A stretch of DNA of 64,000 nucleotides, taken from positions 1 through 64,000 of the IMG/VR virus record IMGVR_UViG_3300034152_000419, one strand, 5' to 3'. The position numbers were made by a program, and so were the translations under genes. The notes beneath the pieces were generated by a model. That model saw only the letters and a list, made by a program, of their open reading frames with translations. It had not been told where the DNA came from and did not search any database. Positions 1-64,000 of the stretch are shown here, piece by piece; positions within the stretch are counted from its first letter, which is position 1; every line of letters begins with the position of its first letter. The stretch comes from a virus.

Positions 1-98
1 CATTATTGAATCCACCCTTAACATCTATAACTCTACAACCAATCAATTTCTCTTTTAAATAATCACTTATATAATAATAATCTTTACTCCAACCCGGA

Positions 99-419
99 TC
101 ATGACCATGAGACCCCGCCACCTTTGCACCTCCTCCATTGTTTGACAATCGCCTTGAGGACCCGCAGATCATGTCCGCATTTTTTATGACACACCGATTG
201 CGTCGGTCTCTTTGGGTCCAGTGCATACACTTTGCCGATGATCGGATATCCGCAGATCGAGCAGTTGAATCCACCGTCGGGACGACGACTCATTTTCCTG
301 TCCTCATATCTGATCCGGTTTGATTTCCATTTGAGGTCCTTGATACATGAATCGCAGATCCCGACCCCCTGAATCGCATAGGGACGACCGCAGACGAGGC
401 AATATGCCGACTCGATCAT
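99..419 (-). CDS. Cys-rich (Zn-binding) hypothetical protein
   Basis: CxxC pairs (CLVC, CDSC, CSIC); overlaps upstream stop. Confidence 0.65.
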   Translation of the reverse strand: MIESAYCLVCGRPYAIQGVGICDSCIKDLKWKSNRIRYEDRKMSRRPDGGFNCSICGYPIIGKVYALDPKRPTQSVCHKKCGHDLRVLKAIVKQWRRCKGGGVSWS

Positions 420-895
420 TTAAGTTTCCTCATCTGCTTTGCAATCTTTGAAAGATCGAGTTTATCGAACTTGTTGAAATATTCAAGGATCTCCTGTTCG
501 AGTTTCTTTTTGCGTTCGATCTTTTTCATGAGAGTGAGGACCCTGTTCGCGTTTCGTTTCGTGTAAGCATAAAACCCGTCTGTCGTTGACGCCTTTTCCC
601 GTCTGCCGTGAGCGGTCCTGATCCAGACATCCCCGTTCTCTGCAACCGATGTGATCGTGACCTTTTCAAGCGGAGACTCATTCCCCCCGATCAGGAGACG
701 ATTGCTCCTCCATGAGGTCCGCCGCAGTGCCGAGATCGGTTTGAATTTATTTTTGATCAGGTTGTCAATATACCGTCGGACCTTGACGAGATCCGTGTTT
801 CGGTATTTGTCATCATATCCGTCACCGATTGCCGCGACGAACTCCCCCTCACTGTCTGAATATTTTATTGTGACGCCTTTGTAAATCTCCTCCAT
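416..895 (-). CDS. hypothetical protein
   Basis: 159 aa; AGGAGG RBS. Confidence 0.8.
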   Translation of the reverse strand: MEEIYKGVTIKYSDSEGEFVAAIGDGYDDKYRNTDLVKVRRYIDNLIKNKFKPISALRRTSWRSNRLLIGGNESPLEKVTITSVAENGDVWIRTAHGRREKASTTDGFYAYTKRNANRVLTLMKKIERKKKLEQEILEYFNKFDKLDLSKIAKQMRKLK

Positions 896-922
896 TTGAC
901 CTCCTCTCGTCGAGGTTGTCTG

Positions 923-1063
923 TCATGAGTATCTCCTCCACAGGGATCGTGCAATCTCACCGACTCCCCATATCAGGTATAGAGCAATAATCCAACATAT
1001 CCCGCCGAACATCACCCTCACGAACAGACCCATCGAATCGAAAATAAAATTTGTTATTTCCAT
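923..1063 (-). CDS. small membrane protein, 46 aa (not in ORF track)
   Basis: Manual translation MEITNFIFDSMGLFVRVMFGGICWIIALYLIWGVGEIARSLWRRYS; fills the gap; starts directly after the previous stop. Confidence 0.6.
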   Translation of the reverse strand: MEITNFIFDSMGLFVRVMFGGICWIIALYLIWGVGEIARSLWRRYS

Positions 1064-1306
1064 TTATGCTCTCCCCACTGACGCTCCGATATCCTCGTTT
1101 CGTTCGAGACGATCCGCAGTCTCCCGGAGTGCCTTGATCATATCGTCCCTTTGTGCGTTGCTTATATAATGACCCCCATGACCCTCACGATCACCGAACT
1201 CAAAAACAAGCAGAGCGAATCCGACTTTGTTCTCACCGAATGTCTCGACGAGTTTCCAGTCGATCTCCCTTGCAAAATCTCTCAACATTTTGTCGATATC
1301 GATCAT
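1064..1306 (-). CDS. hypothetical protein
   Basis: 80 aa; GGAGG RBS. Confidence 0.75.
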   Translation of the reverse strand: MIDIDKMLRDFAREIDWKLVETFGENKVGFALLVFEFGDREGHGGHYISNAQRDDMIKALRETADRLERNEDIGASVGRA

Positions 1307-1320
1307 CCCGCCGCCTCCGT

Positions 1321-1938
1321 TTATAGGTTTATAAAATTATAATCGAACCGGATCAGATCCTCGGAATAGATCTCCTCGACCAGTGTCCGAGACTCCTCCG
1401 TGTAATATTGCGTATAATGGGAAAACTCCCACTCGGTCTCGTTGCGATGTGCAAGATCACGAGGACCGACTCCGAGCACTTGACACAGATCCGCGAAATC
1501 ATCATGAATCCTCTCGAACCGTCCGATGAAATCAAATGGGATCGACCCCATAAATCGGGATTGAGGATTCCACTGTGACAGCCCCTTTGAGCGATAGAGT
1601 CCCGGAGGTGCAATTCCATTCTTGACCTGTTTTAAAACACTTAAAAAAGACGTGTCCCGGTCAACGAGACCGATTTTTTTCGAGTATTCAAACAAAGAGA
1701 CCGCCCGATCAAAGGGATTGCGAATAAAAGTGAATTTATAAGCGGACCTCAAAAAATCAAGGTTTATATAACCCCCCGACACGAGCAGATCGACAGGCAT
1801 GTGACAAAAAGTGACCTGTCCCCTGTTTCGGAAATCCCGGAGGTTGATGTGTTCAGGAAATCGCCGGAGTCCGAGCGACCACTCAATCGAACTCCCCGCA
1901 TTTTTCGGAATCCATAAAAACAACACGTCACGTTTCAT
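1321..1938 (-). CDS. sulfotransferase (Sulfotransfer_2-like)
   Basis: 5'-PSB-like IPKNAGSS and 3'-PB-like FIRNPFDRAVS; FDFIGRFE; IYSEDLIRFDY. Confidence 0.85.
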   Translation of the reverse strand: MKRDVLFLWIPKNAGSSIEWSLGLRRFPEHINLRDFRNRGQVTFCHMPVDLLVSGGYINLDFLRSAYKFTFIRNPFDRAVSLFEYSKKIGLVDRDTSFLSVLKQVKNGIAPPGLYRSKGLSQWNPQSRFMGSIPFDFIGRFERIHDDFADLCQVLGVGPRDLAHRNETEWEFSHYTQYYTEESRTLVEEIYSEDLIRFDYNFINL

Positions 1939-2407
1939 CTCTTTCCGCCTCTCTTTTTAATGCCGTGAATCTCGGTTCCCTGATTTTCAGCCGCCTCCGT
2001 GCCTCGTCCTCCTCATATTTATCGAGAACAGCGAGCAGATACATTCCCCCTACTTTTCGACAGAGCAGATCGAGAGGGATTCCTGCCTCGACAGCCTCAT
2101 TGAGGAAATCGCGGATCGTCGGTTCCCCGGAGTCCTCGATCTGAGGTGTCTCCTCCCCGACCGGAGTGACGTCGATGATCCTTTGTTCGAGTTCCATCGC
2201 ATCGAGCAACTTGAGAGCCTCGGTGACGTGCTTGATCACCGTTTTCGAGACGACATTCTGCATCTGAATGATCATGACCCCGTCTTTTTTGATCGTGTTC
2301 GACAGGGAGACCCCCATTTGTTGAGTTGCGTTGATCTGACGATCATCGTGCTCCTGATCCGCCGTCAGGATCTCATATAATTTTTTTCTCAGTTCCATGA
2401 GTTCCAT
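1928..2407 (-). CDS. hypothetical protein
   Basis: Start re-set to MELMEL directly after the upstream stop. Confidence 0.7.
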   Translation of the reverse strand: MELMELRKKLYEILTADQEHDDRQINATQQMGVSLSNTIKKDGVMIIQMQNVVSKTVIKHVTEALKLLDAMELEQRIIDVTPVGEETPQIEDSGEPTIRDFLNEAVEAGIPLDLLCRKVGGMYLLAVLDKYEEDEARRRLKIREPRFTALKREAERDET

Positions 2408-2408
2408 T

Positions 2409-3185
2409 TTAAAACGGGACCTCCTCTGATAGAGCGTGAGCAAATTTCCCGTAATCGTCATCAAAAATTCGGATGAACGGAAATGGGAGGATCTGAAACC
2501 CCTCAACAAAAAACCGTTTCGGAGTGATCCTCCGTTCGTAAGCGAATCGAGCAGATTCGAGATCTATCTGTTCGAGTGCCGTGTCGGGATCGAGAATCAG
2601 TTGATTGAGCCACCTTGACCCGATCACCGTGCAATCAGGCCACGGACCGTCCTTGTATCTCTTGAAAAACGGACTTTTAAATATGACCCATATCACGGAA
2701 AACGGAATAATCACTCCCGCGAGTGTGTTTTCTGCGAGGTGACGATATAAAGTGTCCTGATCTGATTTCGAGTTCATGATTCCCTTGAAAGTATGCCTCC
2801 ACACACAAAACCAGATCGTGTCTCCCGGAAATAAAACCTGATATCTCCAATATTTTGAAATCTGCTCGTCGAGTAAATTGAGGTGATGTCCCTGACGACA
2901 CGCCTTTGACTCAAAAAGTTGACCATGTCGCCGCCGGAGGATGTCCGGTCGAATCCATCCGCGATAATAGTCCTCATGGACCCGGACCGTGTCCCATAGG
3001 ACCCCCCCGAACAGACCCGATGTCATGAGTTCATAAAAAAACCCCATTCTGACGTGACCGTTATTCTCGATCCCGATTCCGGGGAGTTCCATTTGTTTAT
3101 ATTTCCGAGAATTGACGGATCGCCGCACAGGTTGAAAACCGTTCGAGTGTAAAGGGAGGATCGGATCAAAATATTTTGACGTCAT
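2409..3185 (-). CDS. PD-(D/E)xK-like nuclease-fold protein
   Basis: RPDI...FESK motif. Confidence 0.5.
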   Translation of the reverse strand: MTSKYFDPILPLHSNGFQPVRRSVNSRKYKQMELPGIGIENNGHVRMGFFYELMTSGLFGGVLWDTVRVHEDYYRGWIRPDILRRRHGQLFESKACRQGHHLNLLDEQISKYWRYQVLFPGDTIWFCVWRHTFKGIMNSKSDQDTLYRHLAENTLAGVIIPFSVIWVIFKSPFFKRYKDGPWPDCTVIGSRWLNQLILDPDTALEQIDLESARFAYERRITPKRFFVEGFQILPFPFIRIFDDDYGKFAHALSEEVPF

Positions 3186-3378
3186 CTCGCCGCCCGACGT
3201 GTCTGATTTCCCATTTTTGAAATTTGAGATAGTTCTTGACGTCCCGGAATGGATGACCGACGAGTTTTTTCAATATCGGAGCAGAAAAAACGACCCTGTC
3301 GTGACGGACAATGAGTCCCGCGACAAAGTGACCTCTCCTCCACCCAGTAACTCGATATAAATCACCCCTTGGAATCAT
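3166..3378 (-). CDS. hypothetical protein
   Basis: 70 aa; overlap-coupled to neighbours. Confidence 0.65.
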   Translation of the reverse strand: MIPRGDLYRVTGWRRGHFVAGLIVRHDRVVFSAPILKKLVGHPFRDVKNYLKFQKWEIRHVGRRDDVKIF

Positions 3379-3721
3379 CTCCGTTGCCTTTTTTCGGTTT
3401 TTGTCTCTCTGCCGCGAGATGAGCCGGGAGGATCAGTCCAGTGCTCGCCTTTTGCACGAGTCCCTTATTTGCCTCGATCTCTTTGAGCAGTGTTTGACGA
3501 CCGACCCTCATCCCGACATGGAAAGACTCATGAATGAGGTTGTTTATCTGATTGATGATATCCTCTTTGACTTTGTCGGGAGTCTCAGAGATCCTCAATG
3601 TGTTCAAGTTCGCCACGACCGGAGCGAGTTTTTCAGGAGGGACCGTGATTTTCGCCGAGACCCGAACCTGTTTTAGTTGCTCCGCCTCTTTTCGTTCAAG
3701 TTTTGCTCTCTTTCCGCTCAT
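3362..3721 (-). CDS. hypothetical protein
   Basis: 119 aa; ATGA overlap; AGGAGG RBS. Confidence 0.75.
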   Translation of the reverse strand: MSGKRAKLERKEAEQLKQVRVSAKITVPPEKLAPVVANLNTLRISETPDKVKEDIINQINNLIHESFHVGMRVGRQTLLKEIEANKGLVQKASTGLILPAHLAAERQKPKKGNGDDSKG

Positions 3722-4524
3722 TTTTTCCTCCTGATATCTGTCCGAATCTGTCTGAGACCCCGTCTTTTCAGCATTTTACAGACGACCGTGTGATCACTGA
3801 AACAGTTTTTGATCTCCGTGATAAAAAGATCGACGACGTGAGATGTTTTCATCGTTCGGAGCATATCATCAATTTCGGATTCCGGTTTTGTGCACACGTG
3901 TGCACCACAGAGAGAGCATTTTGCGACAAACATCTCCTCATCGGATAAAAATCGAACCTGACAGTCTGCCGGGAAATCAAAAATATTGATCGGGAGATCC
4001 CGACCTCGCATTTTTTCGGGTTTTCTGTCAGACCAGTATTTTTGAGGATGCACCTCTCCCATTTTGTGAATCTCAATCGGCACGACTCCCGGAAAACACT
4101 CCTCGTCCGCATGATATCCGATAGCATTGAGGACCTCCTCCCTGATCCTCTCCCTGTTCTTGTTGACCTTGTCCTCATAACTGATTGTGTGAATGATCTC
4201 CCCGCACCGATCACACAACAAAAGAGTCGATCTGCGACGGAGGTCCTCCTCGACGTTGATCCATGCCGGAAATCCTTTTGAGTAATAAGTTCGATTATAG
4301 TCCCGCACCGTGACCCCCATGATCGCGTCATCCGTGTTCTGTGCAATCTGCTCCGCGAGCATTTCGACGACCTCGTTGTAATGATCGGGATGACGTGCGT
4401 TTTCGAGCATGTCCCTGACTCTTTGCTCGATTCCAGAGTCAAGAATGTCCCTGCCGCCCCTCATGATATTATATTCAAGGTCTGAGGTATTGACCCCGAT
4501 TTTGATATCCCGGTCCTTTGCCAT
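3718..4524 (-). CDS. hypothetical protein with two CxxC...H/C metal-binding repeats
   Basis: CDRC and CSLC motifs; 268 aa. Confidence 0.75.
   Translation of the reverse strand: MAKDRDIKIGVNTSDLEYNIMRGGRDILDSGIEQRVRDMLENARHPDHYNEVVEMLAEQIAQNTDDAIMGVTVRDYNRTYYSKGFPAWINVEEDLRRRSTLLLCDRCGEIIHTISYEDKVNKNRERIREEVLNAIGYHADEECFPGVVPIEIHKMGEVHPQKYWSDRKPEKMRGRDLPINIFDFPADCQVRFLSDEEMFVAKCSLCGAHVCTKPESEIDDMLRTMKTSHVVDLFITEIKNCFSDHTVVCKMLKRRGLRQIRTDIRRKK
3890..3905. repeat. 16-bp palindrome GTGCACACGTGTGCAC, copy 1 (intragenic)
   Basis: Read directly. Confidence 0.95.
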
Positions 4525-4527
4525 GAA

Positions 4528-4872
4528 TCACCCCCACTCTGCGAGGATTCGCGCCTTGTGCTCGACGTCCTGTCGGTTGAACCAGATGAGAGCCGCGAGC
4601 AGTGCGATTTTTTCCTCCTGATCTTTACGTTCGAGCATCCCCTCCCGGACAGCCTCAATGAGTTGCTTTCGCAGTTCGAGCAGTTTTCTCCCGGACGCAT
4701 CGACCTCCTCTTTCGGATCGAAATTGAAATCCATTTTCTGATTTTTGATCTGACGGACCGCAGAGTTTTTCACGATTTTCGCGAACTCCCGAAACATCCG
4801 ATCAAATTTGATCTCATCGTCGCGAGTGTTTCTGTGAATGAATTTCGGTGTCGGTTTCTCACTTTTGATCAT
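4528..4872 (-). CDS. hypothetical protein
   Basis: Start re-set to MIKSEK with GGAGGAG RBS. Confidence 0.65.
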   Translation of the reverse strand: MIKSEKPTPKFIHRNTRDDEIKFDRMFREFAKIVKNSAVRQIKNQKMDFNFDPKEEVDASGRKLLELRKQLIEAVREGMLERKDQEEKIALLAALIWFNRQDVEHKARILAEWG

Positions 4873-5038
4873 CCCTCTCCTCCTCGATGTCATCATATCT
4901 TGACGGATATTTTTTCCTCTTTTTCCGAATGAATCCCGTTTCCGCCTTTGACGGGAGATCCCGGAGTCTCGCCTCCTCAAGTTTCTTGTCCATCGACTCA
5001 ATCGGAGTGCGTTCTTTCGGTGTGTGCCTGATAACCAT
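4859..5038 (-). CDS. small hypothetical protein, 59 aa (not in ORF track)
   Basis: MVIRHTPKERTPIESMDKK...; starts right after the TerL stop; AGGAGAGG RBS. Confidence 0.55.
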   Translation of the reverse strand: MVIRHTPKERTPIESMDKKLEEARLRDLPSKAETGFIRKKRKKYPSRYDDIEEERDDQK

Positions 5039-7117
5039 TTATCCTCTCCTCCTGATCCGAATATTTCGGACCTGACGACCGGATCGACGTGATCCGCGAC
5101 TCGCAGATCGATCACGTCTGCTCGATTGTCGATATCGCGCCTCTTTTTTATGGAGCATATAAACGACCCCCGCAGAGGCATCCGAGACGTCTTTCGACCC
5201 TCCCGCCGGATGATCAACTTTGTCCTTTTCAGGATCGCGTTCGAGTCCCCTCAACTCGTTTGCGAGTGTCTCATGCCGGGGACAGATAAATCTCTCGTCT
5301 TTGATCGATAATTTCAACTCTGTATATGGAGCAATCGAGGCATCGACTGAGAGCGTCCCGGATCGAATCTTTGCTTTCCTGAACGCCTGAATCAACATCG
5401 CGGATTGATACGAGTCCATCGTGCACCATTTGAGGAAAAGACGGGACCTGATATATAAAATCAGATCCCGGACGAGATGGAGATCGACCTCGTCGTTTTT
5501 CGGAGCGAGGATTCTCAATGCACCGTCAATCGTGTATATGGGAGCATTAATATCATTAAATTCGAGCAATTCTGAGGTCCTCTCATCGAATACTTGAACA
5601 TTTTGGAGCAGTTTATATCCAGAGATCCGCCCGATTGCCAGTCCCGCCGCATCTTGTGTCAGACCGACGTCGAGGTGTGCCGCGAATCCGACCGTTTTGT
5701 CCGGGAGCAAGTCCTCAAGATACTCAAAATCGATGATCTGCTCCCAGTCAGGAGACTCAGGATCGACGATGTCCTGCAACACGACGTCTGACATTCTGAA
5801 CAGTTGCCGCCCCTCATATATCGTCTCATGTTCGCTCTGAGACGCCTCAATGAGTTCTCTCTGAGGGATGAACGGATGTTTCGCCCCTGTCGCAATTCCC
5901 GCGAGATCCCGCAGAGCAGTCTCAAGATCCCGCTCGAACTCTTTTCGATAGGTCTCCGGGACCCACACGACGTCACTTTCGTCCTGAGCCTCGGAGATGT
6001 CCTTGAGAATCCGGGATCGTTTGACATCGTTTCCGATCTCGACCGGAAATTTCTCACTCGTGAACCGGGACGGAGGGAGAGACTCCCATTGTGACATTTT
6101 CATCACAAATATTGTCGGATCGGTCTCCGACTCTTTGAGTTTCCGATCTGTAAAGTCTCCCGGATAGTTGACCGACGAGACGAGATAGAGTTTTCCGGGG
6201 ATTTTTGTCTTTTGAATGAACCGGGATTTCATTCTTTTGATCAGTGTGTTATAGAGCCGCTCCGCCTGATCGAACTCCTCCTCCCTCGTGAGTGCGACCC
6301 GGACCGAATCCTTTGTTTTCTGCATGAAATTGAGTTCGTCGATGATCCCCCCAAAGGTGTTCATCCCCAGTGCCGCAGTGTCATTCCCTCCGACCGGGAC
6401 GACATAGATATTTTTCGGAAACCGGAGTTCCGATTTCACATTCGGATCGAACATGAAATTCCTTTGAAAATATGGACTCATCTCGATCCGTGCTTTGAAC
6501 TGCTCAAAAATGTCCTTTTTTGCCAGTGCGAGAGAGATCGACTGCATGATCATCATGATCGACGATCCCGGAGCGAGATCATATTCGACTTGAGGATTGT
6601 GAAAACAGGACAATTTATAAAGATCGTAAGCGAATGACATATCCGCGAAATAGTTTTTCCCGATCCCGATTGCTCCGGTCAAAAGGACCTCAACGAACCT
6701 GTCCTCCGAGTGCAATTCGATCAGTTTTTTGCGGACTGCCGGACGAACATATCCCACTTGACCCATAAATTCAGCGGATTCAACGAACTCCATAATGTCC
6801 ACGATCCGGGGGACACACAGACCCCTCTCCTGACGCAAAAAAGACGAGTCCCCTGTCCTGAACAGCTTTTCACAGTTCGCGAGAAACCCGCACAGTTCCC
6901 CCGAACGGACAAACTGATTACCGTCGATCTCAATCATTTTGACTGATTTCACAAGTGCCTCATATATGACCTCCGATTTTTCGCGCAGACCATACTCAGC
7001 GAGCAGACCTCGAATCCCGTCCAGTGCGACATTGATGTCAATCGCCTCCATCGTCATCGATGAGGACACATTCGTCTGAGGAAACATTTTTGTCTCCTGT
7101 CTCCGCCGCTCTGACAT
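5039..7117 (-). CDS. terL: terminase large subunit
   Basis: Walker A GAIGIGKN, Walker B GGIIDE, nuclease HLDVGLTQD, C-terminal DHP..GSKDVSD. Confidence 0.88.
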   Translation of the reverse strand: MSERRRQETKMFPQTNVSSSMTMEAIDINVALDGIRGLLAEYGLREKSEVIYEALVKSVKMIEIDGNQFVRSGELCGFLANCEKLFRTGDSSFLRQERGLCVPRIVDIMEFVESAEFMGQVGYVRPAVRKKLIELHSEDRFVEVLLTGAIGIGKNYFADMSFAYDLYKLSCFHNPQVEYDLAPGSSIMMIMQSISLALAKKDIFEQFKARIEMSPYFQRNFMFDPNVKSELRFPKNIYVVPVGGNDTAALGMNTFGGIIDELNFMQKTKDSVRVALTREEEFDQAERLYNTLIKRMKSRFIQKTKIPGKLYLVSSVNYPGDFTDRKLKESETDPTIFVMKMSQWESLPPSRFTSEKFPVEIGNDVKRSRILKDISEAQDESDVVWVPETYRKEFERDLETALRDLAGIATGAKHPFIPQRELIEASQSEHETIYEGRQLFRMSDVVLQDIVDPESPDWEQIIDFEYLEDLLPDKTVGFAAHLDVGLTQDAAGLAIGRISGYKLLQNVQVFDERTSELLEFNDINAPIYTIDGALRILAPKNDEVDLHLVRDLILYIRSRLFLKWCTMDSYQSAMLIQAFRKAKIRSGTLSVDASIAPYTELKLSIKDERFICPRHETLANELRGLERDPEKDKVDHPAGGSKDVSDASAGVVYMLHKKEARYRQSSRRDRSASRGSRRSGRQVRNIRIRRRG

Positions 7118-7862
7118 ATTTCCATGACCCGTCCTCGTCCTGAATCAACTTGACTGACTTTGCCTGAACCAACTCCGCGAACCTGTTTGCGACATCCGCC
7201 ATTTTCTCACGTTCCGGGAGAGACATCGATCCGACGACACCTTTGATGTGTGCGTGGAAATGGAGATTTTCGGGAGACGGTCCGGGACCCGCGATTCCGA
7301 GTTCAATCTGTAATTTGACATATTGATTGACCATGTCCGCGAGGACTTTGAGAGCGTTGTCGGTCTGCTTTGACATATATCCGACCTCGTTCTCATATTC
7401 CATCATGAGAGTCGCTCTCTCTTGTTGTGACAAGATCCCCCATGCAAGGACAGAGAGTCCATCACATTTTTCAACGAGTCCCTTTGTTTTGCGGTCGAGA
7501 ATTTTCGCGACTTTTTTGTTCTCTGAACTGTCCTTGTTGCCTCCGGTGATCTTTGCGAGTTGCAAGTCTCCGAGTGCCTTGTCCCGGAATGTGCGAACGG
7601 ATCGAGCAAGTGAGGTCGTCTGTGACTGAACCATAATTCCCCACTGCTCCTGAGCAATTCGCGCCAGTCCATAACACGCTTGACCGACTTTGAGTCGGAA
7701 ATAAAACTCCGCGAGTTGAGCATCCGAGAGGTGTCTCAACCACGTCCCTTTTTTTCCGGGCGGAGCGACAATATGTCGCAGTCTTTTGATCAGAGGTTCC
7801 GGGACACTTTCGACAAGTTCCTTGATCCCCTCACCGATCCTCGGTTTTCTCGGTTTCGACAT
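7038..7862 (-). CDS. hypothetical protein, possible terminase small subunit
   Basis: Helical protein directly upstream of terL; function inferred from position only. Confidence 0.45.
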   Translation of the reverse strand: MSKPRKPRIGEGIKELVESVPEPLIKRLRHIVAPPGKKGTWLRHLSDAQLAEFYFRLKVGQACYGLARIAQEQWGIMVQSQTTSLARSVRTFRDKALGDLQLAKITGGNKDSSENKKVAKILDRKTKGLVEKCDGLSVLAWGILSQQERATLMMEYENEVGYMSKQTDNALKVLADMVNQYVKLQIELGIAGPGPSPENLHFHAHIKGVVGSMSLPEREKMADVANRFAELVQAKSVKLIQDEDGSWKYVRAAETGDKNVSSDECVLIDDDGGD

Positions 7863-8184
7863 CCGATTCAATCTCCTCAAAATAGGTTCCCCACATTCTG
7901 ACCGTCAGATCGACGACCCCCGTGAGATCCTTTGCCAGTTTCGCTCTCTGAATGTCTCGACCCCGATTGTCCATCGCGAGGATCTCCCATTTTCTCTCGA
8001 TATTGCGTTCGAGTCGGTCGAATTTCCATGCAGTAACTCCCAAAAACACGACCTGAGATATCAAAAATATCAAAAGAAAAAAGATCGCCTCTCGGACCGG
8101 GAGGATGAGAACAGATCCGGTGACATTAAGGACTTGAGTCTCAATTATTTCCCCGTCAATTTCCGTTTCTCTATTATCTCCCAT
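7831..8184 (-). CDS. membrane protein
   Basis: Hydrophobic segment AIFFLLIFLISQVVFLGV. Confidence 0.65.
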   Translation of the reverse strand: MGDNRETEIDGEIIETQVLNVTGSVLILPVREAIFFLLIFLISQVVFLGVTAWKFDRLERNIERKWEILAMDNRGRDIQRAKLAKDLTGVVDLTVRMWGTYFEEIESDVETEKTEDR

Positions 8185-9167
8185 GTCACCTCCTCAGTCA
8201 ACTCCGCGAGTCCGTCCCTTTTCCACATCTGAGCACACTTTTTCGGAGTGAGATGGTCATTGAGCGAGAGACGATGTCTGAGCATCTTGAGCCACCACAT
8301 CGAATCAAGAGCAGTGAGACCCTCTCTCTCCTCAGCGACAATATTGATCATATCTTTTCCGGTTTTCGCGGATTCCAGATAAAACCAGATCGTGTCAAGG
8401 TGATACTCGTCAAGTGCATCACGTCCCTGTCCTGCCTGATTCCATCGGGACAAGATTTTTCCGATTGCCTCCCTGCCGACCTGTGTGTGTTTGTCGAATA
8501 CATACCACGGGAGGGAGACCGTCCTCGGTTTTGTGCGACCATTGACTTTTTTGACCCACCGATCCCGACCTTTTTTCAGATCCTCGTTGACTGCCGCCTC
8601 ATCGAGTCCCCGCAGAAACAAAAGGATCATCCCCGTGAAAGCGAAATATCGATCATTGAGCATCCCGCCTCCGAGAGATCGATTGTGAAAAACATTCATC
8701 GCGTCATGTTCATAGAGGTCGAGTTGCCTCTCATCCGTGCCTTGCATATAGGCAACATAAACCTCGTTGACAACCTTGAGATAATCCCCCTCATACTCAC
8801 GATCTGCATATTTTCTGAAATAACGCAATTCTTTAAATTCAAGATGTTTCGACCGTCCCTTGTGATGGATAAACGACCAGAGTCCCGGACAGTCTTTTGA
8901 TTTTGTCGCGATGCACAGTTTGAAAATAAATTTTTTCCAGTCTGCTTTCAAGCGAGAGTTTGTTGCGAGCAGTTTTGCAAGTTCCCCGGTGAGGTGAAAA
9001 CACTCCTCGATTGTGATCGAGTGCGTTCTCCATCTGAGCCAGTCTCGGTGTTGATCATCCTTTTCCCACAGTGCCTCAAAACAGGTATTGACGAGATCCA
9101 GATCCCCGCGCCTGATTCCTTTTTGTATTCCCGAACGACACCCATAAATGAAATCTTGATCCCACAT
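8145..9167 (-). CDS. MgsA/RarA C-terminal-like helical protein lacking the AAA domain
   Basis: SGIQKGIRRG and LPWYVFDKHTQVGR motifs. Confidence 0.5.
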   Translation of the reverse strand: MWDQDFIYGCRSGIQKGIRRGDLDLVNTCFEALWEKDDQHRDWLRWRTHSITIEECFHLTGELAKLLATNSRLKADWKKFIFKLCIATKSKDCPGLWSFIHHKGRSKHLEFKELRYFRKYADREYEGDYLKVVNEVYVAYMQGTDERQLDLYEHDAMNVFHNRSLGGGMLNDRYFAFTGMILLFLRGLDEAAVNEDLKKGRDRWVKKVNGRTKPRTVSLPWYVFDKHTQVGREAIGKILSRWNQAGQGRDALDEYHLDTIWFYLESAKTGKDMINIVAEEREGLTALDSMWWLKMLRHRLSLNDHLTPKKCAQMWKRDGLAELTEEVTWEIIEKRKLTGK

Positions 9168-9224
9168 TTCGCCGCCTCAAAAAGATTGACCGGACCCCCC
9201 ATCTGAGAGGTCCGGTCTCGGTTG

Positions 9225-10223
9225 TCACTCGATTCCGAGCAGATCGTCGATGTCCTGCTCGTTGTCCGTGCCGCCGGAGGTCTCGCCGCCGGAGGACTCA
9301 TCGGGATCAAACTCCGGTCCGCCTGAGTCCTTGTCATCGTCGGGATCGAACTCCGGTTCGGTTTTCTTTTTTGAGGTCGTTTTCTTTTTTGAGGTCGTTT
9401 TCTTTGCATCCGACTTTTTCGCGGTCGTCTTTTTCTTTGAGTCGGATTTTTTCGCCGTCGATTTTTTGGGTTTTTCCTCGGTCTTTTTCTCAGTTTTCGG
9501 TTTTGCTTTCGCCGCCGCCTTTTGGCCACCCTCGACCGAGATTTTGACCCCATAAGTTTTCTCGATATAGCTGATCTCGTCCTCGATTGTCCGTGCTTTC
9601 GGAGTTGCACCGAGATCCTCAAGCCACGACTGAACGATGTGAACCAGTGCCGTGACATTATTGTCGGACTCGATCAGTGCTTTCGCCTGTTCGAGACCAT
9701 CGGTGAGGATCGAGGATTCGTCGGACTGCATCTTGAACGTCATCGTCGTCAGAGTCGGGAGAGACCGATTTTTCGTGTCTTTGCGAGTGTACTTTTTGAA
9801 TATCTCCTCTTTCAGTTGACGATGAGAGAGTTTCGCCGCCAGTGCGAGGATCTCTTTTGCGTTCTCGACGTCGATGACCCCCTTGAGTTCCCGCATTTTC
9901 GTCCATCCGATTTTCTGGACTTTTGCTTTCGGGAGTCGATAGTCCTTGACCATCTGCCACACGTCGGTGAGGTAATATGCTTTTCGTTTTTGGATTCCGA
10001 GTTCAACGTCGGAATATTCCTCGAACGTGTTGAATCCCCACGTCGCATATAACTCCCCGTTTCGGACCGTGTGCATCATTTCCGCGATGACGAGATAATT
10101 TTTCTCGACCTCGGAGTTCAGATCACGGAGTTGTTTGCGGATGTCCGCATGTTTGTTCGTGACCTGTCCCTTTGACTCGGTTTTTTTCGTGCTTTTCGCC
10201 TTTGTCTTTGATTTCGTTGTCAT
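9225..10223 (-). CDS. putative DNA-binding protein (DUF3102/pGP6-D-like N-terminus, Lys-rich and acidic tail)
   Basis: LY..WGFNTFEEY...LGI..RKAYYL pattern; KKTT repeats; acidic C-terminus. Confidence 0.55.
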   Translation of the reverse strand: MTTKSKTKAKSTKKTESKGQVTNKHADIRKQLRDLNSEVEKNYLVIAEMMHTVRNGELYATWGFNTFEEYSDVELGIQKRKAYYLTDVWQMVKDYRLPKAKVQKIGWTKMRELKGVIDVENAKEILALAAKLSHRQLKEEIFKKYTRKDTKNRSLPTLTTMTFKMQSDESSILTDGLEQAKALIESDNNVTALVHIVQSWLEDLGATPKARTIEDEISYIEKTYGVKISVEGGQKAAAKAKPKTEKKTEEKPKKSTAKKSDSKKKTTAKKSDAKKTTSKKKTTSKKKTEPEFDPDDDKDSGGPEFDPDESSGGETSGGTDNEQDIDDLLGIE

Positions 10224-10240
10224 TTTTGAAACCTCCTCAA

Positions 10241-11833
10241 TTAATCAGATTGACGTTTCGGTTTTAAATGCCGGACCTTTGCCGCCGCCTTTGTCTTTGG
10301 GGGATCACCCTTTGAGACGGATCTCGCACGAGTTTTGCACCATTCACGAATAGATGTCAACTCCTCTTTGTCGCGAGTCGCCTGAGCAACCGTCTCCCGG
10401 ATAGAATCGAGGATGTGCTTTGTGTCGAGTTCGTCGTCCTGATCGAACGCCGCGAACATGGCATCCTCGATCACTCCCTCGATCTCTGCGCCTGTATAAT
10501 CAGGAGTTGCCTCCGCCAGTGCATCGAGATTGAAATCCTCCGGGTCCCTTTTGCGTTTTCGGATATGGATCTCAAAAATCTCTCGCCGCTCATTGTGCGT
10601 CGGGAGATCCGTGCACCATACCTCATCGAGACGTCCTTTGCGATAGACCATCGAGGGGACCGATGAGACATCATTTGCCGTGCAACACAGGACGACCGGA
10701 TATGTCGTCTCCTGCCGCCACGTGAGCAGTGTCGAGACCACCCGTGCCGTGACGCCGGAGTCCAGTTGTCCGCTTGCCTGTGCTCCCGCGAGACCCTTTT
10801 CGATCTCATCAACCCACAGCACGACCGGGGAGACAGCCTCCGCGACCTTGAGAGCCATTCGGACCGCAGACTCCGACTCACCGACCAGAGACCGAAATAT
10901 TTTCCCCATGTCCAGACGGAGCAGAGGGAGTCCGAGATATCGTGCCGTCGCCTTTGCCGTCAGGGATTTCCCAGTTCCCGCCGGACCGACGATCAGGACC
11001 CCTTTCGGATAGGGGAGACCGAACTCTCGCGCCTCATGAGTGAACGCCTTTTGACGCCGCGAGAGCCATTGTTTGTAATAATGGAAACCTCCGACATTTT
11101 CGAGTGTCTCCCGATGAGGCCAAAATTCAAGGACGTCGGACTTTTTGACCTCCTGCTCTTTTTGAGCATGGATGACATCAACATCGAGAGAAAATGCCGT
11201 CGCAATCGACAGAGCAATCGCGTTCTCCGCCCCTATCATGTCCAGTCCGACAGCCGCTCTCGCCGCATCGACGAGCAAATGATCGAGATCGTCTTTTTCC
11301 TCCGGGAGATCAATGTCGTCCTCGTAAGCACGAACGATCTTTCGGAATCCCTCGACGAGTTCGTCCTGTGTCGGGAGTGCGATGTCATAGACCGTGACCA
11401 GTGTTCGCAGTTCCGGGGGGAGTTCAAGGTGAGGACCGATGATAAAAACATGAGATCCCCGCAGACGGACCGTCATGATCGTGTCGATCAGGGATTGAAC
11501 GACCTGATAGTTATCGACCATTTTCCGCAGATTGTGAAACATCGCCACAACCGGACGGTCGTCCTTATTCTGAACATACTTGAGAGCATCGATGAGATCT
11601 CCCGCCGCTTGTGTCCTGTGCTCCTCCTCTGCCGACGGAGGACCGACCATCAACCCCGTCGTCGCTTTCCAGACGCCGAGTTCGACGTTGCTCATATTGA
11701 GTTCGTCGAGAGCGTCTTGAACCTTTTTCTCCGCGACCTGAGGTTCGGAGGTCCGCAGATACAAACAAGGATATCCCGCTTGAATGTAATCCGCGACCGT
11801 CGGGGGAGTGCGTTCGATTTTACCGTTTGACAT
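10241..11833 (-). CDS. AAA+ ATPase, Ycf46-like
   Basis: PKGVLIVGPAGTGKS, LLRLDMG, VGESE, WVDEIEK, RKGRLDE. Confidence 0.9.
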   Translation of the reverse strand: MSNGKIERTPPTVADYIQAGYPCLYLRTSEPQVAEKKVQDALDELNMSNVELGVWKATTGLMVGPPSAEEEHRTQAAGDLIDALKYVQNKDDRPVVAMFHNLRKMVDNYQVVQSLIDTIMTVRLRGSHVFIIGPHLELPPELRTLVTVYDIALPTQDELVEGFRKIVRAYEDDIDLPEEKDDLDHLLVDAARAAVGLDMIGAENAIALSIATAFSLDVDVIHAQKEQEVKKSDVLEFWPHRETLENVGGFHYYKQWLSRRQKAFTHEAREFGLPYPKGVLIVGPAGTGKSLTAKATARYLGLPLLRLDMGKIFRSLVGESESAVRMALKVAEAVSPVVLWVDEIEKGLAGAQASGQLDSGVTARVVSTLLTWRQETTYPVVLCCTANDVSSVPSMVYRKGRLDEVWCTDLPTHNERREIFEIHIRKRKRDPEDFNLDALAEATPDYTGAEIEGVIEDAMFAAFDQDDELDTKHILDSIRETVAQATRDKEELTSIREWCKTRARSVSKGDPPKTKAAAKVRHLKPKRQSD

Positions 11834-11888
11834 AAAAAATCCTCCCTGTCCTCTTGTTTTAGATTCTGTCCTTTGCCGATGATTAAGA

Positions 11889-11917
11889 ATCGTATATCAG
11901 ATAAAAATCTTTGTCAA
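11889..11917 (-). promoter_or_regulatory. sigma70-type promoter for the AAA operon
   Basis: TTGACA-17 bp-TACGAT. Confidence 0.75.
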
Positions 11918-11925
11918 TCATTTTT

Positions 11926-11941
11926 GTGCACACGTGTGCAC
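11926..11941. repeat. palindrome copy 2, 8 bp upstream of a -35 box
   Basis: Read directly. Confidence 0.95.
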
Positions 11942-11955
11942 TTTTATCGAAAAAA

Positions 11956-12327
11956 TTAACGATCCCGCTCGACCTCCCAGTGCAACCGATCCGCCTCGTC
12001 CATATATTTATTGTATTCATAAGAATAATTTGTGAACTCGGAGTCCGGGATCAGATCACACTCCTCGACCTCGCGATAAAATTTCCAATATTTCGAGTTG
12101 ATGACTTTCGCCTTGCCGACCTTGTTGATCATCTCGACCAGACCCGCCGGAGCAGTGAAACCCCCACCGACCGGAGTCCATTTGTGCGTGTGAATCAACC
12201 AGTATTTTTCAGCATGAACATTCTGAAACAAAACGAGCAGACGATAAAACCCATCGAGCATGATCGCCGTCGCGTCATTGATCAAGAGTTTCTGATTTCC
12301 CCCCGTGACGAATCCCATGTTCAACAT
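11956..12327 (-). CDS. hypothetical protein
   Basis: 123 aa; GGGAGG RBS. Confidence 0.7.
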   Translation of the reverse strand: MLNMGFVTGGNQKLLINDATAIMLDGFYRLLVLFQNVHAEKYWLIHTHKWTPVGGGFTAPAGLVEMINKVGKAKVINSKYWKFYREVEECDLIPDSEFTNYSYEYNKYMDEADRLHWEVERDR

Positions 12328-12383
12328 TTCCCTGTCCTCCCTCTTTTATGTGAGGGGGACCCTGAGGTCCCCCCTCTTTGATC

Positions 12384-12944
12384 TTACAGTTTGATTTTCT
12401 TTCCGGTGAGCACATTGACAACCGTCGCTCCGGGACCGAACGCCGCTCTCATCTCGAACAACTCCTCCTCGGAATATTCCTTGTTCATCATGGACTCGCG
12501 GAGTTCGTCAATCTCACGATCTCTCTCCGCCTCGTTCGCCTCGATGATCGCATCGGACACACCCGCCGCCTCAAGGATGTCAGTCGGGACCGCTTGATTG
12601 TTCGAGAACCACTTGACCGAACCAGTGTCCAGATCGCGATAGGTGTCATTTGCGACGTTTTTGTGATATCGAGCAACCTCATCCTCGCGATGACAGTCGA
12701 AAAAATACCGATTCCGGTCTTTCCAGTCCCGACGAACAATTTTCAGACTGATCGCATGATCAACGATCTCACGAGCGTCAGAATACTCGACCGAATATGT
12801 CTCCTCGATGTGCTCGATCATACTTTCGACACTATACAGGACGTCGCTCAGGAGTTTCCGGGTCGGTTCCTTGAAAAACAGAGTTTTCAGCATTGTGTTG
12901 ACTTTGATCGTCAGTGTCTCTTTTTTGGTATCAAACAGATTCAT
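12384..12944 (-). CDS. hypothetical protein, first gene behind sigma54 promoter 1
   Basis: Start re-set to MNLFDT; GGGAGG RBS. Confidence 0.75.
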   Translation of the reverse strand: MNLFDTKKETLTIKVNTMLKTLFFKEPTRKLLSDVLYSVESMIEHIEETYSVEYSDAREIVDHAISLKIVRRDWKDRNRYFFDCHREDEVARYHKNVANDTYRDLDTGSVKWFSNNQAVPTDILEAAGVSDAIIEANEAERDREIDELRESMMNKEYSEEELFEMRAAFGPGATVVNVLTGKKIKL

Positions 12945-12986
12945 TTTTTTCCTCCCTCGTTTGTGTTGACGTTTGACATTATATAA

Positions 12987-13130
12987 AGCAATTCCCATGC
13001 CACACGTCACGACTTTTTTCAATTTTTTATTTCGAGGGATTTCAATCGTTTATGAGGTTTCGACTTTTTTCAAGTTGACTCGCCGCCGGGGGATTGACGA
13101 CATTTGTCGTCAAAGTGACAATTTGCGTCA
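12987..13130 (-). promoter_or_regulatory. sigma54 promoter 1 with IHF-like and UAS-like sites
   Basis: TGGCATGGGAATTGCT (GG-N10-GC) at 12987-13002; TGAC..GTCA dyads at 13094-13130. Confidence 0.75.
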
Positions 13131-13343
13131 AGGGATTCGTCCCTCCTCGTCAAGATACTCGACGGATTCATCATAAGCCTCCTCGAATCCGTGCATGATC
13201 TGACGATAGAGATCGCGTTGCAAGTTCGCCGGGAGTGTCATATAACATCGATAGCAAAACGCGAATCCCCGCTTTTTAGATCTGCCGCAGACACACTCCT
13301 CGGATTTCAGTGCGTTGAGATAAAATTCCAGATCACCCGACAT
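13128..13343 (-). CDS. small Cys-rich hypothetical protein
   Basis: CVC...CYRC. Confidence 0.7.
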   Translation of the reverse strand: MSGDLEFYLNALKSEECVCGRSKKRGFAFCYRCYMTLPANLQRDLYRQIMHGFEEAYDESVEYLDEEGRIP

Positions 13344-13920
13344 TGAGTTCCATCCTTATGAGTTCGATCTGATCAGTATGCGTGACTTTTTTTAGGACAT
13401 CATGTTCATATTTTACGAGATCCCGCCAGTGCTCCCGTCCCGTGCACACGTGTGCACCGAGATCGCAGATCGCGACCGCGACGGAGGCATCGTTCGAGTC
13501 GGTCTCAATGTCGAATTTACGAAACACCTTGAGTTTGAATGAATCCTTTTTGAGGTTCCCCATGCCACAGAGAAACTTTTTCCACTGACCCGGAGTGACT
13601 TTGATGATCTCCCGCCCAGTGTATCGAGAGACAAACAGGTTGAGGATTCCGCAGAGTTCTCCCAGTTGAGCGAGCGACTGTCCTGAGAATCTGCCTTTTC
13701 CCGCAGAGTAAGCATAATCCTCCATGAACACGACGTCGTCATTGTGGATGATCCCCTGACATTTTTTCCAAAGAGCGAGACAGCGATTGAGACGGGACCC
13801 GTCTTTGACCGATGACGTGAATGTCCTCCACATAAAACATTGATCATCGAGAGAAAATTTCTGTCGAGCAATTCCGAGCGACGTGAACGATGGATCGATT
13901 CCGACGATTCCTGAGATCAT
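13333..13920 (-). CDS. RuvC-like Holliday junction resolvase
   Basis: VGIDPS, FMEDY, LGEL.G, WKKF..G.GN..K. Confidence 0.85.
   Translation of the reverse strand: MISGIVGIDPSFTSLGIARQKFSLDDQCFMWRTFTSSVKDGSRLNRCLALWKKCQGIIHNDDVVFMEDYAYSAGKGRFSGQSLAQLGELCGILNLFVSRYTGREIIKVTPGQWKKFLCGMGNLKKDSFKLKVFRKFDIETDSNDASVAVAICDLGAHVCTGREHWRDLVKYEHDVLKKVTHTDQIELIRMELNVG
13442..13457. repeat. palindrome copy 3 (intragenic)
   Basis: Read directly. Confidence 0.95.
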
Positions 13921-14444
13921 TTTTTCTCCCCCCTATTGACCCGGATGACCCGGATGTTCTGACGTTTTTTGAATCGACGGTCCTCCTCGACCCATCTTTT
14001 GAGAGCCTCATGTCCCTTGAAAACCTCTGCTCTCGGTTCCGCAGAGATGTCAAGTCGGTCAGTGAAAACACAAGACATATTCCATCGATGCTCGATGACC
14101 TCGTCTGTCTCCTGATCACGGACAATCTCCTGAATGATTGTCGTTTTGACCCCCTCAAACTTATAACACGACGCCTCCTCGTCATAAGTCGGTTGACAGA
14201 AAATCATGAGATCTGAATCTTTTTCGAGTCCCGTGTGACGCTCGATTTTAATCCTTTTTTCTTTCACCGCTTTCTCCTCTGCCGTGATCGCCTCCATGAG
14301 TCCCCGGACTGCTCGATCCCACTGTTCGGACTGCTCCGGTTTCCCATAGATCAGCCGCTCAAATGCACGATCCACAACCCCGAAAATTTTTCCGATCAAC
14401 GACCCGCCTCCGCTTGTTTGAGACACTCCTCCCGACATGCACAA
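13917..14444 (-). CDS. hypothetical protein
   Basis: 175 aa; start uncertain. Confidence 0.7.
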   Translation of the reverse strand: MCMSGGVSQTSGGGSLIGKIFGVVDRAFERLIYGKPEQSEQWDRAVRGLMEAITAEEKAVKEKRIKIERHTGLEKDSDLMIFCQPTYDEEASCYKFEGVKTTIIQEIVRDQETDEVIEHRWNMSCVFTDRLDISAEPRAEVFKGHEALKRWVEEDRRFKKRQNIRVIRVNRGEKK

Positions 14445-15307
14445 CTTTTCGCTCGGTAGTTTCTGAAATCTCCCCGATCACATTCATGGAATACAGGAGG
14501 GAGATGTTCAGGATATTTGAGGACCGCTCGTTTATACTGTCCCGCCCGATCCTTGATCATCTCAATGATCTTAGGATTTCGCCGCACGTGAAACATTTTG
14601 AACGGGAGTTTTTTCATCATGTGCACCTTTGAGATATAAAGCACATATCCGATCTCAGGATCGATCTCGAACGGGATCGTCTTGTCCTGAGGTAATCCCC
14701 ACATATAACATTGACACTGCTCCTCATGATCCGCGAGAGGGACCTCAAGTTTCTCGAACTCGTCCAGTTTGATCGTTTTTATCTCAACGACCCGGATCAG
14801 ACCTCCCCGAACGAGGATCAACATATCAGGATGTCCAGAGACCGGATATTTCCCACGGAGGATCATGTGATGTTCTCTGTAAACGTAAGCCTCCGGGAGA
14901 GCGTTGCATTTCGGACAGTTGTCAACCGGGGGACCCCCGACGTGTGTGACCTCGCCACATCCCCGACATTTCCAGAATCCGACCCGCCGCTTTCCGAAAA
15001 CGTCATCTGTATTTTGTACCCAAAAATGATAAGCGTTGCCATATCCCCACAACAACCGTGATCTCGGTCCGATATATTCTTTTTTATTGAGACGGAATTT
15101 TGTCCCGATGACGTGATATCGGAGACAGGATTTCATGATCGAGGATGCACGAGGAAAGAGGATTTTCTGATCCTCCACGATCTCGGTCCTCATCCGAACG
15201 TGAGTCGCCGCAATCGCGACCGGATCATCGAGGTTGTCCTCGATGTCTCGGATTGCCTTGAGGGATGATCGATCTTTCCCACGGATCAACTTTCGGTGAA
15301 ATTTCAT
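14396..15307 (-). CDS. Cas4-like PD-(D/E)xK exonuclease
   Basis: GHPDML...VVEIKT, Q..Y, split Cys cluster, internal Zn ribbon; start re-set to MKFHRK. Confidence 0.75.
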   Translation of the reverse strand: MKFHRKLIRGKDRSSLKAIRDIEDNLDDPVAIAATHVRMRTEIVEDQKILFPRASSIMKSCLRYHVIGTKFRLNKKEYIGPRSRLLWGYGNAYHFWVQNTDDVFGKRRVGFWKCRGCGEVTHVGGPPVDNCPKCNALPEAYVYREHHMILRGKYPVSGHPDMLILVRGGLIRVVEIKTIKLDEFEKLEVPLADHEEQCQCYMWGLPQDKTIPFEIDPEIGYVLYISKVHMMKKLPFKMFHVRRNPKIIEMIKDRAGQYKRAVLKYPEHLPPVFHECDRGDFRNYRAKSCACREECLKQAEAGR

Positions 15308-15852
15308 TTGACACACCCGCCGAAATAGCATGACTCTCTCAGACTCGCAGTCCTCTCCCTCGCCTCTCGTGCAAAAACCCACGGGAGGACAAGCATCGAG
15401 ATCTCAGGAAAAGCCTCCCGGAAACTTGAATATTTTGATCGAGTCGAACAGTGCCACAGTCCTTTGATTTCAATGAATGATTTATAAAATGGGAAATAAA
15501 AATCGGGACAGTATAATTTTGTCCCCCACTTGAAACCGATCTTTTCATATTGCAGATCAAGTCCCTCGCAGAAAAAGAACTCCGCACAGTTTCTCTCGAA
15601 CTCAGATCTGAACGACATATTGAGCAGTTGAGAATAGACACCCCCGTCATCGGGAGGTCCGAGATCCACAGGACCGATCCACCGATCATCGGAGTTCAGT
15701 GTCATCGGATCAGGACGAGTGTGAAAACCGTTGATGATCCAGTTCTTGACACAAGGGAGAGAGCAAACGAACGGTCCCCCATAATCGAGGCATTTTTGTT
15801 CACCCCTCGGAATATAAACTATTTGACGACAAGAATCACACGTCTTGTTCAC
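15304..15852 (-). CDS. PD-(D/E)xK endonuclease (T7 endonuclease I-like C-terminal domain)
   Basis: FRSEFE...YE...YCPDF...FIEIKG. Confidence 0.7.
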   Translation of the reverse strand: MNKTCDSCRQIVYIPRGEQKCLDYGGPFVCSLPCVKNWIINGFHTRPDPMTLNSDDRWIGPVDLGPPDDGGVYSQLLNMSFRSEFERNCAEFFFCEGLDLQYEKIGFKWGTKLYCPDFYFPFYKSFIEIKGLWHCSTRSKYSSFREAFPEISMLVLPWVFAREARERTASLRESCYFGGCVK

Positions 15853-16990
15853 CGCTTTCCTCCCGGAGTCTATTTTTCGCCGCTCGAATTATGTCCATTT
15901 GTGCCTTATAATAATATTCAGGCTTTTTGACCCACAACTCGACGATCTGATCAAGAGTGCGAGCATTGAGTTTGCCATATTTCCACGGTTTCGCACCGGA
16001 AACTTTTTCAATGACGCCGAACTCTTTTGCATAATTCAAAACAGTTCTATGATCACCGATCATCCCCGGTTTCAGACCGAGATCCGGCATCTCCTCCCTG
16101 ATTCTGACGAACTCACCGGACCCCGCGAGCGTGAGGACTTTTTCTTTTTTAATGGAGAACGCATGTCGGACCGCTTTGTCCCGATCCGTGCTTTTGTCCC
16201 CCTTATATTTCCGATCCGCAGAGGCATCGAGGACCTTTTTCACGCATCTCAGGAGCAGAGAGTTCTCGTGCCGCAGTCCCCACCCTCCGGGCATCGTCTC
16301 CGGGGACCCGAACGTGACCCCGATCTTTGTCCTCATCTGATTGATAAAAATCACGATGCACGGATGTTCTCGTTTGCGTTCCCTCATGAGTTGTTGTTTG
16401 AATTTTCGGATCATTTTTCCGATGAGCCGCGCCTGTAAAGCATAAAAGTCCTGTTCTGCCGGAGCGTCATATTCGCTCTCCGGGACCAGTGCCGCGAGCG
16501 AGTCCACGACGAGGATTCCGCAGTCGTCCGCCTTGAGGACATTTTTCCCGATGTTCACATACTGTTCACCGTAGTCCGCAATCACACAGACATATCGCTC
16601 AGGATCAGCACCGATGTTCGTGACCCACGTCCGATCAAGCGTTCCCTCGATATCAAGCCACACCCCATCGAGTTTCAGTGGACTCCGGGAGCATTTGCAA
16701 AATGGGAGCAGACTAAAACATTTCCAACAAATACTCTGACCCATCGCGAGAATGTTTGCCGCCAGTGATGACTTTCCTCCCGCCTCCGGTCCCCACAAAC
16801 AACATGACGTGTAAACCGGGACACCCCCTCCCGTTGCGTAGTCAACCGCAAAAACTCCGAACGGGACACGATCCGGGTCCTTTTTAAGTCCGGTCCCATA
16901 AAACATCGTCCCCGCACCGAGATTCTCATTCTCTGCCGCGATGATTGCCGCGAGAGTCGTTGTCCCATCGTCAGACTTTTTCTTTGTCAT
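15836..16990 (-). CDS. recA: RecA/UvsX-like recombinase
   Basis: GPEAGGKS, VVDSLAALVP, QARL, IFINQMR, FGSPETMPGG. Confidence 0.9.
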   Translation of the reverse strand: MTKKKSDDGTTTLAAIIAAENENLGAGTMFYGTGLKKDPDRVPFGVFAVDYATGGGVPVYTSCCLWGPEAGGKSSLAANILAMGQSICWKCFSLLPFCKCSRSPLKLDGVWLDIEGTLDRTWVTNIGADPERYVCVIADYGEQYVNIGKNVLKADDCGILVVDSLAALVPESEYDAPAEQDFYALQARLIGKMIRKFKQQLMRERKREHPCIVIFINQMRTKIGVTFGSPETMPGGWGLRHENSLLLRCVKKVLDASADRKYKGDKSTDRDKAVRHAFSIKKEKVLTLAGSGEFVRIREEMPDLGLKPGMIGDHRTVLNYAKEFGVIEKVSGAKPWKYGKLNARTLDQIVELWVKKPEYYYKAQMDIIRAAKNRLREESGEQDV

Positions 16991-17325
16991 CCCTTTTTCT
17001 CCCTGTCGATATCGGATTGAATTTCATCGATTTCGGTCTCAATCAGATCCTCGACCATTTTTCGAGTCTGCTTGTAAACCGAGACGATCTCCTCGACATA
17101 ACAGGGGACCGTCAACATGATATCCAGACGGACTCCGGCATAATCAGCCGTCGGAATCGTTGCTCCCATCTTGACGGAAACATGAGCCGGATTCGTGACG
17201 AACGGTCTGACTTTTATCCGTTCATTTTTTCGCTTTGACTTGAGGTTTGTGTCTCCGAGAACAGTCCGGGACACTGAGAGAGACGCCTCGTCACTGGAAA
17301 TCCGGTCGATCTGTTTTTTCGGCAT
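16987..17325 (-). CDS. hypothetical protein
   Basis: Start re-set to MPKKQ; GGAGG RBS. Confidence 0.7.
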   Translation of the reverse strand: MPKKQIDRISSDEASLSVSRTVLGDTNLKSKRKNERIKVRPFVTNPAHVSVKMGATIPTADYAGVRLDIMLTVPCYVEEIVSVYKQTRKMVEDLIETEIDEIQSDIDREKKG

Positions 17326-17326
17326 A

Positions 17327-17767
17327 TCAACCCCTCCATCCGGCATGAATCCTCGACCGGAGTTCATCCGTTGTGATCTCTTTTGCATCATACAAAGAGA
17401 ACAAGTCTTTCAACATGATTGCCTGATCGACGGAATAAAGTCTCCACCCCCGCTTGTCATGATAGAGGGGAGAGGGAAACAATCCGGTCCGATGATACCA
17501 CCGAATCGTTTGAATTTCACGATTGATCGCCTGACCGAGTTTGCCGATGGAGATGAACTTTTTTCCATTCCGCCCGGAGAACACGTGACGGTCTGACGGT
17601 TTGTCAGGTTTCGATTCGTCATAGATCTCCCGTGCACGTTGTCTGATCCGCTCGCGATATTCTTTGTCATCTTGATATCGCTTTCGCCTCCGTTCGAGGA
17701 TTTTGTCTCTGTTTCTCCGATAATATTCTGTTTGAGAGAACGGTCTCTCTCCTCTCCTGCGTCCCAC
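17327..17767 (-). CDS. MerR-like HTH DNA-binding protein
   Basis: SIGKL...QTIRWYHRTGLFP...GWRLYS. Confidence 0.75.
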   Translation of the reverse strand: MGRRRGERPFSQTEYYRRNRDKILERRRKRYQDDKEYRERIRQRAREIYDESKPDKPSDRHVFSGRNGKKFISIGKLGQAINREIQTIRWYHRTGLFPSPLYHDKRGWRLYSVDQAIMLKDLFSLYDAKEITTDELRSRIHAGWRG

Positions 17768-17779
17768 GTGATCACCTCC

Positions 17780-19159
17780 TCATTTTTCCGTGATCTGTTT
17801 CATCTTGAGAGTTTTTCCTTGATAGTACCTGAGACGGGACCTCGACCATCCGACAGCGTCATCATAATATGAATCGACGATGTCCACGACCACAGGTTGA
17901 GACTTTCCCTCAAGCAACCGCTCGATCCGTCCCTGAGTCTGACGGACGTCGCTCTGAGGTGTCGCATATACCAGACCCGCGAGATCCGCGATGTCTGTCC
18001 CGATCCCCGCTTTTCCGTAAGTTGCGAGAACAACTTTGCACACGTGTGCACTGTGCCGCAGTTCCGACGGTCTGACTTTTCGTTTCGTCTTTCCCTCCGG
18101 GACCGTGTCACAATAAAAACCGACTGTGTCGAGATCATATCCGAAATCAAGAATCAGCATCCGCCGCAGATCGACCAGTTGTTGAGTCCGGTCCGAGAGA
18201 ACAAGGACCCGCCGATCCGATTCTGAAATTAAATGAATATACTTGCACAAGATCCGGTTTCTGTCCTGATTCGTTGACAGCCGGGAGAGCAACATTCCAC
18301 GTCGGTTGATTTTCGTCGATCCCGGATGGACATATCCCGATGACTCAGGATAATCGATCACAAGGACTTTCGGATTCATCCGACCGTGATCGCCTCCCCG
18401 GATCAATGTCTGTCCGATATGATATTCATTGATTAAATGGAGACCGTCTTTGCGCGTGACCGTCGCCGATGCACCGATCCGATATCTCGCCGGAAACATG
18501 CACAGCACCGGGGAGAACGTCGCCGGGGGGACAGACCTGTCCACCTCATCGAAAACCGCAATCCCGAAATTTTCACGAAACCGACGATTGTCGTTGAGAC
18601 GTGCCGCCAGTGAGTGAACCAGTCCGACGACGATTCTCTTTTTCTCCCAGTTGACCTCTTTCCCGTTAACGATCCCGATCTCCGATCTTTTCAGGGATGT
18701 GTGTTGAGCAATCCGGGAGACCCACTGCTCGACCAGATTCGACCGGGGGACGACGACAATCGCCGATCTGCCGATCATCTGAATCATCTTGATCATCACG
18801 ACGGTTTTCCCGAATCCCGGAGGAGCATCAACCACGAATCCTGTGACCCCGGAGTCGAGTTGCTTTTTGAACATTTTGAGAACCGGGATCTGACCGGGAC
18901 GCATCTCTGACAAAAAATCATATTTGATCTTTGACCCGTCGAGACGGGTATCAGAGATCTCACGAGCGAGATCCGTCCATCGTGTCGTGTAATATAATGG
19001 AATCCCGAACATCGTCGGAGTCTCAAGAAATGTCGGAAATTCCGACCTGTCATATCGACTGACGACCGTCAGTTTTTCCCTGAGACGACCGATTCGATCC
19101 GGTCCGAGTTCATCCACCGGGACGAACACGTGAGTGTGAATAATTGCTTTTGAAAACAT
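17780..19159 (-). CDS. superfamily 2 helicase
   Basis: APPGFGKT, FDEVD, GASAT, QTQGRIER. Confidence 0.9.
   Translation of the reverse strand: MFSKAIIHTHVFVPVDELGPDRIGRLREKLTVVSRYDRSEFPTFLETPTMFGIPLYYTTRWTDLAREISDTRLDGSKIKYDFLSEMRPGQIPVLKMFKKQLDSGVTGFVVDAPPGFGKTVVMIKMIQMIGRSAIVVVPRSNLVEQWVSRIAQHTSLKRSEIGIVNGKEVNWEKKRIVVGLVHSLAARLNDNRRFRENFGIAVFDEVDRSVPPATFSPVLCMFPARYRIGASATVTRKDGLHLINEYHIGQTLIRGGDHGRMNPKVLVIDYPESSGYVHPGSTKINRRGMLLSRLSTNQDRNRILCKYIHLISESDRRVLVLSDRTQQLVDLRRMLILDFGYDLDTVGFYCDTVPEGKTKRKVRPSELRHSAHVCKVVLATYGKAGIGTDIADLAGLVYATPQSDVRQTQGRIERLLEGKSQPVVVDIVDSYYDDAVGWSRSRLRYYQGKTLKMKQITEK
18037..18050. repeat. palindrome copy 4 (14-bp core, intragenic)
   Basis: Read directly. Confidence 0.95.
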
Positions 19160-19161
19160 GA

Positions 19162-20178
19162 TCAGATAATGTCATCGATATCGGTGACGTCGTCATCCTT
19201 GTCCTTGCCAGTTTCAAGATCGTCGTCATCCAGACCGCCGCCGGACTCCTCTCCGTGTTTCTCTTGATATGCGGAGACCAGTTCGTCGATCACCTCCTCA
19301 GGATCACTGCTCTGACGGATCTTGACATCCCCTTTGAGACCGTTTTCGTCTCTCCACTCAAGCAGTGCCTTGAGTTTTGAGACATCCTTTTTCTTTTCCT
19401 TGATCAGTTCGACCAGAGTCGAGCGAACATCGTCCTCGCCGCTTGCCTCGTCATCAAAGAGATCAGCATCTCCGCCGCTCTCCGTGTCATCGAAAAGATC
19501 CTCATCGGACTCACCCGTCTTGTCGTCGTCAGATCCGACCGGGGACGATCCCCCGAAAAGTTTTCGCATCTCTTTTGAGGATTTCGGTGAGAGTAATTTT
19601 TCATAGTCAATCGGAGTGCACAATTCCTTGAGCGTGACGTCCTCATCTTTGATCAAGGGAGCAAGTTTTTTCGGATCGATATATTTCAGAAACTCGAAAT
19701 CCTCTCCCGTCGCACATTCATTGAGAGAGGACCCCCGCGACATCTCATAGACCGCGAACCTCAATTTGTTGTCGCGTTTCTGCATCTGCTTGAGCAGTTT
19801 CTCTCGTGCCTTTGCTTTTCCGACGAATAGTTTTTTCTGAATTTTGTGAACCTTGCCGTCTCGGTCCTCATACTTTCGAGTGTCGAGCACCGTGCACACG
19901 ACGACATAGGACGCATTGAATCCGGCATCACACGCCGGACAGTTATCGTCAGCACCGAGACACGTCGCCGTCACAAATTCTTTTCCGATTTTCTCCGTGT
20001 GCTCATAAAAGAAAAACTCAGGATTATCGAGGAAAATAATTTTCGCGGATTCGTCATTTTTCAGACGGAATCTCCACGGACCCGATTTTTCCTCTCGACG
20101 TTTTTTCGCCGCCGCATCCTCTTGATCTGCTCGTCTCTGTCCCTCGGACCCTTTGAGATACCATTTTCCTTTTGCCAT
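19162..20178 (-). CDS. single-stranded DNA-binding protein (gp32-like)
   Basis: H...C...CPAC Zn site; very acidic C-terminal tail; replication context. Confidence 0.7.
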   Translation of the reverse strand: MAKGKWYLKGSEGQRRADQEDAAAKKRREEKSGPWRFRLKNDESAKIIFLDNPEFFFYEHTEKIGKEFVTATCLGADDNCPACDAGFNASYVVVCTVLDTRKYEDRDGKVHKIQKKLFVGKAKAREKLLKQMQKRDNKLRFAVYEMSRGSSLNECATGEDFEFLKYIDPKKLAPLIKDEDVTLKELCTPIDYEKLLSPKSSKEMRKLFGGSSPVGSDDDKTGESDEDLFDDTESGGDADLFDDEASGEDDVRSTLVELIKEKKKDVSKLKALLEWRDENGLKGDVKIRQSSDPEEVIDELVSAYQEKHGEESGGGLDDDDLETGKDKDDDVTDIDDII

Positions 20179-20201
20179 GTTTGACCTCCTGTCTGATTTT
20201 C

Positions 20202-21269
20202 TCACACGTTTGATTTTTTGTCAAGAACTCTCCTCAACTCCTCCACACTTAAAAGATCTCCGGCATCCTTGCACCATTTGTCGCCGGGATTCTTTTTAAA
20301 TTTTGGATGACGTTTGCCGACAGACCAGTCCGCCTCAAAGATCGTTGATCTGCCGTTGACCCTCTCGATGATTTTTTTGTGAGTGTTCTGTCCCGCACGG
20401 TCAGCATCATATCCGAGAATGATCGTCCTTGCCATGCACAGAGAATCGATCTGAGAATCCGTGACCGAACTCGTCGCAGACGCCACGACGTTGAAATATC
20501 CGAGTGTATGCAACCGACACACGTCGAGTTCCGCCTCGATTGCCATGACCGGACGAGTCCAGTCGATCAAGTGCATCCCGAACCAGACACCGACCTCCCG
20601 GAGTTTCGGAAAAACAAGTCTCGGAAAACCCGCTTTTTTTGGATTGATCGTCCAGATCGCTTTTTCCACCCGTGACCGGGACCGGAGCATATAAATTCGT
20701 CCCTGAATATCGGTGAGAGGAAAAATCAAACACCGATTGTCAGGATCGAATCTGACTCCGAGTTGATAAGCGAAAACAGGATCGATCAGTCTTTCGTTTT
20801 TCAGATACTCTCGACACCTCCGCGCCTCGAATCCTTTTCCGCTCTGTAATAATCTATATTGACGAATGACCTCCGGGGGGAGGGGAGGGATCTCGTGATC
20901 CGCATCACTGTCCGGGAGTTTCCAGTGATCGCGAGGTTGCATTTTCGAGATCGCCTCATCCGAGTGATAATGGATCTCCTCCTCTGCAAAGATCTGAGCA
21001 GAGGTCCACGGATATCGACCTGTGACCACGAAAAGTCTGTGAATGAGTTTCGACAGCGTCCTCCCATTCGGTGAACATCCGAAACAATACCAGTGAGACA
21101 GTCCCTCATCGTTGATCCGAATCCCGAATGATGGACGACTGTCAGCACCCCCGGCATGTGTCCACGGAGCGAGAGGACACCCGCAGTTGACCCACTCCTC
21201 CCGGACGTGAATCTCATCGCGGGGGACGCCGAGTCCGATCAAAAATCGAATAATCGACTCCTCGATCAA
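20202..21269 (-). CDS. DNA primase (Zn finger + TOPRIM)
   Basis: CPL..H...CFGC; EAELD; YDADRAG. Confidence 0.85.
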   Translation of the reverse strand: MIEESIIRFLIGLGVPRDEIHVREEWVNCGCPLAPWTHAGGADSRPSFGIRINDEGLSHWYCFGCSPNGRTLSKLIHRLFVVTGRYPWTSAQIFAEEEIHYHSDEAISKMQPRDHWKLPDSDADHEIPPLPPEVIRQYRLLQSGKGFEARRCREYLKNERLIDPVFAYQLGVRFDPDNRCLIFPLTDIQGRIYMLRSRSRVEKAIWTINPKKAGFPRLVFPKLREVGVWFGMHLIDWTRPVMAIEAELDVCRLHTLGYFNVVASATSSVTDSQIDSLCMARTIILGYDADRAGQNTHKKIIERVNGRSTIFEADWSVGKRHPKFKKNPGDKWCKDAGDLLSVEELRRVLDKKSNV

Positions 21270-21628
21270 AGAGAGTGCCTCCTCAATTTGTAATTCTCTT
21301 GAACTTTCAAAATCCGCTCGTGAATCTTTTTCGCTCGACCGTTTAATTGATGGATATAGTCCTCGACCTGTCGCTCGGATCGAGCGAGATAATATCCTTG
21401 ATTTTTTGCAACCGGGACGAACGTCTGATCATAATCCATACACTCAAGGATGATCTGACGGACCCTGCTCGACGTGCTCGTGTCCGAAAATCCGAGTTTC
21501 CTTGAGATCTCGATGCACTTGATCGGATCGCTCTCAGTCGCCGAGCGAATCAGCCGCATCACCTCAAGCATGACCTCGATGTTTGTCGAGAATCCGTTTG
21601 CTCTGCCTGATTTTTTAAAGATTGTCAT
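21266..21628 (-). CDS. winged-helix DNA-binding protein
   Basis: EISRKLG...VRQII...GYYLA. Confidence 0.6.
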   Translation of the reverse strand: MTIFKKSGRANGFSTNIEVMLEVMRLIRSATESDPIKCIEISRKLGFSDTSTSSRVRQIILECMDYDQTFVPVAKNQGYYLARSERQVEDYIHQLNGRAKKIHERILKVQENYKLRRHSL

Positions 21629-22236
21629 GTCCTTGTCCTCCTGTTTTTGTCAATACGAATCACCCTGACTTTCCTTTTTCTCGCCGCATTGTCAGGGATC
21701 ACGTGTGCGAGTTCCGCCTCAAGTTGATCGATTGCCTCGGACAGATCCGGTCCCTCGTCGTCATCAAAATCAAGCACCTCCGAGAGAGGACGTCCCTGAC
21801 CGAGATCCTCTGATCGACAGTTCGGATGAAAGGGAGGATCGCCTCGCCGCAGTCCCCTCGTCCGATTGAGAGCCTCGCGACTCATAACGTCTCGAACATT
21901 GTCGTCATCCGCGATGACGATGAGATCAAATGAGTCCCTCAAAACGTCCTGAGTCCCGTCTCCGAAATCTATTTCAGCACTGACATTGACGGTATAAGGA
22001 CTCATCGAAATATGTCCCTCCCGGATCTGCATCTCGACCCGGAGAGGTTTGTTTTCAGGGACAATGCTATCTCTCAGCATGAATGTCGTCGTGTCATTGT
22101 TTATCAGATTCACGATTCTGATTTCGTGATCGATAATTTTTGCCTCTCCGATCAGACCCGGAATCAAGGCATTGTCAAAATCAACCCGGAGAGTGATTGT
22201 CTCCCTGATCTTTTTGAAAGTAGTTCCGAGACTCAT
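21625..22236 (-). CDS. hypothetical protein
   Basis: 203 aa; contains PPFHPNCRS, which resembles the MuF C-terminal motif. Confidence 0.7.
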   Translation of the reverse strand: MSLGTTFKKIRETITLRVDFDNALIPGLIGEAKIIDHEIRIVNLINNDTTTFMLRDSIVPENKPLRVEMQIREGHISMSPYTVNVSAEIDFGDGTQDVLRDSFDLIVIADDDNVRDVMSREALNRTRGLRRGDPPFHPNCRSEDLGQGRPLSEVLDFDDDEGPDLSEAIDQLEAELAHVIPDNAARKRKVRVIRIDKNRRTRT

Positions 22237-23495
22237 TTTCGACGTTTTCCCTTGTCCTCTTTTTTCACGAAAACTGTGTTCTCCGCCACGACTGCAAATT
22301 GTGTGATCGTCATTTTGTTAAAATCGAACTCGACCTCAATGACTCCCTGCTCTCCCTCACGTCCCTTGAGGATCGACAGATAACTATAAACGACGCCTTT
22401 TGCTCCCTCCCGTGTCGAGGGATTCAATCCACAGACAATCGAGGCGAGTTTTCCGATCTCATCCGATCCGCCGATGTGATCGATTGAGCCGGACCCTTTT
22501 CGACTGAACTGATATGTCGCGATGATCGGGATCGAGAACTCGGTCCCCATCATTTTCTGATATTCCGCGACCTCCGCGATTCGTTCCCATCGTGACCTGA
22601 ACCTGTCCCGTGTCCTGAGCATATATGCACCGTCAATGTAAACACACGTCGGACGTTTCTCCTGAATCACGAGAGCGAGATCCTCAATGGTTGACTTGAG
22701 AGATCCCTGCATCACATAAAACGGATTCTCAAGTTTTTCCAGATCGGAGAGAATATTGACGACCTTTTTGACCTTAAAATGATCCGTCTGTCCGAGTCGG
22801 AGGTGTCGAACATTCACTCCTGTGTCCAGTGCGATGATCCGCCTTGCACACTGTAAAGCAGACATCTCGAAATTGACGACAAGAGGTGTCTCTCCATAAC
22901 TGTGAGCATATAGAGCAGAGGCGAACAGGAGATATGATTTCCCGGTTCCCGGACGTCCGACGATTGCGACCGTGTCGGATGCTTGAGCACCATCGGAGAG
23001 ATCGTCCAGATACTCAAAACCGAACGGGACCCCGCTCATCCGGGAGGACATCTGCCGGAGTCTCTGTGCCTTTAGGACATCACGTCCGGCATCCGAGAGA
23101 GTCCTCACACTGTCCGCCGCGAACTTTTCCCTGAGTTTCAGAGCAAGTCCTGAGATCTCCTCCCTTGCCTCGTCAACAAAACCGTCGCCGATTTTCATCT
23201 GAATGGATTTCATCGTGTCGATCATCATTTTTTCTTGATGACGATTCCTGACTCCGTCCATCCAATATCCGAGAGGTTCGTCGGGAAATGATCCGATCTT
23301 GACCTCGACCTCCCGCTCGACCGTCTCGATGCTCGGCATTTTGCCGAATTTTATGAAATGATGACGAACATATCTGAGGACCGCGACCTCCTCCCCCTCG
23401 AACGATTCGTCGTCGATTGAGTGTTCTATTAAAAAAGACGGAGATCGCCTCTCCTCGATCATTCGCCTGAGCAGACCCATCCCGACGGACATCAA
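22233..23495 (-). CDS. dnaB: DnaB-like replicative helicase
   Basis: GRPGTGKS, NFEMS, VYIDG, PII..Q, ILKGREG. Confidence 0.9.
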   Translation of the reverse strand: MMSVGMGLLRRMIEERRSPSFLIEHSIDDESFEGEEVAVLRYVRHHFIKFGKMPSIETVEREVEVKIGSFPDEPLGYWMDGVRNRHQEKMMIDTMKSIQMKIGDGFVDEAREEISGLALKLREKFAADSVRTLSDAGRDVLKAQRLRQMSSRMSGVPFGFEYLDDLSDGAQASDTVAIVGRPGTGKSYLLFASALYAHSYGETPLVVNFEMSALQCARRIIALDTGVNVRHLRLGQTDHFKVKKVVNILSDLEKLENPFYVMQGSLKSTIEDLALVIQEKRPTCVYIDGAYMLRTRDRFRSRWERIAEVAEYQKMMGTEFSIPIIATYQFSRKGSGSIDHIGGSDEIGKLASIVCGLNPSTREGAKGVVYSYLSILKGREGEQGVIEVEFDFNKMTITQFAVVAENTVFVKKEDKGKRRK

Positions 23496-23521
23496 TCCCT
23501 CCCATGTTCAACACTGTTTGT

Positions 23522-24166
23522 TCAAAAAAGTTCAATGTCGCTTTGTCCCCGTCCCTGTCGAGTTTGAAAAACGTCACACTGAGTTTTTATCAGACGTGCA
23601 ATATTTTTGCCGACGGCATTTCCGATCTCATCCCATATCCGGGGGAGTGCCTCTTTGTCAGCATTGACATCGGAGTCGAAATGGACCAGAAAAACAGTCG
23701 GAGCACCACTCGCCGCCCGATCTGATAAATTGTTAAATATCCTTGATTCATAGTTGAAAAATTTTCGGTATTTCGTTGTCGGATAGATCCACAGGAGCAA
23801 CTCATTTCGAGTGATATCGTTTGAGAATCGTGTGACGTCGTCCTCAAAATCCCCCCGCTCAAACGGATCGACAAAATCATGAGTCGTCAGAGAGTTCGCA
23901 AATTTCAGATATGAGATGATATAGGTGATCGGGATCAACTCATAAAAAGTCTCAAGCGTTTTTATATCATCCGAGACGATCATGATCCACGGATGGGATT
24001 CGATCTTGAGAAAAAATTTCGCGAGACTCTTGAGGATTTTCTTTTCGACCTTTTCCTCCCGCCACCCGTCGAGATTAAACCCGCACCTCTCACAGAGATG
24101 ACTCGCCTTTTCAAAACGGTCCGACGGTTTTTTGATCGTCCACGGATAAAAAATTTTCATGATCAA
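23522..24166 (-). CDS. degenerate DnaC/IstB-like helicase loader
   Basis: Lies between initiator and dnaB; C-terminal L.DR....PT pattern; no Walker A. Confidence 0.4.
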   Translation of the reverse strand: MIMKIFYPWTIKKPSDRFEKASHLCERCGFNLDGWREEKVEKKILKSLAKFFLKIESHPWIMIVSDDIKTLETFYELIPITYIISYLKFANSLTTHDFVDPFERGDFEDDVTRFSNDITRNELLLWIYPTTKYRKFFNYESRIFNNLSDRAASGAPTVFLVHFDSDVNADKEALPRIWDEIGNAVGKNIARLIKTQCDVFQTRQGRGQSDIELF

Positions 24167-24172
24167 TCATCC

Positions 24173-25030
24173 TCATCGGTTGTCGATTATTCGATATCTG
24201 CTCGACACATAGTCCGTTCGTCTTTTTGCCTCGGATAGTGCCTCAAGGATTCTCTTTCGGTGACTGTAAACAAATGAGAACGTGAACCGGGAGGGGACGA
24301 AAAGCGGTCTTTTGAAATCATCGACCAGTGACGACCGGAGGACGTTCCATGACGAAACCAGATCACGGAAAACCTCCCTCGGATCTCGTCCCATTTCCTC
24401 ACAGTCCTGTTTCATGAACATTTTTGCCTGTCTCTCAAGTTTTTTCGTCCATGCCTCCCCGGAATATTCAACATCATACTCAGCACACAGATCCCGAAAA
24501 TAAGAGGTGAGCGTTTGCACTCTCAACTCTTTCCGCTTTTTATTTTTAAAATCCTTTGACTCCTCAAAACCATCCCGGACACCTTTAATATAATTTTTCA
24601 AGAGCGTCACCCCTTTTCGAGTGAATTTCGGTTTGATCAGTTTACCGAACTCCCGTGACGTCCGCTCAAGGATCTCGACGATTCTGTCAGGGATGCACGA
24701 GATGTCCTGATACAACTTTTTAATTGCATACCAGATCGCCGGGAGATTTATCGTTATATCACAGCGACCGTCAACCCTGTCCCTGAAAAAAATCAGTCCT
24801 TGATCCCTGAGTCTCTTTTTTGCCTTGTGAATATTTTGTCGATTAAACGGGAGACCGAGTGTGATTCCCGGAATCCCCCTTTCAAATTGTTTCGCCGGAA
24901 TCCTCTCCGTGAGTTTGTCGAACCGGAGTGTCCTCTCGCAGACGAACCGGAGAACAAAATAATCAGATCCAGTCCCGAATAAATGCAAATGACTTGAGAT
25001 CAACCCGTTATAAGCGAATGACAGACTCAT
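24173..25030 (-). CDS. putative replication initiator (wHTH)
   Basis: N-terminal wHTH-like segment (LRFVCERTL...KAKKRLRDQGLI); next to iterons and dnaB. Confidence 0.6.
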   Translation of the reverse strand: MSLSFAYNGLISSHLHLFGTGSDYFVLRFVCERTLRFDKLTERIPAKQFERGIPGITLGLPFNRQNIHKAKKRLRDQGLIFFRDRVDGRCDITINLPAIWYAIKKLYQDISCIPDRIVEILERTSREFGKLIKPKFTRKGVTLLKNYIKGVRDGFEESKDFKNKKRKELRVQTLTSYFRDLCAEYDVEYSGEAWTKKLERQAKMFMKQDCEEMGRDPREVFRDLVSSWNVLRSSLVDDFKRPLFVPSRFTFSFVYSHRKRILEALSEAKRRTDYVSSRYRIIDNR

Positions 25031-25099
25031 GATTTCCCTCCCCCCGTTTTCAGTCAAAAAATCCCCCGGTCTGCTTATGCGGACTTTGTCCGCCTTTGC

Positions 25100-25228
25100 T
25101 ATCTCAACTTATAATCTCATATAATAATCTATATATATAGGTGACTCGCCAGCGAGACACAGCGTCTCGCCAGTGAGACACAGCGTATCGCCAGCGAGAC
25201 ACCCTGTCTCGCCAGCGAGACACCCCTG
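25100..25228. repeat. putative replication origin: AT-rich tract plus four 21-bp iterons
   Basis: CTCGCCAGCGAGACAC(A/C)... at 25145, 25166, 25187, 25208; AT-rich 25100-25140. Confidence 0.75.
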
Positions 25229-25246
25229 ATCCCCCCTTTTTTCAAG

Positions 25247-25275
25247 TTGACAAGGATTTCATCCCCTGATATATT
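25247..25275 (+). promoter_or_regulatory. sigma70-type promoter, plus strand
   Basis: TTGACA-17 bp-TATATT. Confidence 0.7.
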
Positions 25276-25281
25276 CCCCAT

Positions 25282-25402
25282 AATTGAGCATCGGTTCGAT
25301 GCTTGATTCCCGCAGTGACCGTCCTTGTCCTTTGCCACCATGACTCATGTCACTGCAACCCCGGACCCGGAGGGAAATCGCCGCCCCTCCGGGTTTTCTT
25401 TT
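25282..25402 (+). ncRNA. candidate structured small RNA (~120 nt)
   Basis: Bounded by promoter and intrinsic terminator; three hairpins. Confidence 0.5.
25365..25402 (+). terminator. intrinsic terminator
   Basis: ACCCGGAGGG/CCCTCCGGGT stem followed by a T-rich tract. Confidence 0.7.
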
Positions 25403-25650
25403 TAATATTTCGAGAGACGACTCAGAGACGGTTTCTTTTTCGGTTTTCTAAAATGCCGGACCCCCTCCTGATATATCCATTGAATGACTGATTCCAGATC
25501 TGAGAGATCCCGTCTGTCCCACTCTTGAGCGTTGCCCGAAAACAGATCCCCCTCACCCTGCTCGAAATGAACCTCAAGAAATGGGACGACCGTTTCAATG
25601 AGAATCCGTGCTCTGTTTTTTGTCAGATTTATTCTCGTTGATTTTTGCAT
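25402..25650 (-). CDS. hypothetical protein
   Basis: 82 aa. Confidence 0.6.
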   Translation of the reverse strand: MQKSTRINLTKNRARILIETVVPFLEVHFEQGEGDLFSGNAQEWDRRDLSDLESVIQWIYQEGVRHFRKPKKKPSLSRLSKY

Positions 25651-25751
25651 ATCGACACCCGATCATTTTCCCAAAAACGAACGGAGCAAGAGGACCGAGA
25701 CCGATCCCGCTCCGTTCGGATAGATTCCAGATTGACCGAAAAACGGATCGA

Positions 25752-26039
25752 CTAATTTTTGAAAAATGATTCGACAGGGATTCCCTGAAACAGGACCCCG
25801 TTGAGAACTTTGATCTCATGTGCAATCGCCTCGGATCTTTTTGCGAATGTGTCGGAGAGTCTTTTCCTCGAACCGTCGAGCATGTTCACCTCGACGAACC
25901 ATTTTTGTTCATCCTCGTCGAACAGCACATTCGATGCACGAATGACACTGACCCGTCCCTCGGTGACAATCGGGGAGTCCTCATCATACAAGCAAAACAC
26001 CTCCCCGTGTGCCGTGATCTTGAACGTCGTTGCTTTCAT
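25752..26039 (-). CDS. hypothetical protein of the DUF1257/DUF2997 neighbourhood
   Basis: G.V.CLY.E, RASNV, F..RSEAIA.E; start re-set to MKATTF. Confidence 0.7.
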   Translation of the reverse strand: MKATTFKITAHGEVFCLYDEDSPIVTEGRVSVIRASNVLFDEDEQKWFVEVNMLDGSRKRLSDTFAKRSEAIAHEIKVLNGVLFQGIPVESFFKN

Positions 26040-26065
26040 CCCTGTCCTCCGCCAGTGTCCCCCCA

Positions 26066-26081
26066 GTGCACACGTGTGCAC
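26066..26081. repeat. palindrome copy 5 (intergenic)
   Basis: Read directly. Confidence 0.95.
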
Positions 26082-26099
26082 CGGGAGGACGTTTCAGGA

Positions 26100-26294
26100 T
26101 TATTGACCGACGTGAACTCCGCCGGACCCCTCCTGATAAAATTCAGGTTTTCGTTTCTTGTCCCGGACCTCGCCGAGTGCGTTCATCGCCTTTTTCGCGA
26201 GATCCTCACACTTTCCGCCTGTGAAACCCTCAGCGTCGAACTTGACGTCCGAACCATCCGGGGAGATCGTGATTGTCAAAGTACCGTCAGACAT
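26100..26294 (-). CDS. DUF2997-family protein
   Basis: ITISPDG....EGFTG.KC......LG......KPEFYQ. Confidence 0.8.
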   Translation of the reverse strand: MSDGTLTITISPDGSDVKFDAEGFTGGKCEDLAKKAMNALGEVRDKKRKPEFYQEGSGGVHVGQ

Positions 26295-26312
26295 TTACTC
26301 ACCTCCTCCCAT

Positions 26313-26696
26313 TTACATTGACGCCGCACGGAGGACGATTGAGCCGTCGTTCTGCTCGACGGTCTCCGTGACCATTCCCCCGCTCTGCGTGATCCCGTTT
26401 CGGACGACTCCGACCGCATAATCACGCATGAGTTTTCCACCATTCGCACCGAGACGCCGAGTGATCGACGAATAGTGAGCGTCGGTGTCCAGTGCGAGAC
26501 GATATGCTCCACCCTCACGGACGAGATATCCCTGAGAGCCTCCCTGCGTGTCCCTGAGGATCGCATGAACCGGATATCCGTTCCACTGCATCCGCTCATC
26601 CCGGTTCAGATTATACTCGATCCCGTGTTGACGACACACATTTTTGAACATCGTGAGGTCCGAGATCTTGACCCCGACTTTCGCCCAAAATGACAT
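26313..26696 (-). CDS. DUF1257 (Ycf35-like) protein
   Basis: MS.....VKISDL; L..DYA; C-terminal EQNDGSIVL; adjacent to DUF2997. Confidence 0.75.
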   Translation of the reverse strand: MSFWAKVGVKISDLTMFKNVCRQHGIEYNLNRDERMQWNGYPVHAILRDTQGGSQGYLVREGGAYRLALDTDAHYSSITRRLGANGGKLMRDYAVGVVRNGITQSGGMVTETVEQNDGSIVLRAASM

Positions 26697-26717
26697 ATTT
26701 CACCTCCGTTGTGGTTT

Positions 26718-27284
26718 TCAGTCGATCAGTTGATCGACCGGATTGTTTCTTGACTTTCGCCCGACCCTAATGTGTCGGACACCTTTTCGCAGTTCGGACC
26801 GATCCACGTCGATGAGTTCCCTCAGAGTTTCCAGAGGGAGGATCGGCATCCGTTGAATCCATTTTCGGGAGTCGTTGTCTTTTCCGAGCAGTTCCAGTGC
26901 CTCCGATTTTTTCAGAAACGAGATCTGTCCCCGGAAAAAATGATCGTCATAATCCTGATCATGATCGAACGGACGAACAGTGACCCACGGATGACCTCCG
27001 CCGTCTTTAAATCGAAAATAAAAAGAGTAATATCGAGACGGGACCCCGAATCCGCTTTGACCGAGAAAAACTTTGCCGAATTTGAGTGTCGTCTCAAACT
27101 CCGTCCACGGTTTCGCGAAATCGGTTTTCGTCGGATTCGACATGACCGGAGTGACAAGTCCGTCTGATTTCGCCTGTGAGAACGCAATCTCCTCGCCGCC
27201 GACGATAAACCAGAGCAGAAACTTTCCCGTCACGTGATCTCGGTATTTCCAGACTCCCCCGTTGTAATAAAATCGACTCGGCAT
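26718..27284 (-). CDS. hypothetical protein
   Basis: 188 aa; AGGAG RBS behind promoter. Confidence 0.75.
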   Translation of the reverse strand: MPSRFYYNGGVWKYRDHVTGKFLLWFIVGGEEIAFSQAKSDGLVTPVMSNPTKTDFAKPWTEFETTLKFGKVFLGQSGFGVPSRYYSFYFRFKDGGGHPWVTVRPFDHDQDYDDHFFRGQISFLKKSEALELLGKDNDSRKWIQRMPILPLETLRELIDVDRSELRKGVRHIRVGRKSRNNPVDQLID

Positions 27285-27304
27285 CTTTTCACTCCTGATT
27301 AAGC

Positions 27305-27333
27305 ACTTTATATCAGATCAAATTTTTTGTCAA
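27305..27333 (-). promoter_or_regulatory. sigma70-type promoter, near-twin of 11889-11917
   Basis: TTGACA-AAAAATTTGATCTGATA-TAAAGT. Confidence 0.7.
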
Positions 27334-27357
27334 TGGGATTTTTAAACCCCCGGAATT

Positions 27358-27618
27358 TCAGGACAAGTCCTCCACGATGACCCGCTTGAAATTCTTTTCC
27401 CTCGTCTCCTCGATTGCCTCGAACATGAAAAACTTTTCGCGAGGTCTCGCATAGTAGTGAACGCGATGAGCCTCGCACCACTGACGGAATCTCTCATTCA
27501 GGATCTCAATGTCGATCTGAAAATGATTCTCATCGTCACCGAACTCGGCATCCATCCAGTCGCATATATTAAAGATCTCGATCCCGTCGTGAGTTGTCTC
27601 CATCGGTTTGATCATCAT
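27358..27618 (-). CDS. hypothetical protein
   Basis: 86 aa; GGAGG RBS. Confidence 0.7.
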   Translation of the reverse strand: MMIKPMETTHDGIEIFNICDWMDAEFGDDENHFQIDIEILNERFRQWCEAHRVHYYARPREKFFMFEAIEETREKNFKRVIVEDLS

Positions 27619-27863
27619 TCCTGTCCTCCCCAGTCCTCGACCTTATAGTCCCACGGTTCGGAGACGGTTTCTTTTTTGCCACAACAAACACAGGTGAGAG
27701 TCCACTCAACCGGAGGACGTGTCGGACCCATATTGACCGAGACTCCGGTTCGCTCGAAATGACGAGCACCACACTCGCACCGATATCCGCGATTGATGAA
27801 AGTGTTTCCACTGTCATGATTTTTGAGGATCTCGACCTTTTCCGTGATGATATGTGTCAGCAT
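27615..27863 (-). CDS. Zn-ribbon hypothetical protein
   Basis: CECG...CVCC; start re-set to MLTHII. Confidence 0.65.
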   Translation of the reverse strand: MLTHIITEKVEILKNHDSGNTFINRGYRCECGARHFERTGVSVNMGPTRPPVEWTLTCVCCGKKETVSEPWDYKVEDWGGQE

Positions 27864-27924
27864 TTTGTGTCTCCCTCGTTTGAGTGTCTGATCTATCGTC
27901 TCACACCTAAAATTTTTTGTCAAG

Positions 27925-28674
27925 TTAAAATTCAACCTTTGTCCATTTTTTCGGAGTTCCCGCCGGGACATTATATCCTCGCTCGAACAGTGACATCGGA
28001 GTCGGACGATCTGCATGACCTGTCACACTGCCGTCGGTCCAGAGCACCGCATAAGACCGGGACCCGCGAGTCGTTCCCGTATAGGTGACTGACTCATACA
28101 GAGCAATTTCACCCGCGACAGCGACCAGATCATAAGGATTGATTCCACGGTTGACTGTCTGAGGAAACCTGATCCGAACCATCTCGTGACGGATGCACCA
28201 TTCACCATGATCGGGATGCTCGCGGTCGAACACGTCGATGATCACGTGAGTCTCGTCTTTGAGTTCGGAATTTTCTTTCGCGTTCGCGACAGCGTTCTTG
28301 AAAGCATCGTCCTCGGTCTCACCCTCGACGATCTGATTGACATAGTGCTCATCCTCGTCGCCGACCCGGATCTCAGCATAATATCTCGGAGTCTCGAACT
28401 CGACAAAGTATCTGACCGGACGACCCGTCGATGAGAAAACGTGTCCGCAGTTCCCGTCGTGAATCGTCAGACGACCGTGTCTCTCGACTTTCGCTCCGCC
28501 GCCCAGTTTGACCCACATCTTTTTGAACTTGACCGAATAAACATCGTCACCCAGTTTTTCGAGGATGACCAGAGTCTTTCGGGTTTCGCGTTCCGCCGGG
28601 ACGTGTCCGTGATTCGCATAAATATTTTTTCGAGTTGCTTTGACTTTGATTTCCTGTCCGATTGTGAGTTCCAT
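27925..28674 (-). CDS. hypothetical protein, first gene behind sigma54 promoter 2
   Basis: Start re-set to MELTIG. Confidence 0.75.
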   Translation of the reverse strand: MELTIGQEIKVKATRKNIYANHGHVPAERETRKTLVILEKLGDDVYSVKFKKMWVKLGGGAKVERHGRLTIHDGNCGHVFSSTGRPVRYFVEFETPRYYAEIRVGDEDEHYVNQIVEGETEDDAFKNAVANAKENSELKDETHVIIDVFDREHPDHGEWCIRHEMVRIRFPQTVNRGINPYDLVAVAGEIALYESVTYTGTTRGSRSYAVLWTDGSVTGHADRPTPMSLFERGYNVPAGTPKKWTKVEF

Positions 28675-28711
28675 TTTTTGTCCCCCTCGCGTTGTGTTTG
28701 ACGATATATAG

Positions 28712-28853
28712 TGCAATCATCATGCCACACGTCACGACTTTTTTCAATTTTATTTACGAGGGATTTCGGTGAGTTATGAGGTGAGGACTTTTTTCAAGAA
28801 TAGATCGGGAGCAAAAGTGACGCAATTTGCGGGAAAAGTGACAATTTTCGTCA
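28712..28853 (-). promoter_or_regulatory. sigma54 promoter 2 with IHF-like and UAS-like sites
   Basis: TGGCATGATGATTGCA at 28712-28727; TGACAATTTTCGTCA at 28839-28853. Confidence 0.75.
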
Positions 28854-28873
28854 AAACGAATCCGGGACCCCAG

Positions 28874-28887
28874 TGCACACGTGTGCA
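28874..28887. repeat. palindrome copy 6 (intergenic, next to UAS-like site)
   Basis: Read directly. Confidence 0.95.
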
Positions 28888-28952
28888 ACCGAGATCCCGG
28901 TTCGTGAAATGGAGTGAAAGATGCGACCTGAGCGTGTCAGGTTATCCTTATA

Positions 28953-29720
28953 TTACTTGATCGGGAGCAGTTCGTCAAGATCTGTCGCCTCCTCCCTGTG
29001 ATTCCGGGGGAGTTTTGCATCCGCATCGTGCTCAAGTTCGGGATATCTCCCCGCGAGGACCCCCTCCGGTTGAGCATAATCACTGACTCCCGCGAATGTG
29101 TCTGTCGCCAGTCTGACCGGATTCTTTTCCTCGATATCGGAGATCTCCTGAATTTTCTCAAGGCATCTGAGATCCTCTTTCGTGACCTTTTCAGTATCGA
29201 GTCCGAGTGCTCTCCTGTGTCTCTGCAAATGGTTTATGACCTCCTGAGATGCACGTTGACCGGATCTCGCGCCTTGAGCCGCCGCCCATGCCGCATTGAG
29301 TCCGCCTCGATGGAGATACATATCCCCGGACGAATAAACCCCCATGTCGTTGAGTTCCCCTCCGTTTCGGACCCAGTGATGGGGATAGGACCACGTCGAT
29401 TTTTTCTCCGGGTCCGTTCCGGGATCTTGCCACACAAACGCTCGATATGGGAGTTTCGTCTTGTCCACGGTTCCCCATCCCGGTTCACCGTCCTCGACGT
29501 TCGAGTTGTGGTTCAGTGCCTTTTCCCGGATCGGAGTGACGCTCGGTTTGTTGATCGGGAGGATTGCATCTATCGAATCCCATTTTGAGGCATCCGACCT
29601 GAATGTGTCATAGCAGATCGCGAGTGCCGTGTTTTGATCATATTCGTCCCCGATCTCCCCCATGCACCGGGAGACGAACTCACTTTCCGTTTCGCCTGAT
29701 CTCGGTTTCGGAATCGGCAT
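28953..29720 (-). CDS. head-associated hypothetical protein
   Basis: MPIPKP..GE....FVSRCM N-terminus; LP..AF...W.YPHH...A..HL..H domain of the kind seen on phage head proteins; start re-set. Confidence 0.6.
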   Translation of the reverse strand: MPIPKPRSGETESEFVSRCMGEIGDEYDQNTALAICYDTFRSDASKWDSIDAILPINKPSVTPIREKALNHNSNVEDGEPGWGTVDKTKLPYRAFVWQDPGTDPEKKSTWSYPHHWVRNGGELNDMGVYSSGDMYLHRGGLNAAWAAAQGARSGQRASQEVINHLQRHRRALGLDTEKVTKEDLRCLEKIQEISDIEEKNPVRLATDTFAGVSDYAQPEGVLAGRYPELEHDADAKLPRNHREEATDLDELLPIK

Positions 29721-29853
29721 TTTCTGTCCCTCCCTTTTCCGTCTTTTCGATGTCCTCTTTCGAGTAAACATCGGGCCAATCATCGAACTCACCGTCAAGA
29801 ACGACGACATCGCCTGTGTCGGGTTTTGAGTAATCAATATCAGTCGTTTTCAT
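29680..29853 (-). CDS. small acidic protein, 57 aa (not in ORF track)
   Basis: MKTTDIDYSKPDTGDVVVLDGEFDDWPD...; ATGA overlap with upstream stop. Confidence 0.5.
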   Translation of the reverse strand: MKTTDIDYSKPDTGDVVVLDGEFDDWPDVYSKEDIEKTEKGGTENADSETEIRRNGK

Positions 29854-30122
29854 TTTTCCTCTTTCACATCGCTCGCCCGGATCGACGACCCGGAGAACTC
29901 AAATTTGAGATTTTTCAAAAATAGCAGAGGATCGGATCCGTCGGGAAACATCTGACGGTTTGAGTTTTCCTCCACCTCTATGACACCGAATGTTTCCAGA
30001 GATTCGATTATATACTCATCGAGATCCTCTCCATATTTAATTTTTGATTTCTTTCCCTCCTCGTCAAGATAGATTCGACCGAGTGATTTATTATTTGAGT
30101 CTGTAAATTCAACATATCGCAT
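29850..30122 (-). CDS. small acidic protein, candidate MuF immunity protein
   Basis: 90 aa directly after MuF; AT-rich; GAGGAG RBS. Confidence 0.6.
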   Translation of the reverse strand: MRYVEFTDSNNKSLGRIYLDEEGKKSKIKYGEDLDEYIIESLETFGVIEVEENSNRQMFPDGSDPLLFLKNLKFEFSGSSIRASDVKEEK

Positions 30123-30140
30123 TTTCGATCTCTCCTCAAC

Positions 30141-33128
30141 TTAAAACATCATAAAATTCCATAACTCCTCCGCCGCTTTTCTGTTTCCCCATCCAGAATA
30201 ACCCCGGAAAAGATTGTGCATCCGACTTTGTTGAATTGCTCTGACAAGCAGATCCCGACGTCGTTCCATCGAAGTGACCTCCTCTGTCGAGAGACCATAT
30301 TTCCGACCGAGTTGCTCGACATCGAGTGCGTCGAGTCGTTTCATCAAAACCTCTCGTTTATGGATCGAGAGGATCGAATTAAAACCGGGGACCGTTGTGC
30401 TCGGTTGCATCGCCGCTCCGCACCGAAACTCTCGCATACCGAGCAGATCGTCGATCCCCTCCTGCGGAAAAGCATATCCGTTGTCGATGAGAATCATTTT
30501 GCCTTTGCCGCGACCCTCGACGACTCTCATCCAGTTTTTCCCGTGACGGTCCGTGTTGCCGATCAGGAAATCAAAAATCGTTGAATTATAGACATCCTCG
30601 TCTTTCAGATCGCGGAGAGGACTCGTCCGAAATTTTCTCGCGAACTCCGCCTCGGTGATTGCGTCCCCCCTGAAATATTGCAGAGATCCGGTTTTCCCAT
30701 TGATCTTGACGAGCCGTGTCTCCGGGACGAGATTCAATCCGAGATATCTGTCGATCTCCCATGCGAGAGCCTCCCTGTGTGCAAGGGGAGCATCCACATT
30801 CGTGATCGTTTTCCTGATATCGAACCTCTCTCCCTCAATCGGTTTAAACACTCCCTTTTGTCCATTCGGGAGAGTGACAATCTGTGTCTCGTTGACACCT
30901 CCGCCGAGACCGACGATTTTTTCCTTTTCTATTTTTCCGAGATCGATGACGAGTTCGCCGCGATTCGCAGTGAGTTGCTTTTTTGTCAGGAAAACTGATT
31001 TCCCATCATAGGGATCATTGAGTGAGACATACCAGTTTTTTCGTTCATATTTTAACCATTTGAGTTCATCGGAGACTCTCCTCCACACCTCATGATAATG
31101 GAGACGATTCGCCTCCGTGACCGTCATCTCACCTTTTTTCAATAACGCCTTGAACTCTGTCTCGACGTCGTCATAATGTTTTTTAAAAGATTTTTGCCAC
31201 GCATCATTGAGACGTTTTTTGCGAATGTCAGGATCATATTTGTTCAGAGTCTTGACAAATTTATCATCATAATCGACCCACATTTGATGACGGTATTGAC
31301 GACCGACCGCTCGAATCGTTCTCAATTCGTGAGTGACAAGAAACTTGACGTCCGCCGGAGAGAACGCATTGTTCGAGGGATGATTGTGCGTCAAGTGTTT
31401 CCCTGCAAATGTCTCATATTCTGAGCGAGTCCATTCGACACTGTGCTTTTTCCCACGTTTCTTGAGTAGGATCTCTCCTGCGTCATCATATACGACCCCA
31501 TATTCAAAATTGTGATCCGCGATTTCCTTTTCAATCTGCAAAAGTTTTTGTTCAAATTTTGAGACCGGAGCATGTGTCGTCGGTTGAATTTTCTCCGCCG
31601 GAGTGACTTTCGCCGGAGGTTTGACCCGACGTCTTTTTCCCGCGAGGATCTTGTCCAGTGCGGACCCGTCCGCCTGATATCCGAGTCTTGTCTCTTTGAA
31701 CCAGTGCCGCTCTAAAAATTTCACCTCTCGCAGTGACGCCGGGGATGCAACCCGCACATATCCGCCTTTGTCCTTTGCGAACTGTGCGAAATTCTCGATC
31801 ACCGTTGTGTCTTGTGCTCTGCCGAAATTATAGAATTTATTGACCGTGACCCCGGACTTGTGCTTGTTATACTGAGCGACACAGATATTGTCACCATGAC
31901 GGGAGACCGCGACGTTTGCTTTTTTGTCCCCCATCAATCTCCATGCCGCCTGACGGGTTTTGTCCCTGTGAGTGTCCCATCCCTGCATGTGTCGATCCCT
32001 GAACAAGAGTCTCTGTTCGGGGACCATCGGGATTTCATTGAACGACTCGAACGTGACATTCCCATCGAAACGAGTATGCAGGAGAACGACCTCACACCGA
32101 CATCGGGGATGGAATGGGGGGACGAGATCCAGATCACGGATCGCCTCCGGGGGGACGTTGTCGACATCGTCCATTCGGGGAAATTGCCACAGATCCCGGA
32201 TCGCCTGAACATTTCCCGCAGTGATCCCGTCATATTCCTGCATTTTGTTGATTGCCATTTCCGCAGAAAAACACCGACCATCGATCCGTTGACACACGGG
32301 ACAGGTTTTGCGGTCCCTCTCACTGATCACTTGATACTCTGAGACTGCATATCCCTGCATCATCGCGACCGCAGTTTTATTCCATGCACGAGCGACCTCG
32401 ACGTCGCCTGTGATGTCAAATTGTGCATGAGGGATCGAGGGGATATTATTGACCCGATTGATGAGTTCCGCACGATCAACCGCACGGACACCCTCTTTGA
32501 GTGTTGCCTGAGTTGCAAGTTCCGCGATTCGGGGATTGAGAACCTCGGATGGAAATCCGTTTATATAGTCCTGAATAAGGATCGGTTGTTGCAGAGAAAA
32601 CCACTGATCGAACTGTTCGCGGGAGACCTTTTCGACCTTGCCGACATCCGCTTGAATCTGATTCACCGTCGGTTCGTGACCACGTTCCGTTGTTGCCTCA
32701 ATGAACTCGCCGAACCGCTTGTCATAAAAAACTTGAGACCGATATTGCGTCTCAAGATAGATCTCCTCGACTTTGTCCTTGACGAGTTTCCAGTGACGAG
32801 CACCGAGAGACTCCGCGCCTTTGAGGATCTTATTCAACCGCTTGTTGTCAACCGTGACAGGATCAGCCTCAAGATCGAACGCATCGACGACCTCGTCCGT
32901 GTAATCCTCCCCTCCCGCCTCTTTCCATCCGTTGACGAGGACCCGAAACATGAGAGCCGCCTGAGGTCCCCACAGGATCAGATCTCCTGACGCCTTGAGG
33001 ACCTCCGCGATTGTTTCAAGGGGATTGATGAGTTTGAGGTTTCCTGTGTGAATCAAGAACGCCTGATCAAATGAGTCAAGATTCAGGACCTCAACCGGAT
33101 TCGGTTTTCTCCTCGACAGGTGACTCAT
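30141..33128 (-). CDS. MuF (SPP1 gp7-like) minor head protein with GNAT-like, JAB-like and PI3/4-kinase-like extensions
   Basis: D.KTCPVC..DG, PPFHPRCRC; THNHPS...FSPAD; GVFKP, REALA, NTDRH, IDNG.AFP; follows portal. Confidence 0.85.
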   Translation of the reverse strand: MSHLSRRKPNPVEVLNLDSFDQAFLIHTGNLKLINPLETIAEVLKASGDLILWGPQAALMFRVLVNGWKEAGGEDYTDEVVDAFDLEADPVTVDNKRLNKILKGAESLGARHWKLVKDKVEEIYLETQYRSQVFYDKRFGEFIEATTERGHEPTVNQIQADVGKVEKVSREQFDQWFSLQQPILIQDYINGFPSEVLNPRIAELATQATLKEGVRAVDRAELINRVNNIPSIPHAQFDITGDVEVARAWNKTAVAMMQGYAVSEYQVISERDRKTCPVCQRIDGRCFSAEMAINKMQEYDGITAGNVQAIRDLWQFPRMDDVDNVPPEAIRDLDLVPPFHPRCRCEVVLLHTRFDGNVTFESFNEIPMVPEQRLLFRDRHMQGWDTHRDKTRQAAWRLMGDKKANVAVSRHGDNICVAQYNKHKSGVTVNKFYNFGRAQDTTVIENFAQFAKDKGGYVRVASPASLREVKFLERHWFKETRLGYQADGSALDKILAGKRRRVKPPAKVTPAEKIQPTTHAPVSKFEQKLLQIEKEIADHNFEYGVVYDDAGEILLKKRGKKHSVEWTRSEYETFAGKHLTHNHPSNNAFSPADVKFLVTHELRTIRAVGRQYRHQMWVDYDDKFVKTLNKYDPDIRKKRLNDAWQKSFKKHYDDVETEFKALLKKGEMTVTEANRLHYHEVWRRVSDELKWLKYERKNWYVSLNDPYDGKSVFLTKKQLTANRGELVIDLGKIEKEKIVGLGGGVNETQIVTLPNGQKGVFKPIEGERFDIRKTITNVDAPLAHREALAWEIDRYLGLNLVPETRLVKINGKTGSLQYFRGDAITEAEFARKFRTSPLRDLKDEDVYNSTIFDFLIGNTDRHGKNWMRVVEGRGKGKMILIDNGYAFPQEGIDDLLGMREFRCGAAMQPSTTVPGFNSILSIHKREVLMKRLDALDVEQLGRKYGLSTEEVTSMERRRDLLVRAIQQSRMHNLFRGYSGWGNRKAAEELWNFMMF

Positions 33129-33142
33129 GACTCCCTCCGGGA

Positions 33143-34900
33143 TCAGACGTCGTGTTGACAGGTTTTCCCTGCCTTTTCAACCGCTCTGTCGAGTGCTCCC
33201 GTGTCGATTGCCGATTGAAAGTTTGTCAAGAATCGATAGAGAGAGACCTCATCGGGAGAGAACATATCCGACTTGAAAAACTTTTCTGTCATCGCCGGGA
33301 GCAGACGTTGACGGGGGACCGGGAGTTGTTTCGAGTTTTTCTCCGCAATTTCCCCAGTGACCAGAGGTTCGACCCCTGCGAGTTGACCCAGTTCGAGCAG
33401 TTTCATGACAATCGGGAGAGGATAGTTCGCCCACGACGCATCGAACTGACTCATCTCAAGTGCAAATGCCTTGTTTGCCATAGCAATCGCGTTATTGATC
33501 GAAAATGCTCCGATATCGGAGAACATCTTGACACCCTCGGAGATCTCCCCCGAACCGACAATCTGAGGACCTTTGCTTTTGTATTTCCATTGATCGATTT
33601 TCAGTTCCCGCTTGACGAGAGTATTGTTGACGTTCTCGTCGAACTCGGTCCTCTCTGGAATGAAAATCTGCTCCTCCGCGACCATCCTTGCCGCCGTCGC
33701 CGTCGCGTGAGTATATGTCTCGGACTGTCCGATATACAGATCCGGGAGTCTGTATCGGTGACGGACGTCGTCCTTTGCAGTGTTCAGATATCGGTCGAAC
33801 ATCATGTCCTCTTTCCGATATTCTGTCATGTTCTTGAGTTCCATTTTCGCCGAACCTTTTTCCTCGATTCCCAGTCCCTCGACCTGAGATTCAAGCAGAG
33901 CGATTCGGTTGAAATTTTCCTCACCCCTCATCGATCTCAGGATCGAATAAAGTTCATCGAGCGATTCGTCGTTCAGGACTCCGCCGGAGATCATGATCAG
34001 GAGGGGAGCAATCCCCTGATTTTTGAAAAGATCATAATTGACGAACTGAGAGGATCTGCGTCCCATGACCTGTAACACCGCACCGATCCACCGGGGGACC
34101 CCGTAAATTTCACCCCCGAATGACGTCTTGAAATACCAGACCTCCGATGCTTTATATCGAGTCTGTTCGACATAATCCCCGGAGCGATAGTCCATGATCC
34201 GGGGATCGCCGAACTCTTTAAAATATCGCAGTTTCGTTCCGTATTTCGAGATCTGAACGAACCTTTTGAATGTCTTTTTGATCTTGATTGTTGTCGGTTT
34301 CCCATTCCGCATCAATGTGACCTCGACCGGGACCGGATTTTCTTTCCGTGCCGAGACCCGCATATATTTGAACGGGAGATGATAAATGAGTTGAACCTCT
34401 CCGATCCGGTTTCGGATCACCTCGAATCCAGAATTTCCGAGGACCTCAAGATCCTCCCTTTGCTTTTTGCGGACCGTCATGAATGATTCGGTCTCGTTGA
34501 CCTGATCAAAAAAGTTCTCCGCCTTGATCCGTTGCGTCTGTGCGTCCGTCGTCTCCCGTTCCGTCGCATCGTCGCCGAGAAAATCCAGTCGATATCCGAA
34601 ACCATCCACATTCAGTTGCATCGCCTCGATGACTGCCTGTAAAATATCGGACTCCTCATAGATTGTATAAAGATTGACAAAATTGAACGGAGGTTTGAGG
34701 ATTCTCTCGGATTCATAGATCTCAACAAAAGGATCGGTCTCCTCGACATATCGACGATGGAGACCCTCATCGTCCTGTTTGAAAAGATCCCGGATCTTTT
34801 GCAGTTTGTATCGTCTCTCACTGATTCTCGATGTCCCTCCCTCCGAGGACTGACGACTCGCGAGATCAACGACTTTCCTTTGTTCGATGTCTTTTGCCAT
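33143..34900 (-). CDS. portal protein (PBSX/XkdE-like)
   Basis: LGN..FEVIRN..G, YGVPRW, F.N.G.....I..GG. Confidence 0.85.
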   Translation of the reverse strand: MAKDIEQRKVVDLASRQSSEGGTSRISERRYKLQKIRDLFKQDDEGLHRRYVEETDPFVEIYESERILKPPFNFVNLYTIYEESDILQAVIEAMQLNVDGFGYRLDFLGDDATERETTDAQTQRIKAENFFDQVNETESFMTVRKKQREDLEVLGNSGFEVIRNRIGEVQLIYHLPFKYMRVSARKENPVPVEVTLMRNGKPTTIKIKKTFKRFVQISKYGTKLRYFKEFGDPRIMDYRSGDYVEQTRYKASEVWYFKTSFGGEIYGVPRWIGAVLQVMGRRSSQFVNYDLFKNQGIAPLLIMISGGVLNDESLDELYSILRSMRGEENFNRIALLESQVEGLGIEEKGSAKMELKNMTEYRKEDMMFDRYLNTAKDDVRHRYRLPDLYIGQSETYTHATATAARMVAEEQIFIPERTEFDENVNNTLVKRELKIDQWKYKSKGPQIVGSGEISEGVKMFSDIGAFSINNAIAMANKAFALEMSQFDASWANYPLPIVMKLLELGQLAGVEPLVTGEIAEKNSKQLPVPRQRLLPAMTEKFFKSDMFSPDEVSLYRFLTNFQSAIDTGALDRAVEKAGKTCQHDV

Positions 34901-34911
34901 GTCGGACCTCC

Positions 34912-37563
34912 TCAGATTTTCAACTCCTCCATCTCAGCGAGATTCTGACCGATTTCAGCCTCGGCCTTGAGAGGGACGACCAGTTCAACCCCGAAATCCC
35001 TTTTCAGCGGGGGGTTTTCCATTTCGTTAATTATTGCTCCTGCATAGTCTGTCACTCGACTGCAATCCTTAATCAAAAAAACGAGAGAGTCGTGAATGAA
35101 CAGCACAGGGAAAAAATAATCAGGATCAAAAATTTCTTTTTTTCGCGACTCGTTAAGTGCAATCAGCACCGTGTCGGATGACGGACTTTGAATCGGATGA
35201 TTTATCGCTTGCCGCTCTGCCTCCCATCGGACACCCTTGTCGTTTGAGTGGATTTCGGGGAGATGACGCCGACGTCCGAACACTGATTCAACATAACCCT
35301 TTTGACGACAAAATTCAACGATTTCCTCGTGATATCGTTCGAGTCCCGGATATTTCCCGAAAAAGATATTGACCCAGTCCTCCGCTTGTTCATATTCAAG
35401 ATCGATCCCATACTCCTCTTTTGCATATCGGATGAAACCCGCGACTGTCATTCTGAACAGGAGACCGAAATTCACGGACTTTGCATCCCGTCGAGCTTTC
35501 CATTTTTCAAATTTGTCAAGTTCGTCAAAAGGTTTCGGGGAGAGAGACTTTGCAGTTTCCGTGTGAATGTCGAGCGAGGCATCCCGGAAAATTCGGATCA
35601 TGTTTCTGTCGAGTGAGACATGAGACGCCCATCTCAATTCAGATTGACTCTCATCGACCTCAAGCAACAACCATCCGGGGGGAGCAGATATCAGCCGCCG
35701 GATTTTCTTTGCCGACTTTGATCTCTTTGGATTGTTCATCATGTTCGGATCGGAGGATGCAATCCGACCCGTGACCGCGACCACGAGAGAAAACTTTGAA
35801 TGAATTTTCCCGTCGTGCCGGATGTGCTGGTCGAATCCGTTGAGATATCGACTCCACAGTGTATGTAATTCTTTAAACTCTCCGAACTCTGTGAGAAACC
35901 GCTCCGCATTTTTTGTGAGTCTGCCGTCGAGCAGTTCTTTTCGGACCGCTTTGTCTGCCGCCGGGAGTCCGCTTTTTGTTTTCTTGATCGACTTGAGCCG
36001 GAATCCCTGAGGATCAAAAAGAATATCCCGGACCAGTTCAGACCGAGTGAGGACAATCCCGTCCTTTTTATTCTTTGCGATGTTTTTCTTTCGGTGATCG
36101 TCGCGATGGAGAACTTTTTTCGGGACCGTCATGAGTGCTTTGCGTTGATGCTTGAGCATCTCAATTCGGACCTCCTCCGCGACCTCCGGGAGAGCCGCAC
36201 GATCAATCGGACACCCATTCGACTCAAGCATCATGAGTGATTTCAGAGTCGGCATAATAAACTTGACGAGATAGTTCACATATTTCGGGTTTTTCGCGAG
36301 TTCTTTTTTCAATCCCTGTGTGACCTGATATGTGACATCTGCGTCCTGTGCCGCATAATCTGTCCGCGACTCACGGGGGACGGACAACATATCCGCCTTG
36401 TCATATTTTTTCTCGAACTCAATATTGTATTCGTTTTTAATATTGCTATAAAATTTTTGCAGTTCGTCGAGTCTCGACATCTTGAACAGGTTTTCATCGA
36501 TCAAGTGTGACGCCGCTTGAGTATCGATGACCCATCCCTCTATTTTTGGGAGATATCCTCTCTCCCTCGCGAATGTCGTCTCAATGCAGTGAAAATCAAA
36601 TGACCCATTATGTGTATAAATGCGGATATTCTCATCCGCGAGCAGTGCCTCGATCTCATCGAGTTTCCGTTCAAAGTCCTCGACCCTTTTGACATAGACA
36701 TCGACGAGTTGTCTCTTTTTCTTTCCCGGAGGGATTCGATTCCACTTGAAAGTATAATCCCACGAATCCCCCGCTCCGACCTCCTCGAACAATACGAAAT
36801 CATATCCAGACCCCGACTTATCCGACAGGGAGAGCGAAATCATTATATAATTCGGATCAAGCCAGTCGAGACCCTGTCCCTCCGTGTCGAGAGCGACGGG
36901 TTTTTTCTGATCGATCAAAAACTGAATCGAGTCCACCTCCTGATAGTGTGTGACCCGACTGTCCTCCGGGGGAGTGTAATTATTCCGCATAAACCGCTTG
37001 ACGGTTTTGAGATCCTCCACGAGCAGAGGTTTGAGGGATCGGTTTCTGAGAATATATGCAGGATGGAAACAAGGCATCACATAACAGTCGAACTCTTTTG
37101 AGAACTCATATCGACCACGTGCCTTTGTGATTCCAGACTTTCGGAGGATCTGACGGAGTGCGAAATCCCCGGAGGCGATGATCAATTTCGGTTTGAGGAT
37201 CTCGATTGTCCTTGTCACATATTCCCGACAAAAACTCAGAGCAGAGGTGATCTCTTTCCCTGACATTTTGCTTTTGTCGATCCGACATCGGGCGGAGTTC
37301 ATGACGTAGAACCGAGAGAAAACGAGACCCGCCTCCTCCGCACATTCTTTGATCATGTCTCCCGCCGCACCGACAAACGGTTTCCCCTCGACCTCCTCGT
37401 TATATCCGGGAGATTCCCCGATGAAAACAACTTTCGCCTTTTTGTTTCCACCATAGGGGACCTCGATTTTCTTAAACAGAGGACACTCCCGGATTCGACA
37501 TTTTTTGCCGCCTGTGTCTTTTCGTTTCTGCTTGAATCTAATTTTTCGGACCTGTGATTTCAT
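34912..37563 (-). CDS. family A DNA polymerase with N-terminal family-4 uracil-DNA glycosylase domain
   Basis: GESPG..E...GKPFVGAAG, FHPAYILRN; exonuclease LDTE, YAAQDA; TGRIASSDPN, DESQSELR, AKSVNFG, IHDS. Confidence 0.92.
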   Translation of the reverse strand: MKSQVRKIRFKQKRKDTGGKKCRIRECPLFKKIEVPYGGNKKAKVVFIGESPGYNEEVEGKPFVGAAGDMIKECAEEAGLVFSRFYVMNSARCRIDKSKMSGKEITSALSFCREYVTRTIEILKPKLIIASGDFALRQILRKSGITKARGRYEFSKEFDCYVMPCFHPAYILRNRSLKPLLVEDLKTVKRFMRNNYTPPEDSRVTHYQEVDSIQFLIDQKKPVALDTEGQGLDWLDPNYIMISLSLSDKSGSGYDFVLFEEVGAGDSWDYTFKWNRIPPGKKKRQLVDVYVKRVEDFERKLDEIEALLADENIRIYTHNGSFDFHCIETTFARERGYLPKIEGWVIDTQAASHLIDENLFKMSRLDELQKFYSNIKNEYNIEFEKKYDKADMLSVPRESRTDYAAQDADVTYQVTQGLKKELAKNPKYVNYLVKFIMPTLKSLMMLESNGCPIDRAALPEVAEEVRIEMLKHQRKALMTVPKKVLHRDDHRKKNIAKNKKDGIVLTRSELVRDILFDPQGFRLKSIKKTKSGLPAADKAVRKELLDGRLTKNAERFLTEFGEFKELHTLWSRYLNGFDQHIRHDGKIHSKFSLVVAVTGRIASSDPNMMNNPKRSKSAKKIRRLISAPPGWLLLEVDESQSELRWASHVSLDRNMIRIFRDASLDIHTETAKSLSPKPFDELDKFEKWKARRDAKSVNFGLLFRMTVAGFIRYAKEEYGIDLEYEQAEDWVNIFFGKYPGLERYHEEIVEFCRQKGYVESVFGRRRHLPEIHSNDKGVRWEAERQAINHPIQSPSSDTVLIALNESRKKEIFDPDYFFPVLFIHDSLVFLIKDCSRVTDYAGAIINEMENPPLKRDFGVELVVPLKAEAEIGQNLAEMEELKI

Positions 37564-38269
37564 CGAAATTCGGTTTCTCGATTGTCTCGTTCAGATCCAT
37601 CGGCATAAAAGCACCGACGACATCGTTGACGAAACCCTGATTTTTGACCCGGATCTGAACCGGAGTGATGTTCGATTCTTTCATTCCAAAGAATGACGCC
37701 GAGGGAAATTTTTTGACCGCGAAATCAAAATACATTCCTTGAACCGGGACCATCGTCTCTCCGGTTTCGTCACATAACCAGATCAACTCGATCCCTCCGA
37801 GATCAGACATTTGCCAGATCCGGGGAGTGAGTTCGACGAGATTTTTCATTTTATTCACAGAACCGAGAGTCGCCGGGACCGCTTTTTGAAATTCCGCCGA
37901 TCCTTTTTTCGGTTTCATCGACGCATAAGGTTTCGCAAAAATCAGGAAATATCCGTCTGAAATAAAGGTTTTCTTTTTGTAAGTTCCCGTCAACCATTGT
38001 CCGTCAGTGTCTCTGACTTTCAAGTGATCTGATTTTTTGCGACGTTCAAAAGGCAACCCCCGTCGGAGATCCGCAATTCTGCTCTTGAAAGCCTCTGCCT
38101 TTTTGATCCCCTCCTCGGTGAGGTTTCCCTTTTTGTCGCACAGACCCGCTTGTTCGAGACGGATTATTGATTCGGGATCGATTGAGATCATCCGGTTCGC
38201 ATAATCGATCTTTTTGATCTCCATATCTGCGCGGGACAGACACACGAGATCGTCCACGGATAAAACCAT
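37538..38269 (-). CDS. hypothetical protein
   Basis: Start re-set to MVLSVD; GAGGAGG RBS. Confidence 0.75.
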   Translation of the reverse strand: MVLSVDDLVCLSRADMEIKKIDYANRMISIDPESIIRLEQAGLCDKKGNLTEEGIKKAEAFKSRIADLRRGLPFERRKKSDHLKVRDTDGQWLTGTYKKKTFISDGYFLIFAKPYASMKPKKGSAEFQKAVPATLGSVNKMKNLVELTPRIWQMSDLGGIELIWLCDETGETMVPVQGMYFDFAVKKFPSASFFGMKESNITPVQIRVKNQGFVNDVVGAFMPMDLNETIEKPNFDEITGPKN

Positions 38270-38304
38270 CTGACACCTCCTCATGATATGATTAAAATTA
38301 CCTA

Positions 38305-38333
38305 TACATATCACAGGTGAATGTTTTTGTCAA
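38305..38333 (-). promoter_or_regulatory. sigma70-type promoter upstream of the polymerase/portal genes
   Basis: TTGACA-17 bp-TATGTA. Confidence 0.6.
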
Positions 38334-38349
38334 GTGCACACGTGTGCAC
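38334..38349. repeat. palindrome copy 7, abutting the -35 box
   Basis: Read directly. Confidence 0.95.
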
Positions 38350-38350
38350 G

Positions 38351-38521
38351 TCACACGTCGGGGAGATTTTCCGGTTTATTCTGAACGAATTTTTCTTTTT
38401 CTCCCTGATAGATCAGATCGATTTCCTCATCGGTCTTTCCCGCAGTTTTCATCAACGAAAAAGCACCATTGATCAAGGTTTTCGCGACCTCGATCAGCGC
38501 GAGAGCAGTGACTTGATCCAT
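38351..38521 (-). CDS. small hypothetical protein
   Basis: Start MDQVTA; GAGGAGG RBS. Confidence 0.65.
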   Translation of the reverse strand: MDQVTALALIEVAKTLINGAFSLMKTAGKTDEEIDLIYQGEKEKFVQNKPENLPDV

Positions 38522-38562
38522 TGTAAACCTCCTCAGTTTCAATCAGTTAAAAGCGACCCGGA

Positions 38563-38940
38563 TCAATCGACCACAAGGACCGCGAGTTGATCCAGATAAT
38601 TGATAATTTTTTGTTCGGTTTCCGTTGACGGGACCGCGCCTGAGTCCACATAGGACATATAAAGTTCGATCAGAGGATAGACCTCAGACAGAATCTTTTT
38701 CTTTTTTCGGAGGATCTCCCGCTCCGCCTCTGTCAATTCAGGTTTTGCCGCCTGTGTTTGATAATTTGAATATTGCTTGTTATACATACTCATCATGAAC
38801 GTCGCTTTTTCTTTCGCCGACATCTCATCGAATGTCTTGATATTATTCGTCGGACACCCTATCAGAGCAATCGACATGAAAGCGACAGCGAGCAACATGA
38901 CGAGCAGTCCCAAAAAACGCGAGAACTGAATTTTGTTCAT
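38563..38940 (-). CDS. lipoprotein
   Basis: Signal peptide with lipobox LIGC. Confidence 0.75.
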   Translation of the reverse strand: MNKIQFSRFLGLLVMLLAVAFMSIALIGCPTNNIKTFDEMSAKEKATFMMSMYNKQYSNYQTQAAKPELTEAEREILRKKKKILSEVYPLIELYMSYVDSGAVPSTETEQKIINYLDQLAVLVVD

Positions 38941-38987
38941 TTAACACCTCCTCGTTTTTGTCCATTCAACCATTGATCCCGGATCGA

Positions 38988-39248
38988 TTAAACTCCCGGA
39001 GGACTTGGGGGAGTTGTGCGTCCTCCCGTCAATAGAGCAGTCTTGTCAGAACTGCCTTTCGATGATCCGAAAAACCAGTTCACGACGGTCGTCGCGAGGA
39101 CGATCCATGCACCGACGATCATGTTCAGGATCTTTTCCAGAAAATCAGGGACCCTCTCCGGCATGAAAAAGACACTCCCGGAAATAGCCAAAAATCCGAT
39201 GAGCACTATGACCGCGATTGCAATCTGACCCTTTGTCATGTTTGTCAA
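38988..39248 (-). CDS. holin-like two-TM protein
   Basis: Two TM helices; WFFGSSKGSSDK tail. Confidence 0.7.
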   Translation of the reverse strand: MTNMTKGQIAIAVIVLIGFLAISGSVFFMPERVPDFLEKILNMIVGAWIVLATTVVNWFFGSSKGSSDKTALLTGGRTTPPSPPGV

Positions 39249-39263
39249 TTAGATCACCTCCTC

Positions 39264-39686
39264 TCAAAAAGATGGGGGAGCAAGATATAAATAGATCATC
39301 CACGATTTCGGATTCCCGTCCACCTCCGCCGAGGCGGAGTCCGTCGAGAGAGTCCAGTCCGAGCACTCATCCGCCGAGCACGATCTCACTTGAAAAATAT
39401 AATGACCCGCCTTGTTGAGTTGAACTGTGAATTGTGGATTGTCTCTTTGCGGGACCGTCCCCCGTGCAAGAACCGCAAAATTTTTCTCCGGTTGAATCGC
39501 CTCCCATTGATACTCTGTCAAATTTGTGTTCTCGACCTTGTCCCACGCGACCGTGAAACTCGACCCGGACGTCGCCCAGTATGTGTGAGCATCATAAAAA
39601 TCAGGGATCGTTTCCTGAGCCTGACCGGGGACAGTCAAACAGAGCATGAACAGGAGGACGACCCATATCTTGAACAGTGTTTTCAT
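39264..39686 (-). CDS. secreted Fn3-like protein
   Basis: Signal peptide; VAWD...Y...YIFQVRSC. Confidence 0.6.
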   Translation of the reverse strand: MKTLFKIWVVLLFMLCLTVPGQAQETIPDFYDAHTYWATSGSSFTVAWDKVENTNLTEYQWEAIQPEKNFAVLARGTVPQRDNPQFTVQLNKAGHYIFQVRSCSADECSDWTLSTDSASAEVDGNPKSWMIYLYLAPPSF

Positions 39687-39758
39687 GGTCGTCCTCCCCT
39701 GTCACCTTTTAATGTTCTCACAAAGTTTTGAGCAGATCAGCCGGATCAGTTGAGCAAC

Positions 39759-40103
39759 TCACTCCGCGATGAACTCAAGATCCGTCGGGGGAGCCGGAGC
39801 AACAAAATCAAGACCGATCCCACTGAGCACCGACATCCCGGATTCGTTCCCTGCGTCGTCGATTGCCGTCAGTCCGAGATTATAGGTTCCATCGAGCGTC
39901 TGCATCGCGTCAACCCCCGTCAGATCGAGGATCTTTTTTCCCGGACTGTTCGGATCGTCCGGGAGATCAGCCGCGACGAAATCATGATTCGGTGACGTGT
40001 AATCGACCGGAGTTTCCGCCGGGGACCAGTAAAGACGATATCCCGTCACGTCCGGGGACGAGGACGGAGTGAAAGCGATTTTTCCTTTTGCGACTTGAGC
40101 CAT
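39759..40103 (-). CDS. Fn3-like beta-sandwich protein
   Basis: DVTGYRLYW, GTY.L.LTAIDDAGNES, AP.PPT; start re-set to MAQVAK. Confidence 0.7.
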   Translation of the reverse strand: MAQVAKGKIAFTPSSSPDVTGYRLYWSPAETPVDYTSPNHDFVAADLPDDPNSPGKKILDLTGVDAMQTLDGTYNLGLTAIDDAGNESGMSVLSGIGLDFVAPAPPTDLEFIAE

Positions 40104-40134
40104 TTTGAGACCTCCCTTTTTGATTTTGGGTTTT

Positions 40135-40554
40135 TTAATACGGATTGACATATCCGCGAACACCCGCCCGACTTGTGATCGGACGAATTTTAACAAACGC
40201 ATTATATTTGATTGCATCGTCAACCGTCCTCACGAATGATCCGCCTCCCGATGCACCGAGAGACAGTTCCCGATTCAAAACAATTTCGACATGAACGACT
40301 TTGTGATTCGAGTTCTCCCAAAAAACGAGGTCCCCCGAATCCGGGATGACGACTTGATTTTCTGAAAACATTTTCCACAGTTGAGCCGCAGTCCAGTCGC
40401 CGCCACGAGCGAGGACGCCGACGGATTTCAAACACTCGATGACCAGACCTGAGCAATCAAACGACGACGGATCATCTCCTCCCCATGTATAAAATTTTCC
40501 CCAGTTCCGCCGCGCGACATCGAGCACGATCTGTCGTTTCTGAGTCTCGTTCAT
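40135..40554 (-). CDS. NlpC/P60 peptidoglycan peptidase, candidate endolysin
   Basis: YTWGG...FDCSGLV...GDLVFW...HV.I. Confidence 0.85.
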   Translation of the reverse strand: MNETQKRQIVLDVARRNWGKFYTWGGDDPSSFDCSGLVIECLKSVGVLARGGDWTAAQLWKMFSENQVVIPDSGDLVFWENSNHKVVHVEIVLNRELSLGASGGGSFVRTVDDAIKYNAFVKIRPITSRAGVRGYVNPY

Positions 40555-41540
40555 TTTTCACCTCCCCCGAAAATAAAGTGACCGTCTGTTTTCCAGTATT
40601 CGAGAAACTCTGTGAGATCCCTCATTCGGTTGACCTCAATCAGTTTTTTTTGTGCTCCGCATTTTTCCCGGATCTTTTCCATCACACCGTTTGTCCTCCG
40701 GGGAGAGGTGACAAAATAATTTGACGCATACTTGAGAGCCTCTGCCTCATCGGAGTGCATATAGACTGCCGTCATCCGGTTTTTGTGGTAATCCTCATAG
40801 CGATAATTATATCCTCTCTTGTCTCCGTGATGAAAAAGCGTCCCCCACGGATAGATATATTTTGAGATCCCCATGACCGCGAGTGTATAATTGACAAAGT
40901 TCTCGCCTCCACCATAGATCCCCAGTGTCGGAGGAAAACCGCCGAGCATAGCAAAGATTTCTCGCGTCATAAGCATCCCACAGAGACTCATGACCGGGAC
41001 CTCAAAAACGTCGTCGTGTCCTTTGAAATTCATAAATTTATAGTGATATTTCGCCGTCTCCTCATCGAAATCCATCTGATAGATCAGACGTTGTTTTTCG
41101 AGGATCTGATATGTGAGAGGGAGAGACAGTGTCCCCGCGAGATCGACATGAGCGTCCTCATAATACATGAACATATCATGGAGAGAGTTTTGTGACGGAA
41201 TCACGTGTCCATCCATGAACCACAGAAACCGACCGGAGGATTGTTTGACTCCCTCGTTTTTTGCTTGCCAGTGACTCAACCGCTCATCATATCTAACATA
41301 TTTGAGCCAGTCGAAAAACTTTGAGACCTGTTTGATGTGTCCCTCTTTTGCTTTCCCGTCTTTGCCGATGTGATCGTGACCTCTGTCCGGTTCGCGACAG
41401 TCGGGACCGTCAATATAATTATCGACCGCGATGATCTCAAAATCCACTTTGTCGATCAGTTGCTCCGCAATCGCCCGGATCGTGAAAGCGATGTTCGCCC
41501 ATTCATTACAAAATGGAATTATTATTGATAGATCACTCAT
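40551..41540 (-). CDS. GT-A glycosyltransferase, ppGalNAc-T-like
   Basis: SIIIPFCNE, FMDGH (DxH), LGGF...IYGGGEN. Confidence 0.8.
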   Translation of the reverse strand: MSDLSIIIPFCNEWANIAFTIRAIAEQLIDKVDFEIIAVDNYIDGPDCREPDRGHDHIGKDGKAKEGHIKQVSKFFDWLKYVRYDERLSHWQAKNEGVKQSSGRFLWFMDGHVIPSQNSLHDMFMYYEDAHVDLAGTLSLPLTYQILEKQRLIYQMDFDEETAKYHYKFMNFKGHDDVFEVPVMSLCGMLMTREIFAMLGGFPPTLGIYGGGENFVNYTLAVMGISKYIYPWGTLFHHGDKRGYNYRYEDYHKNRMTAVYMHSDEAEALKYASNYFVTSPRRTNGVMEKIREKCGAQKKLIEVNRMRDLTEFLEYWKTDGHFIFGGGEK

Positions 41541-41931
41541 CCTTGAATCCTCTGAGTTTTAACAGTTCCCGTTTCAGGATAGGAAAAACGGGGACCAGAT
41601 CGGGAGCAAGTTCGACGACATCCTCCACCTTGATCGAGGCAAAATGGACGACGGTCGATTTCATCATTCGCGCCTGTGTCCCTTTGGGAGTTGCGTCCTG
41701 AACATCCCTGAAAAATCCCGCCGACTTTTTCAAATGTCCATAATAATCAACCGCGAGGGATACAGAGCAGTCGATTTCGAGACCGACAAGTTTCCCGAAT
41801 CTCTGTTTCGACAGTTTCCCGTTTCTGACCGGGACCATCTCCTCCCGTCCGATTTTGCCACCTTGCACACCCCGGATGATCACATCGTTCTCAAATTTCA
41901 GGAGAACATTTTTGAAATCGCTCTGATCCAT
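41533..41931 (-). CDS. hypothetical protein
   Basis: 132 aa; coupled to neighbours. Confidence 0.7.
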   Translation of the reverse strand: MDQSDFKNVLLKFENDVIIRGVQGGKIGREEMVPVRNGKLSKQRFGKLVGLEIDCSVSLAVDYYGHLKKSAGFFRDVQDATPKGTQARMMKSTVVHFASIKVEDVVELAPDLVPVFPILKRELLKLRGFKDE

Positions 41932-41934
41932 GTG

Positions 41935-42558
41935 TCATCCTTTTTTAAATGGGATTTTTTCCAGTATCATGACCCCCTCAAGTTCGAGGTCGAATCTGTA
42001 TTCCATGAACAGGACCCGGAATGAAAACCCGGACGACAGATTGTCCGCGAACTTGTCGAACAAAAAACCCAGTGACGAGATCGGTGAAAAGTGCGCCTTG
42101 TTTCCCGTTCCCTTTGGTTCGATGGGAGTGAACACCGAAACACGATTCCCGATCCCCATTAATTGAATCACATTGAAAATTGAACGGTCCAGATTTCGAC
42201 AGTGTTCAAAAACATGAGACGCATGAATATCAAACTTTTTTCCATGCAGTCCGAGAGAGTGTGTGAGCAGTTGATCGACATCCCCACGTCGAATCCGCAG
42301 TCCCGCCTCACGACCCCGATTGACCCGTTCCCTGACGATCTCAACCCCGATGACATCCGAAATCAAACGAGTCTCAAGCATCGCGAGAATCTCGGTCCCA
42401 TCCCCACAACCGAGCACGAGAACCGGATCACTCAAAAAGTGCGAGGATTCGCGAGCGTTGCGAATCGCACGGAGACCCATCCGGGACGGTCGATCTCCCG
42501 CCTTTGCTCCGCCGCTTGAGTTCGAGCAAAATCTCCTCTGTATCTCCTCATAACTCAT
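41935..42558 (-). CDS. class I SAM-dependent methyltransferase
   Basis: VLVLGCGDG, GVEI, FD...SHVFEH. Confidence 0.85.
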   Translation of the reverse strand: MSYEEIQRRFCSNSSGGAKAGDRPSRMGLRAIRNARESSHFLSDPVLVLGCGDGTEILAMLETRLISDVIGVEIVRERVNRGREAGLRIRRGDVDQLLTHSLGLHGKKFDIHASHVFEHCRNLDRSIFNVIQLMGIGNRVSVFTPIEPKGTGNKAHFSPISSLGFLFDKFADNLSSGFSFRVLFMEYRFDLELEGVMILEKIPFKKG

Positions 42559-42890
42559 TTAAACACCTTGACCGTGACCTGTCCGATTGAGAAAAATGAA
42601 TCCGATCCGATTGTGAGCATGTATTGTCCCATCGAATCAGATCCCGCCGTCAGTATCAGACCGAATGTCACCTCCGTGCCGGGAGGGATCGGTTTGATGT
42701 GTGTGATACTCATCGAGACACAGACCGCTTTGTCACCGAGAGATCTCCACACAGTATCATTGACCAGAGCACACAGGAGACCATTCGGGACCTGACGTCC
42801 CTCGCGATATTTTTCTCCGATCAAGTCCCCATAAGCCTCGATCATCTCCGATGTGACAGTGAATTTTCTTTCGACTGAGTTCATCCCCAT
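42555..42890 (-). CDS. hot-dog fold (MaoC-like) protein
   Basis: VT..MI.AY, VPNGLL, IKPI.PG.EV. Confidence 0.55.
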   Translation of the reverse strand: MGMNSVERKFTVTSEMIEAYGDLIGEKYREGRQVPNGLLCALVNDTVWRSLGDKAVCVSMSITHIKPIPPGTEVTFGLILTAGSDSMGQYMLTIGSDSFFSIGQVTVKVFK

Positions 42891-44173
42891 GTCTCCGAAT
42901 CCCCGAAAATCGGGAGATAATGTCGATTATAAATATAATCCCAGTTGTGAAATTGCCGATGAAAAGTTTTGCAGTTGATTGATTCATTCTCTCTCATCCG
43001 CCCGACGATCAGTGCCGCGACGAGATCAAAATATTCCCGCTCTGAAACTGCGTGTTTCGGTTTCACCTCGAACGATCCGAAATTGACAAACAGGGATGAG
43101 AATCCGTGAACCTCAAGCATCATGTCGAGCGACTTGTTGAGCACGACCAGACATCCCCCCGCGAGAGCCGCCTCAAGTCCGATCAGACCGAATGACTCCT
43201 CCTGTGTCGGATAGATCATCACATTCGAGCACATCAAAAGTTCCCGGACCATTCTGATCGGGACCCCTGTTTTATATTTTTCTGAAAACCGGGATGTGAA
43301 AAAGAACTCCTGACGTGTGAGTCCGTTCCGCATCGCAATCCTCTCAAAATGCTCGACGTCCTGCATAGGTTCCCGACCCGTCGCCCATGAGTTACAGACA
43401 CACAGACACACCGAGAATCCCATTTTTTTGAACGCTCGAAAAAGAATAATCACATCTCGGAGATGTTTTGCCTTGAGCCTGTCCGATCCGACCGGATAGA
43501 TCTGAACGATGTCCGATTGCAGGAGACCCGGATAATTTTTAATCAAAAGATCCGTCTCAGGATCGAACTCCATAAACGACCGGAGATCTTTGATGTGAGG
43601 GATCACTTTCACGTCCGCGACTTTGCACTGATATGCAGTCGCGACCCGGAGAGCGTCCGTCTTGTTCGGATAAATGAGTTTGTGTCCGGGACCATATCTT
43701 TTCAGATTCCACCAGTCAAAACCCTGAGCCGGGAGAGAGTGAATCCAGTGTAAATATTTTATCAGATGTCCCTCCCTCCGCAGTTCCCGACCGGACTCCA
43801 TCAACGCGAGAGCATAGGGGAGATTCCATCCCGTGAAAACAAAATCGTGAGTGAAAACGAAATCAGATCCGGGGAGGATATTTTTCAGCACGTGTGAGAT
43901 CTTTTTGACGTCTGCCTTGTGCTCCTCGGAGATCTCTTTTTCGCTCCGGTAGTCAACAAGATCCGGTTGAGGTAGAGCCGGAAAAACCTCGACCCCCAGT
44001 TCCCGGAAAAACTTTTCACCCCGACTCTCATCGTTGAATTGTTCGGAGACGACGACACAGACATCGTGTCCGTGTTCGGTGAGCATCCGGCATTGATCCT
44101 TGACAATACCAGTCAAAGAATATCCCGGATGGAAATCGGTGAAATTTGTAAGGATGGAAATTTTCTTTTTCAT
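42881..44173 (-). CDS. GT-B (GT4-like) glycosyltransferase
   Basis: GHDV.VV; YPTQEESFGLIGLEAA. Confidence 0.85.
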   Translation of the reverse strand: MKKKISILTNFTDFHPGYSLTGIVKDQCRMLTEHGHDVCVVVSEQFNDESRGEKFFRELGVEVFPALPQPDLVDYRSEKEISEEHKADVKKISHVLKNILPGSDFVFTHDFVFTGWNLPYALALMESGRELRREGHLIKYLHWIHSLPAQGFDWWNLKRYGPGHKLIYPNKTDALRVATAYQCKVADVKVIPHIKDLRSFMEFDPETDLLIKNYPGLLQSDIVQIYPVGSDRLKAKHLRDVIILFRAFKKMGFSVCLCVCNSWATGREPMQDVEHFERIAMRNGLTRQEFFFTSRFSEKYKTGVPIRMVRELLMCSNVMIYPTQEESFGLIGLEAALAGGCLVVLNKSLDMMLEVHGFSSLFVNFGSFEVKPKHAVSEREYFDLVAALIVGRMRENESINCKTFHRQFHNWDYIYNRHYLPIFGDSETWG

Positions 44174-44225
44174 CTGAGCCTCCTGTCATGATTCTCTGCC
44201 GAGTCTGATTCAGGATCAGTTTATA

Positions 44226-44957
44226 TTAAACCGTCAGGGAGATCTCCTCGACGGTGATATCAACGATATATGCCGCCCCTGCACCGTAGTTCATACCGAG
44301 CATCAAATAATTCATCGTGTCAGTACTTGTCAATGTGTGTGCTATTAAAGATCCGACCTGAACCGAAAAATCGGGATCGGAATAAACTCTTTGTTGGATC
44401 TGTGCTCCGACCCGTTTCATCTCGATAAAATAATCTGTATCAAGAGAATGGGATAAATTTGAGGTTGAGATTGAGTTCGTCCCGTCCACCGCTCCGCCGC
44501 ATGTCAAATATGGATTCGGAGATCCTCCCTGATAGGATCTTACATAATTATAATCATAATCCGCCACGAGTCCGCTCCACCAGCAATCCGCCTCCTCACC
44601 GAGTCCGAACCAAAAAAAAGCATTTTGATGCGTTTTGCTCCCTCGCCGAAATTTGACTCTGAGTGTGTAATCCCCACTGATCGGAGAGTCAAGTTCACGA
44701 GAGGCATGAGCACAGACATTTGATAGTCCCTCGTTTGTATAAATACCATCCCCGGAAATGACCCAGTCGCCGCCCGGATCGACGATTGTGTGTTGAAAAG
44801 CAGGATATGTCCCTTTTAAAAATTCCTGAACCGACCGATTTTCAGCTTTGCCTCCCTGTGTCCGGTTGACATCTCCGATCCCCAGTCCTCCGATGATTGA
44901 TGTGTTCGGAGTTCCGCGACCGGGACCTCCCCCTCGGATCGAAAATGTCTTTGCCAT
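44226..44957 (-). CDS. putative virion protein with lectin-like beta-sandwich
   Basis: Gly/Thr/aromatic-rich; start re-set to MAKTFS. Confidence 0.6.
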   Translation of the reverse strand: MAKTFSIRGGGPGRGTPNTSIIGGLGIGDVNRTQGGKAENRSVQEFLKGTYPAFQHTIVDPGGDWVISGDGIYTNEGLSNVCAHASRELDSPISGDYTLRVKFRRGSKTHQNAFFWFGLGEEADCWWSGLVADYDYNYVRSYQGGSPNPYLTCGGAVDGTNSISTSNLSHSLDTDYFIEMKRVGAQIQQRVYSDPDFSVQVGSLIAHTLTSTDTMNYLMLGMNYGAGAAYIVDITVEEISLTV

Positions 44958-44975
44958 AGCACACCTCCGATGATA

Positions 44976-44991
44976 GTGCACACGTGTGCAC
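44976..44991. repeat. palindrome copy 8 (intergenic)
   Basis: Read directly. Confidence 0.95.
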
Positions 44992-44993
44992 AT

Positions 44994-45296
44994 TCACGAC
45001 GTTTGTTGTCGCATTAAGATCTCAATCTGTCGTTCGAGTTTCTCTTTTTCTTTTCGCAGTTGACGGATCTCATCCCGAACCTCCGGGGGAGCAGTCTGTC
45101 CACGATATCGATCCTCAAGTTTCCAGATCCGATCATTGACCTCATTGAGTCGGTCCTGTAATATCTTGAGTTCGAGTCGGATCGAGACGAGTTTCACATC
45201 CCCGGATTTCGCATATCTCTGATCGACCGCGAAAAGTGCTCCGGTAATGGAGATCAGAGCGACAATGATTCCACAAATGATCTGTGTCTTTTTCAT
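44994..45296 (-). CDS. membrane-anchored coiled-coil protein
   Basis: N-terminal TM followed by coiled coil; start re-set to MKKTQI. Confidence 0.7.
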   Translation of the reverse strand: MKKTQIICGIIVALISITGALFAVDQRYAKSGDVKLVSIRLELKILQDRLNEVNDRIWKLEDRYRGQTAPPEVRDEIRQLRKEKEKLERQIEILMRQQTS

Positions 45297-45628
45297 AGTT
45301 CTTTCACTTTCATTTGAACATCGACCTCGAATGTCTGACCCGCCGACGTCGGCATCAAAAAAGTGACCTGATACTTTTTCCCGTCGTCTCCCGCCTGACA
45401 TAGGACACCGAGCATATTGTCCGAATATTCCCCGTCAGGATCATCCGCGAGTTTTTTCGTTGCCGTGTTCAGGACGATGCTCGTTGCGTCAGATCCGTCG
45501 GAGAGATCTTTTGCCGTGACTTGTGCCGTCGCGAGATTGATCGTCTCCGTCTCGTCTTGAACATTCAAAATCGATCCGTAAATATAGAACTCCTCCGACG
45601 GTTGTTTCTCAAACTTTTCAAGTGCCAT
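45293..45628 (-). CDS. putative fibre-tail adaptor protein
   Basis: KQPSE start, G.DG..Y.VT...TSAG..E motif. Confidence 0.55.
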   Translation of the reverse strand: MALEKFEKQPSEEFYIYGSILNVQDETETINLATAQVTAKDLSDGSDATSIVLNTATKKLADDPDGEYSDNMLGVLCQAGDDGKKYQVTFLMPTSAGQTFEVDVQMKVKEL

Positions 45629-45782
45629 GACAGACAGCCTCCCTGAAAATCACTTTGATCTCCTCCCGCCGGAAATTATTTTCGATTTCCTCTCGACGGA
45701 TCGGAGGTTTCTCATCCTCCCGGAAAACTCTCTCCGGGATCTCGACACGCCTAAAAATTATACATTCGTTTTCAATCGACAC
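45618..45782 (-). CDS. small hypothetical protein, 54 aa (not in ORF track)
   Basis: GTG start after GGGAGG; MSIENECIIFRRVEIP... Confidence 0.5.
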   Translation of the reverse strand: MSIENECIIFRRVEIPERVFREDEKPPIRREEIENNFRREEIKVIFREAVCHGT

Positions 45783-45960
45783 GTTGACAATCCCTCCCGA
45801 AAATCCGATCCACAGTTATTCGCCGGAAAAACTTTTTGATCGTCGCTCGCCTGAAAATGCAAGTGACGACCTCTTTGATCTCGACAAATATTCCCGCATA
45901 TCCGCGAGTGACGATTCTGTGTTGATTGCCGAAACCACGTGTGACGATATATGGCATCAC
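45772..45960 (-). CDS. small hypothetical protein
   Basis: IVTRGF/IVTRGY repeat; ATGA overlap. Confidence 0.55.
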   Translation of the reverse strand: MMPYIVTRGFGNQHRIVTRGYAGIFVEIKEVVTCIFRRATIKKFFRRITVDRIFGRDCQRVD

Positions 45961-46433
45961 GGGACCCTTTGCCGCTCAAAGACGTTGACCACTGAGGGAG
46001 ATCCAGACTGATCAAAGAGATTGAATCTCGCGACCTCCGTCACGTTGTCGTCCTCATAAAAGATCATCTGATTATTGATGATCCTCCACCGTCCCCCCTC
46101 AATATGTTTCACAAACTCAAGATCGAGTCCGAGCGTGTCGAAATCATCGTCGAAAACTTGAAAACTGCCTCCCTTGCCGGAGGGAAAATATGTCGGATGA
46201 GTTATGACCAGATACCAGAGACCCGTTGAGTCCGGGACGAACGAGACACGATAGTTGCCGGAATCGAGTTCGACTATCGTGACCGTCAGAGAGCCTGTCA
46301 CCTCAATCCCTGACGGATTATAGAGTTTTTTCCCGAACGATCCCGGACTCAATCCCGTGACCGGATCTCCCCCCGGATCAAGGACCGTGAAATCATCTTT
46401 GACTGTCTGATCTTTTCGTCCGATAATCATCAT
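45957..46433 (-). CDS. putative virion structural protein
   Basis: Ig-like N-terminus (GNYRVSFVPD..G.W). Confidence 0.65.
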   Translation of the reverse strand: MMIIGRKDQTVKDDFTVLDPGGDPVTGLSPGSFGKKLYNPSGIEVTGSLTVTIVELDSGNYRVSFVPDSTGLWYLVITHPTYFPSGKGGSFQVFDDDFDTLGLDLEFVKHIEGGRWRIINNQMIFYEDDNVTEVARFNLFDQSGSPSVVNVFERQRVP

Positions 46434-47878
46434 TGAACCTCGATTGACCCGCCTGTCACCCCCGCACCATAGTCGAGAATCAGACGTCCGGTTTGAGTAT
46501 ATCTGAGATATTTGTCAGCATCTCCGACGACAGCTTGAACCGATGGATTTCGATCATATAAAATCCCCAGTCCCGCGATGTCCGGTCGTGTCCAGAATGT
46601 GACCGTCGCCGACCCTGCCCCATAATTTGTATCAGACGATCCGTGTGCATCGAGAGAAAACATGAGAGCAGATATGAACGAAAAGTCGAAAAGATCTTGA
46701 CCGTCGGAGTTTCCATTGTCGATCATGGAAACCGCCGCGACCCGGACCCCATAATTTTCACGGTGTCCGATTGCCTTGTTTCCCCTCGCCGCCCAGTCAG
46801 CATGAGGATTGATTCCCGGTGAACTATACGAGAGCGTATTGACCGGAAACGACTCCAATAAATACCAGTCGTTCCGTGTGAGTTCGGATTCCTTGAGCAG
46901 AGGATTGAAAGTTGAGTTCGGATATGAGACATCGTCCGCAGTTCCGATGACGTGATCCATATTCCACGCATTGACGAAACACGTGAGTCCGTTGTCGTGT
47001 GCATATTTCAAACGCCGATTTAACTCCTCCCGGTTCGTCCCGAAATCATATCCCGCACGATCAAAGAAAATACCATTGACGCCGAGCGTGACCCACTGAT
47101 CAATTTTTGAAATGACCGTGTCATAATCGAGATCGGTCTGAATATATCCGAAAAGAGTTGTCCGAGGATTGAGTTCTCGCAGTCGAGGGAGGATCACCGA
47201 CGTGTTCGCATAATCCCCATGACTCGGATCTTGAATCCCATCCCCGACGACCACGAGTTCATATTTCGCGAGGTCCTGTGCGACAAGTTCATTATTCCAT
47301 CCGTTATCCCCGAAATTGAAAGAATTGAGCCACCCATAATAAAACAGGAGATCCGGGGGACGTCTCCACAATGCCGCTTGAACCTGATCATCATGCCACC
47401 CGCCCGGATTGTGGATCGTTTCCAGATTGAGAATCCTTGCCGCATGATCCTCCGCCCATCCAGTCTCACCGAGGATCGGAGTGAATCCCGCGAGATATAA
47501 AGGATTATTCGGATCATTATATAATTCACGGAGGATCGCATTGAGATTGATCCAAAAAGCCGGACCCTTAATCCCAGTTGAGGGATCTGTCACTATGACC
47601 GGAAAAATCGTTTTTCTCGATCCCGCCGAGTCGATGATCGCCGAATCGTCATCGAATCTTTGTTTCAAAAAGACGAGACCCTCTTTCACATCGGTCAACC
47701 ATTGAGAGCCTGTCCCGACTTGAATATTCCCACTTTCAATTTCACTTTCAACATCGAGACTCTGACGGAATAGATCATATTCGTTTTGAGGGACGACATA
47801 TTGACGGTCCACCCCGATCAAACGTCCGATGTCATCAAAAGTGACGACCACTCCCGAAACATTTTTGAGAATCAGCAT
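46430..47878 (-). CDS. virion-associated TIM-barrel glycoside hydrolase-like protein
   Basis: LFGYI, GVNGIFFD.AGYD, FVNAW, YLLESF; N-terminal anchor shared with neighbours. Confidence 0.6.
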   Translation of the reverse strand: MLILKNVSGVVVTFDDIGRLIGVDRQYVVPQNEYDLFRQSLDVESEIESGNIQVGTGSQWLTDVKEGLVFLKQRFDDDSAIIDSAGSRKTIFPVIVTDPSTGIKGPAFWINLNAILRELYNDPNNPLYLAGFTPILGETGWAEDHAARILNLETIHNPGGWHDDQVQAALWRRPPDLLFYYGWLNSFNFGDNGWNNELVAQDLAKYELVVVGDGIQDPSHGDYANTSVILPRLRELNPRTTLFGYIQTDLDYDTVISKIDQWVTLGVNGIFFDRAGYDFGTNREELNRRLKYAHDNGLTCFVNAWNMDHVIGTADDVSYPNSTFNPLLKESELTRNDWYLLESFPVNTLSYSSPGINPHADWAARGNKAIGHRENYGVRVAAVSMIDNGNSDGQDLFDFSFISALMFSLDAHGSSDTNYGAGSATVTFWTRPDIAGLGILYDRNPSVQAVVGDADKYLRYTQTGRLILDYGAGVTGGSIEVQ

Positions 47879-47881
47879 TTT

Positions 47882-49753
47882 TTATCCCCTCCACGCGACA
47901 ATAATTTGAATTATAGGATTTTCCGTGAACCGGACGTCACTGACATTTTCCTCAAGTCCTTGTGAATAAAACGTCGATTGAGAAAGCAAATTATTTGCCT
48001 CCGCCTCGATGTGTTCGGGAGTCGTTGCCGTCTTTTTGATTCTCAGTTCATCGAGAATGACATCCTCGATCCCTCGTGTGTCAGATCCAAGTCTCCGACA
48101 GATTCTCGCACCGACTCCCGTTTCGCCGACAATCGTCCCGGATGCACCATGATTGCCGATCTGAGACCCGTCCTGATAAATTCTTTTATTTTCTCCGTTC
48201 TTGTATCTTAAATGTGTTACATGCCACCCCGTCGAAACACCGACATCGTCATGTCGATTATATCCGCCAGTCAAAGTCAACCGAGAGTTGATTCTGACCG
48301 GATTCGATCCTCCATCGAGTCCGAACATTATTTGAGGATTGTTTGAGTCCGCGCCACGGTTGAAAAAACCCGCATCGTCTCCATGAGGGACCGAATAGAT
48401 ATTGAACAGAGCGAGGACCTGAACCTCTGACGCTCCGTTGAGATCCGTTGCGAGAGTTGCATCTGTAATGTCATAATAATCACCTCCCGCATTTGTGAAA
48501 TCGTGTGCCTTGCCGAATCGACCATCGACCCAGTCTGACGGGTCCATCCCGACCGCAGTCGCCTCATTTCCATTTTCGGTTGAGTCTGCGACAGAGTCGC
48601 CGGACCCCGTGATCTCCTCCTGAAAATGCCACACTGCAATATAATCAGACCACACAGTCGCCGGATCTGACGGATCACTTGCCGCAGACGAGTTCCCATA
48701 GTAAAGACGGATCGGAGTGTCCAGATCATGAGAAACCGTTGAGATTTTAACATGAGCGACCAGTTCCCCGGTTGACTGATCCCAGTAAACCCGCTCATAG
48801 GGGAGGACAGTCTCATCGTCCTCCGCGATAAATACCAGATCATATCCGTTCGCGAGTGCCTTTGTCAGATCGCCGTCTGTAATATCCACAGACAGGATGA
48901 AATCGGTGAGATCCGCAGTGCCGGGGATTTTTGTGTGATCGATTGTGAGTGTCTTTCGATAATTATAATCAAGATCCCACCACGAGGACGGTCCCCCGGA
49001 TTCATCGGTTGCAAATGTCTGCAATTTCGACGAGACCGTCAGATCGATATCAAGTCCTGAATTTTTATATTCAAAATTTGACAGATTAAATGTCAGGACA
49101 GGAGTCCCGTCATCCATGATCTGAAATTCTTTGTCAGTATATCCGCCAGTCGCCGAGGCAACAACCCCGACAATGGTTCCATCCCGGATCAGTGGATATC
49201 CGACACCCGCACCGAGAGCATCGCCGATCTTGAGATATCCGTTCTCAACCGATCCACCACGGTTGAAAACGAAAACCTCCCGATCAACCGAGAGCCATTT
49301 CGCGAAATCGTTATTCCAGATATACAAAAGACCGTTGCTCGTATTGTACCATCCGAGACCATCTGTCGGGGAGGACGGAGCAGTCGCCGAAATGACCCAC
49401 CCCTCATTGATTGCCGCGATGAGAGCATTGACCTCCGCTTGAGTGTACTTGTCGAGGTTCGTGATGTCCGCCTCGACATGAGTGTGAACGGTGTCCGCTT
49501 TCCCGTCGAGTGCATTTTGTAAATCGGTCTGATCCGACAGCGTTCCGACGATGTCACCCCAGTTGACCGAACTTGTCTCGAACCAGTATGAGAGCGAGTT
49601 CCATTCAGTGACACCGTCCCCGATCTTGATCTTTTTCGTGTCCTGCTCGATCCCGATCTCACCGTCCGCGAGGACCGGATTCACTGAGGTCCAGTCCGCC
49701 GCCGAGTCACGTCTGATCTGAATTTTATCAGCCATTTGCATCGCCTCCGTCAA
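47882..49753 (-). CDS. tail fibre/adhesin with DUF2341 and LamG-like domains
   Basis: IQIRRD.AADWTSVNPVLADGEIG; W...Y.YRK.LTID; LYYGN; ILDELRI. Confidence 0.8.
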   Translation of the reverse strand: MTEAMQMADKIQIRRDSAADWTSVNPVLADGEIGIEQDTKKIKIGDGVTEWNSLSYWFETSSVNWGDIVGTLSDQTDLQNALDGKADTVHTHVEADITNLDKYTQAEVNALIAAINEGWVISATAPSSPTDGLGWYNTSNGLLYIWNNDFAKWLSVDREVFVFNRGGSVENGYLKIGDALGAGVGYPLIRDGTIVGVVASATGGYTDKEFQIMDDGTPVLTFNLSNFEYKNSGLDIDLTVSSKLQTFATDESGGPSSWWDLDYNYRKTLTIDHTKIPGTADLTDFILSVDITDGDLTKALANGYDLVFIAEDDETVLPYERVYWDQSTGELVAHVKISTVSHDLDTPIRLYYGNSSAASDPSDPATVWSDYIAVWHFQEEITGSGDSVADSTENGNEATAVGMDPSDWVDGRFGKAHDFTNAGGDYYDITDATLATDLNGASEVQVLALFNIYSVPHGDDAGFFNRGADSNNPQIMFGLDGGSNPVRINSRLTLTGGYNRHDDVGVSTGWHVTHLRYKNGENKRIYQDGSQIGNHGASGTIVGETGVGARICRRLGSDTRGIEDVILDELRIKKTATTPEHIEAEANNLLSQSTFYSQGLEENVSDVRFTENPIIQIIVAWRG

Positions 49754-50078
49754 CTACTTGAGAGGGGAGATAGACACTGTCCGCGACACCCCCCTCGACG
49801 TTTCGATCTGCCGTGATCGATTCGTCCTGTCCGAGATCCTCCCATTCAGTTTGAACGTCAAGATGATCGAGAGCATCTGAGATCGAGAGATCCGAGGTTC
49901 CATCGTTAATCACGATCTGAGCCGCCGAAACACGAGTTTTCAAAGACTCAGATTGAGTGATATCGTCGAGAGAAAACAGTTCCGTGAGGTTCCGTTGCTC
50001 TCCTGCTTTCACGACGAGTCCGAGATCCTCAATTCCGATATCGGACCCGCCGGGATTTTTCGCGATGATCGTTGTCAT
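49728..50078 (-). CDS. virion accessory protein (shared N-terminal module)
   Basis: Paralogous to the N-terminus of 50082-51503 (IEDLG, NDG.SDLS). Confidence 0.7.
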   Translation of the reverse strand: MTTIIAKNPGGSDIGIEDLGLVVKAGEQRNLTELFSLDDITQSESLKTRVSAAQIVINDGTSDLSISDALDHLDVQTEWEDLGQDESITADRNVEGGVADSVYLPSQVVDGGDANG

Positions 50079-50081
50079 ATC

Positions 50082-51503
50082 TTACGGTCTCCACGCAATT
50101 TCGACCAGTGCGACGGGGGATCTAACATTTGCGACATTGTCAATGTAACACTGCAAAAAGTCTCCCGCAGAGAGATCAACATTCGCCGCCGCATTTTGAG
50201 CACCGACGACCGCAGAGAGTGACAATGTCAGGATGTCCGTTGCGACGTCGTTTTTTCGGACGTTGAAATCGACTGTCCCGGACGCATTGAGTTGACCGGA
50301 GATCCCGACAATCGTCGCATCACGGAGCATCCGCAGACCGGAGAGATTCGACTGAATGTCCCCTCCGTAGTGATTGAGATATTGATCTTTTGACCTGCCT
50401 TTTTTCCCGAACGCGACCATGACCCTTTGAACCGAGAGCCATTTTGCACGAGTCGCATCGTAAATGCAGAGAATCCCGGACTTGACCGCGAGTTGTCCGT
50501 CCGCGAGTCCTGTCGAGGGGAGAGATGCTTTCGGGACGATCTCAAAGGGAGCATTTGTCGCCGATCCCGTGTCAATTTTAACCGATCCGGCATCTGCATT
50601 GATGACCCGTCCGTTTCCCGCGCCTCCCTCGTCATAAGCCTCATCGAGAGTGTTTCCAGATATCGCGGAGATTGCCGAATATAGATTTCCGATCTCCGTG
50701 TCAATCTCACTGATCACCGACTCAAGGTCAGTCGTGCTCAAATAGGTATATGTCCCCTCGACATCAATCTCAGAGGCGTCATGTTTGCTCGCCCCTCCGT
50801 CAAGGTGTCCGCCGAAATCGACGTCGCCGATTTTTTTCCACGAGGCGGAGGTCGTGTCATAGATATATTGAGCCTGTTTGCCGTCCCCATCGTCGTTGAC
50901 GACGACTGCATCATTGTCAGAGTTGACCCCCTCCGCCGACCACGTTGAGCCGCCGAAAGTGTAAATCTCCTCATTTGCGTTCGCGAGGTTGATGACACGA
51001 TCACCCGTTGACGCCGCTCCGAGATCATCCCATGAAACACCATTATATTTATAATAGTGATTGTCATCGGTGTCCACGTAAACATCCCCGGTTTGTGCTC
51101 CTCCCGGAGGTGACGCCGAAATATCGAGGACACGATATTGAACCGGATCAAGCCACGTCGGGGACCCGAACGATGGAGCATTTTGAATATTGTCCCAGTC
51201 AACGGACGCCTGACCGGATGTTTGCAGTTGTGTCTTTGTGTAAAATGTCGCGAGCGTGTTTTGTTTCTGATCCAGTGTGAGGAAATTCACACCGTCCGCC
51301 GCAGAAAGATCCGAGGACCCGTCATTGACGACCAGATCCCCTGACTGAACCAGAGCACGGAGATCGTCGGATTCTGCGATTTCGGGAAAAGTGAATGAAT
51401 CTGAAAATGTGATCTGTGTTGCATCGAGGACTGTGATTCCGAGATCCTCAATCGCCTGATCACTTCCTGAACTGTTTTTGATTATCACTGTCCACATCGC
51501 CAT
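50082..51503 (-). CDS. virion fibre/appendage protein
   Basis: Gly/Ser/Asp-rich; shared N- and C-terminal modules. Confidence 0.75.
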   Translation of the reverse strand: MAMWTVIIKNSSGSDQAIEDLGITVLDATQITFSDSFTFPEIAESDDLRALVQSGDLVVNDGSSDLSAADGVNFLTLDQKQNTLATFYTKTQLQTSGQASVDWDNIQNAPSFGSPTWLDPVQYRVLDISASPPGGAQTGDVYVDTDDNHYYKYNGVSWDDLGAASTGDRVINLANANEEIYTFGGSTWSAEGVNSDNDAVVVNDDGDGKQAQYIYDTTSASWKKIGDVDFGGHLDGGASKHDASEIDVEGTYTYLSTTDLESVISEIDTEIGNLYSAISAISGNTLDEAYDEGGAGNGRVINADAGSVKIDTGSATNAPFEIVPKASLPSTGLADGQLAVKSGILCIYDATRAKWLSVQRVMVAFGKKGRSKDQYLNHYGGDIQSNLSGLRMLRDATIVGISGQLNASGTVDFNVRKNDVATDILTLSLSAVVGAQNAAANVDLSAGDFLQCYIDNVANVRSPVALVEIAWRP

Positions 51504-51528
51504 TATTCAACCCTCCTCATATAATGTT

Positions 51529-51969
51529 TTAAATTCTCCACGCAATCTCCGCCGATATCACGGGATAATCGACCTCCCCCGATGTCATTTTCAACCGGAG
51601 CACGTCATCCTCGTTAATATCGACATCGGTGACAAAGACATCGCCACGTTCGCCGATCACCGAGAACTGATACACCATGACCTCGGACGGACTGCGAAAC
51701 ACGAGAATCTGAAATGTTCCACTTGCAGAGGACTTGAACTCGACTGTCACTCCTGTGATTGTGGCATCCCTTGGAATCCGATATCCGCAATTATTTGAAA
51801 CAACACCCCCGTCGATTTTCAGATATCGCGGAGGTCTGATTTTCTTGTGGTTCGCACCGAACAGAAAAACTTTTGTGTCACTGAGCCATTTATCCCGAAA
51901 ATCATCATAAAAATAAAGGACCCCGTCGTTTCCCTGCCTGAAATTTTGTGTGTGTAAGTCTCTGAGCAT
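51529..51969 (-). CDS. virion accessory protein (shared KWLS...AWR module)
   Basis: YD..R.KWLS...RDATI.G...EIAWR. Confidence 0.7.
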   Translation of the reverse strand: MLRDLHTQNFRQGNDGVLYFYDDFRDKWLSDTKVFLFGANHKKIRPPRYLKIDGGVVSNNCGYRIPRDATITGVTVEFKSSASGTFQILVFRSPSEVMVYQFSVIGERGDVFVTDVDINEDDVLRLKMTSGEVDYPVISAEIAWRI

Positions 51970-51978
51970 CGTTCCCCC

Positions 51979-51994
51979 GTGAACACGTGTGCAC
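51979..51994. repeat. palindrome copy 9 (1 mismatch, GTGAACACGTGTGCAC)
   Basis: Read directly; intergenic. Confidence 0.85.
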
Positions 51995-52374
51995 TATTTT
52001 TGACCCGGAGGTTCCGCATGTCTGACATCGAGTCTTTCGATCTGCCTCTTGAGTTTTTCGTTCTCCTGTTTCAGTTCATCAATTCTCTTTTCTATCTTTA
52101 GATATTCAGACTCCGCGACTTTTCGGGATTCCGACGGAGTCGTGATCGACCTCAGACTCCCACTGAGAAACATGATCAGGATCGTGACTGCAACCGGGAT
52201 GAAACCCGCGACCAGACCCCACATTCCCGCCTTGACCTTGAGAATCGTCTGCTCGATCTCAAACTCCCGGAGTCTCGTACTGAGAGCCTCGATGCAACCG
52301 TTGAGTCTTTCAAGTTCAGACAGGACATGACGTCCCCATTCTGTCCACCCGTTCGTTTCCGGCATCTCATTCAA
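51994..52374 (-). CDS. membrane protein with flanking coiled coils
   Basis: TM segment GMWGLVAGFIPVAVTILIMFL. Confidence 0.7.
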   Translation of the reverse strand: MNEMPETNGWTEWGRHVLSELERLNGCIEALSTRLREFEIEQTILKVKAGMWGLVAGFIPVAVTILIMFLSGSLRSITTPSESRKVAESEYLKIEKRIDELKQENEKLKRQIERLDVRHAEPPGQK

Positions 52375-52931
52375 TCCTCGTCCTCGAACCGTGCCTCGGT
52401 GACAATAGGTTTCGACCGGAGCAGTCCTCTCTCACTTTGCGGACAAGGCATATAAACACTTACGATATAACAGTCCTCGATAGCCTGAAAATTATGAGGT
52501 GTCTTTGACGGGACATAGATTGAACGACCCTGAGCGACAGTGTAAATTTTCGCCTGACCCCCCGGAGGACACATCTTGATTGATGCACTGCCTCGAACGA
52601 CGGAGATGTGTTGAATCTCTCCCTCATGGTAGTGAGTTTTGAGCCTGTGTCCCTTTGGAATCAATGACCTCTCGATTCTGAGAATCCCGTCAAAGTATAG
52701 AGGAAAAACCTGAATCTCGGACTGTTCTCCCCTGTCAGTCTGCATCGTATAGGATGACGGACCGATTGATGACCCCACAATCTCTGACGCCGGGACCCCC
52801 TTGAGTTGACTCGTCAACTCCCTGAGTTTTGTTAAATGCTCACTCGTCTGTCCCAGTTCACACGCGAGATCATCCGCCTTTTTTGACGGTTTCCTATGAA
52901 CAAGCATCTGAATTATATTTGACATTTTCAC
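52371..52931 (-). CDS. cupin-domain protein
   Basis: HYHEGE...V.G...YVP..PH. Confidence 0.75.
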   Translation of the reverse strand: MKMSNIIQMLVHRKPSKKADDLACELGQTSEHLTKLRELTSQLKGVPASEIVGSSIGPSSYTMQTDRGEQSEIQVFPLYFDGILRIERSLIPKGHRLKTHYHEGEIQHISVVRGSASIKMCPPGGQAKIYTVAQGRSIYVPSKTPHNFQAIEDCYIVSVYMPCPQSERGLLRSKPIVTEARFEDED

Positions 52932-52945
52932 TCCTCTCCCTCCAT

Positions 52946-53599
52946 TTAATTTTTCACAAAAACAAGCATCGCGAAAGTATAATTCAGATCATTCACCCTG
53001 ACAATGGGACGACCCACTCGCGGGATTTCCTTGTTCGACAAAAGTGTGAATCCACTTTGATTCGCAATCGTGACCATCTCTTTGAGTTCATTCCGGTCGA
53101 AAATAGTCCACGGGAGACCATTGAGTTCGGTTGTGTTTATCTTTTTTGACCAGTAATCAGTTGTAATAAAAAGCAGTCCCTCCCGTTTAATAAGTCTTTC
53201 GCAGATCTTGAAAAACTGATTGACAGCAATTCCGTGTTCAATCACCGAGACGCATGTGACGAACCGAAACATCTTGTCGCGAAAAGAGTTGTCCTCGAAC
53301 CTCCCCCTGAGAATCCGAGCGAAATTCTGTTTCTTGTCCTGCGTGAATTTCGAGACATCGTCATATCTATCAATCCCGAACATTCGTCGAAATCCCATCG
53401 CACGGAGCATCTTTAAAGTTGCGAGCATCCAACAACCGACATCGAGGATCGGAGCGTTTCGATGTCTCCCCTCAAGGATCTGATATAATTTCGACAGATC
53501 CCAGTTTTTCAATCTGTCCCGGTGAACTGGCAAATTTTTTGATTTCAAAAATCTGACAGCATCGTCAATCTCTTTTTTTGATCTCAGAATTTCGATCAT
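52946..53599 (-). CDS. class I SAM-dependent methyltransferase
   Basis: ILDVGC, GID, VTCVSVIEHG, GLLFITTDY. Confidence 0.85.
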   Translation of the reverse strand: MIEILRSKKEIDDAVRFLKSKNLPVHRDRLKNWDLSKLYQILEGRHRNAPILDVGCWMLATLKMLRAMGFRRMFGIDRYDDVSKFTQDKKQNFARILRGRFEDNSFRDKMFRFVTCVSVIEHGIAVNQFFKICERLIKREGLLFITTDYWSKKINTTELNGLPWTIFDRNELKEMVTIANQSGFTLLSNKEIPRVGRPIVRVNDLNYTFAMLVFVKN

Positions 53600-54342
53600 C
53601 TCTCGAACCTCGATTTCAGTGGAAACAACTCAGTGATAACTTGAATCAGATCATCGTTGAGACCTTTGTCGTTGTGATTCATGAATTGAACGTGAGGTGA
53701 CAGTATTATCTCAAGGATCTCCCTCTGAGTCAATTTTTTACTGAAACCCGCGACCCATCCATCATGAATCTCCGCCTCCTGTCCGTCAAAAAAGTGATTG
53801 AAATATAACGTCTCCCAGTTGAAACCGTGTGACGTTCCATATCTCGTCACGATGTCAACATAAAAACTTTTGTGAACCAGTTTCGGGACGTGTGTTTCAT
53901 AATTATATATCCGATCCGTCTTTCCCTTGAGAGCCTGAACAGTTCTCCAAAAAAACGAGGTCCATCCCTTTTTCAGTCTCGTCGGGATCTCCGAGTCTGT
54001 GAGATCTGCGAGAGCATAATTCCGCGAGACCTCTTTGATCCCTGTCTTTTTCATGAGATAGAAATCATCGCACATATACAAAAACGGATCACTGACATCG
54101 TCCACAAAACACGCCTTGAGCAGTTTTTCCGAGATCAGACGGTTTCTTTGTTGTGCTCCCCCGACCCATCCTCTTTCAGGGATCAGATTCAGATCTCCCG
54201 ACCACTCAGGACGCCTCTCTCCGATGAGATAGACATTTCGCAGATCCTCAAAGTACTTGAACAGGGATCGGAGAGAATATTTCAACTCCTCCCCCCAGTA
54301 TGAGGTTGACCGACAATATGGATAAACTGCATCAATTTGCAT
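53596..54342 (-). CDS. Stealth-like sugar-phosphate transferase
   Basis: IDAVY (CR1), ELKYSLRSL...P.W...FLYMCDDFY (CR2), H.P; start re-set to MQIDAV. Confidence 0.7.
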   Translation of the reverse strand: MQIDAVYPYCRSTSYWGEELKYSLRSLFKYFEDLRNVYLIGERRPEWSGDLNLIPERGWVGGAQQRNRLISEKLLKACFVDDVSDPFLYMCDDFYLMKKTGIKEVSRNYALADLTDSEIPTRLKKGWTSFFWRTVQALKGKTDRIYNYETHVPKLVHKSFYVDIVTRYGTSHGFNWETLYFNHFFDGQEAEIHDGWVAGFSKKLTQREILEIILSPHVQFMNHNDKGLNDDLIQVITELFPLKSRFER

Positions 54343-55192
54343 CGATGAAAACCATCTCCTCGACCGTCGGTGACATCGAGTCGAGGACATCTTTGAATTT
54401 TCTCCTCTGAAACATAATCTCGGCATCGTTCATGCCGTAAGTGATCAGGAGGTCCTCTCCGTCTCTGACCAGACCACAAGGGAAAATATGCCATTTGCCG
54501 AACTCAATCGGAGTCTTTGAGTATTTCAAGATCTGAAACGGAGGTTCCGCAGAGAATAGCATCGCACCGACGAAATAAACCCGATTGATCGCCCGGAGAA
54601 AATGAGGTGTCGCTCTGTGTTTCGGCATCCATAAATGACTCTGAAATAAGCACAGATATCCCTCGTCAATTCTGATCGGAGATGTCCCCCCGTGCGCCCA
54701 TCCCCACACCCATTCGTTCATCCCCGGAGATCTCCACTGTTCACGAGTCTCCACATCAAAGACGATCTGAGGTGTGACCATGTAATGAGCCATTAAACGT
54801 CCGTTATATTCAAAAAATGTCCAGTTTTTCTCTGTGCGTTTGCCAGTCTTGACAATCTGTTTCCCGGAGACTTTCCTGACTGCGTTGACCTTGCAATATC
54901 CCATCTGAGCAAAAACAAAAGAGTTTCGTCCGGGAGGGGAGTCAACATAGGCGAGATATAACTGACCATTGAACCAAAAAAACCGAGGGTCCTCCGCCCC
55001 TTTGATCACCCTGAACTCTCTCCGAACTCTCAGAGTCCGCATATCGAGGGGTCCCATATAAATTGAACCACAGAGTCCCCAGTCGTCCTCGTCTTTGCGA
55101 TAGGCAATCCACATCCGATCTCCGACCTTTGCGAGTGTCGCATTGTAAGCACCTTTTGACAGACCGGGAGTGATGACTTTGTGCAATATCAC
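54332..55192 (-). CDS. GH130-like beta-propeller glycosidase/phosphorylase
   Basis: YNA, EDPRFF, EKNWTFF, HGG.SP, IFPCG, YG..D; GTGA overlap start. Confidence 0.7.
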   Translation of the reverse strand: MILHKVITPGLSKGAYNATLAKVGDRMWIAYRKDEDDWGLCGSIYMGPLDMRTLRVRREFRVIKGAEDPRFFWFNGQLYLAYVDSPPGRNSFVFAQMGYCKVNAVRKVSGKQIVKTGKRTEKNWTFFEYNGRLMAHYMVTPQIVFDVETREQWRSPGMNEWVWGWAHGGTSPIRIDEGYLCLFQSHLWMPKHRATPHFLRAINRVYFVGAMLFSAEPPFQILKYSKTPIEFGKWHIFPCGLVRDGEDLLITYGMNDAEIMFQRRKFKDVLDSMSPTVEEMVFIDAN

Positions 55193-55818
55193 CCGGACAC
55201 CTCCGCCGCTTGAATCTTTTGATTGAATCTCGCGTTCGTTTCCTTGTTGAAAATCCGGGACCATTTTTTCGGTTCATTCTGTGCTCGTTTCCTGAACCAC
55301 TCATCCGCAGAGCACCGAGTCCCGTGTTTCTTGAGAATGAACCTCGGAATATATGCAAGTCGTCCCCGTTCAAGTGCTTTCCACATCATGAACAGATCCT
55401 CCCGGACAAGGGGAGTTTCCACGAACTCCTCAAGGATCGAGATCAGAAAATCAGTCTTGAAAAGCACACGAGCCGTCGCCGACTGCGTCCATCCCCGACC
55501 TTTGATGAGTTTCTTTTGTTCTCCATCATGACGGATCGACCAGAATAAAAGAAAATCGAGATCCTCGAATCCGCTCATGTCATCGGGAAAATGTCCGATC
55601 AGTTCGTCATCACTGTCCAGACAAAAAACCCATTTCGTCCCGATCTTGTAAAGTTCATTGAGTCTTTTGTGTCCGATAGTTTCCACTTGCCAGTTGACAG
55701 GATCAGAGATCCCCACCATCCACGGGAGATCCGCCGCATATTTCAGGACCCCCTTTCGCGTTGCCGGAGAGAGCAGATGATCAGGAGCAATTACTGTCGA
55801 AAGAGTGGTGTCTCTCAT
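55189..55818 (-). CDS. GT-A-like glycosyltransferase
   Basis: WVFCLDSDDEL (DxD) and EDL motif; start re-set to MRDTT. Confidence 0.6.
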   Translation of the reverse strand: MRDTTLSTVIAPDHLLSPATRKGVLKYAADLPWMVGISDPVNWQVETIGHKRLNELYKIGTKWVFCLDSDDELIGHFPDDMSGFEDLDFLLFWSIRHDGEQKKLIKGRGWTQSATARVLFKTDFLISILEEFVETPLVREDLFMMWKALERGRLAYIPRFILKKHGTRCSADEWFRKRAQNEPKKWSRIFNKETNARFNQKIQAAEVSG

Positions 55819-56372
55819 TTTGAATACATTTTCCGAACTTGTTGAATTTTCCAGACATGAGGAAAAGCGACCCCCGGAGGATCGACCCCGATGAATGGAC
55901 AAAGTTTTTCCCATCCATCCCCCGCACAAATGTTCATGATCAGGAGATCTCCGGGACGGTCTCTGAAATATGATCGAACATAAGCCTCATGACGATCCCA
56001 CGCATCAAAAAACACCTCCTCATCGAACCATCGACAGCCATAAACTCGATTGTGAACATAGATCGTCCATCTCCGGGTTTTCGGTCCCTTTGGAAAAGGT
56101 TTCGTCGAAAAGAACTCCCGACAGTTTTTCAACCATTCCGATTTTTCCCTCGTCGTCAGGATAAATTTCGATCCCGGATATTTTTGATCAAGCCACCGAA
56201 ACCGCATCGTCACGGACAGATCATCTGAAAAGTCCGCCTCATCGATTGCCTTGACATTGACCGGGAGATGAACAGCACTGAATCCCAAAATCCGAAAAGC
56301 ATGAGACAAAGACGTCGTCCCAGTTCTTGAAAGTCCGATTCCGAAAACCTTTGTCCATCCACGATCAACCAT
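55815..56372 (-). CDS. sulfotransferase (P-loop, Sulfotransfer_4-like)
   Basis: KVFGIGLSRTGTTSL, YPGSKFILTTR, GWEKLCPF. Confidence 0.85.
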   Translation of the reverse strand: MVDRGWTKVFGIGLSRTGTTSLSHAFRILGFSAVHLPVNVKAIDEADFSDDLSVTMRFRWLDQKYPGSKFILTTREKSEWLKNCREFFSTKPFPKGPKTRRWTIYVHNRVYGCRWFDEEVFFDAWDRHEAYVRSYFRDRPGDLLIMNICAGDGWEKLCPFIGVDPPGVAFPHVWKIQQVRKMYSK

Positions 56373-56384
56373 CGATCCCCCCTA

Positions 56385-56834
56385 TCAACTCGGACTCGGT
56401 GACGGCGACGGACTCGGTGACGGCGACGGACTCGGACTCGGACTCGGTGACGGACTCGGAGACGGTGACGGCGACGGACTCGGACTCGGACTCGGTGACG
56501 GACTCGGTGACGGTGAGGGGGATGTCTCACCGAGCAGTTCGTCGAGTTTTGCCTCGATCTCATTGAGTTGTGCCTGAATCGCGTCAATGTCAGTTTGCAG
56601 ATCCGCGACGTCGGATTCGATGGAATCGACTGTCGATTGCAAGTTTGAAACCGCCGTCTGTAAAGCATCGACGTCGGACTGTAAACTCGCGAGATTCGTC
56701 GTCAGTGTGTCAACATTCGCATCGATTGTGTCGATTTTTGACTCAAGAGTCGTGATCGTGTCGAGGATCTCCGCGACTGTCGGATCGACATAAACCTCGC
56801 CGGATCTGACACTATTGTTTCCAGTGTCGAGCAT
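56385..56834 (-). CDS. coiled-coil fibre protein with C-terminal (SP)22S tail
   Basis: About 12 regular heptads, then 45 aa of alternating Ser-Pro; GAGGAGG RBS. Confidence 0.85.
   Translation of the reverse strand: MLDTGNNSVRSGEVYVDPTVAEILDTITTLESKIDTIDANVDTLTTNLASLQSDVDALQTAVSNLQSTVDSIESDVADLQTDIDAIQAQLNEIEAKLDELLGETSPSPSPSPSPSPSPSPSPSPSPSPSPSPSPSPSPSPSPSPSPSPS
56388..56522 (-). repeat. 6-bp period Ser-Pro coding repeat
   Basis: Mixed Ser codons (TCA/TCG/AGT/TCT/TCC) with mostly CCG. Confidence 0.95.
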
Positions 56835-56847
56835 TTTCGACCTCCTC

Positions 56848-57957
56848 TTAAATGACCCCCGCTCTCAGTTGAACTTTGTTGCTCGTTCCGTTGATCTCCG
56901 TGACATGCAGACCGACCTTTTTTGCACCGTAAACATCCCACGCGAGCAGAGGTGAGACATATTTCCCGTTTGAATCGACGAATTTCGCAGTCCCCATCGC
57001 AGTTGATTTCGTCGGGAGGATTGAATAATTGTTTTGATCGAGAGAGGTATATTCCATCACGATCAGAGCATTTGAGAGACCTCCCGGTTTTGCATAAGGT
57101 TGAACGTCTTTCGCAGATCCCTCCCATGCCGCCGAATAAAACAAAATCCCGACATTGTTTCCGTTCGCGAATCCCGCACGACTGACGACCTCTTTGAACG
57201 GAGTCGTGATATCTGCGACCTCGTCCCGACCGTTTGAATTAATAAAGGACGTCACCCCGTCCAGATAATATCGAGAATCCCAGTTGACCGGAGTCTTGAG
57301 CGACAGTCCCGAAAACAGATCATCCGGGTCCGCCGGGAGTGAGGCATCGTCCACATCGAGCAGAGCAATTCTCATATTTGTCGGATTGTCTGCCGCATCG
57401 TCAATCGCGTCAACGAGTTTGAGAACGACCCGTGTGATATCATCGACCGGGACCGGGAGTGTGATCTCCCACAGACCTATTGATCGATACTCATAATTGC
57501 TCGCGAAAAAACCCGTGAAAAATGTATTGATCGAACTCCCCCAGTTATAGGTTGACCCGCCGTCGTCCGTGTATGCCGATTTATGTCCCGTGTTATATGT
57601 GCCGATCAACTCGACATTTGTCTCTGACGCCTCATTTGACTCATTGACAGCGACAGGAGTGATCAGGACCTCCCCGTCGTTTGCGTCATGCAGTGCCTCG
57701 ACAATTAGGACCCGCTTGTCTCCCATCTCAACGAGATTGTCGGTGAGTTCGGACGGGAGACTCGACAGATCGACACCGTCCGCCGCATCAATGGGAGTTC
57801 CGATCCCCCGGATCTCGTTGAGTGTGACCTGACGATATGCGAGATCGACAAGTTGAATCACCCTGTCGAGGGATTCTGCGTCCTGCTCATAGGCATCACG
57901 TGTCGCGACATAGTCGCCCGTCCTGTCATCACTGACTCTGATTGCTTGTTCAGCCAT
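56848..57957 (-). CDS. putative virion structural protein
   Basis: Acidic, beta-rich; tail region. Confidence 0.65.
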   Translation of the reverse strand: MAEQAIRVSDDRTGDYVATRDAYEQDAESLDRVIQLVDLAYRQVTLNEIRGIGTPIDAADGVDLSSLPSELTDNLVEMGDKRVLIVEALHDANDGEVLITPVAVNESNEASETNVELIGTYNTGHKSAYTDDGGSTYNWGSSINTFFTGFFASNYEYRSIGLWEITLPVPVDDITRVVLKLVDAIDDAADNPTNMRIALLDVDDASLPADPDDLFSGLSLKTPVNWDSRYYLDGVTSFINSNGRDEVADITTPFKEVVSRAGFANGNNVGILFYSAAWEGSAKDVQPYAKPGGLSNALIVMEYTSLDQNNYSILPTKSTAMGTAKFVDSNGKYVSPLLAWDVYGAKKVGLHVTEINGTSNKVQLRAGVI

Positions 57958-57973
57958 TTTTCATCTCCCTTGT

Positions 57974-59566
57974 TTAAAACCAATATGTCGGAGTGTCCAC
58001 CATTCTGACTCGTCCATTCCTGATCCTCTTTGCTTCAATTCCGGTGATCGTAGGACTCCCCGGTATTACATGAGCCGTGTAAGACACACCCTCATTCGGA
58101 CCCATGATCCACTCTCCGAAATCAATCGGAGGACTTTCGTTGTCATTTACAATAATATACCATTTACCGGAATCCGGGGGGTCCCACACAAGAGATCCCG
58201 TTTCCAGAGGGGGTGCACAAGTCCACGACCCATCGGGCCAAAAATAGTTGTCGGCAGCAATATTTGAGCACCCGTTGACCGACTGGACAGAGGTTTTCCA
58301 GAATTGAGTTAATCTGAGATTATTTCCATAATTATAAGCCTCATTTGATCCGTCCCATATCGTGTCGGGGAAAAAAGCGTTCCCGTAGAAATAACCTCTT
58401 TCCTCTCCCTCAAGTGTACCATAAGGATCGTAAATCGCGGACCACTCAGACGTATAATGCTCTTTCACTTTGAGTCCGAGATTCCAGTTATAAGTGACGA
58501 CCGGGATCGACCTCGTCTCCCCCTCGTCAGGATGTCCGGGAGGGATCACGAGTGTGCGATATGACAGACCATCGATAAAACTTGACCATGAGATCTCATC
58601 CCATATAATATCAATGAGAGAAAGAGCAGAATCGACGTTCCGAGTACAGACCCCATTTCCAGAGGGGAGTGACGAGGTTGTAAATTCACCACACTGACAT
58701 CCCGGTTGCAACCATTCTTGATTCATGCCGTAATAATAGCCGACAGTCCTCGTGCCGCCGCTTGTAGCATCGTAAGTGACAGTAAATGGGATGATATCAT
58801 CGTCTCCCCCATATTCAAAATAACAGAACATAAACTCAAGTCCTGCGTATCTATAATTTGTCCGAACCGTGCCGGAAATTTCACCCCTGTCTCCCTCATA
58901 TCTATTGACGGTCTCGTTGCAGTTGTCATCGAGGTCCTTGTCGCTAAAATTAGAAAAGGGAAAATCAGGATGACTCTCATCGAGCAGTTTTGAATTTCCC
59001 GGAGAGATCGCACGGACTCTGCCGAGACCGAGAAACACAGGTTCGTCATAGTCAATCGCCTGTAAAAAGAAATTTCCGACGACTCCCTCCGTATATCCCT
59101 CGGAGACCCGATCCTTGTCACAGGGAACATATTGAGGACCGACGACTCTTTCGACTCCCTCGGTGTCCGTGTATTTCATATAAATCGCCTGTCCCCCATA
59201 AACTAAGGGATTCCCGTCAATGGACAGATCAATCCAAAAATTCGCGCCACATCGACGAGGTTTTCCGTCTTGATGTCCGATGATCCATCTCTCAGGAGTC
59301 TCGTCCACGATTGCATTTTTGCTCAACACAAGCACGTTGTCCCCGATTTCAAATGCCGAGTGACCATAGGGGGACGGAGTTGTTTCTCCCTCGCAGTGAT
59401 AATGAAACTCAACTCCGGTGAGTGTCCCATATTCCGCAGTCTCAACCGTCGCGTCATTGTTCACCGTGTCGATTGCCGTGATCGTTCCCACGACGACAGT
59501 CGTCCTGTGAACCTCGTTCACCTCGTCGAGCAGAAATTTTATATTTTGATGAGGTCTGTCAACCAT
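57974..59566 (-). CDS. putative baseplate/receptor-binding protein
   Basis: OB-like N-terminus (GTITAID...FHYHC...AFEIGD.VLV); variable C-terminus. Confidence 0.6.
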   Translation of the reverse strand: MVDRPHQNIKFLLDEVNEVHRTTVVVGTITAIDTVNNDATVETAEYGTLTGVEFHYHCEGETTPSPYGHSAFEIGDNVLVLSKNAIVDETPERWIIGHQDGKPRRCGANFWIDLSIDGNPLVYGGQAIYMKYTDTEGVERVVGPQYVPCDKDRVSEGYTEGVVGNFFLQAIDYDEPVFLGLGRVRAISPGNSKLLDESHPDFPFSNFSDKDLDDNCNETVNRYEGDRGEISGTVRTNYRYAGLEFMFCYFEYGGDDDIIPFTVTYDATSGGTRTVGYYYGMNQEWLQPGCQCGEFTTSSLPSGNGVCTRNVDSALSLIDIIWDEISWSSFIDGLSYRTLVIPPGHPDEGETRSIPVVTYNWNLGLKVKEHYTSEWSAIYDPYGTLEGEERGYFYGNAFFPDTIWDGSNEAYNYGNNLRLTQFWKTSVQSVNGCSNIAADNYFWPDGSWTCAPPLETGSLVWDPPDSGKWYIIVNDNESPPIDFGEWIMGPNEGVSYTAHVIPGSPTITGIEAKRIRNGRVRMVDTPTYWF

Positions 59567-60468
59567 TATGGAAAGAGGACCTCCTGAGGACCATAAGGAC
59601 CGATCTCAATCGGGAGGATCGTCCACTGTCCCGTGTATGGAGTTTCAAGATTCGGAGCAAAATAATCATTCGGATCTCGTGCCGTGTCCCTGCATGTCTC
59701 CGTCACTCCCGGAGTTTTAACCATATAAACCCAGTCCCCGACCTCATAAGTGACAAAGTCCGACGGATATGCAGTGACCGTCCGACCGAGGACTTCGACA
59801 GTGAAACTGATATTCGGATCGTCATAGTCACCATTGACCGCAGTGATCAACCCGCCTGTCAAGCACGGGGAGACATAATAGATGAAATCGGGATCATATC
59901 TCTCAGTGTTCGACCCATTATAGAAAAAATGTGTCAGTTGAATTTTCATGCCGGGGACGATCTGATTTTGAGTGACCTGATAGATCGTCGTCCCTCCCCC
60001 GGAGTGTGCATCCGCTTTGTTCTCCGGGATCTCTCCGGGAGCATCGACCTCAACGAGCACAAGAGGACAGTCTCCGGGACCCTGACATTCGAGGGGACCA
60101 TAAGCAATCAGTTGAGACAAGATCCACTGACAATGATCAGGATTCCTGAACTCGATAATGATCCATGACTCAAACTCCCCCCAGTAAATCGAGATCATCG
60201 ATTCCGGTTCGTTTGCATAATAATGACAAAACGGTTCGCAGACCATCGGACGGGGATCAGGATCGAGCGTGAGAACGAATCTGCCGTGACGGACAGCCGG
60301 ACAATCTGAGGGGAGGGATTCCGGCATGATGTCCATCTCCACACGATCCGGTCCGAAAAAGTCCTCGACGACCTCGATCCCATCCCGCAGATCATCGAGA
60401 CTGTCAAAATATAATGACCGCTCAAGCGTTTCGGGACAGATCCAGACTGTGAGTTGTGTCGTCATCAC
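59566..60468 (-). CDS. putative baseplate-associated protein
   Basis: C-terminal OB-like segment (PSDFVTYEVGDWV). Confidence 0.55.
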   Translation of the reverse strand: MMTTQLTVWICPETLERSLYFDSLDDLRDGIEVVEDFFGPDRVEMDIMPESLPSDCPAVRHGRFVLTLDPDPRPMVCEPFCHYYANEPESMISIYWGEFESWIIIEFRNPDHCQWILSQLIAYGPLECQGPGDCPLVLVEVDAPGEIPENKADAHSGGGTTIYQVTQNQIVPGMKIQLTHFFYNGSNTERYDPDFIYYVSPCLTGGLITAVNGDYDDPNISFTVEVLGRTVTAYPSDFVTYEVGDWVYMVKTPGVTETCRDTARDPNDYFAPNLETPYTGQWTILPIEIGPYGPQEVLFP

Positions 60469-61217
60469 TCCTCCGCCGTCGGGACAGTGAACTCATCATT
60501 CCTGAGAGCGTCCTCATCGGATGGGATATATCCAGACTTGACGACCCGGACTGTGTGACTCGATCCCCGGACCAGATCTCCGAGATTTATGATTCCCTGT
60601 GTGTTCGTCCGACCGATTTCGACGTCGTCGAGAAAAACTGTCGCGAACGGGACCGCGAGGTCCGTGCAATAATCCTTGACGAGTAACTCATACTCCTCGA
60701 CCTCCGAGACGCCTCCGCCGAAATTGACCGTGAGACACGCCTTTTGCTCCCCCATCCGCGCCACGACGAGAACATCACCGTCGTGACTTATATTGTGCAA
60801 TTTCCACCGATCATATAAATAATTATAATCAACCGACATGATCGCGACGACCTCGGATGAAAACTGAATCGTCTTTCCGTCGATTGTCGGAATGATCCCC
60901 GGATCTCGACCGATCCAGTCGTAAGATACAGGAGAGTCCGGTCGATCATCGAGGTCCTGTTCTTTTTCATAGCAAAACTTGACCTGTTCGTCAGTGATCG
61001 CCTGATATGTGTTCACCGCAGTCCGCACGATGTCTCCCGCAGAACGCGACATCGTGTATATATCCCTCGGATATCTTTTGACCCGGATGAACGCCGACTC
61101 CCCCGGAGCGAACTCTGTTTTCCCGTCGTTCAACTCCTCGTCGAGTTCCAGTTCGAGGAAAGCATCCGGGGAGACGGAGGGATCGGTGAACCTGATTGTC
61201 AATATTTTATCAGCCAT
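60465..61217 (-). CDS. tail protein with C-terminal PEGA-like domain
   Basis: ATVFLD..EIGRT...H.VRVVKSGY. Confidence 0.6.
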   Translation of the reverse strand: MADKILTIRFTDPSVSPDAFLELELDEELNDGKTEFAPGESAFIRVKRYPRDIYTMSRSAGDIVRTAVNTYQAITDEQVKFCYEKEQDLDDRPDSPVSYDWIGRDPGIIPTIDGKTIQFSSEVVAIMSVDYNYLYDRWKLHNISHDGDVLVVARMGEQKACLTVNFGGGVSEVEEYELLVKDYCTDLAVPFATVFLDDVEIGRTNTQGIINLGDLVRGSSHTVRVVKSGYIPSDEDALRNDEFTVPTAEE

Positions 61218-61506
61218 TGATCACGACCTCCCGGATGTCTCTGTTTTTCGATGACTCAGATCCGACAATATAATATCCCTCAGGAGTCGAGACGAGAATC
61301 ACCCTCGCTCCGACTTCGAGGTCCTGTGCGATTGCCGACTTGACTTTCCTCTCTTTCCCCGCGATTGAGATCGTATATGTTTTTTTACTTTCCGAGATCT
61401 TGTTGACGACCTCACCCGTCGGTTGAGTCGCGATTCGTTTTCTCTGATTGAATCCGAGTCGTTCGATTCTCTCTTTTAAAAGTGCATTGATGAGATTGTA
61501 TGCCAT
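61210..61506 (-). CDS. small baseplate spike/OB-like protein
   Basis: GEVV...LEVGARVIL; follows hub-like gene. Confidence 0.5.
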   Translation of the reverse strand: MAYNLINALLKERIERLGFNQRKRIATQPTGEVVNKISESKKTYTISIAGKERKVKSAIAQDLEVGARVILVSTPEGYYIVGSESSKNRDIREVVING

Positions 61507-61507
61507 A

Positions 61508-63184
61508 TTACACGACCTGAGGTTGAGTGACCGTTAATTCACACACGATCTGCGGTCCGGTGAAAAATATCCGCACCGAATTGACATGATAGTTTCCGAC
61601 ACAGTTAATCTCCGCATCGTTGACATAGATGAGAATCCCATCCCGGATCAGTTCGTCATAGGGGACCCGGATATCGAGCACCTTTTGAGTATATCGGACC
61701 TCGTCCAGATATGCCGCCCCTCTGCTCAGTGCCGCGACCCATGATGTGAGCAGTCCGTCTGAGATGCTCGGAGCAAAAATGCTCCCATCATTCATCCTCA
61801 CCCGGACCGACGAATCTGTCGCGCCTGAATAGATCAGCACATCGAGCAACACCTCGACATAGTGAGAATGGAGTCTATATCGACGATATTCTGTCGTATA
61901 AGTAAACCGACCGACAGCGAAATCCTCATCAATCGTGATCTGTTTCGACGCCGTCGATGTGTTCGGAGTGCCGCCGTCAGTCCCGAACCACTCAAACGAG
62001 TCAAGAGTTTTGATCGGTTTCGACGATGACCCTGATCCTCTCTTGAACTGAATGATCTCGGTTTTTGATTCTGTAAAGACTCCCTGATATGCAATCAGAC
62101 CATCGGTGACAAGTCTCTGAACGACAGACGGGACCGATCCCTCCCAGTAAACCCGAACGTGAACGTCATCGCCGATTATCGGACCGCTCTCCTCAAGTTC
62201 CATCTCCGGTTCGAGGTTGTCGGGAGCATATCCATACACCTCAACGACATTATATCCAGATCCTCTCTCCTCCATATAATTGAGAGCGATGAGATTCGTC
62301 TGTCGATCAAAACTGATATCCGCGACACTCGACGGCATGTTCACAGGACGGACCGGATATCGATTCCGCACGAGGATCGTTCCGTCATCTTTGCACCGAA
62401 CAACCGCTCCGACAGAACTCGCAATCTCCTGAACTCCCTCAAGTGGATCTCCCGAAAACTCATAAGTGTCCGGGAGGACCCAGTCGAGTTCTCGTCCATA
62501 AATATCATAAACTTGCCAGTCGATAGGATTGACCGAGAGCATCTCCTCCGCCGTCTCTTTTGCGGATTTTGGGATCTCGTTCGCGACATCAACGGTGTCG
62601 ATATAGGGGACGTCATCCCTTGCCGATGCACTCCTCCCCCATAATGTGAACTCGATCTCGTTCCCCTCTCTTTCCTCAAGCAGAAAATAAACCACCCTCG
62701 CACCGATATGAACCTCAAGTCTCGCGGTCCCCTGTCTGACATAGGGATCAGCCCGGAGGAAAAGTTCACGACTGATTGAGGTGAGAGTGAGTTGATTGTG
62801 AACACTGTTCTCATCCATCTCGATTTCAGCGGAGACGACGAGTCCCTTGATATTCGATCCGTCGAGATAGATGTCCCAGTTCGACGCCTGAAACTCAATC
62901 CCGATGTCACCGATTGTCTGTAACAATTTCTGAACGCGAAAGACGAGATCCCGCTCATTGATCGTTTGTTTCAGGACCTCGACAGCCTGTGCACCATCCC
63001 CGGAGATGACCTGATATAAAGCATGAATCCCCGCATTTCGACCCGCAATCTCTCCGAGTAGTGCTTGAATCGACTGAGGTCCGATCCCGACCGGGAGTGC
63101 ATCGACAGCCTGTTCTCCGAATGAGTTATGTCGGACCGAGAGTGCTTGAACTCCCGCCCCTTTGAATAATAGCAGGAGAGACAT
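61508..63184 (-). CDS. baseplate hub-like tail protein
   Basis: Hub-like organisation (GRS, PL..VQEIA...GAVV, YNVV.V.G). Confidence 0.6.
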   Translation of the reverse strand: MSLLLLFKGAGVQALSVRHNSFGEQAVDALPVGIGPQSIQALLGEIAGRNAGIHALYQVISGDGAQAVEVLKQTINERDLVFRVQKLLQTIGDIGIEFQASNWDIYLDGSNIKGLVVSAEIEMDENSVHNQLTLTSISRELFLRADPYVRQGTARLEVHIGARVVYFLLEEREGNEIEFTLWGRSASARDDVPYIDTVDVANEIPKSAKETAEEMLSVNPIDWQVYDIYGRELDWVLPDTYEFSGDPLEGVQEIASSVGAVVRCKDDGTILVRNRYPVRPVNMPSSVADISFDRQTNLIALNYMEERGSGYNVVEVYGYAPDNLEPEMELEESGPIIGDDVHVRVYWEGSVPSVVQRLVTDGLIAYQGVFTESKTEIIQFKRGSGSSSKPIKTLDSFEWFGTDGGTPNTSTASKQITIDEDFAVGRFTYTTEYRRYRLHSHYVEVLLDVLIYSGATDSSVRVRMNDGSIFAPSISDGLLTSWVAALSRGAAYLDEVRYTQKVLDIRVPYDELIRDGILIYVNDAEINCVGNYHVNSVRIFFTGPQIVCELTVTQPQVV

Positions 63185-64000
63185 TATTCAGCATACCATC
63201 CCAAAATTGTGAGATTGTCCGGTTCCTGTGCCGTCGCCGCCGGGACGACCTCTTTCCACCACACGGGGACCGCTCCGGGGAGAGTCGTGAACTGAACCGT
63301 GTCACCCGACGCCCATATCCCACCCCATCCGCGATAATCGAGAGTGAAAAACGGTTCGCCTGTATTCGGATTGATCGGTTCAAAGTTTGCCGTCACGACC
63401 CCGGACCCGACACCTCCGTTGTATAGACCGGAAACAGTGAAAGCAGTTGCCGAGGTGAAAGTGACCGTCCACACATCATATTCGACCCCGTCATTGTATA
63501 GGACGAGAGGATATGTGCTCTCGTCAAAGGTTCCCGATGCACTGACCTCCGTCCATCCCGTGACCTCCGGTCCGGTATCTCCCGCCCGGAGGCAACCCCC
63601 CGCAATCGTGTTCGCGACAGCATAGGGATTCGCGACGGAATCGACGAGATCAACCGCGACCACATTTCCCGTGTATGAGTAATTTTTATCATAGTAAGTG
63701 ATCAGGATGTCCTCAGTGTCATCCGGGGGAGTCGTCCAGACGATGTCCGTGACCCACACCCCCGTGTCAGGATTGATCTCACCCGCCGAACAATAACCGG
63801 AGCAAGTCCCGTCCGGTTCGATATAAACCGTCCGAGTCGTTCCACCACAGACGGTTGTCACGACAGGTTTGAACTCATCTTGTAACACGAGACCATTCGT
63901 GACAGAGGCGAGATCTGTGAGGGGAGGATTGCTCGTGCTCCCGTCCCCGGTTCCGATGTCCTCATCGGTGACGAGGTTTGTCTGCATTTCAAGAAACTCC
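63184..64000 (-). CDS. tail/baseplate protein, probably 5'-truncated by the window edge
   Basis: IGTGDG; WT.TFTSAT.F; GWGG.WASG; AVP.W. Confidence 0.65.
   Translation of the reverse strand, partial: EFLEMQTNLVTDEDIGTGDGSTSNPPLTDLASVTNGLVLQDEFKPVVTTVCGGTTRTVYIEPDGTCSGYCSAGEINPDTGVWVTDIVWTTPPDDTEDILITYYDKNYSYTGNVVAVDLVDSVANPYAVANTIAGGCLRAGDTGPEVTGWTEVSASGTFDESTYPLVLYNDGVEYDVWTVTFTSATAFTVSGLYNGGVGSGVVTANFEPINPNTGEPFFTLDYRGWGGIWASGDTVQFTTLPGAVPVWWKEVVPAATAQEPDNLTILGWYAE

Follow-up and report, generated by a model that had tools for sequence, protein, structure and literature searches.

Our analysis describes a 995-residue virus protein in which a MuF minor head protein core is followed by a GNAT-fold domain, a RadC-like JAB/MPN domain, and a kinase of the PI3/PI4-kinase superfamily. 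This protein is a rare three-cargo member of the already described class of polyvalent virion proteins, and its most reasonable reading, we infer, is that of a capsid-delivered effector serving host takeover or anti-defence. The window analysed comprises 64,000 nucleotides (positions 1 to 64,000 of the IMG/VR virus record IMGVR_UViG_3300034152_000419), and a sequence-only reading of it had proposed a MuF head protein with three tandem effector-like domains ending in an atypical kinase.

The MuF fusion gene is a single open reading frame of 995 codons that fills positions 30141-33128 on the minus strand, as do all features described here. Its ATG start codon is preceded by GGAGGGAG, and the stop codon of the portal protein gene (33143..34900, minus strand), which is located directly upstream, lies 14 nt before it. 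The portal assignment is based on PHROG family phrog_12 (E 1.4e-30) and a weak match to Pfam Phage_portal. In nine related loci, portals that are 47-55% identical adjoin the MuF orthologue on its upstream side, so that the order portal, then MuF is the same. The pair is situated between a DNA polymerase gene and replication genes, outside any classical head module. Homologues of the whole protein that are 91, 83, 58, and 36% identical retain the full length and all four parts, and the 995-residue reading frame is therefore not a chance frame.

The N-terminal part, residues 1-362 (32043..33128, minus strand), is a MuF minor head protein core with a CPVC...HPRCRC motif. It matches five PHROG families of minor head or head morphogenesis proteins with E values from 6e-8 to 2e-4, the best being a minor head protein, whereas the match of residues 220-347 to Pfam Phage_Mu_F (PF04233; E 1e-4) reaches 23.5 bits and remains below the cut-off of 29.6. 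Judged from these sequence matches, the core is a divergent member of PF04233 rather than a non-member. A core reaching to about residue 350 had been predicted, and it does end near residue 360; orthologues of residues 1-350 were found in ten loci. The three cargo modules that follow are separated by linkers that are rich in proline and lysine and are modelled with low confidence. When each module was modelled with AF2 and compared by Foldseek or VIA-align, the predicted GNAT, JAB, and kinase folds were obtained as the sequence-only reading had claimed, and every motif that it had quoted is present in the translation, as described below for each domain.

The C-terminal module, residues ~726-995 (30144..30953, minus strand), is a kinase of the PI3/PI4-kinase superfamily according to Pfam, AF2, and Foldseek. 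It matches PF00454 (PI3_PI4_kinase) with 31.3 bits, above the cut-off of 27.1, while the matches to Fam20C (PF06702; 24.4 versus 26.8) and HipA_C (PF07804; 18.3 versus 30.5) both fall below theirs, so its sequence relationship to the latter two families is at the superfamily level only. The AF2 model has a pLDDT of 85.7 and a pTM of 0.87, and its top Foldseek match is human PI4K2A (4hne; E 2.3e-10, TM 0.62), followed by Fam20 and CtkA. A profile of the kinase family searched against PDB sequences detected PI4K2A (E 3.3e-16), Fam20 kinases (near 1e-12), and Vps34 (near 1e-6). The assignment to a PI4K-II/HipA/Fam20-type kinase is thus borne out, and the quoted motifs GGGVN, VFKP (K762), REA (E786), FDFLIGNTDRH (D860-R861-H862), and IDNGYAFP (D882) were all found. 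The catalytic residues are complete, comprising an LGGGVN glycine-rich loop, K762, E786, D860-R861-H862, N865, and D882, and the K, E, D, R, N, and D are invariant across 58 relatives.

The PI4K2A/B, Fam20/CotH-type, and HipA/CtkA-type kinases have the same fold and catalytic layout as this domain. The layout held in common with PI4K-II, Fam20, and HipA consists of the glycine-rich loop, the VFKP lysine, the alpha-C glutamate, GNxDRH..N, and IDNG in place of DFG, but identity to the PI4K2A, Fam20, and CtkA structures is only 13-25%. The phage domain, which is about 270 residues long and whose C-lobe is short and helical, lacks the palmitoylation and membrane-binding inserts as well as the Fam20 N-terminal region. 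Because the closest solved kinases span lipid, protein, and sugar kinases, the substrate is not readable from the fold; by analogy with Fam20, HipA, and CtkA, a protein substrate is favoured. PF00454 was recognised in all 58 members of the kinase family, of which 27 also contain MuF and five contain portal families, and giant proteins hold tandem kinase arrays of up to four copies.

The central module, residues ~520-700 (31029..31571, minus strand), is a RadC-like JAB/MPN domain, identified by fold comparison, an invariant metal site, and hhalign. The predicted JAB/MPN-like motif, THNHPS...FSPAD, is located at residues 580-593, and the metal site (E533/E542, H581, H583, S590, and D593) is intact and invariant across the JAB family. 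In VIA-align, the domain matched RadC (Z 8.0), PfJAMM1 (7.9), Cap3 (7.5), AfJAMM (6.8), and Rpn11 (6.5); these Z values are middling, yet every match is to one fold that covers the domain. Foldseek likewise returned RadC (probability 1.0, E 6e-3), and hhalign of the family against the RadC JAB alignment gave a probability of 93.3% (E 2.6e-7) over 61 columns. Pfam RadC (PF04002) does not match this protein itself, but it matches the same motif in two members of the family, P0017 (28.8 bits) and P0034. Since a profile of the family searched against PDB sequences found nothing, its ties to RadC and JAMM rest on structure comparison and hhalign. RadC (PF04002; PDB 2qlc) and the JAMM deconjugases PfJAMM1, CBASS Cap3, and Rpn11 have the same fold and the same E...HNHPS...S..D site. 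The spacer from HxH to S is 6 residues long in the phage family versus 7 in RadC and JAMM, and a helical extension of about 70 residues (residues ~623-688) with a conserved EAN..H.HEVW motif is, compared with RadC and JAMM, its own. The family is probably a sister of RadC rather than RadC proper.

Proteins of the JAB family occur in several settings, namely as stand-alone domains of 160-240 aa, as the only cargo of a MuF protein, or in arrays of up to four copies in giant proteins. MuF was matched in 13 of the 29 family members, while others bear ART, 2H, ParB, or DpdA domains, all of them part of the repertoire of polyvalent proteins. Several BFVD entries with this fold bear the name 'minor capsid protein'. 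These settings bear on the idea that the cargo acts in the producer cell or in the capsid, for example with the JAB domain cutting the linkers at maturation and the kinase phosphorylating phage proteins. The low-confidence, Pro/Lys-rich linkers would be within reach of a protease, no separate prohead protease was recognised beside the portal by Pfam or PHROG, and P1 DdrB is one of the polyvalent proteins whose peptidase domains have been suggested to act in self-processing, before or after packaging (PMC5512222). However, JAB proteins that stand alone, form the only cargo, or contain four copies have nothing to release, and by sequence the family is closest to RadC-type JAB domains, for which no peptidase activity is known (PMC5512222). 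Self-release by the JAB domain also finds no support in the sequence, because the linkers show no obvious cleavage motif, whether a conserved Gly-Gly or another. A family that is found alone, as the one cargo of a MuF protein, and in arrays looks more like an effector than like a protease dedicated to release, and we regard action in the producer cell or capsid as unlikely.

The first cargo module, residues ~388-501 (31626..31967, minus strand), is a GNAT-fold domain according to AF2, VIA-align, Foldseek, and Atlas. The pLDDT ranges from 74 to 94 across the domain, and the best VIA-align match is AcrVA5 (Z 8.8, rmsd 2.5, 81 of 95 residues, 11% identity), with about 35 further GNAT acetyltransferases at Z 6-7.7 over model residues 39-146; the structural leads from Foldseek and Atlas were likewise GNATs. 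A degenerate GNAT-like region had been suspected around VKFLERHWFKE (residues ~469-479), and the degeneracy was seen in the cofactor loop. The canonical acetyl-CoA pyrophosphate-binding loop between beta-4 and alpha-3, Q/RxxGxG/A, is absent, and the corresponding sequence is FGRAQDTT in this protein versus FGGIHDGG in the 36%-identical relative. Pfam GNAT does not match the domain, BLASTP detected no similarity to the GNAT-bearing relative P0005, and the only sequence relatives of the domain are the four full-length homologues. Given the missing acetyl-CoA loop, the domain may be non-catalytic. AcrVA5 and other minimal GNATs are its best likeness in fold, and the resemblance to AcrVA5 may reflect no more than small size and a common fold.

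The loss of this loop raises the question of whether the whole extension is evolutionary baggage, that is, former enzyme domains that now serve as capsid bulk or structural filler. Related phages have MuF orthologues of 328-337 residues without any cargo, indicating that the cargo is dispensable for assembly, which is consistent with such a history. Both the kinase and the JAB domain have, however, kept every catalytic residue, and these residues are invariant in relatives down to ~25-36% identity, a pattern of sequence conservation that indicates selection for activity and makes baggage a very improbable explanation.

We then considered the distribution of the protein and its modules. The exact order MuF, GNAT, JAB, kinase was found in only five proteins, including this one. 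A search with the cargo part retrieved 3014 representative proteins (E <= 1e-3) across the kinase and JAB modules, both of which belong to large, conserved families whose members are for the most part attached to MuF or portal proteins, stand alone, or form tandem arrays in giant proteins. When the whole protein was compared by tblastn with 50,697 deposited phage genomes, no close cultured relative appeared and the only matches were two weak ones to the JAB module, one of them in Aphanizomenon phage CL131, where the module is encoded by a stand-alone gene of the structural region; for the kinase part alone, the single match was to a gene of Myxococcus phage Mx1 named 'kinase' (25% identity). 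The single protein also gave no match in a scan of IMG/VR. A scan of GTDB genomes yielded 47 loci, and all 20 that were inspected were stand-alone open reading frames of 147-343 aa, mostly ~290 aa. At the one locus whose neighbourhood was scanned, a HipA-like kinase lies beside a Couple_hipA/HIRAN gene. These stand-alone, HipA-like matches are superfamily relatives and were rejected both as members of the phage kinase family and as a clue to the host. Among sequencing runs, word shares were just 0.07-0.09 in three soil-metagenome runs of one study, values that are no evidence of habitat, and no RNA run with the sequence was listed.

The orthologous MuF genes encode proteins of 328 to 1417 aa that differ in their cargo: some have none, and others carry a peptidase-like domain, JAB together with ART, or a kinase-like region together with DUF3626. 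In the cargo-bearing cases, small variable open reading frames follow before the next conserved gene. This gene (28953..29837, minus strand; the internal methionine of MPIPKPRSGE... is the likely true start) was matched by tblastn in eight related loci, in each of them downstream of MuF, and it has no family match in Pfam or PHROG. It delimits the variable cargo region on the downstream side, and in the cargo-less locus L003 it comes directly after MuF.

Eighteen nucleotides downstream of the MuF stop codon lies an acidic 90-residue open reading frame (29850..30122, minus strand) that has its own GAGGAG Shine-Dalgarno sequence. Its only two homologues, 97% and 79% identical, are putatively in the closest relatives of the MuF protein, P0002 and P0003, and it is missing from the loci whose MuF carries other cargo, where different small open reading frames are found instead. 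It is thus a candidate for a cargo-specific partner, such as an immunity protein, an inhibitor, or a chaperone.

Such a gene is what would be expected of a MuF polymorphic toxin with its immunity gene, whose cargo, chiefly the kinase, would arrest the growth of competing bacteria or superinfecting phages and would be neutralised by the 90-residue product. MuF polymorphic toxins were described as a class by Zhang et al. (2012, PMC3482391). As here, they combine a conserved MuF N-terminus with swappable C-terminal enzymes and small open reading frames that follow; the portion of the work of Jamet et al. (2017) cited in PMC10083569 places small open reading frames after 89% of 191 MuF toxins. PMC10083569 summarises how gp7 binds the portal and also covers Apk2 and Bxa, the MuF toxins that have been tested; immunity proteins are proven for Apk2, and the tested cargo types are only two, a (p)ppApp synthetase and an ADP-ribosyltransferase. 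HipA-type kinases are, moreover, toxins of toxin-antitoxin systems, and the distant genome matches of our kinase were HipA-like. These toxins usually have one toxin domain and occur in prophages of temperate phages, whereas here there are three modules, and three different enzymes against one small open reading frame fit poorly with the logic of one toxin and one immunity protein. The 90-residue protein has no family match in Pfam or PHROG, and the virus record has genes of its own for PolA, DnaB, primase, SSB, and a UvsX-like protein, both of which weigh against a toxin-immunity pair. We consider this explanation improbable.

The polyvalent proteins of phages and conjugative elements offer a closer fit. 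This class and its proposed delivery with phage DNA were set out by Iyer, Burroughs, Anand, de Souza, and Aravind (Iyer et al. 2017, PMC5512222), and its members have 2-15 domains, among which are kinases, GNATs, and RadC-type JAB domains; some of them are MuF fusions. The sequence-only reading had presumed that several cargo domains on a MuF protein are unusual, a premise that does not hold, since polyvalent proteins with this many domains have been known since 2017 (PMC5512222). Since kinases, GNATs, and RadC domains are all on record for the polyvalent and MuF classes, cargo made of several domains is not new, and as a genome feature the protein fits a published class and is no new kind of system. 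A polyvalent protein combines at least two disparate activities in one polypeptide of a phage or conjugative element, and here a predicted GNAT fold, a JAB domain, and a kinase follow MuF. Like this protein, polyvalent proteins place unrelated enzyme domains in one polypeptide beside virion genes, with MuF as packaging module, and they show the tandem arrays and the co-occurrence with ART, 2H, and ParB domains seen in the relatives of this protein. Compared by description, our kinase family may correspond to the 'C-lobe-less' kinase clade that Iyer and co-workers reported from Verrucomicrobia and Bacteroidetes, some of whose traits it has, namely the conserved GSxQ glutamine of the last N-lobe strand and an insert before the second aspartate. 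Our literature search turned up neither a paper describing a PI4K-like kinase in fusion with a phage minor head protein nor a characterised member of the kinase or JAB module family.

Taken as a polyvalent MuF virion protein, the product would probably be packaged, ejected with the DNA, and bring its enzymes to act on the host early in infection. The MuF core (residues 1-362) corresponds to the part that in proteins of the SPP1 gp7 type binds the portal and puts a few copies inside the capsid, and the GNAT-fold, JAB, and kinase modules would hang off its C-terminus by flexible linkers. The protein would be made late and packaged via MuF, and it would then be expelled with the DNA via portal and tail; the MuF fusion and the adjacent portal gene are the grounds for proposing this injection. 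In the first minutes of infection the enzymes would act on host molecules, the kinase most likely by phosphorylating host proteins and the JAB domain by hydrolysing some peptide, isopeptide, or nucleic-acid substrate. Against this reading stand the Pfam MuF score below its cut-off, the GNAT-like domain without the usual acetyl-CoA loop, and the location of the portal-MuF pair outside a classical head module.

Cargo borne on MuF proteins is regarded as one of the most frequent routes by which phages bring ready-made enzymes into cells. It is conceivable, though rather doubtful, that the JAB domain is a capsid-delivered deconjugase directed against ubiquitin-like marks of the Bil or CBASS Cap2 type and that the kinase silences host translation or defence. 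If so, the protein would be a pre-loaded three-enzyme anti-defence package, and the JAB and kinase families would represent large classes of phage counter-defence enzymes. Because it carries both the kinase and the JAB module with intact active sites, the protein is a compact test case, in which the contribution of each module may be separated within one gene, and it bears on the possible role of eukaryote-like PI4K-II/Fam20-type kinases as protein kinases in phage infection.

On the minus strand, positions 30141-33128 form a single uninterrupted ORF of 995 codons in the translation of the window, and every motif that the sequence-only reading had quoted is present in this translation. The folds named there were also correct, since Pfam and PHROG profiles, structure comparison, and hhalign back MuF, GNAT, JAB, and kinase. 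The start of the gene reads GGAGGGAG and then ATG, 14 nt past the stop codon of the directly upstream gene, which encodes a portal protein (33143-34900, minus strand; PHROG family phrog_12, E 1.4e-30). Just upstream of the portal gene lies the gene for an 883-aa DNA polymerase A (34912-37563, minus strand), which in one protein combines an N-terminal UDG-superfamily domain, a 3'-5' exonuclease, and PolA (Pfam E 3e-23, 9e-14, and 2e-71). Downstream of the MuF fusion there are a 90-aa acidic ORF that has a Shine-Dalgarno sequence of its own (29850-30122, minus strand), a conserved gene with no family match (28953-29837, minus strand), and, farther on, DnaB, primase, SSB-like, helicase, and UvsX-like genes, so that the portal-MuF pair is flanked by replication genes and lies outside any classical head module. 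Relatives keep this arrangement. The virus record is linear, 76.8 kb long, and estimated to be 74% complete (IMG/VR). No cultured close relative of the MuF fusion was found among the 50,697 deposited phage genomes searched, and a GTDB genome scan and sequencing runs yielded no host or expression data for this phage.

The MuF core spans aa 1-362. Its residues 220-347 match Pfam Phage_Mu_F with an E-value of 1e-4, which is under the family cut-off, five PHROG minor-head or head-morphogenesis families are matched (E 6e-8 to 2e-4), and a CPVC...HPRCRC motif is found in the core. For the following domain (aa ~388-501), Foldseek, the ESM Atlas, and VIA-align all lead to GNAT folds; in the AlphaFold2 model of aa 351-715 it has a pLDDT of 74-94, and its top VIA-align match is the mini-GNAT AcrVA5 (Z 8.8, rmsd 2.5, 81 residues), ahead of some 35 GNAT acetyltransferases with Z values of 6-7.7. 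In GNATs, a loop normally binds the acetyl-CoA pyrophosphate, and FGRAQD occupies its position here. No Pfam GNAT model is matched, and "degenerate GNAT-like" was fair wording for a domain that might serve as an adaptor or work as an atypical transferase.

The JAB/MPN domain (aa ~520-700) was aligned with 14 stand-alone relatives, and the residues E, E, T-H-N-H-P, S, D, and R are invariant, forming a JAMM signature whose spacer is one residue short of the usual length. Its structural matches by VIA-align are RadC (Z 8.0), PfJAMM1 (7.9), CBASS Cap3 (7.5), AfJAMM (6.8), and Rpn11 (6.5). The window protein does not match the Pfam RadC model, which matches two members of the JAB family at the same motif, and an hhalign comparison of the family with RadC JAB sequences aligned from five bacterial genomes gave a probability of 93.3% (E 2.6e-7), with aligned columns that include the Glu, the HNHPS stretch, and S..D. 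The family has a helical extension of its own, of about 70 residues. A stand-alone homologue with 26% identity, annotated as hypothetical, is gp044 of the Aphanizomenon phage vB_AphaS-CL131 (locus L002, 5854-6534); because it sits between head-completion and tail genes in a cultured cyanophage, it could be a tractable model for the family.

The kinase (aa ~726-995) scores 31.3 bits against Pfam PI3_PI4_kinase (cut-off 27.1), with Fam20C and HipA_C scores under their respective cut-offs. Searched against PDB sequences, its family profile finds PI4K-II alpha (E 3.3e-16), Fam20 proteins (~1e-12), and Vps34 (~1e-6). The predicted model is confident (pLDDT 85.7, pTM 0.87), and Foldseek ranks PI4K-II alpha (E 2.3e-10, TM 0.62), PI4K-II beta, Fam20, H. 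pylori CtkA, and Vps34 in this order. Fam20, CotH, HipA, and CtkA are all protein kinases, and therefore a protein would be the favoured substrate. The 58 relatives show no variation at the ATP lysine (VFKP), the alpha-C glutamate (RE), the DRH..N loop, or the ID(N/H)G aspartate, all of which the window kinase retains, and we regard it as highly improbable that the cargo is inactive baggage. In a locus of Lachnospiraceae bacterium M18-1 (5128-7528), a stand-alone HipA_C kinase of 292 aa is followed by a gene joining the HipA N-terminal Couple_hipA domain to a HIRAN domain, with an AAA_21/AbiEii-like gene and a DEAD/MrfA-type helicase on the flanks; the arrangement resembles a HipA module split in two, with defence-like surroundings.

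Searched in full with HMMER, a set of 1.84 billion representative proteins yielded 3014 matches to aa 351-995 at E <= 1e-3, including 629 at E <= 1e-10. The four parts were mapped onto 154 proteins, the best 150 of these matches plus four from a separate search. Within this set, the kinase is the sole recognised module in 90 proteins and the JAB domain in 34, proteins of 1200-3200 aa carry tandem arrays of up to four copies of either, and JAB and kinase co-occur only in four proteins, all with the complete architecture of the window protein (to which they are 91, 83, 58, and 36% identical), to which sequence relatives of the GNAT-fold domain are also confined. Among the kinase-bearing proteins scanned, 58/58 match PF00454, 27/58 Phage_Mu_F, and 5/58 portal families. 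MuF is matched in 13 of 29 JAB-bearing proteins, and others have ADP-ribosyltransferase, 2H phosphoesterase, ParB, DpdA, or DnaJ domains; BFVD shows the JAB fold again in uncultured-phage proteins named "minor capsid protein" and in giant "RadC-like JAB" proteins. Two further MuF proteins (P0005 and P0006, 1202 and 1377 aa) have the same kinase at the C-terminal end and a stretch that is GNAT-like by eye, with no Pfam match there; an ART was detected by Pfam in P0006. As the JAB domain is also found alone, as sole cargo, and in arrays, an effector role seems a better fit for it than that of a release protease, and action of the cargo in the producer cell or capsid, self-processing included, appears unlikely. 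Metagenomic giants with three to four tandem kinase or JAB copies (P0008, P0046, and P0048, 2900-3200 aa; P0017, P0065, and P0111, 1200-1900 aa) look like diversified effector arrays.

Orthologues of aa 1-350 were found in 10 loci (IMG/VR and one metagenome), with a 47-55% identical portal directly upstream in all nine that have upstream sequence. The products measure 328, 337, 536, 576, 696, 697, 883, and 1417 aa, and their cargo ranges from none or no recognised type to a weakly ATLF-type peptidase-like region, JAB together with ART, or DUF3626 together with a weak kinase-like region. G+C is about 47% in the cargo-coding part of the window gene (30000-32000) versus about 52% in the MuF core and portal end (32000-33500), which would fit separately acquired cargo. 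In the cargo-less locus (L003), the conserved downstream gene directly follows MuF, and in cargo-bearing loci the two are separated by one to three small, unrelated ORFs, in the window by the 90-aa ORF. The latter has only two homologues (97% and 79% identical), on contigs that match in length those carrying the two closest homologues of the MuF fusion. Small ORFs follow 89% of 191 MuF toxins, as summarised in PMC10083569; a toxin-immunity pair serving competition between bacteria nevertheless seems rather improbable here. The conserved gene is kept downstream of MuF across the related loci (L003-L012); its product begins MPIPKP(R/N)(S/P)GE..(D/K)F(I/V)SRC, and the last residues of the acidic C-terminus read L(P/F)(I/V). 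It measures 59-158 aa in related loci versus 294 aa for the window ORF as listed, the TTG start of which probably lies too far upstream. In seven loci (L003, L004, L005, L008, L009, L010, and L012) it is followed by a conserved run of small genes encoding ~170-190 aa (FEYNGGV.KP...), ~130 aa (MSFW.K.G...), and ~63 aa, and it is striking how this run stays syntenic with the portal and MuF genes from phage to phage.

We consider it rather likely that the MuF fusion is a capsid protein that exits with the DNA: MuF would hold a few copies against the portal within the capsid, the fusion would leave along with the DNA, and the kinase and JAB hydrolase would then work on host targets in the early phase of infection. 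As summarised in PMC10083569, the portal is the binding partner of SPP1 gp7, and Apk2 and Bxa, both MuF fusions, have toxin activity. MuF was named as a delivery route of polymorphic toxins by Zhang et al. 2012 (PMC3482391). Polyvalent proteins, defined as products of phages or plasmids that combine 2-15 disparate domains and are predicted to be co-injected with DNA, include MuF among their packaging modules and kinases, GNATs, and RadC-type JAB domains among their cargo (Iyer et al. 2017, PMC5512222). The earlier interpretation as a capsid-delivered multi-enzyme effector was reasonable, whereas its premise that several cargo domains on MuF are unusual does not stand. Compared by description only, the window kinase family shares some traits with a kinase clade of the 2017 study; no studied member of the JAB-module or kinase-module family was found in the literature. 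The window protein fits the polyvalent/MuF polymorphic-toxin class already described, is particular in its three-module combination, and would be useful as a test case.

What the first reader, a model, noticed from the sequence alone, without database searches (positions are those of the whole stretch)
52946..56834. Coiled-coil fibre with a (Ser-Pro)22 mucin/extensin-like tail heading its own glycan-building operon
Seen: a 149-aa gene at the end of the tail block encodes about 12 regular heptads (I/V/L core, no signal peptide) and then (SP)22S. Five different Ser codons are used, which points to selection on the peptide rather than DNA slippage alone. It is followed by an overlap-coupled run of sulfotransferase, DxD glycosyltransferase, GH130-like, Stealth-like and methyltransferase genes. 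Known: Ser/Pro-rich tracts are classic O-glycosylation acceptors, and some actinobacteriophages glycosylate their virions. Inference: a virion whisker carrying a sulfated/methylated/phosphoglycan bottle-brush for shielding, adhesion or mimicry. I know of no described phage system combining these parts.
Basis: partly seen in the sequence, partly recalled or inferred. Interest (0 to 1): 0.88.

Follow-up and report, generated by a model that had tools for sequence, protein, structure and literature searches.

The report
Phage Ser-Pro-tailed fibre beside glycan enzymes
An uncultured soil phage encodes a small coiled-coil protein ending in 22 Ser-Pro repeats, followed by six soluble sugar-, sugar-phosphate-, sulfate- and methyl-transferring enzymes, and its capsid and tail proteins end in threonine runs, so it probably sugar-coats its own particle in an unusually elaborate way, though no sugar has been measured.

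Summary
ORF 56385-56834(-) has a strong RBS and encodes about 12 heptads followed by (SP)22S. Next come coupled genes for a Sulfotransfer_4 enzyme, a GT-A/GT2-fold protein, and GH130-like, Stealth-like, methyltransferase and cupin proteins.

Three corrections:
- The gene sits inside the tail/fibre block, not at its end.
- No promoter marks an operon of its own.
- The tract carries a 48-nt DNA repeat with skewed codon use.

The fibre is an orphan, and the cassette is absent from 43 related viral records. However, the same phage, just outside the window, ends its major capsid protein, head-tail adaptor, a 63-aa protein and its major tail protein in poly-Thr. In relatives, such tails co-occur with a GT4 gene (9/9 tailed records against 0/16 tail-less).

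The fibre's genomic slot is also informative. In one relative it holds a Ser/Gly-tailed protein, a sulfotransferase-like gene and a Stealth-like gene. In another it holds mucin-like Thr-rich proteins.

This is best read as an elaborate variant of the virion O-glycosylation known from mycobacteriophages, with the SP tail as one of five candidate acceptors. Earlier notes from this scan describe similar cassettes on unrelated phage DNA. All chemistry is inferred.

The parts
56385..56834 (-). 149-aa acidic coiled-coil protein with a C-terminal (SP)22S tail. Heptads are at nt 56523-56774, the SP tract at 56388-56522, and the stops are TGA then TAG.
   Evidence: no homologue found
55815..56372 (-). 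PAPS-type sulfotransferase (Sulfotransfer_4) with the loop GLSRTGTTS; its ATG lies 12 nt after the fibre stop, in the same frame
   Evidence: E 6e-27; 1578 homologues, mostly bacterial; a 39% homologue sits in a bacterial polysaccharide cluster
55189..55818 (-). 209-aa GT-A/GT2-fold glycosyltransferase-like protein with LDSDDE; ATGA overlap with the sulfotransferase stop
   Evidence: No Pfam hit; ESM Atlas structure TM 0.70-0.74, with all ten top clusters PF00535; relatives of 85% and 73% identity in Logan assemblies
54332..55195 (-). GH130-like five-bladed-propeller enzyme (beta-mannoside phosphorylase/synthase family)
   Evidence: 28.7 bits against cut-off 26; nearest solved sequences are Lin0857 (E 0.008) and the Uhgb_MS mannoside synthase
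53596..54342 (-). Stealth-like putative hexose-1-phosphate transferase (IDAVYPY, EELKYSLRSL, MCDD, HVP, NHND)
   Evidence: family features from PMC1285062; a 28-30% homologue in the same slot of G006
52946..53599 (-). Class I SAM methyltransferase
52371..52931 (-). Cupin_2 protein with HxH..E metal motif (possibly a sugar isomerase/epimerase; function not shown)
51994..52374 (-). 126-aa protein with one TM helix and a short coiled coil, overlapping the cupin gene by 4 nt; role unknown
   Evidence: KD19 2.35
56848..57957 (-). 369-aa upstream protein of unknown fold. Its homologue in G006 ends in SSSGGSGSSGGGGGG; in G011 the homologue is followed by mucin-like Thr-rich proteins.
   Evidence: AF2 model unusable
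42881..44173 (-). Divergent GT4-like (GT-B, E-x7-E region) glycosyltransferase, lineage-conserved; candidate enzyme for the poly-Thr tails
40551..41540 (-). GT2 glycosyltransferase whose best solved match is polypeptide GalNAc-transferase 10; conserved together with the GT4
41533..42890 (-). 132-aa conserved protein, a second methyltransferase (41935-42558) and a 111-aa protein, lying between the GT2 and the GT4

Best explanation
The window is part of a 76.8-kb uncultured soil siphovirus. This phage belongs to a lineage that puts hydroxy-amino-acid tails on many particle proteins and glycosylates them in the host cytoplasm with its own soluble enzymes.

The 149-aa gene encodes a short, very acidic coiled-coil stalk, probably a dimer or trimer. 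Its 45-residue (SP)22S tail is an extended, unstructured acceptor.

The six coupled genes after it form an accessory cassette, specific to this phage, that builds or tailors an anionic, decorated glycan. The proposed steps are:
- sugar or sugar-1-phosphate transfer by the GT-A and Stealth-like enzymes;
- beta-mannosyl extension by the GH130-like enzyme;
- sulfation from host PAPS;
- methylation.

The SP tail is the most likely cassette-specific substrate. The poly-Thr tails of the capsid, adaptor, 63-aa protein and tail tube are served at least by the conserved GT4/GT2 pair at 40.5-44.2 kb. The product would be a glycan-bearing whisker on the distal tail or fibre region, used for shielding or adhesion.

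Shown: gene anatomy, enzyme families, solubility, coupling, tails, and tail-GT4 co-occurrence. Inferred: every chemical step, the acceptor, and the fibre's presence in virions.
For: - Anatomy and enzyme identities.
- All cassette enzymes lack TM segments. No flippase or polyprenyl-phosphate transferase was identified among the ORFs scanned at 39-64 kb.
- Poly-Thr tails sit on the MCP (phrog_1623, 8e-106), adaptor Ad1, a 63-aa protein and the major tail protein. The same four proteins carry tails in many relatives.
- Tails and GT4 co-occur 9/9 against 0/16. Both traits change four times on the MCP tree, always together. The GT4+GT2 pair also lies next to T-tailed ORFs on three of five MAG contigs.
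- Positional analogues: in G006, a Ser/Gly-tailed homologue of the upstream gene is followed by a sulfotransferase-2-like gene and a Stealth-like gene. In G011, the slot holds a 141-aa protein with a ~70-aa (T6-VAP)n tail and a LamG-like mucin protein.
- A homologue of the sulfotransferase lies in a bacterial polysaccharide cluster.
- A soil strain carries an in-frame 18-nt length variant of the tract.
- Precedents: glycans on the C-termini of mycobacteriophage capsid and tail-tube subunits (Freeman 2023, as cited in PMC12619734); Stealth proteins as hexose-1-phosphoryl transferases and sugar-1-P-Ser in Dictyostelium (PMC1285062); GH130 enzymes with transferase activity (PMC12814180).
Against: - The fibre has no detectable homologue, so its link to the enzymes rests on adjacency in one phage plus near-identical strains.
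- The cassette is absent from all 43 related records, including tailed ones, so it is dispensable for the lineage.
- No promoter ties the fibre to the enzymes.
- The Stealth assignment is below Pfam's cut-off, and the CR4 motif C[LI]ND is replaced by NHND.
- Homologues of the sulfotransferase work in bacterial surface-polysaccharide clusters, which also fits host-glycan modification.
- Nothing shows that the fibre is a virion protein.
- (SP)n tracts elsewhere are plain linkers (L002, L003).
Confidence: 0.5

Rival explanations
1. The cassette elaborates the glycans that the conserved GT4/GT2 pair starts on the poly-Thr tails of capsid, adaptor and tail tube. The SP-tailed coiled coil is an unmodified structural whisker or spacer that merely lies next to it.
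For: Four poly-Thr acceptors exist, and their link to GT4 is the only co-occurrence actually measured. The fibre is an orphan. SP tracts act as linkers in other viral proteins.
Against: In G006, which has no Thr tails and no GT4, a sulfotransferase-like and a Stealth-like gene still sit in this slot, right after a Ser/Gly-tailed protein. A free C-terminal 45-residue SP tract links nothing.
Confidence: 0.2
2. The enzymes modify host envelope glycans (LPS, EPS or capsule) during infection, for example to block superinfection or to aid release. The fibre is unrelated to them.
For: The nearest sulfotransferase homologues are bacterial, and one lies in a polysaccharide cluster with GT2, GT4 and a ligase-like membrane protein. 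Stealth proteins are best known from capsule synthesis (PMC1285062).
Against: The genes sit in the middle of the late virion array, coupled to structural genes. They have no membrane segments and no flippase, ligase or initiating phosphoglycosyl transferase nearby. The genome is full of tail-type acceptors.
Confidence: 0.15
3. The 149-aa protein is not a virion part. It could be an assembly factor, scaffold or chaperone for the neighbouring fibre genes, or a target of Ser-directed phosphorylation, with a disordered SP tail.
For: It is small, lacks any recognisable attachment domain, and matches only generic coiled coils, including scaffold, spanin and XhlA models. A kinase-bearing MuF protein in this genome was noted by other readers of this scan (untested).
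Against: Its position is among distal tail and fibre genes. Positional analogues in relatives are mucin-like surface proteins. The tract length varies in frame.
Confidence: 0.1
4. The enzymes hypermodify phage DNA bases.
For: Phage glycosyltransferases and methyltransferases often act on DNA (general knowledge; PMC12619734).
Against: The replication module (helicases, primase, recombinase, exonuclease) lies at 5-24 kb, about 28 kb away. Nothing in the cassette scans looked like a base-hydroxymethylase or nucleotide-metabolism gene. Sulfotransferase, Stealth and GH130 enzymes are not known DNA-modifying enzymes.
Confidence: 0.03

Closest known systems
Mycobacteriophage virion O-glycosylation (Che8, Corndog, Myrna; Freeman et al. 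2023, Cell Host Microbe 31:1216; not held here, cited through PMC12619734 and PMC13313380)
   Same: Phage-encoded soluble glycosyltransferases (and methyltransferases), with acceptor sites at the C-termini of the capsid and tail-tube subunits. Here the MCP ends in T5 and the major tail protein in T13.
   Different: The host is not an actinobacterium by current hints. There are five tailed proteins instead of two. A separate coiled-coil protein carries a Ser-Pro rather than Thr tail. The extra sulfotransferase, Stealth-like and GH130-like enzymes are not, to my knowledge, part of the mycobacteriophage systems. No chemistry has been measured.
Stealth hexose-1-phosphoryl transferases and sugar-1-phosphate-Ser 'phosphoglycosylation' of Dictyostelium and Leishmania (PMC1285062)
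   Same: A Stealth-like enzyme next to a Ser-rich repeat. The CR1-like IDAVYPY and the CR2 core EELKYSLRSL are present.
   Different: The protein is much shorter (248 aa), scores below Pfam's cut-off, and has NHND in place of CR4's C[LI]ND. No Stealth protein has been shown to act on a phage protein.
Serine-rich-repeat adhesins of Gram-positive cocci with GtfA/GtfB (from my own knowledge, not tested here)
   Same: Cytoplasmic O-glycosylation of long Ser/Thr repeats by a GT4-family enzyme, followed by GT-A enzymes that extend the glycan.
   Different: Those substrates are exported cell-wall adhesins with their own secretion system. The profile search with the phage GT4 retrieved only generic GT4 structures at E about 0.04.
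GH130 beta-mannoside phosphorylases/synthases and GT108 (PMC12814180, PMC10913872)
   Same: Pfam GH130 above the cut-off. The nearest solved sequences are a Listeria Lin0857 protein and a gut-bacterial 1,2-beta-mannoside synthase.
   Different: Very distant (E 0.008). Catalytic residues were not checked. A phage-encoded member in a virion operon is not among the described cases I found.
Coiled-coil virion whiskers such as T4 fibritin and phi29 head fibres (from my own knowledge)
   Same: A short heptad-repeat stalk encoded among structural genes.
   Different: There is no foldon or attachment domain and no sequence similarity. The C-terminus is a low-complexity tail, not a folded domain.
Plant extensin and arabinogalactan-protein (SP)n glycomodules (from my own knowledge)
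   Same: Ser-Pro dipeptide repeats as dense O-glycosylation sites.
   Different: Plants need prolyl 4-hydroxylase first. No such enzyme was identified here (the cupin is Cupin_2, not a 2OG oxygenase by Pfam).

Membership tests
Stealth protein family (PMC1285062) | CR1 motif IDVVYTF or very similar at the N-terminus | tested here: met
   The protein starts MQIDAVYPY. The G006 homologue has a variant (FIVCYPW), and mycobacteriophage Reptar3000 gp6 starts MDVIYPV.
Stealth protein family (PMC1285062) | CR2, about 100 residues and the most conserved region, detectable by Pfam PF11380 | tested here: inconclusive
   E 8e-7 and 29.7 bits, below the gathering score of 39.4. phrog_7999 scores 7e-17.
Stealth protein family (PMC1285062) | CR4 tetrapeptide CLND or CIND | tested here: not met
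   The corresponding conserved block reads MNHND here and FNHND in G006. G006 has a faint Stealth_CR4 hit, E 0.009.
Sulfotransfer_4 (PF17784) | Profile match above the curated cut-off and a PAPS 5'-phosphosulfate-binding loop | tested here: met
   95.2 bits against a cut-off of 22.8. GLSRTGTTS lies near the N-terminus; the loop's role is from general knowledge.
GH130 (PF04041) | Profile match above the curated cut-off | tested here: met
   28.7 bits against 26. PDB Lin0857 matches at E 0.008. Catalytic residues were not examined.
GT-A fold / GT2 glycosyltransferase | Rossmann-like GT-A fold with a DxD motif | tested here: inconclusive
   No Pfam or NCBIfam hit. My own AF2 model reached pLDDT 42. 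The ESM Atlas model (pTM 0.80) aligns to ten GT2 clusters at TM 0.68-0.74, and LDSDDE is invariant in three homologues.
Mycobacteriophage-type virion O-glycosylation | Phage-encoded glycosyltransferases plus Ser/Thr acceptor tails at the C-termini of capsid and tail-tube subunits | tested here: met
   The MCP ends ...PNPTTTTT and the MTP ends ...VTTTTTTTTTTTTT. GT4, GT2 and GT-A genes are present.
Mycobacteriophage-type virion O-glycosylation | Glycans shown on virion proteins by mass spectrometry or staining | not testable with these tools
   Uncultured phage; sequence only.
Coiled-coil virion fibre | Uninterrupted heptad repeat with a hydrophobic core | tested here: met
   12 heptads at residues 21-104, with the core occupied only by I, V and L.
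Coiled-coil virion fibre | Presence in the particle and a defined oligomeric state | not testable with these tools
   There is no homologue with known location, and no multimer modelling is available.

The most novel reading that the evidence does not exclude
The phage makes a proteophosphoglycan-like whisker. The Stealth-like enzyme would transfer sugar-1-phosphate directly onto the serines of (SP)22. That linkage is so far known only from Dictyostelium, Leishmania and relatives. The chains would then be beta-mannosylated by a GH130-type synthase, sulfated from host PAPS and methylated. The result would be a dense anionic brush on a bacterial virus, the first sulfated or phosphoglycosylated virion protein of any phage.
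Probability: 0.12. Interest if true: 0.9.

Novelty: new variant of a known kind. Interest (0 to 1): 0.62.

Why it matters
Virion glycosylation has been shown experimentally only for actinobacteriophages, where it affects antibody recognition. This genome suggests that environmental phages of other hosts do the same on a larger scale, with five tailed proteins. It also suggests a chemistry not described for any phage particle: sulfate, phosphodiester and methyl decoration.

The system is compact and directly testable. It consists of one 149-aa acceptor and six small soluble enzymes, and could be co-expressed in E. coli and read out by intact-mass MS. If confirmed, it would add a new class of post-translational modification to phage biology and provide portable enzymes for building anionic glycopeptides. 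It would also change how phage surfaces are modelled with respect to adsorption, aggregation in soil, and host mimicry.

Tried and rejected
- Homologues of the fibre: none in 43 related IMG/VR records and none at similar length in 5.8 billion protein clusters. A full HMMER scan of 1.8 billion representatives returned only long repetitive coiled-coil proteins, with no orthologue. The two IMG/VR hits (L002, L003) match the SP tract alone, inside unrelated giant proteins.
- Cassette relatives: single-protein and alignment scans of IMG/VR and JGI metagenomes found nothing for the sulfotransferase or the GT-like protein. P0159's own contig was not retrievable.
- Stealth-like loci L154 and L155 are not syntenic and were uninformative. 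The mycobacteriophage Stealth-like gp6 sits upstream of the terminase with no obvious tails.
The Logan contigs holding the 65-85% relatives (P0002, P0003, P0157) therefore could not be read.
- AF2 models of the GT-like protein (pLDDT 42) and of the 369-aa upstream protein (pLDDT 33) were too poor for fold search, which I did not run.
- Read-through fusion of the fibre to the in-frame sulfotransferase is rejected. There are two different stops in tandem, and TGA is the commonest stop in the genome (55 of 89).
- DNA-modification reading is rejected on gene position.
- No RNA holder was listed among public runs.
- The independent-pairs test for tails against GT4 has only 2-4 pairs and cannot reach significance.

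Full report
**What is there**

The window is bases 1-64000 of a 76,828-bp linear IMG/VR viral record that CheckV rates 74% complete. Nearly all genes run on the minus strand.

ORF 56385-56834(-) has AGGAGG upstream of its ATG and encodes 149 residues:
- a 20-residue head;
- 12 uninterrupted heptads (residues 21-104) whose core positions hold only I, V and L;
- then exactly (SP)22S.

The folded part has 22 acidic and 3 basic residues and nothing like a signal peptide or TM helix. In six-frame translation of the whole genome this is the only Ser/Pro tract, so it is not a chance feature.

Three details qualify it:
- AGT and TCA make up 18 of 23 Ser codons.
- AGT is four times over-represented relative to the genome, and CCG is 21 of 22 Pro codons against 54% genome-wide.
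- The tract has a 48-nt higher-order unit repeated 2.7 times at 92% match.

The tract therefore grew by DNA duplication of a unit that already mixed codons. Selection on the peptide is plausible but not the only signal.

**The genes behind it**

| Coordinates (-) | Identity | Evidence |
|---|---|---|
| 55815-56372 | Sulfotransfer_4 | E 6e-27 |
| 55189-55818 | 209-aa GT-A/GT2-fold protein with invariant LDSDDE | No Pfam hit; ESM Atlas model aligns only to GT2 clusters, TM 0.68-0.74 |
| 54332-55195 | GH130-like | Above Pfam's cut-off; nearest solved sequences are a Listeria protein and a 1,2-beta-mannoside synthase |
| 53596-54342 | Stealth-like | CR1-like IDAVYPY; CR2 hit below cut-off; phrog_7999 7e-17; CR4 motif changed to NHND |
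| 52946-53599 | Class I methyltransferase | |
| 52371-52931 | Cupin_2 protein | |

Junctions are +12, -4, -7, -11, -4 and +14 nt. None of the enzymes has a TM-like segment.

The fibre follows the 369-aa gene 56848-57957 after 13 nt. Promoter-like and terminator-like sites across 51-58.5 kb are at the level of shuffled sequence. The fibre is therefore one gene in a long late array, not the demonstrable head of its own operon.

It is also not at the end of the tail block. A tail protein (phrog_6079) lies upstream, and an Mtd_N-type fibre with paralogous fibre modules lies downstream.

**The wider context changes the picture**

Just outside the window (L004 = 64001-76828), four proteins end in poly-Thr encoded by mixed ACA/ACG/ACC codons:

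| Protein | Family hit | Tail |
|---|---|---|
| Major capsid protein | phrog_1623, 8e-106 | T5 |
| Head-tail adaptor Ad1 | phrog_477 | T12 |
| 63-aa protein | none | T17 |
| Major tail protein | phrog_807 | T13 |

The same four proteins carry Ser/Thr tails in many IMG/VR relatives found through the capsid protein, and lack them in others.

A divergent GT4-like gene at 42881-44173 has homologues in 8 of 43 related records, and all eight are tailed. None of 15 tail-less records of at least 69% completeness has it. Nor does G006, where the syntenic region is present.

Counting the window, that is 9/9 against 0/16. On a capsid tree, both traits need four changes and always change together. That yields only 2-4 independent contrasts, too few for a sign test.

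A GT2 gene at 40551-41540, whose best solved match is polypeptide GalNAc-transferase 10, travels with the GT4 in most of these records. It does so again on five MAG contigs, three of which also show T-tailed ORFs.

This matches the pattern reported for mycobacteriophages, where glycans sit on the C-termini of capsid and tail-tube subunits (Freeman 2023, read only through PMC12619734).

**How specific is the fibre-cassette link?**

- The fibre has no homologue in related records, in the large protein collections, or among HMMER representatives.
- The whole 52.4-56.8 kb cassette is missing from 17 fully fetched relatives.
- No Sulfotransfer_4 gene occurs in any of the 43 records.

The genomic slot, however, is informative:
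- **G006** is a tail-less relative that shares the fibre module. There the homologue of the 369-aa gene ends in SSSGGSGSSGGGGGG. It is followed at once by a 237-aa protein that the ESM Atlas places among sulfotransferase-2-like proteins, and then by a Stealth-like gene 28-30% identical to ours.
- **G011** is 96% complete and tailed. There the same slot holds a LamG-like protein with long (T5-7-VAP/LPP)n regions and a 141-aa protein whose last ~70 residues are (T6-VAP)n, just upstream of the GT4 cassette.

So small or modular proteins with hydroxy-amino-acid repeats recur at this position. A Ser-rich tail with sulfotransferase-like and Stealth-like genes has arisen at least twice, using non-orthologous sulfotransferases.

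**Other evidence**

- Soil-metagenome runs from one study hold a near-identical strain. The enzymes are about 98% identical, but the coiled coil and the 369-aa gene only about 92%. Contigs break inside the tract, and one contig has an in-frame 18-nt deletion, equal to three SP units.
- The nearest relatives of the sulfotransferase are bacterial. A 39% homologue lies in a polysaccharide cluster with GT2, GT4 and a ligase-like membrane protein. This points to a sugar substrate, but also keeps a host-glycan reading alive.
- The replication genes lie about 28 kb away.
- Stop-codon use is standard, so the in-frame sulfotransferase is not a read-through fusion.

**Mechanism proposed**

Soluble phage enzymes act in the cytoplasm on unstructured C-terminal tails before or during assembly.
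- The conserved GT4/GT2 pair serves the poly-Thr tails.
- The accessory cassette builds a charged, decorated glycan, most probably on the adjacent SP tail. The candidate steps are Stealth-type sugar-1-phosphate transfer, GT-A and GH130-type extension, sulfation and methylation.

Literature shows that Stealth enzymes make phosphodiester-linked glycans and that sugar-1-P-Ser exists in Dictyostelium (PMC1285062). It also shows that GH130 enzymes can act as mannosyltransferases (PMC12814180). Every chemical step here remains an inference.

**Verdict**

This is a new, more elaborate variant of phage virion glycosylation rather than a categorically new system. The SP-tailed fibre is one of five candidate acceptors.

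Notes from this scan describe comparable cassettes on unrelated phage DNA, for example Stealth + GT + sulfotransferase next to Ser/Pro-rich proteins. I treat those as untested leads.

The decisive missing comparison is the Logan contigs of the 65-85% relatives.

Noticed in passing
L004 (genome 64001-76828): 7385-8320(-), 6505-7089(-), 6301-6492(-), 4474-5034(-): The major capsid protein, head-tail adaptor, a 63-aa protein and the major tail protein all end in poly-Thr (T5, T12, T17, T13) with mixed Thr codons. Tails on the same proteins recur in many IMG/VR relatives and co-occur with the GT4 gene (9/9 against 0/16).
   Followed up: yes
window 52300-58000 against soil runs X1-X3: Divergence from a co-occurring strain jumps from about 2% (enzyme cassette) to about 8% (fibre coiled coil and 369-aa gene) exactly at the SP tract, and assemblies break inside the tract. 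This could be a recombination joint or faster evolution of the surface genes.
   Followed up: partly
window 56463: One soil-run contig carries an in-frame 18-nt deletion (three SP units) in the tract, i.e. a length polymorphism.
   Followed up: partly
window 56373-56387: The fibre ends in TGA TAG, and the sulfotransferase ATG is in the same frame 12 nt later. Stop usage (TGA 55, TAA 31, TAG 3) argues against a read-through fusion.
   Followed up: yes
G011 record (L101 2522-4284, minus strand): A 446-aa LamG-like protein with N-terminal and internal (T5-7-VAP/LPP)n mucin-like regions, and a 141-aa protein ending in about 70 residues of (T6-VAP)n, lie between the homologue of the 369-aa gene and the GT4 cassette.
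   Followed up: partly
L158-L162 (MAG contigs): The GT4+GT2 pair occurs on five contigs binned as Deltaproteobacteria, Desulfobacteraceae, Thermodesulfobacteriota or Proteobacteria, with GC from 39 to 65%. Three show T-tailed ORFs within 10 kb. This is only a weak hint about hosts.
   Followed up: partly
window 51529-51969, 50082-51503, 47882-49753: Several fibre-region proteins share a C-terminal ...EIAWR[PI] ending and N-terminal modules (also noted by another reader). G006 has the same set at 36-54% identity.
   Followed up: partly
L003 7550-8776(+): In an unrelated viral contig, a 739-aa protein with Pro/Ser/Thr-rich linkers is followed by a 408-aa protein that looks to me like a prolyl-hydroxylase-type oxygenase. 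I did not test this.
   Followed up: no
window 41935-42558 and 42555-42890: A second methyltransferase and a 111-aa protein lie between the conserved GT2 and GT4 genes. They are specific to this genome among the 17 fetched relatives.
   Followed up: partly
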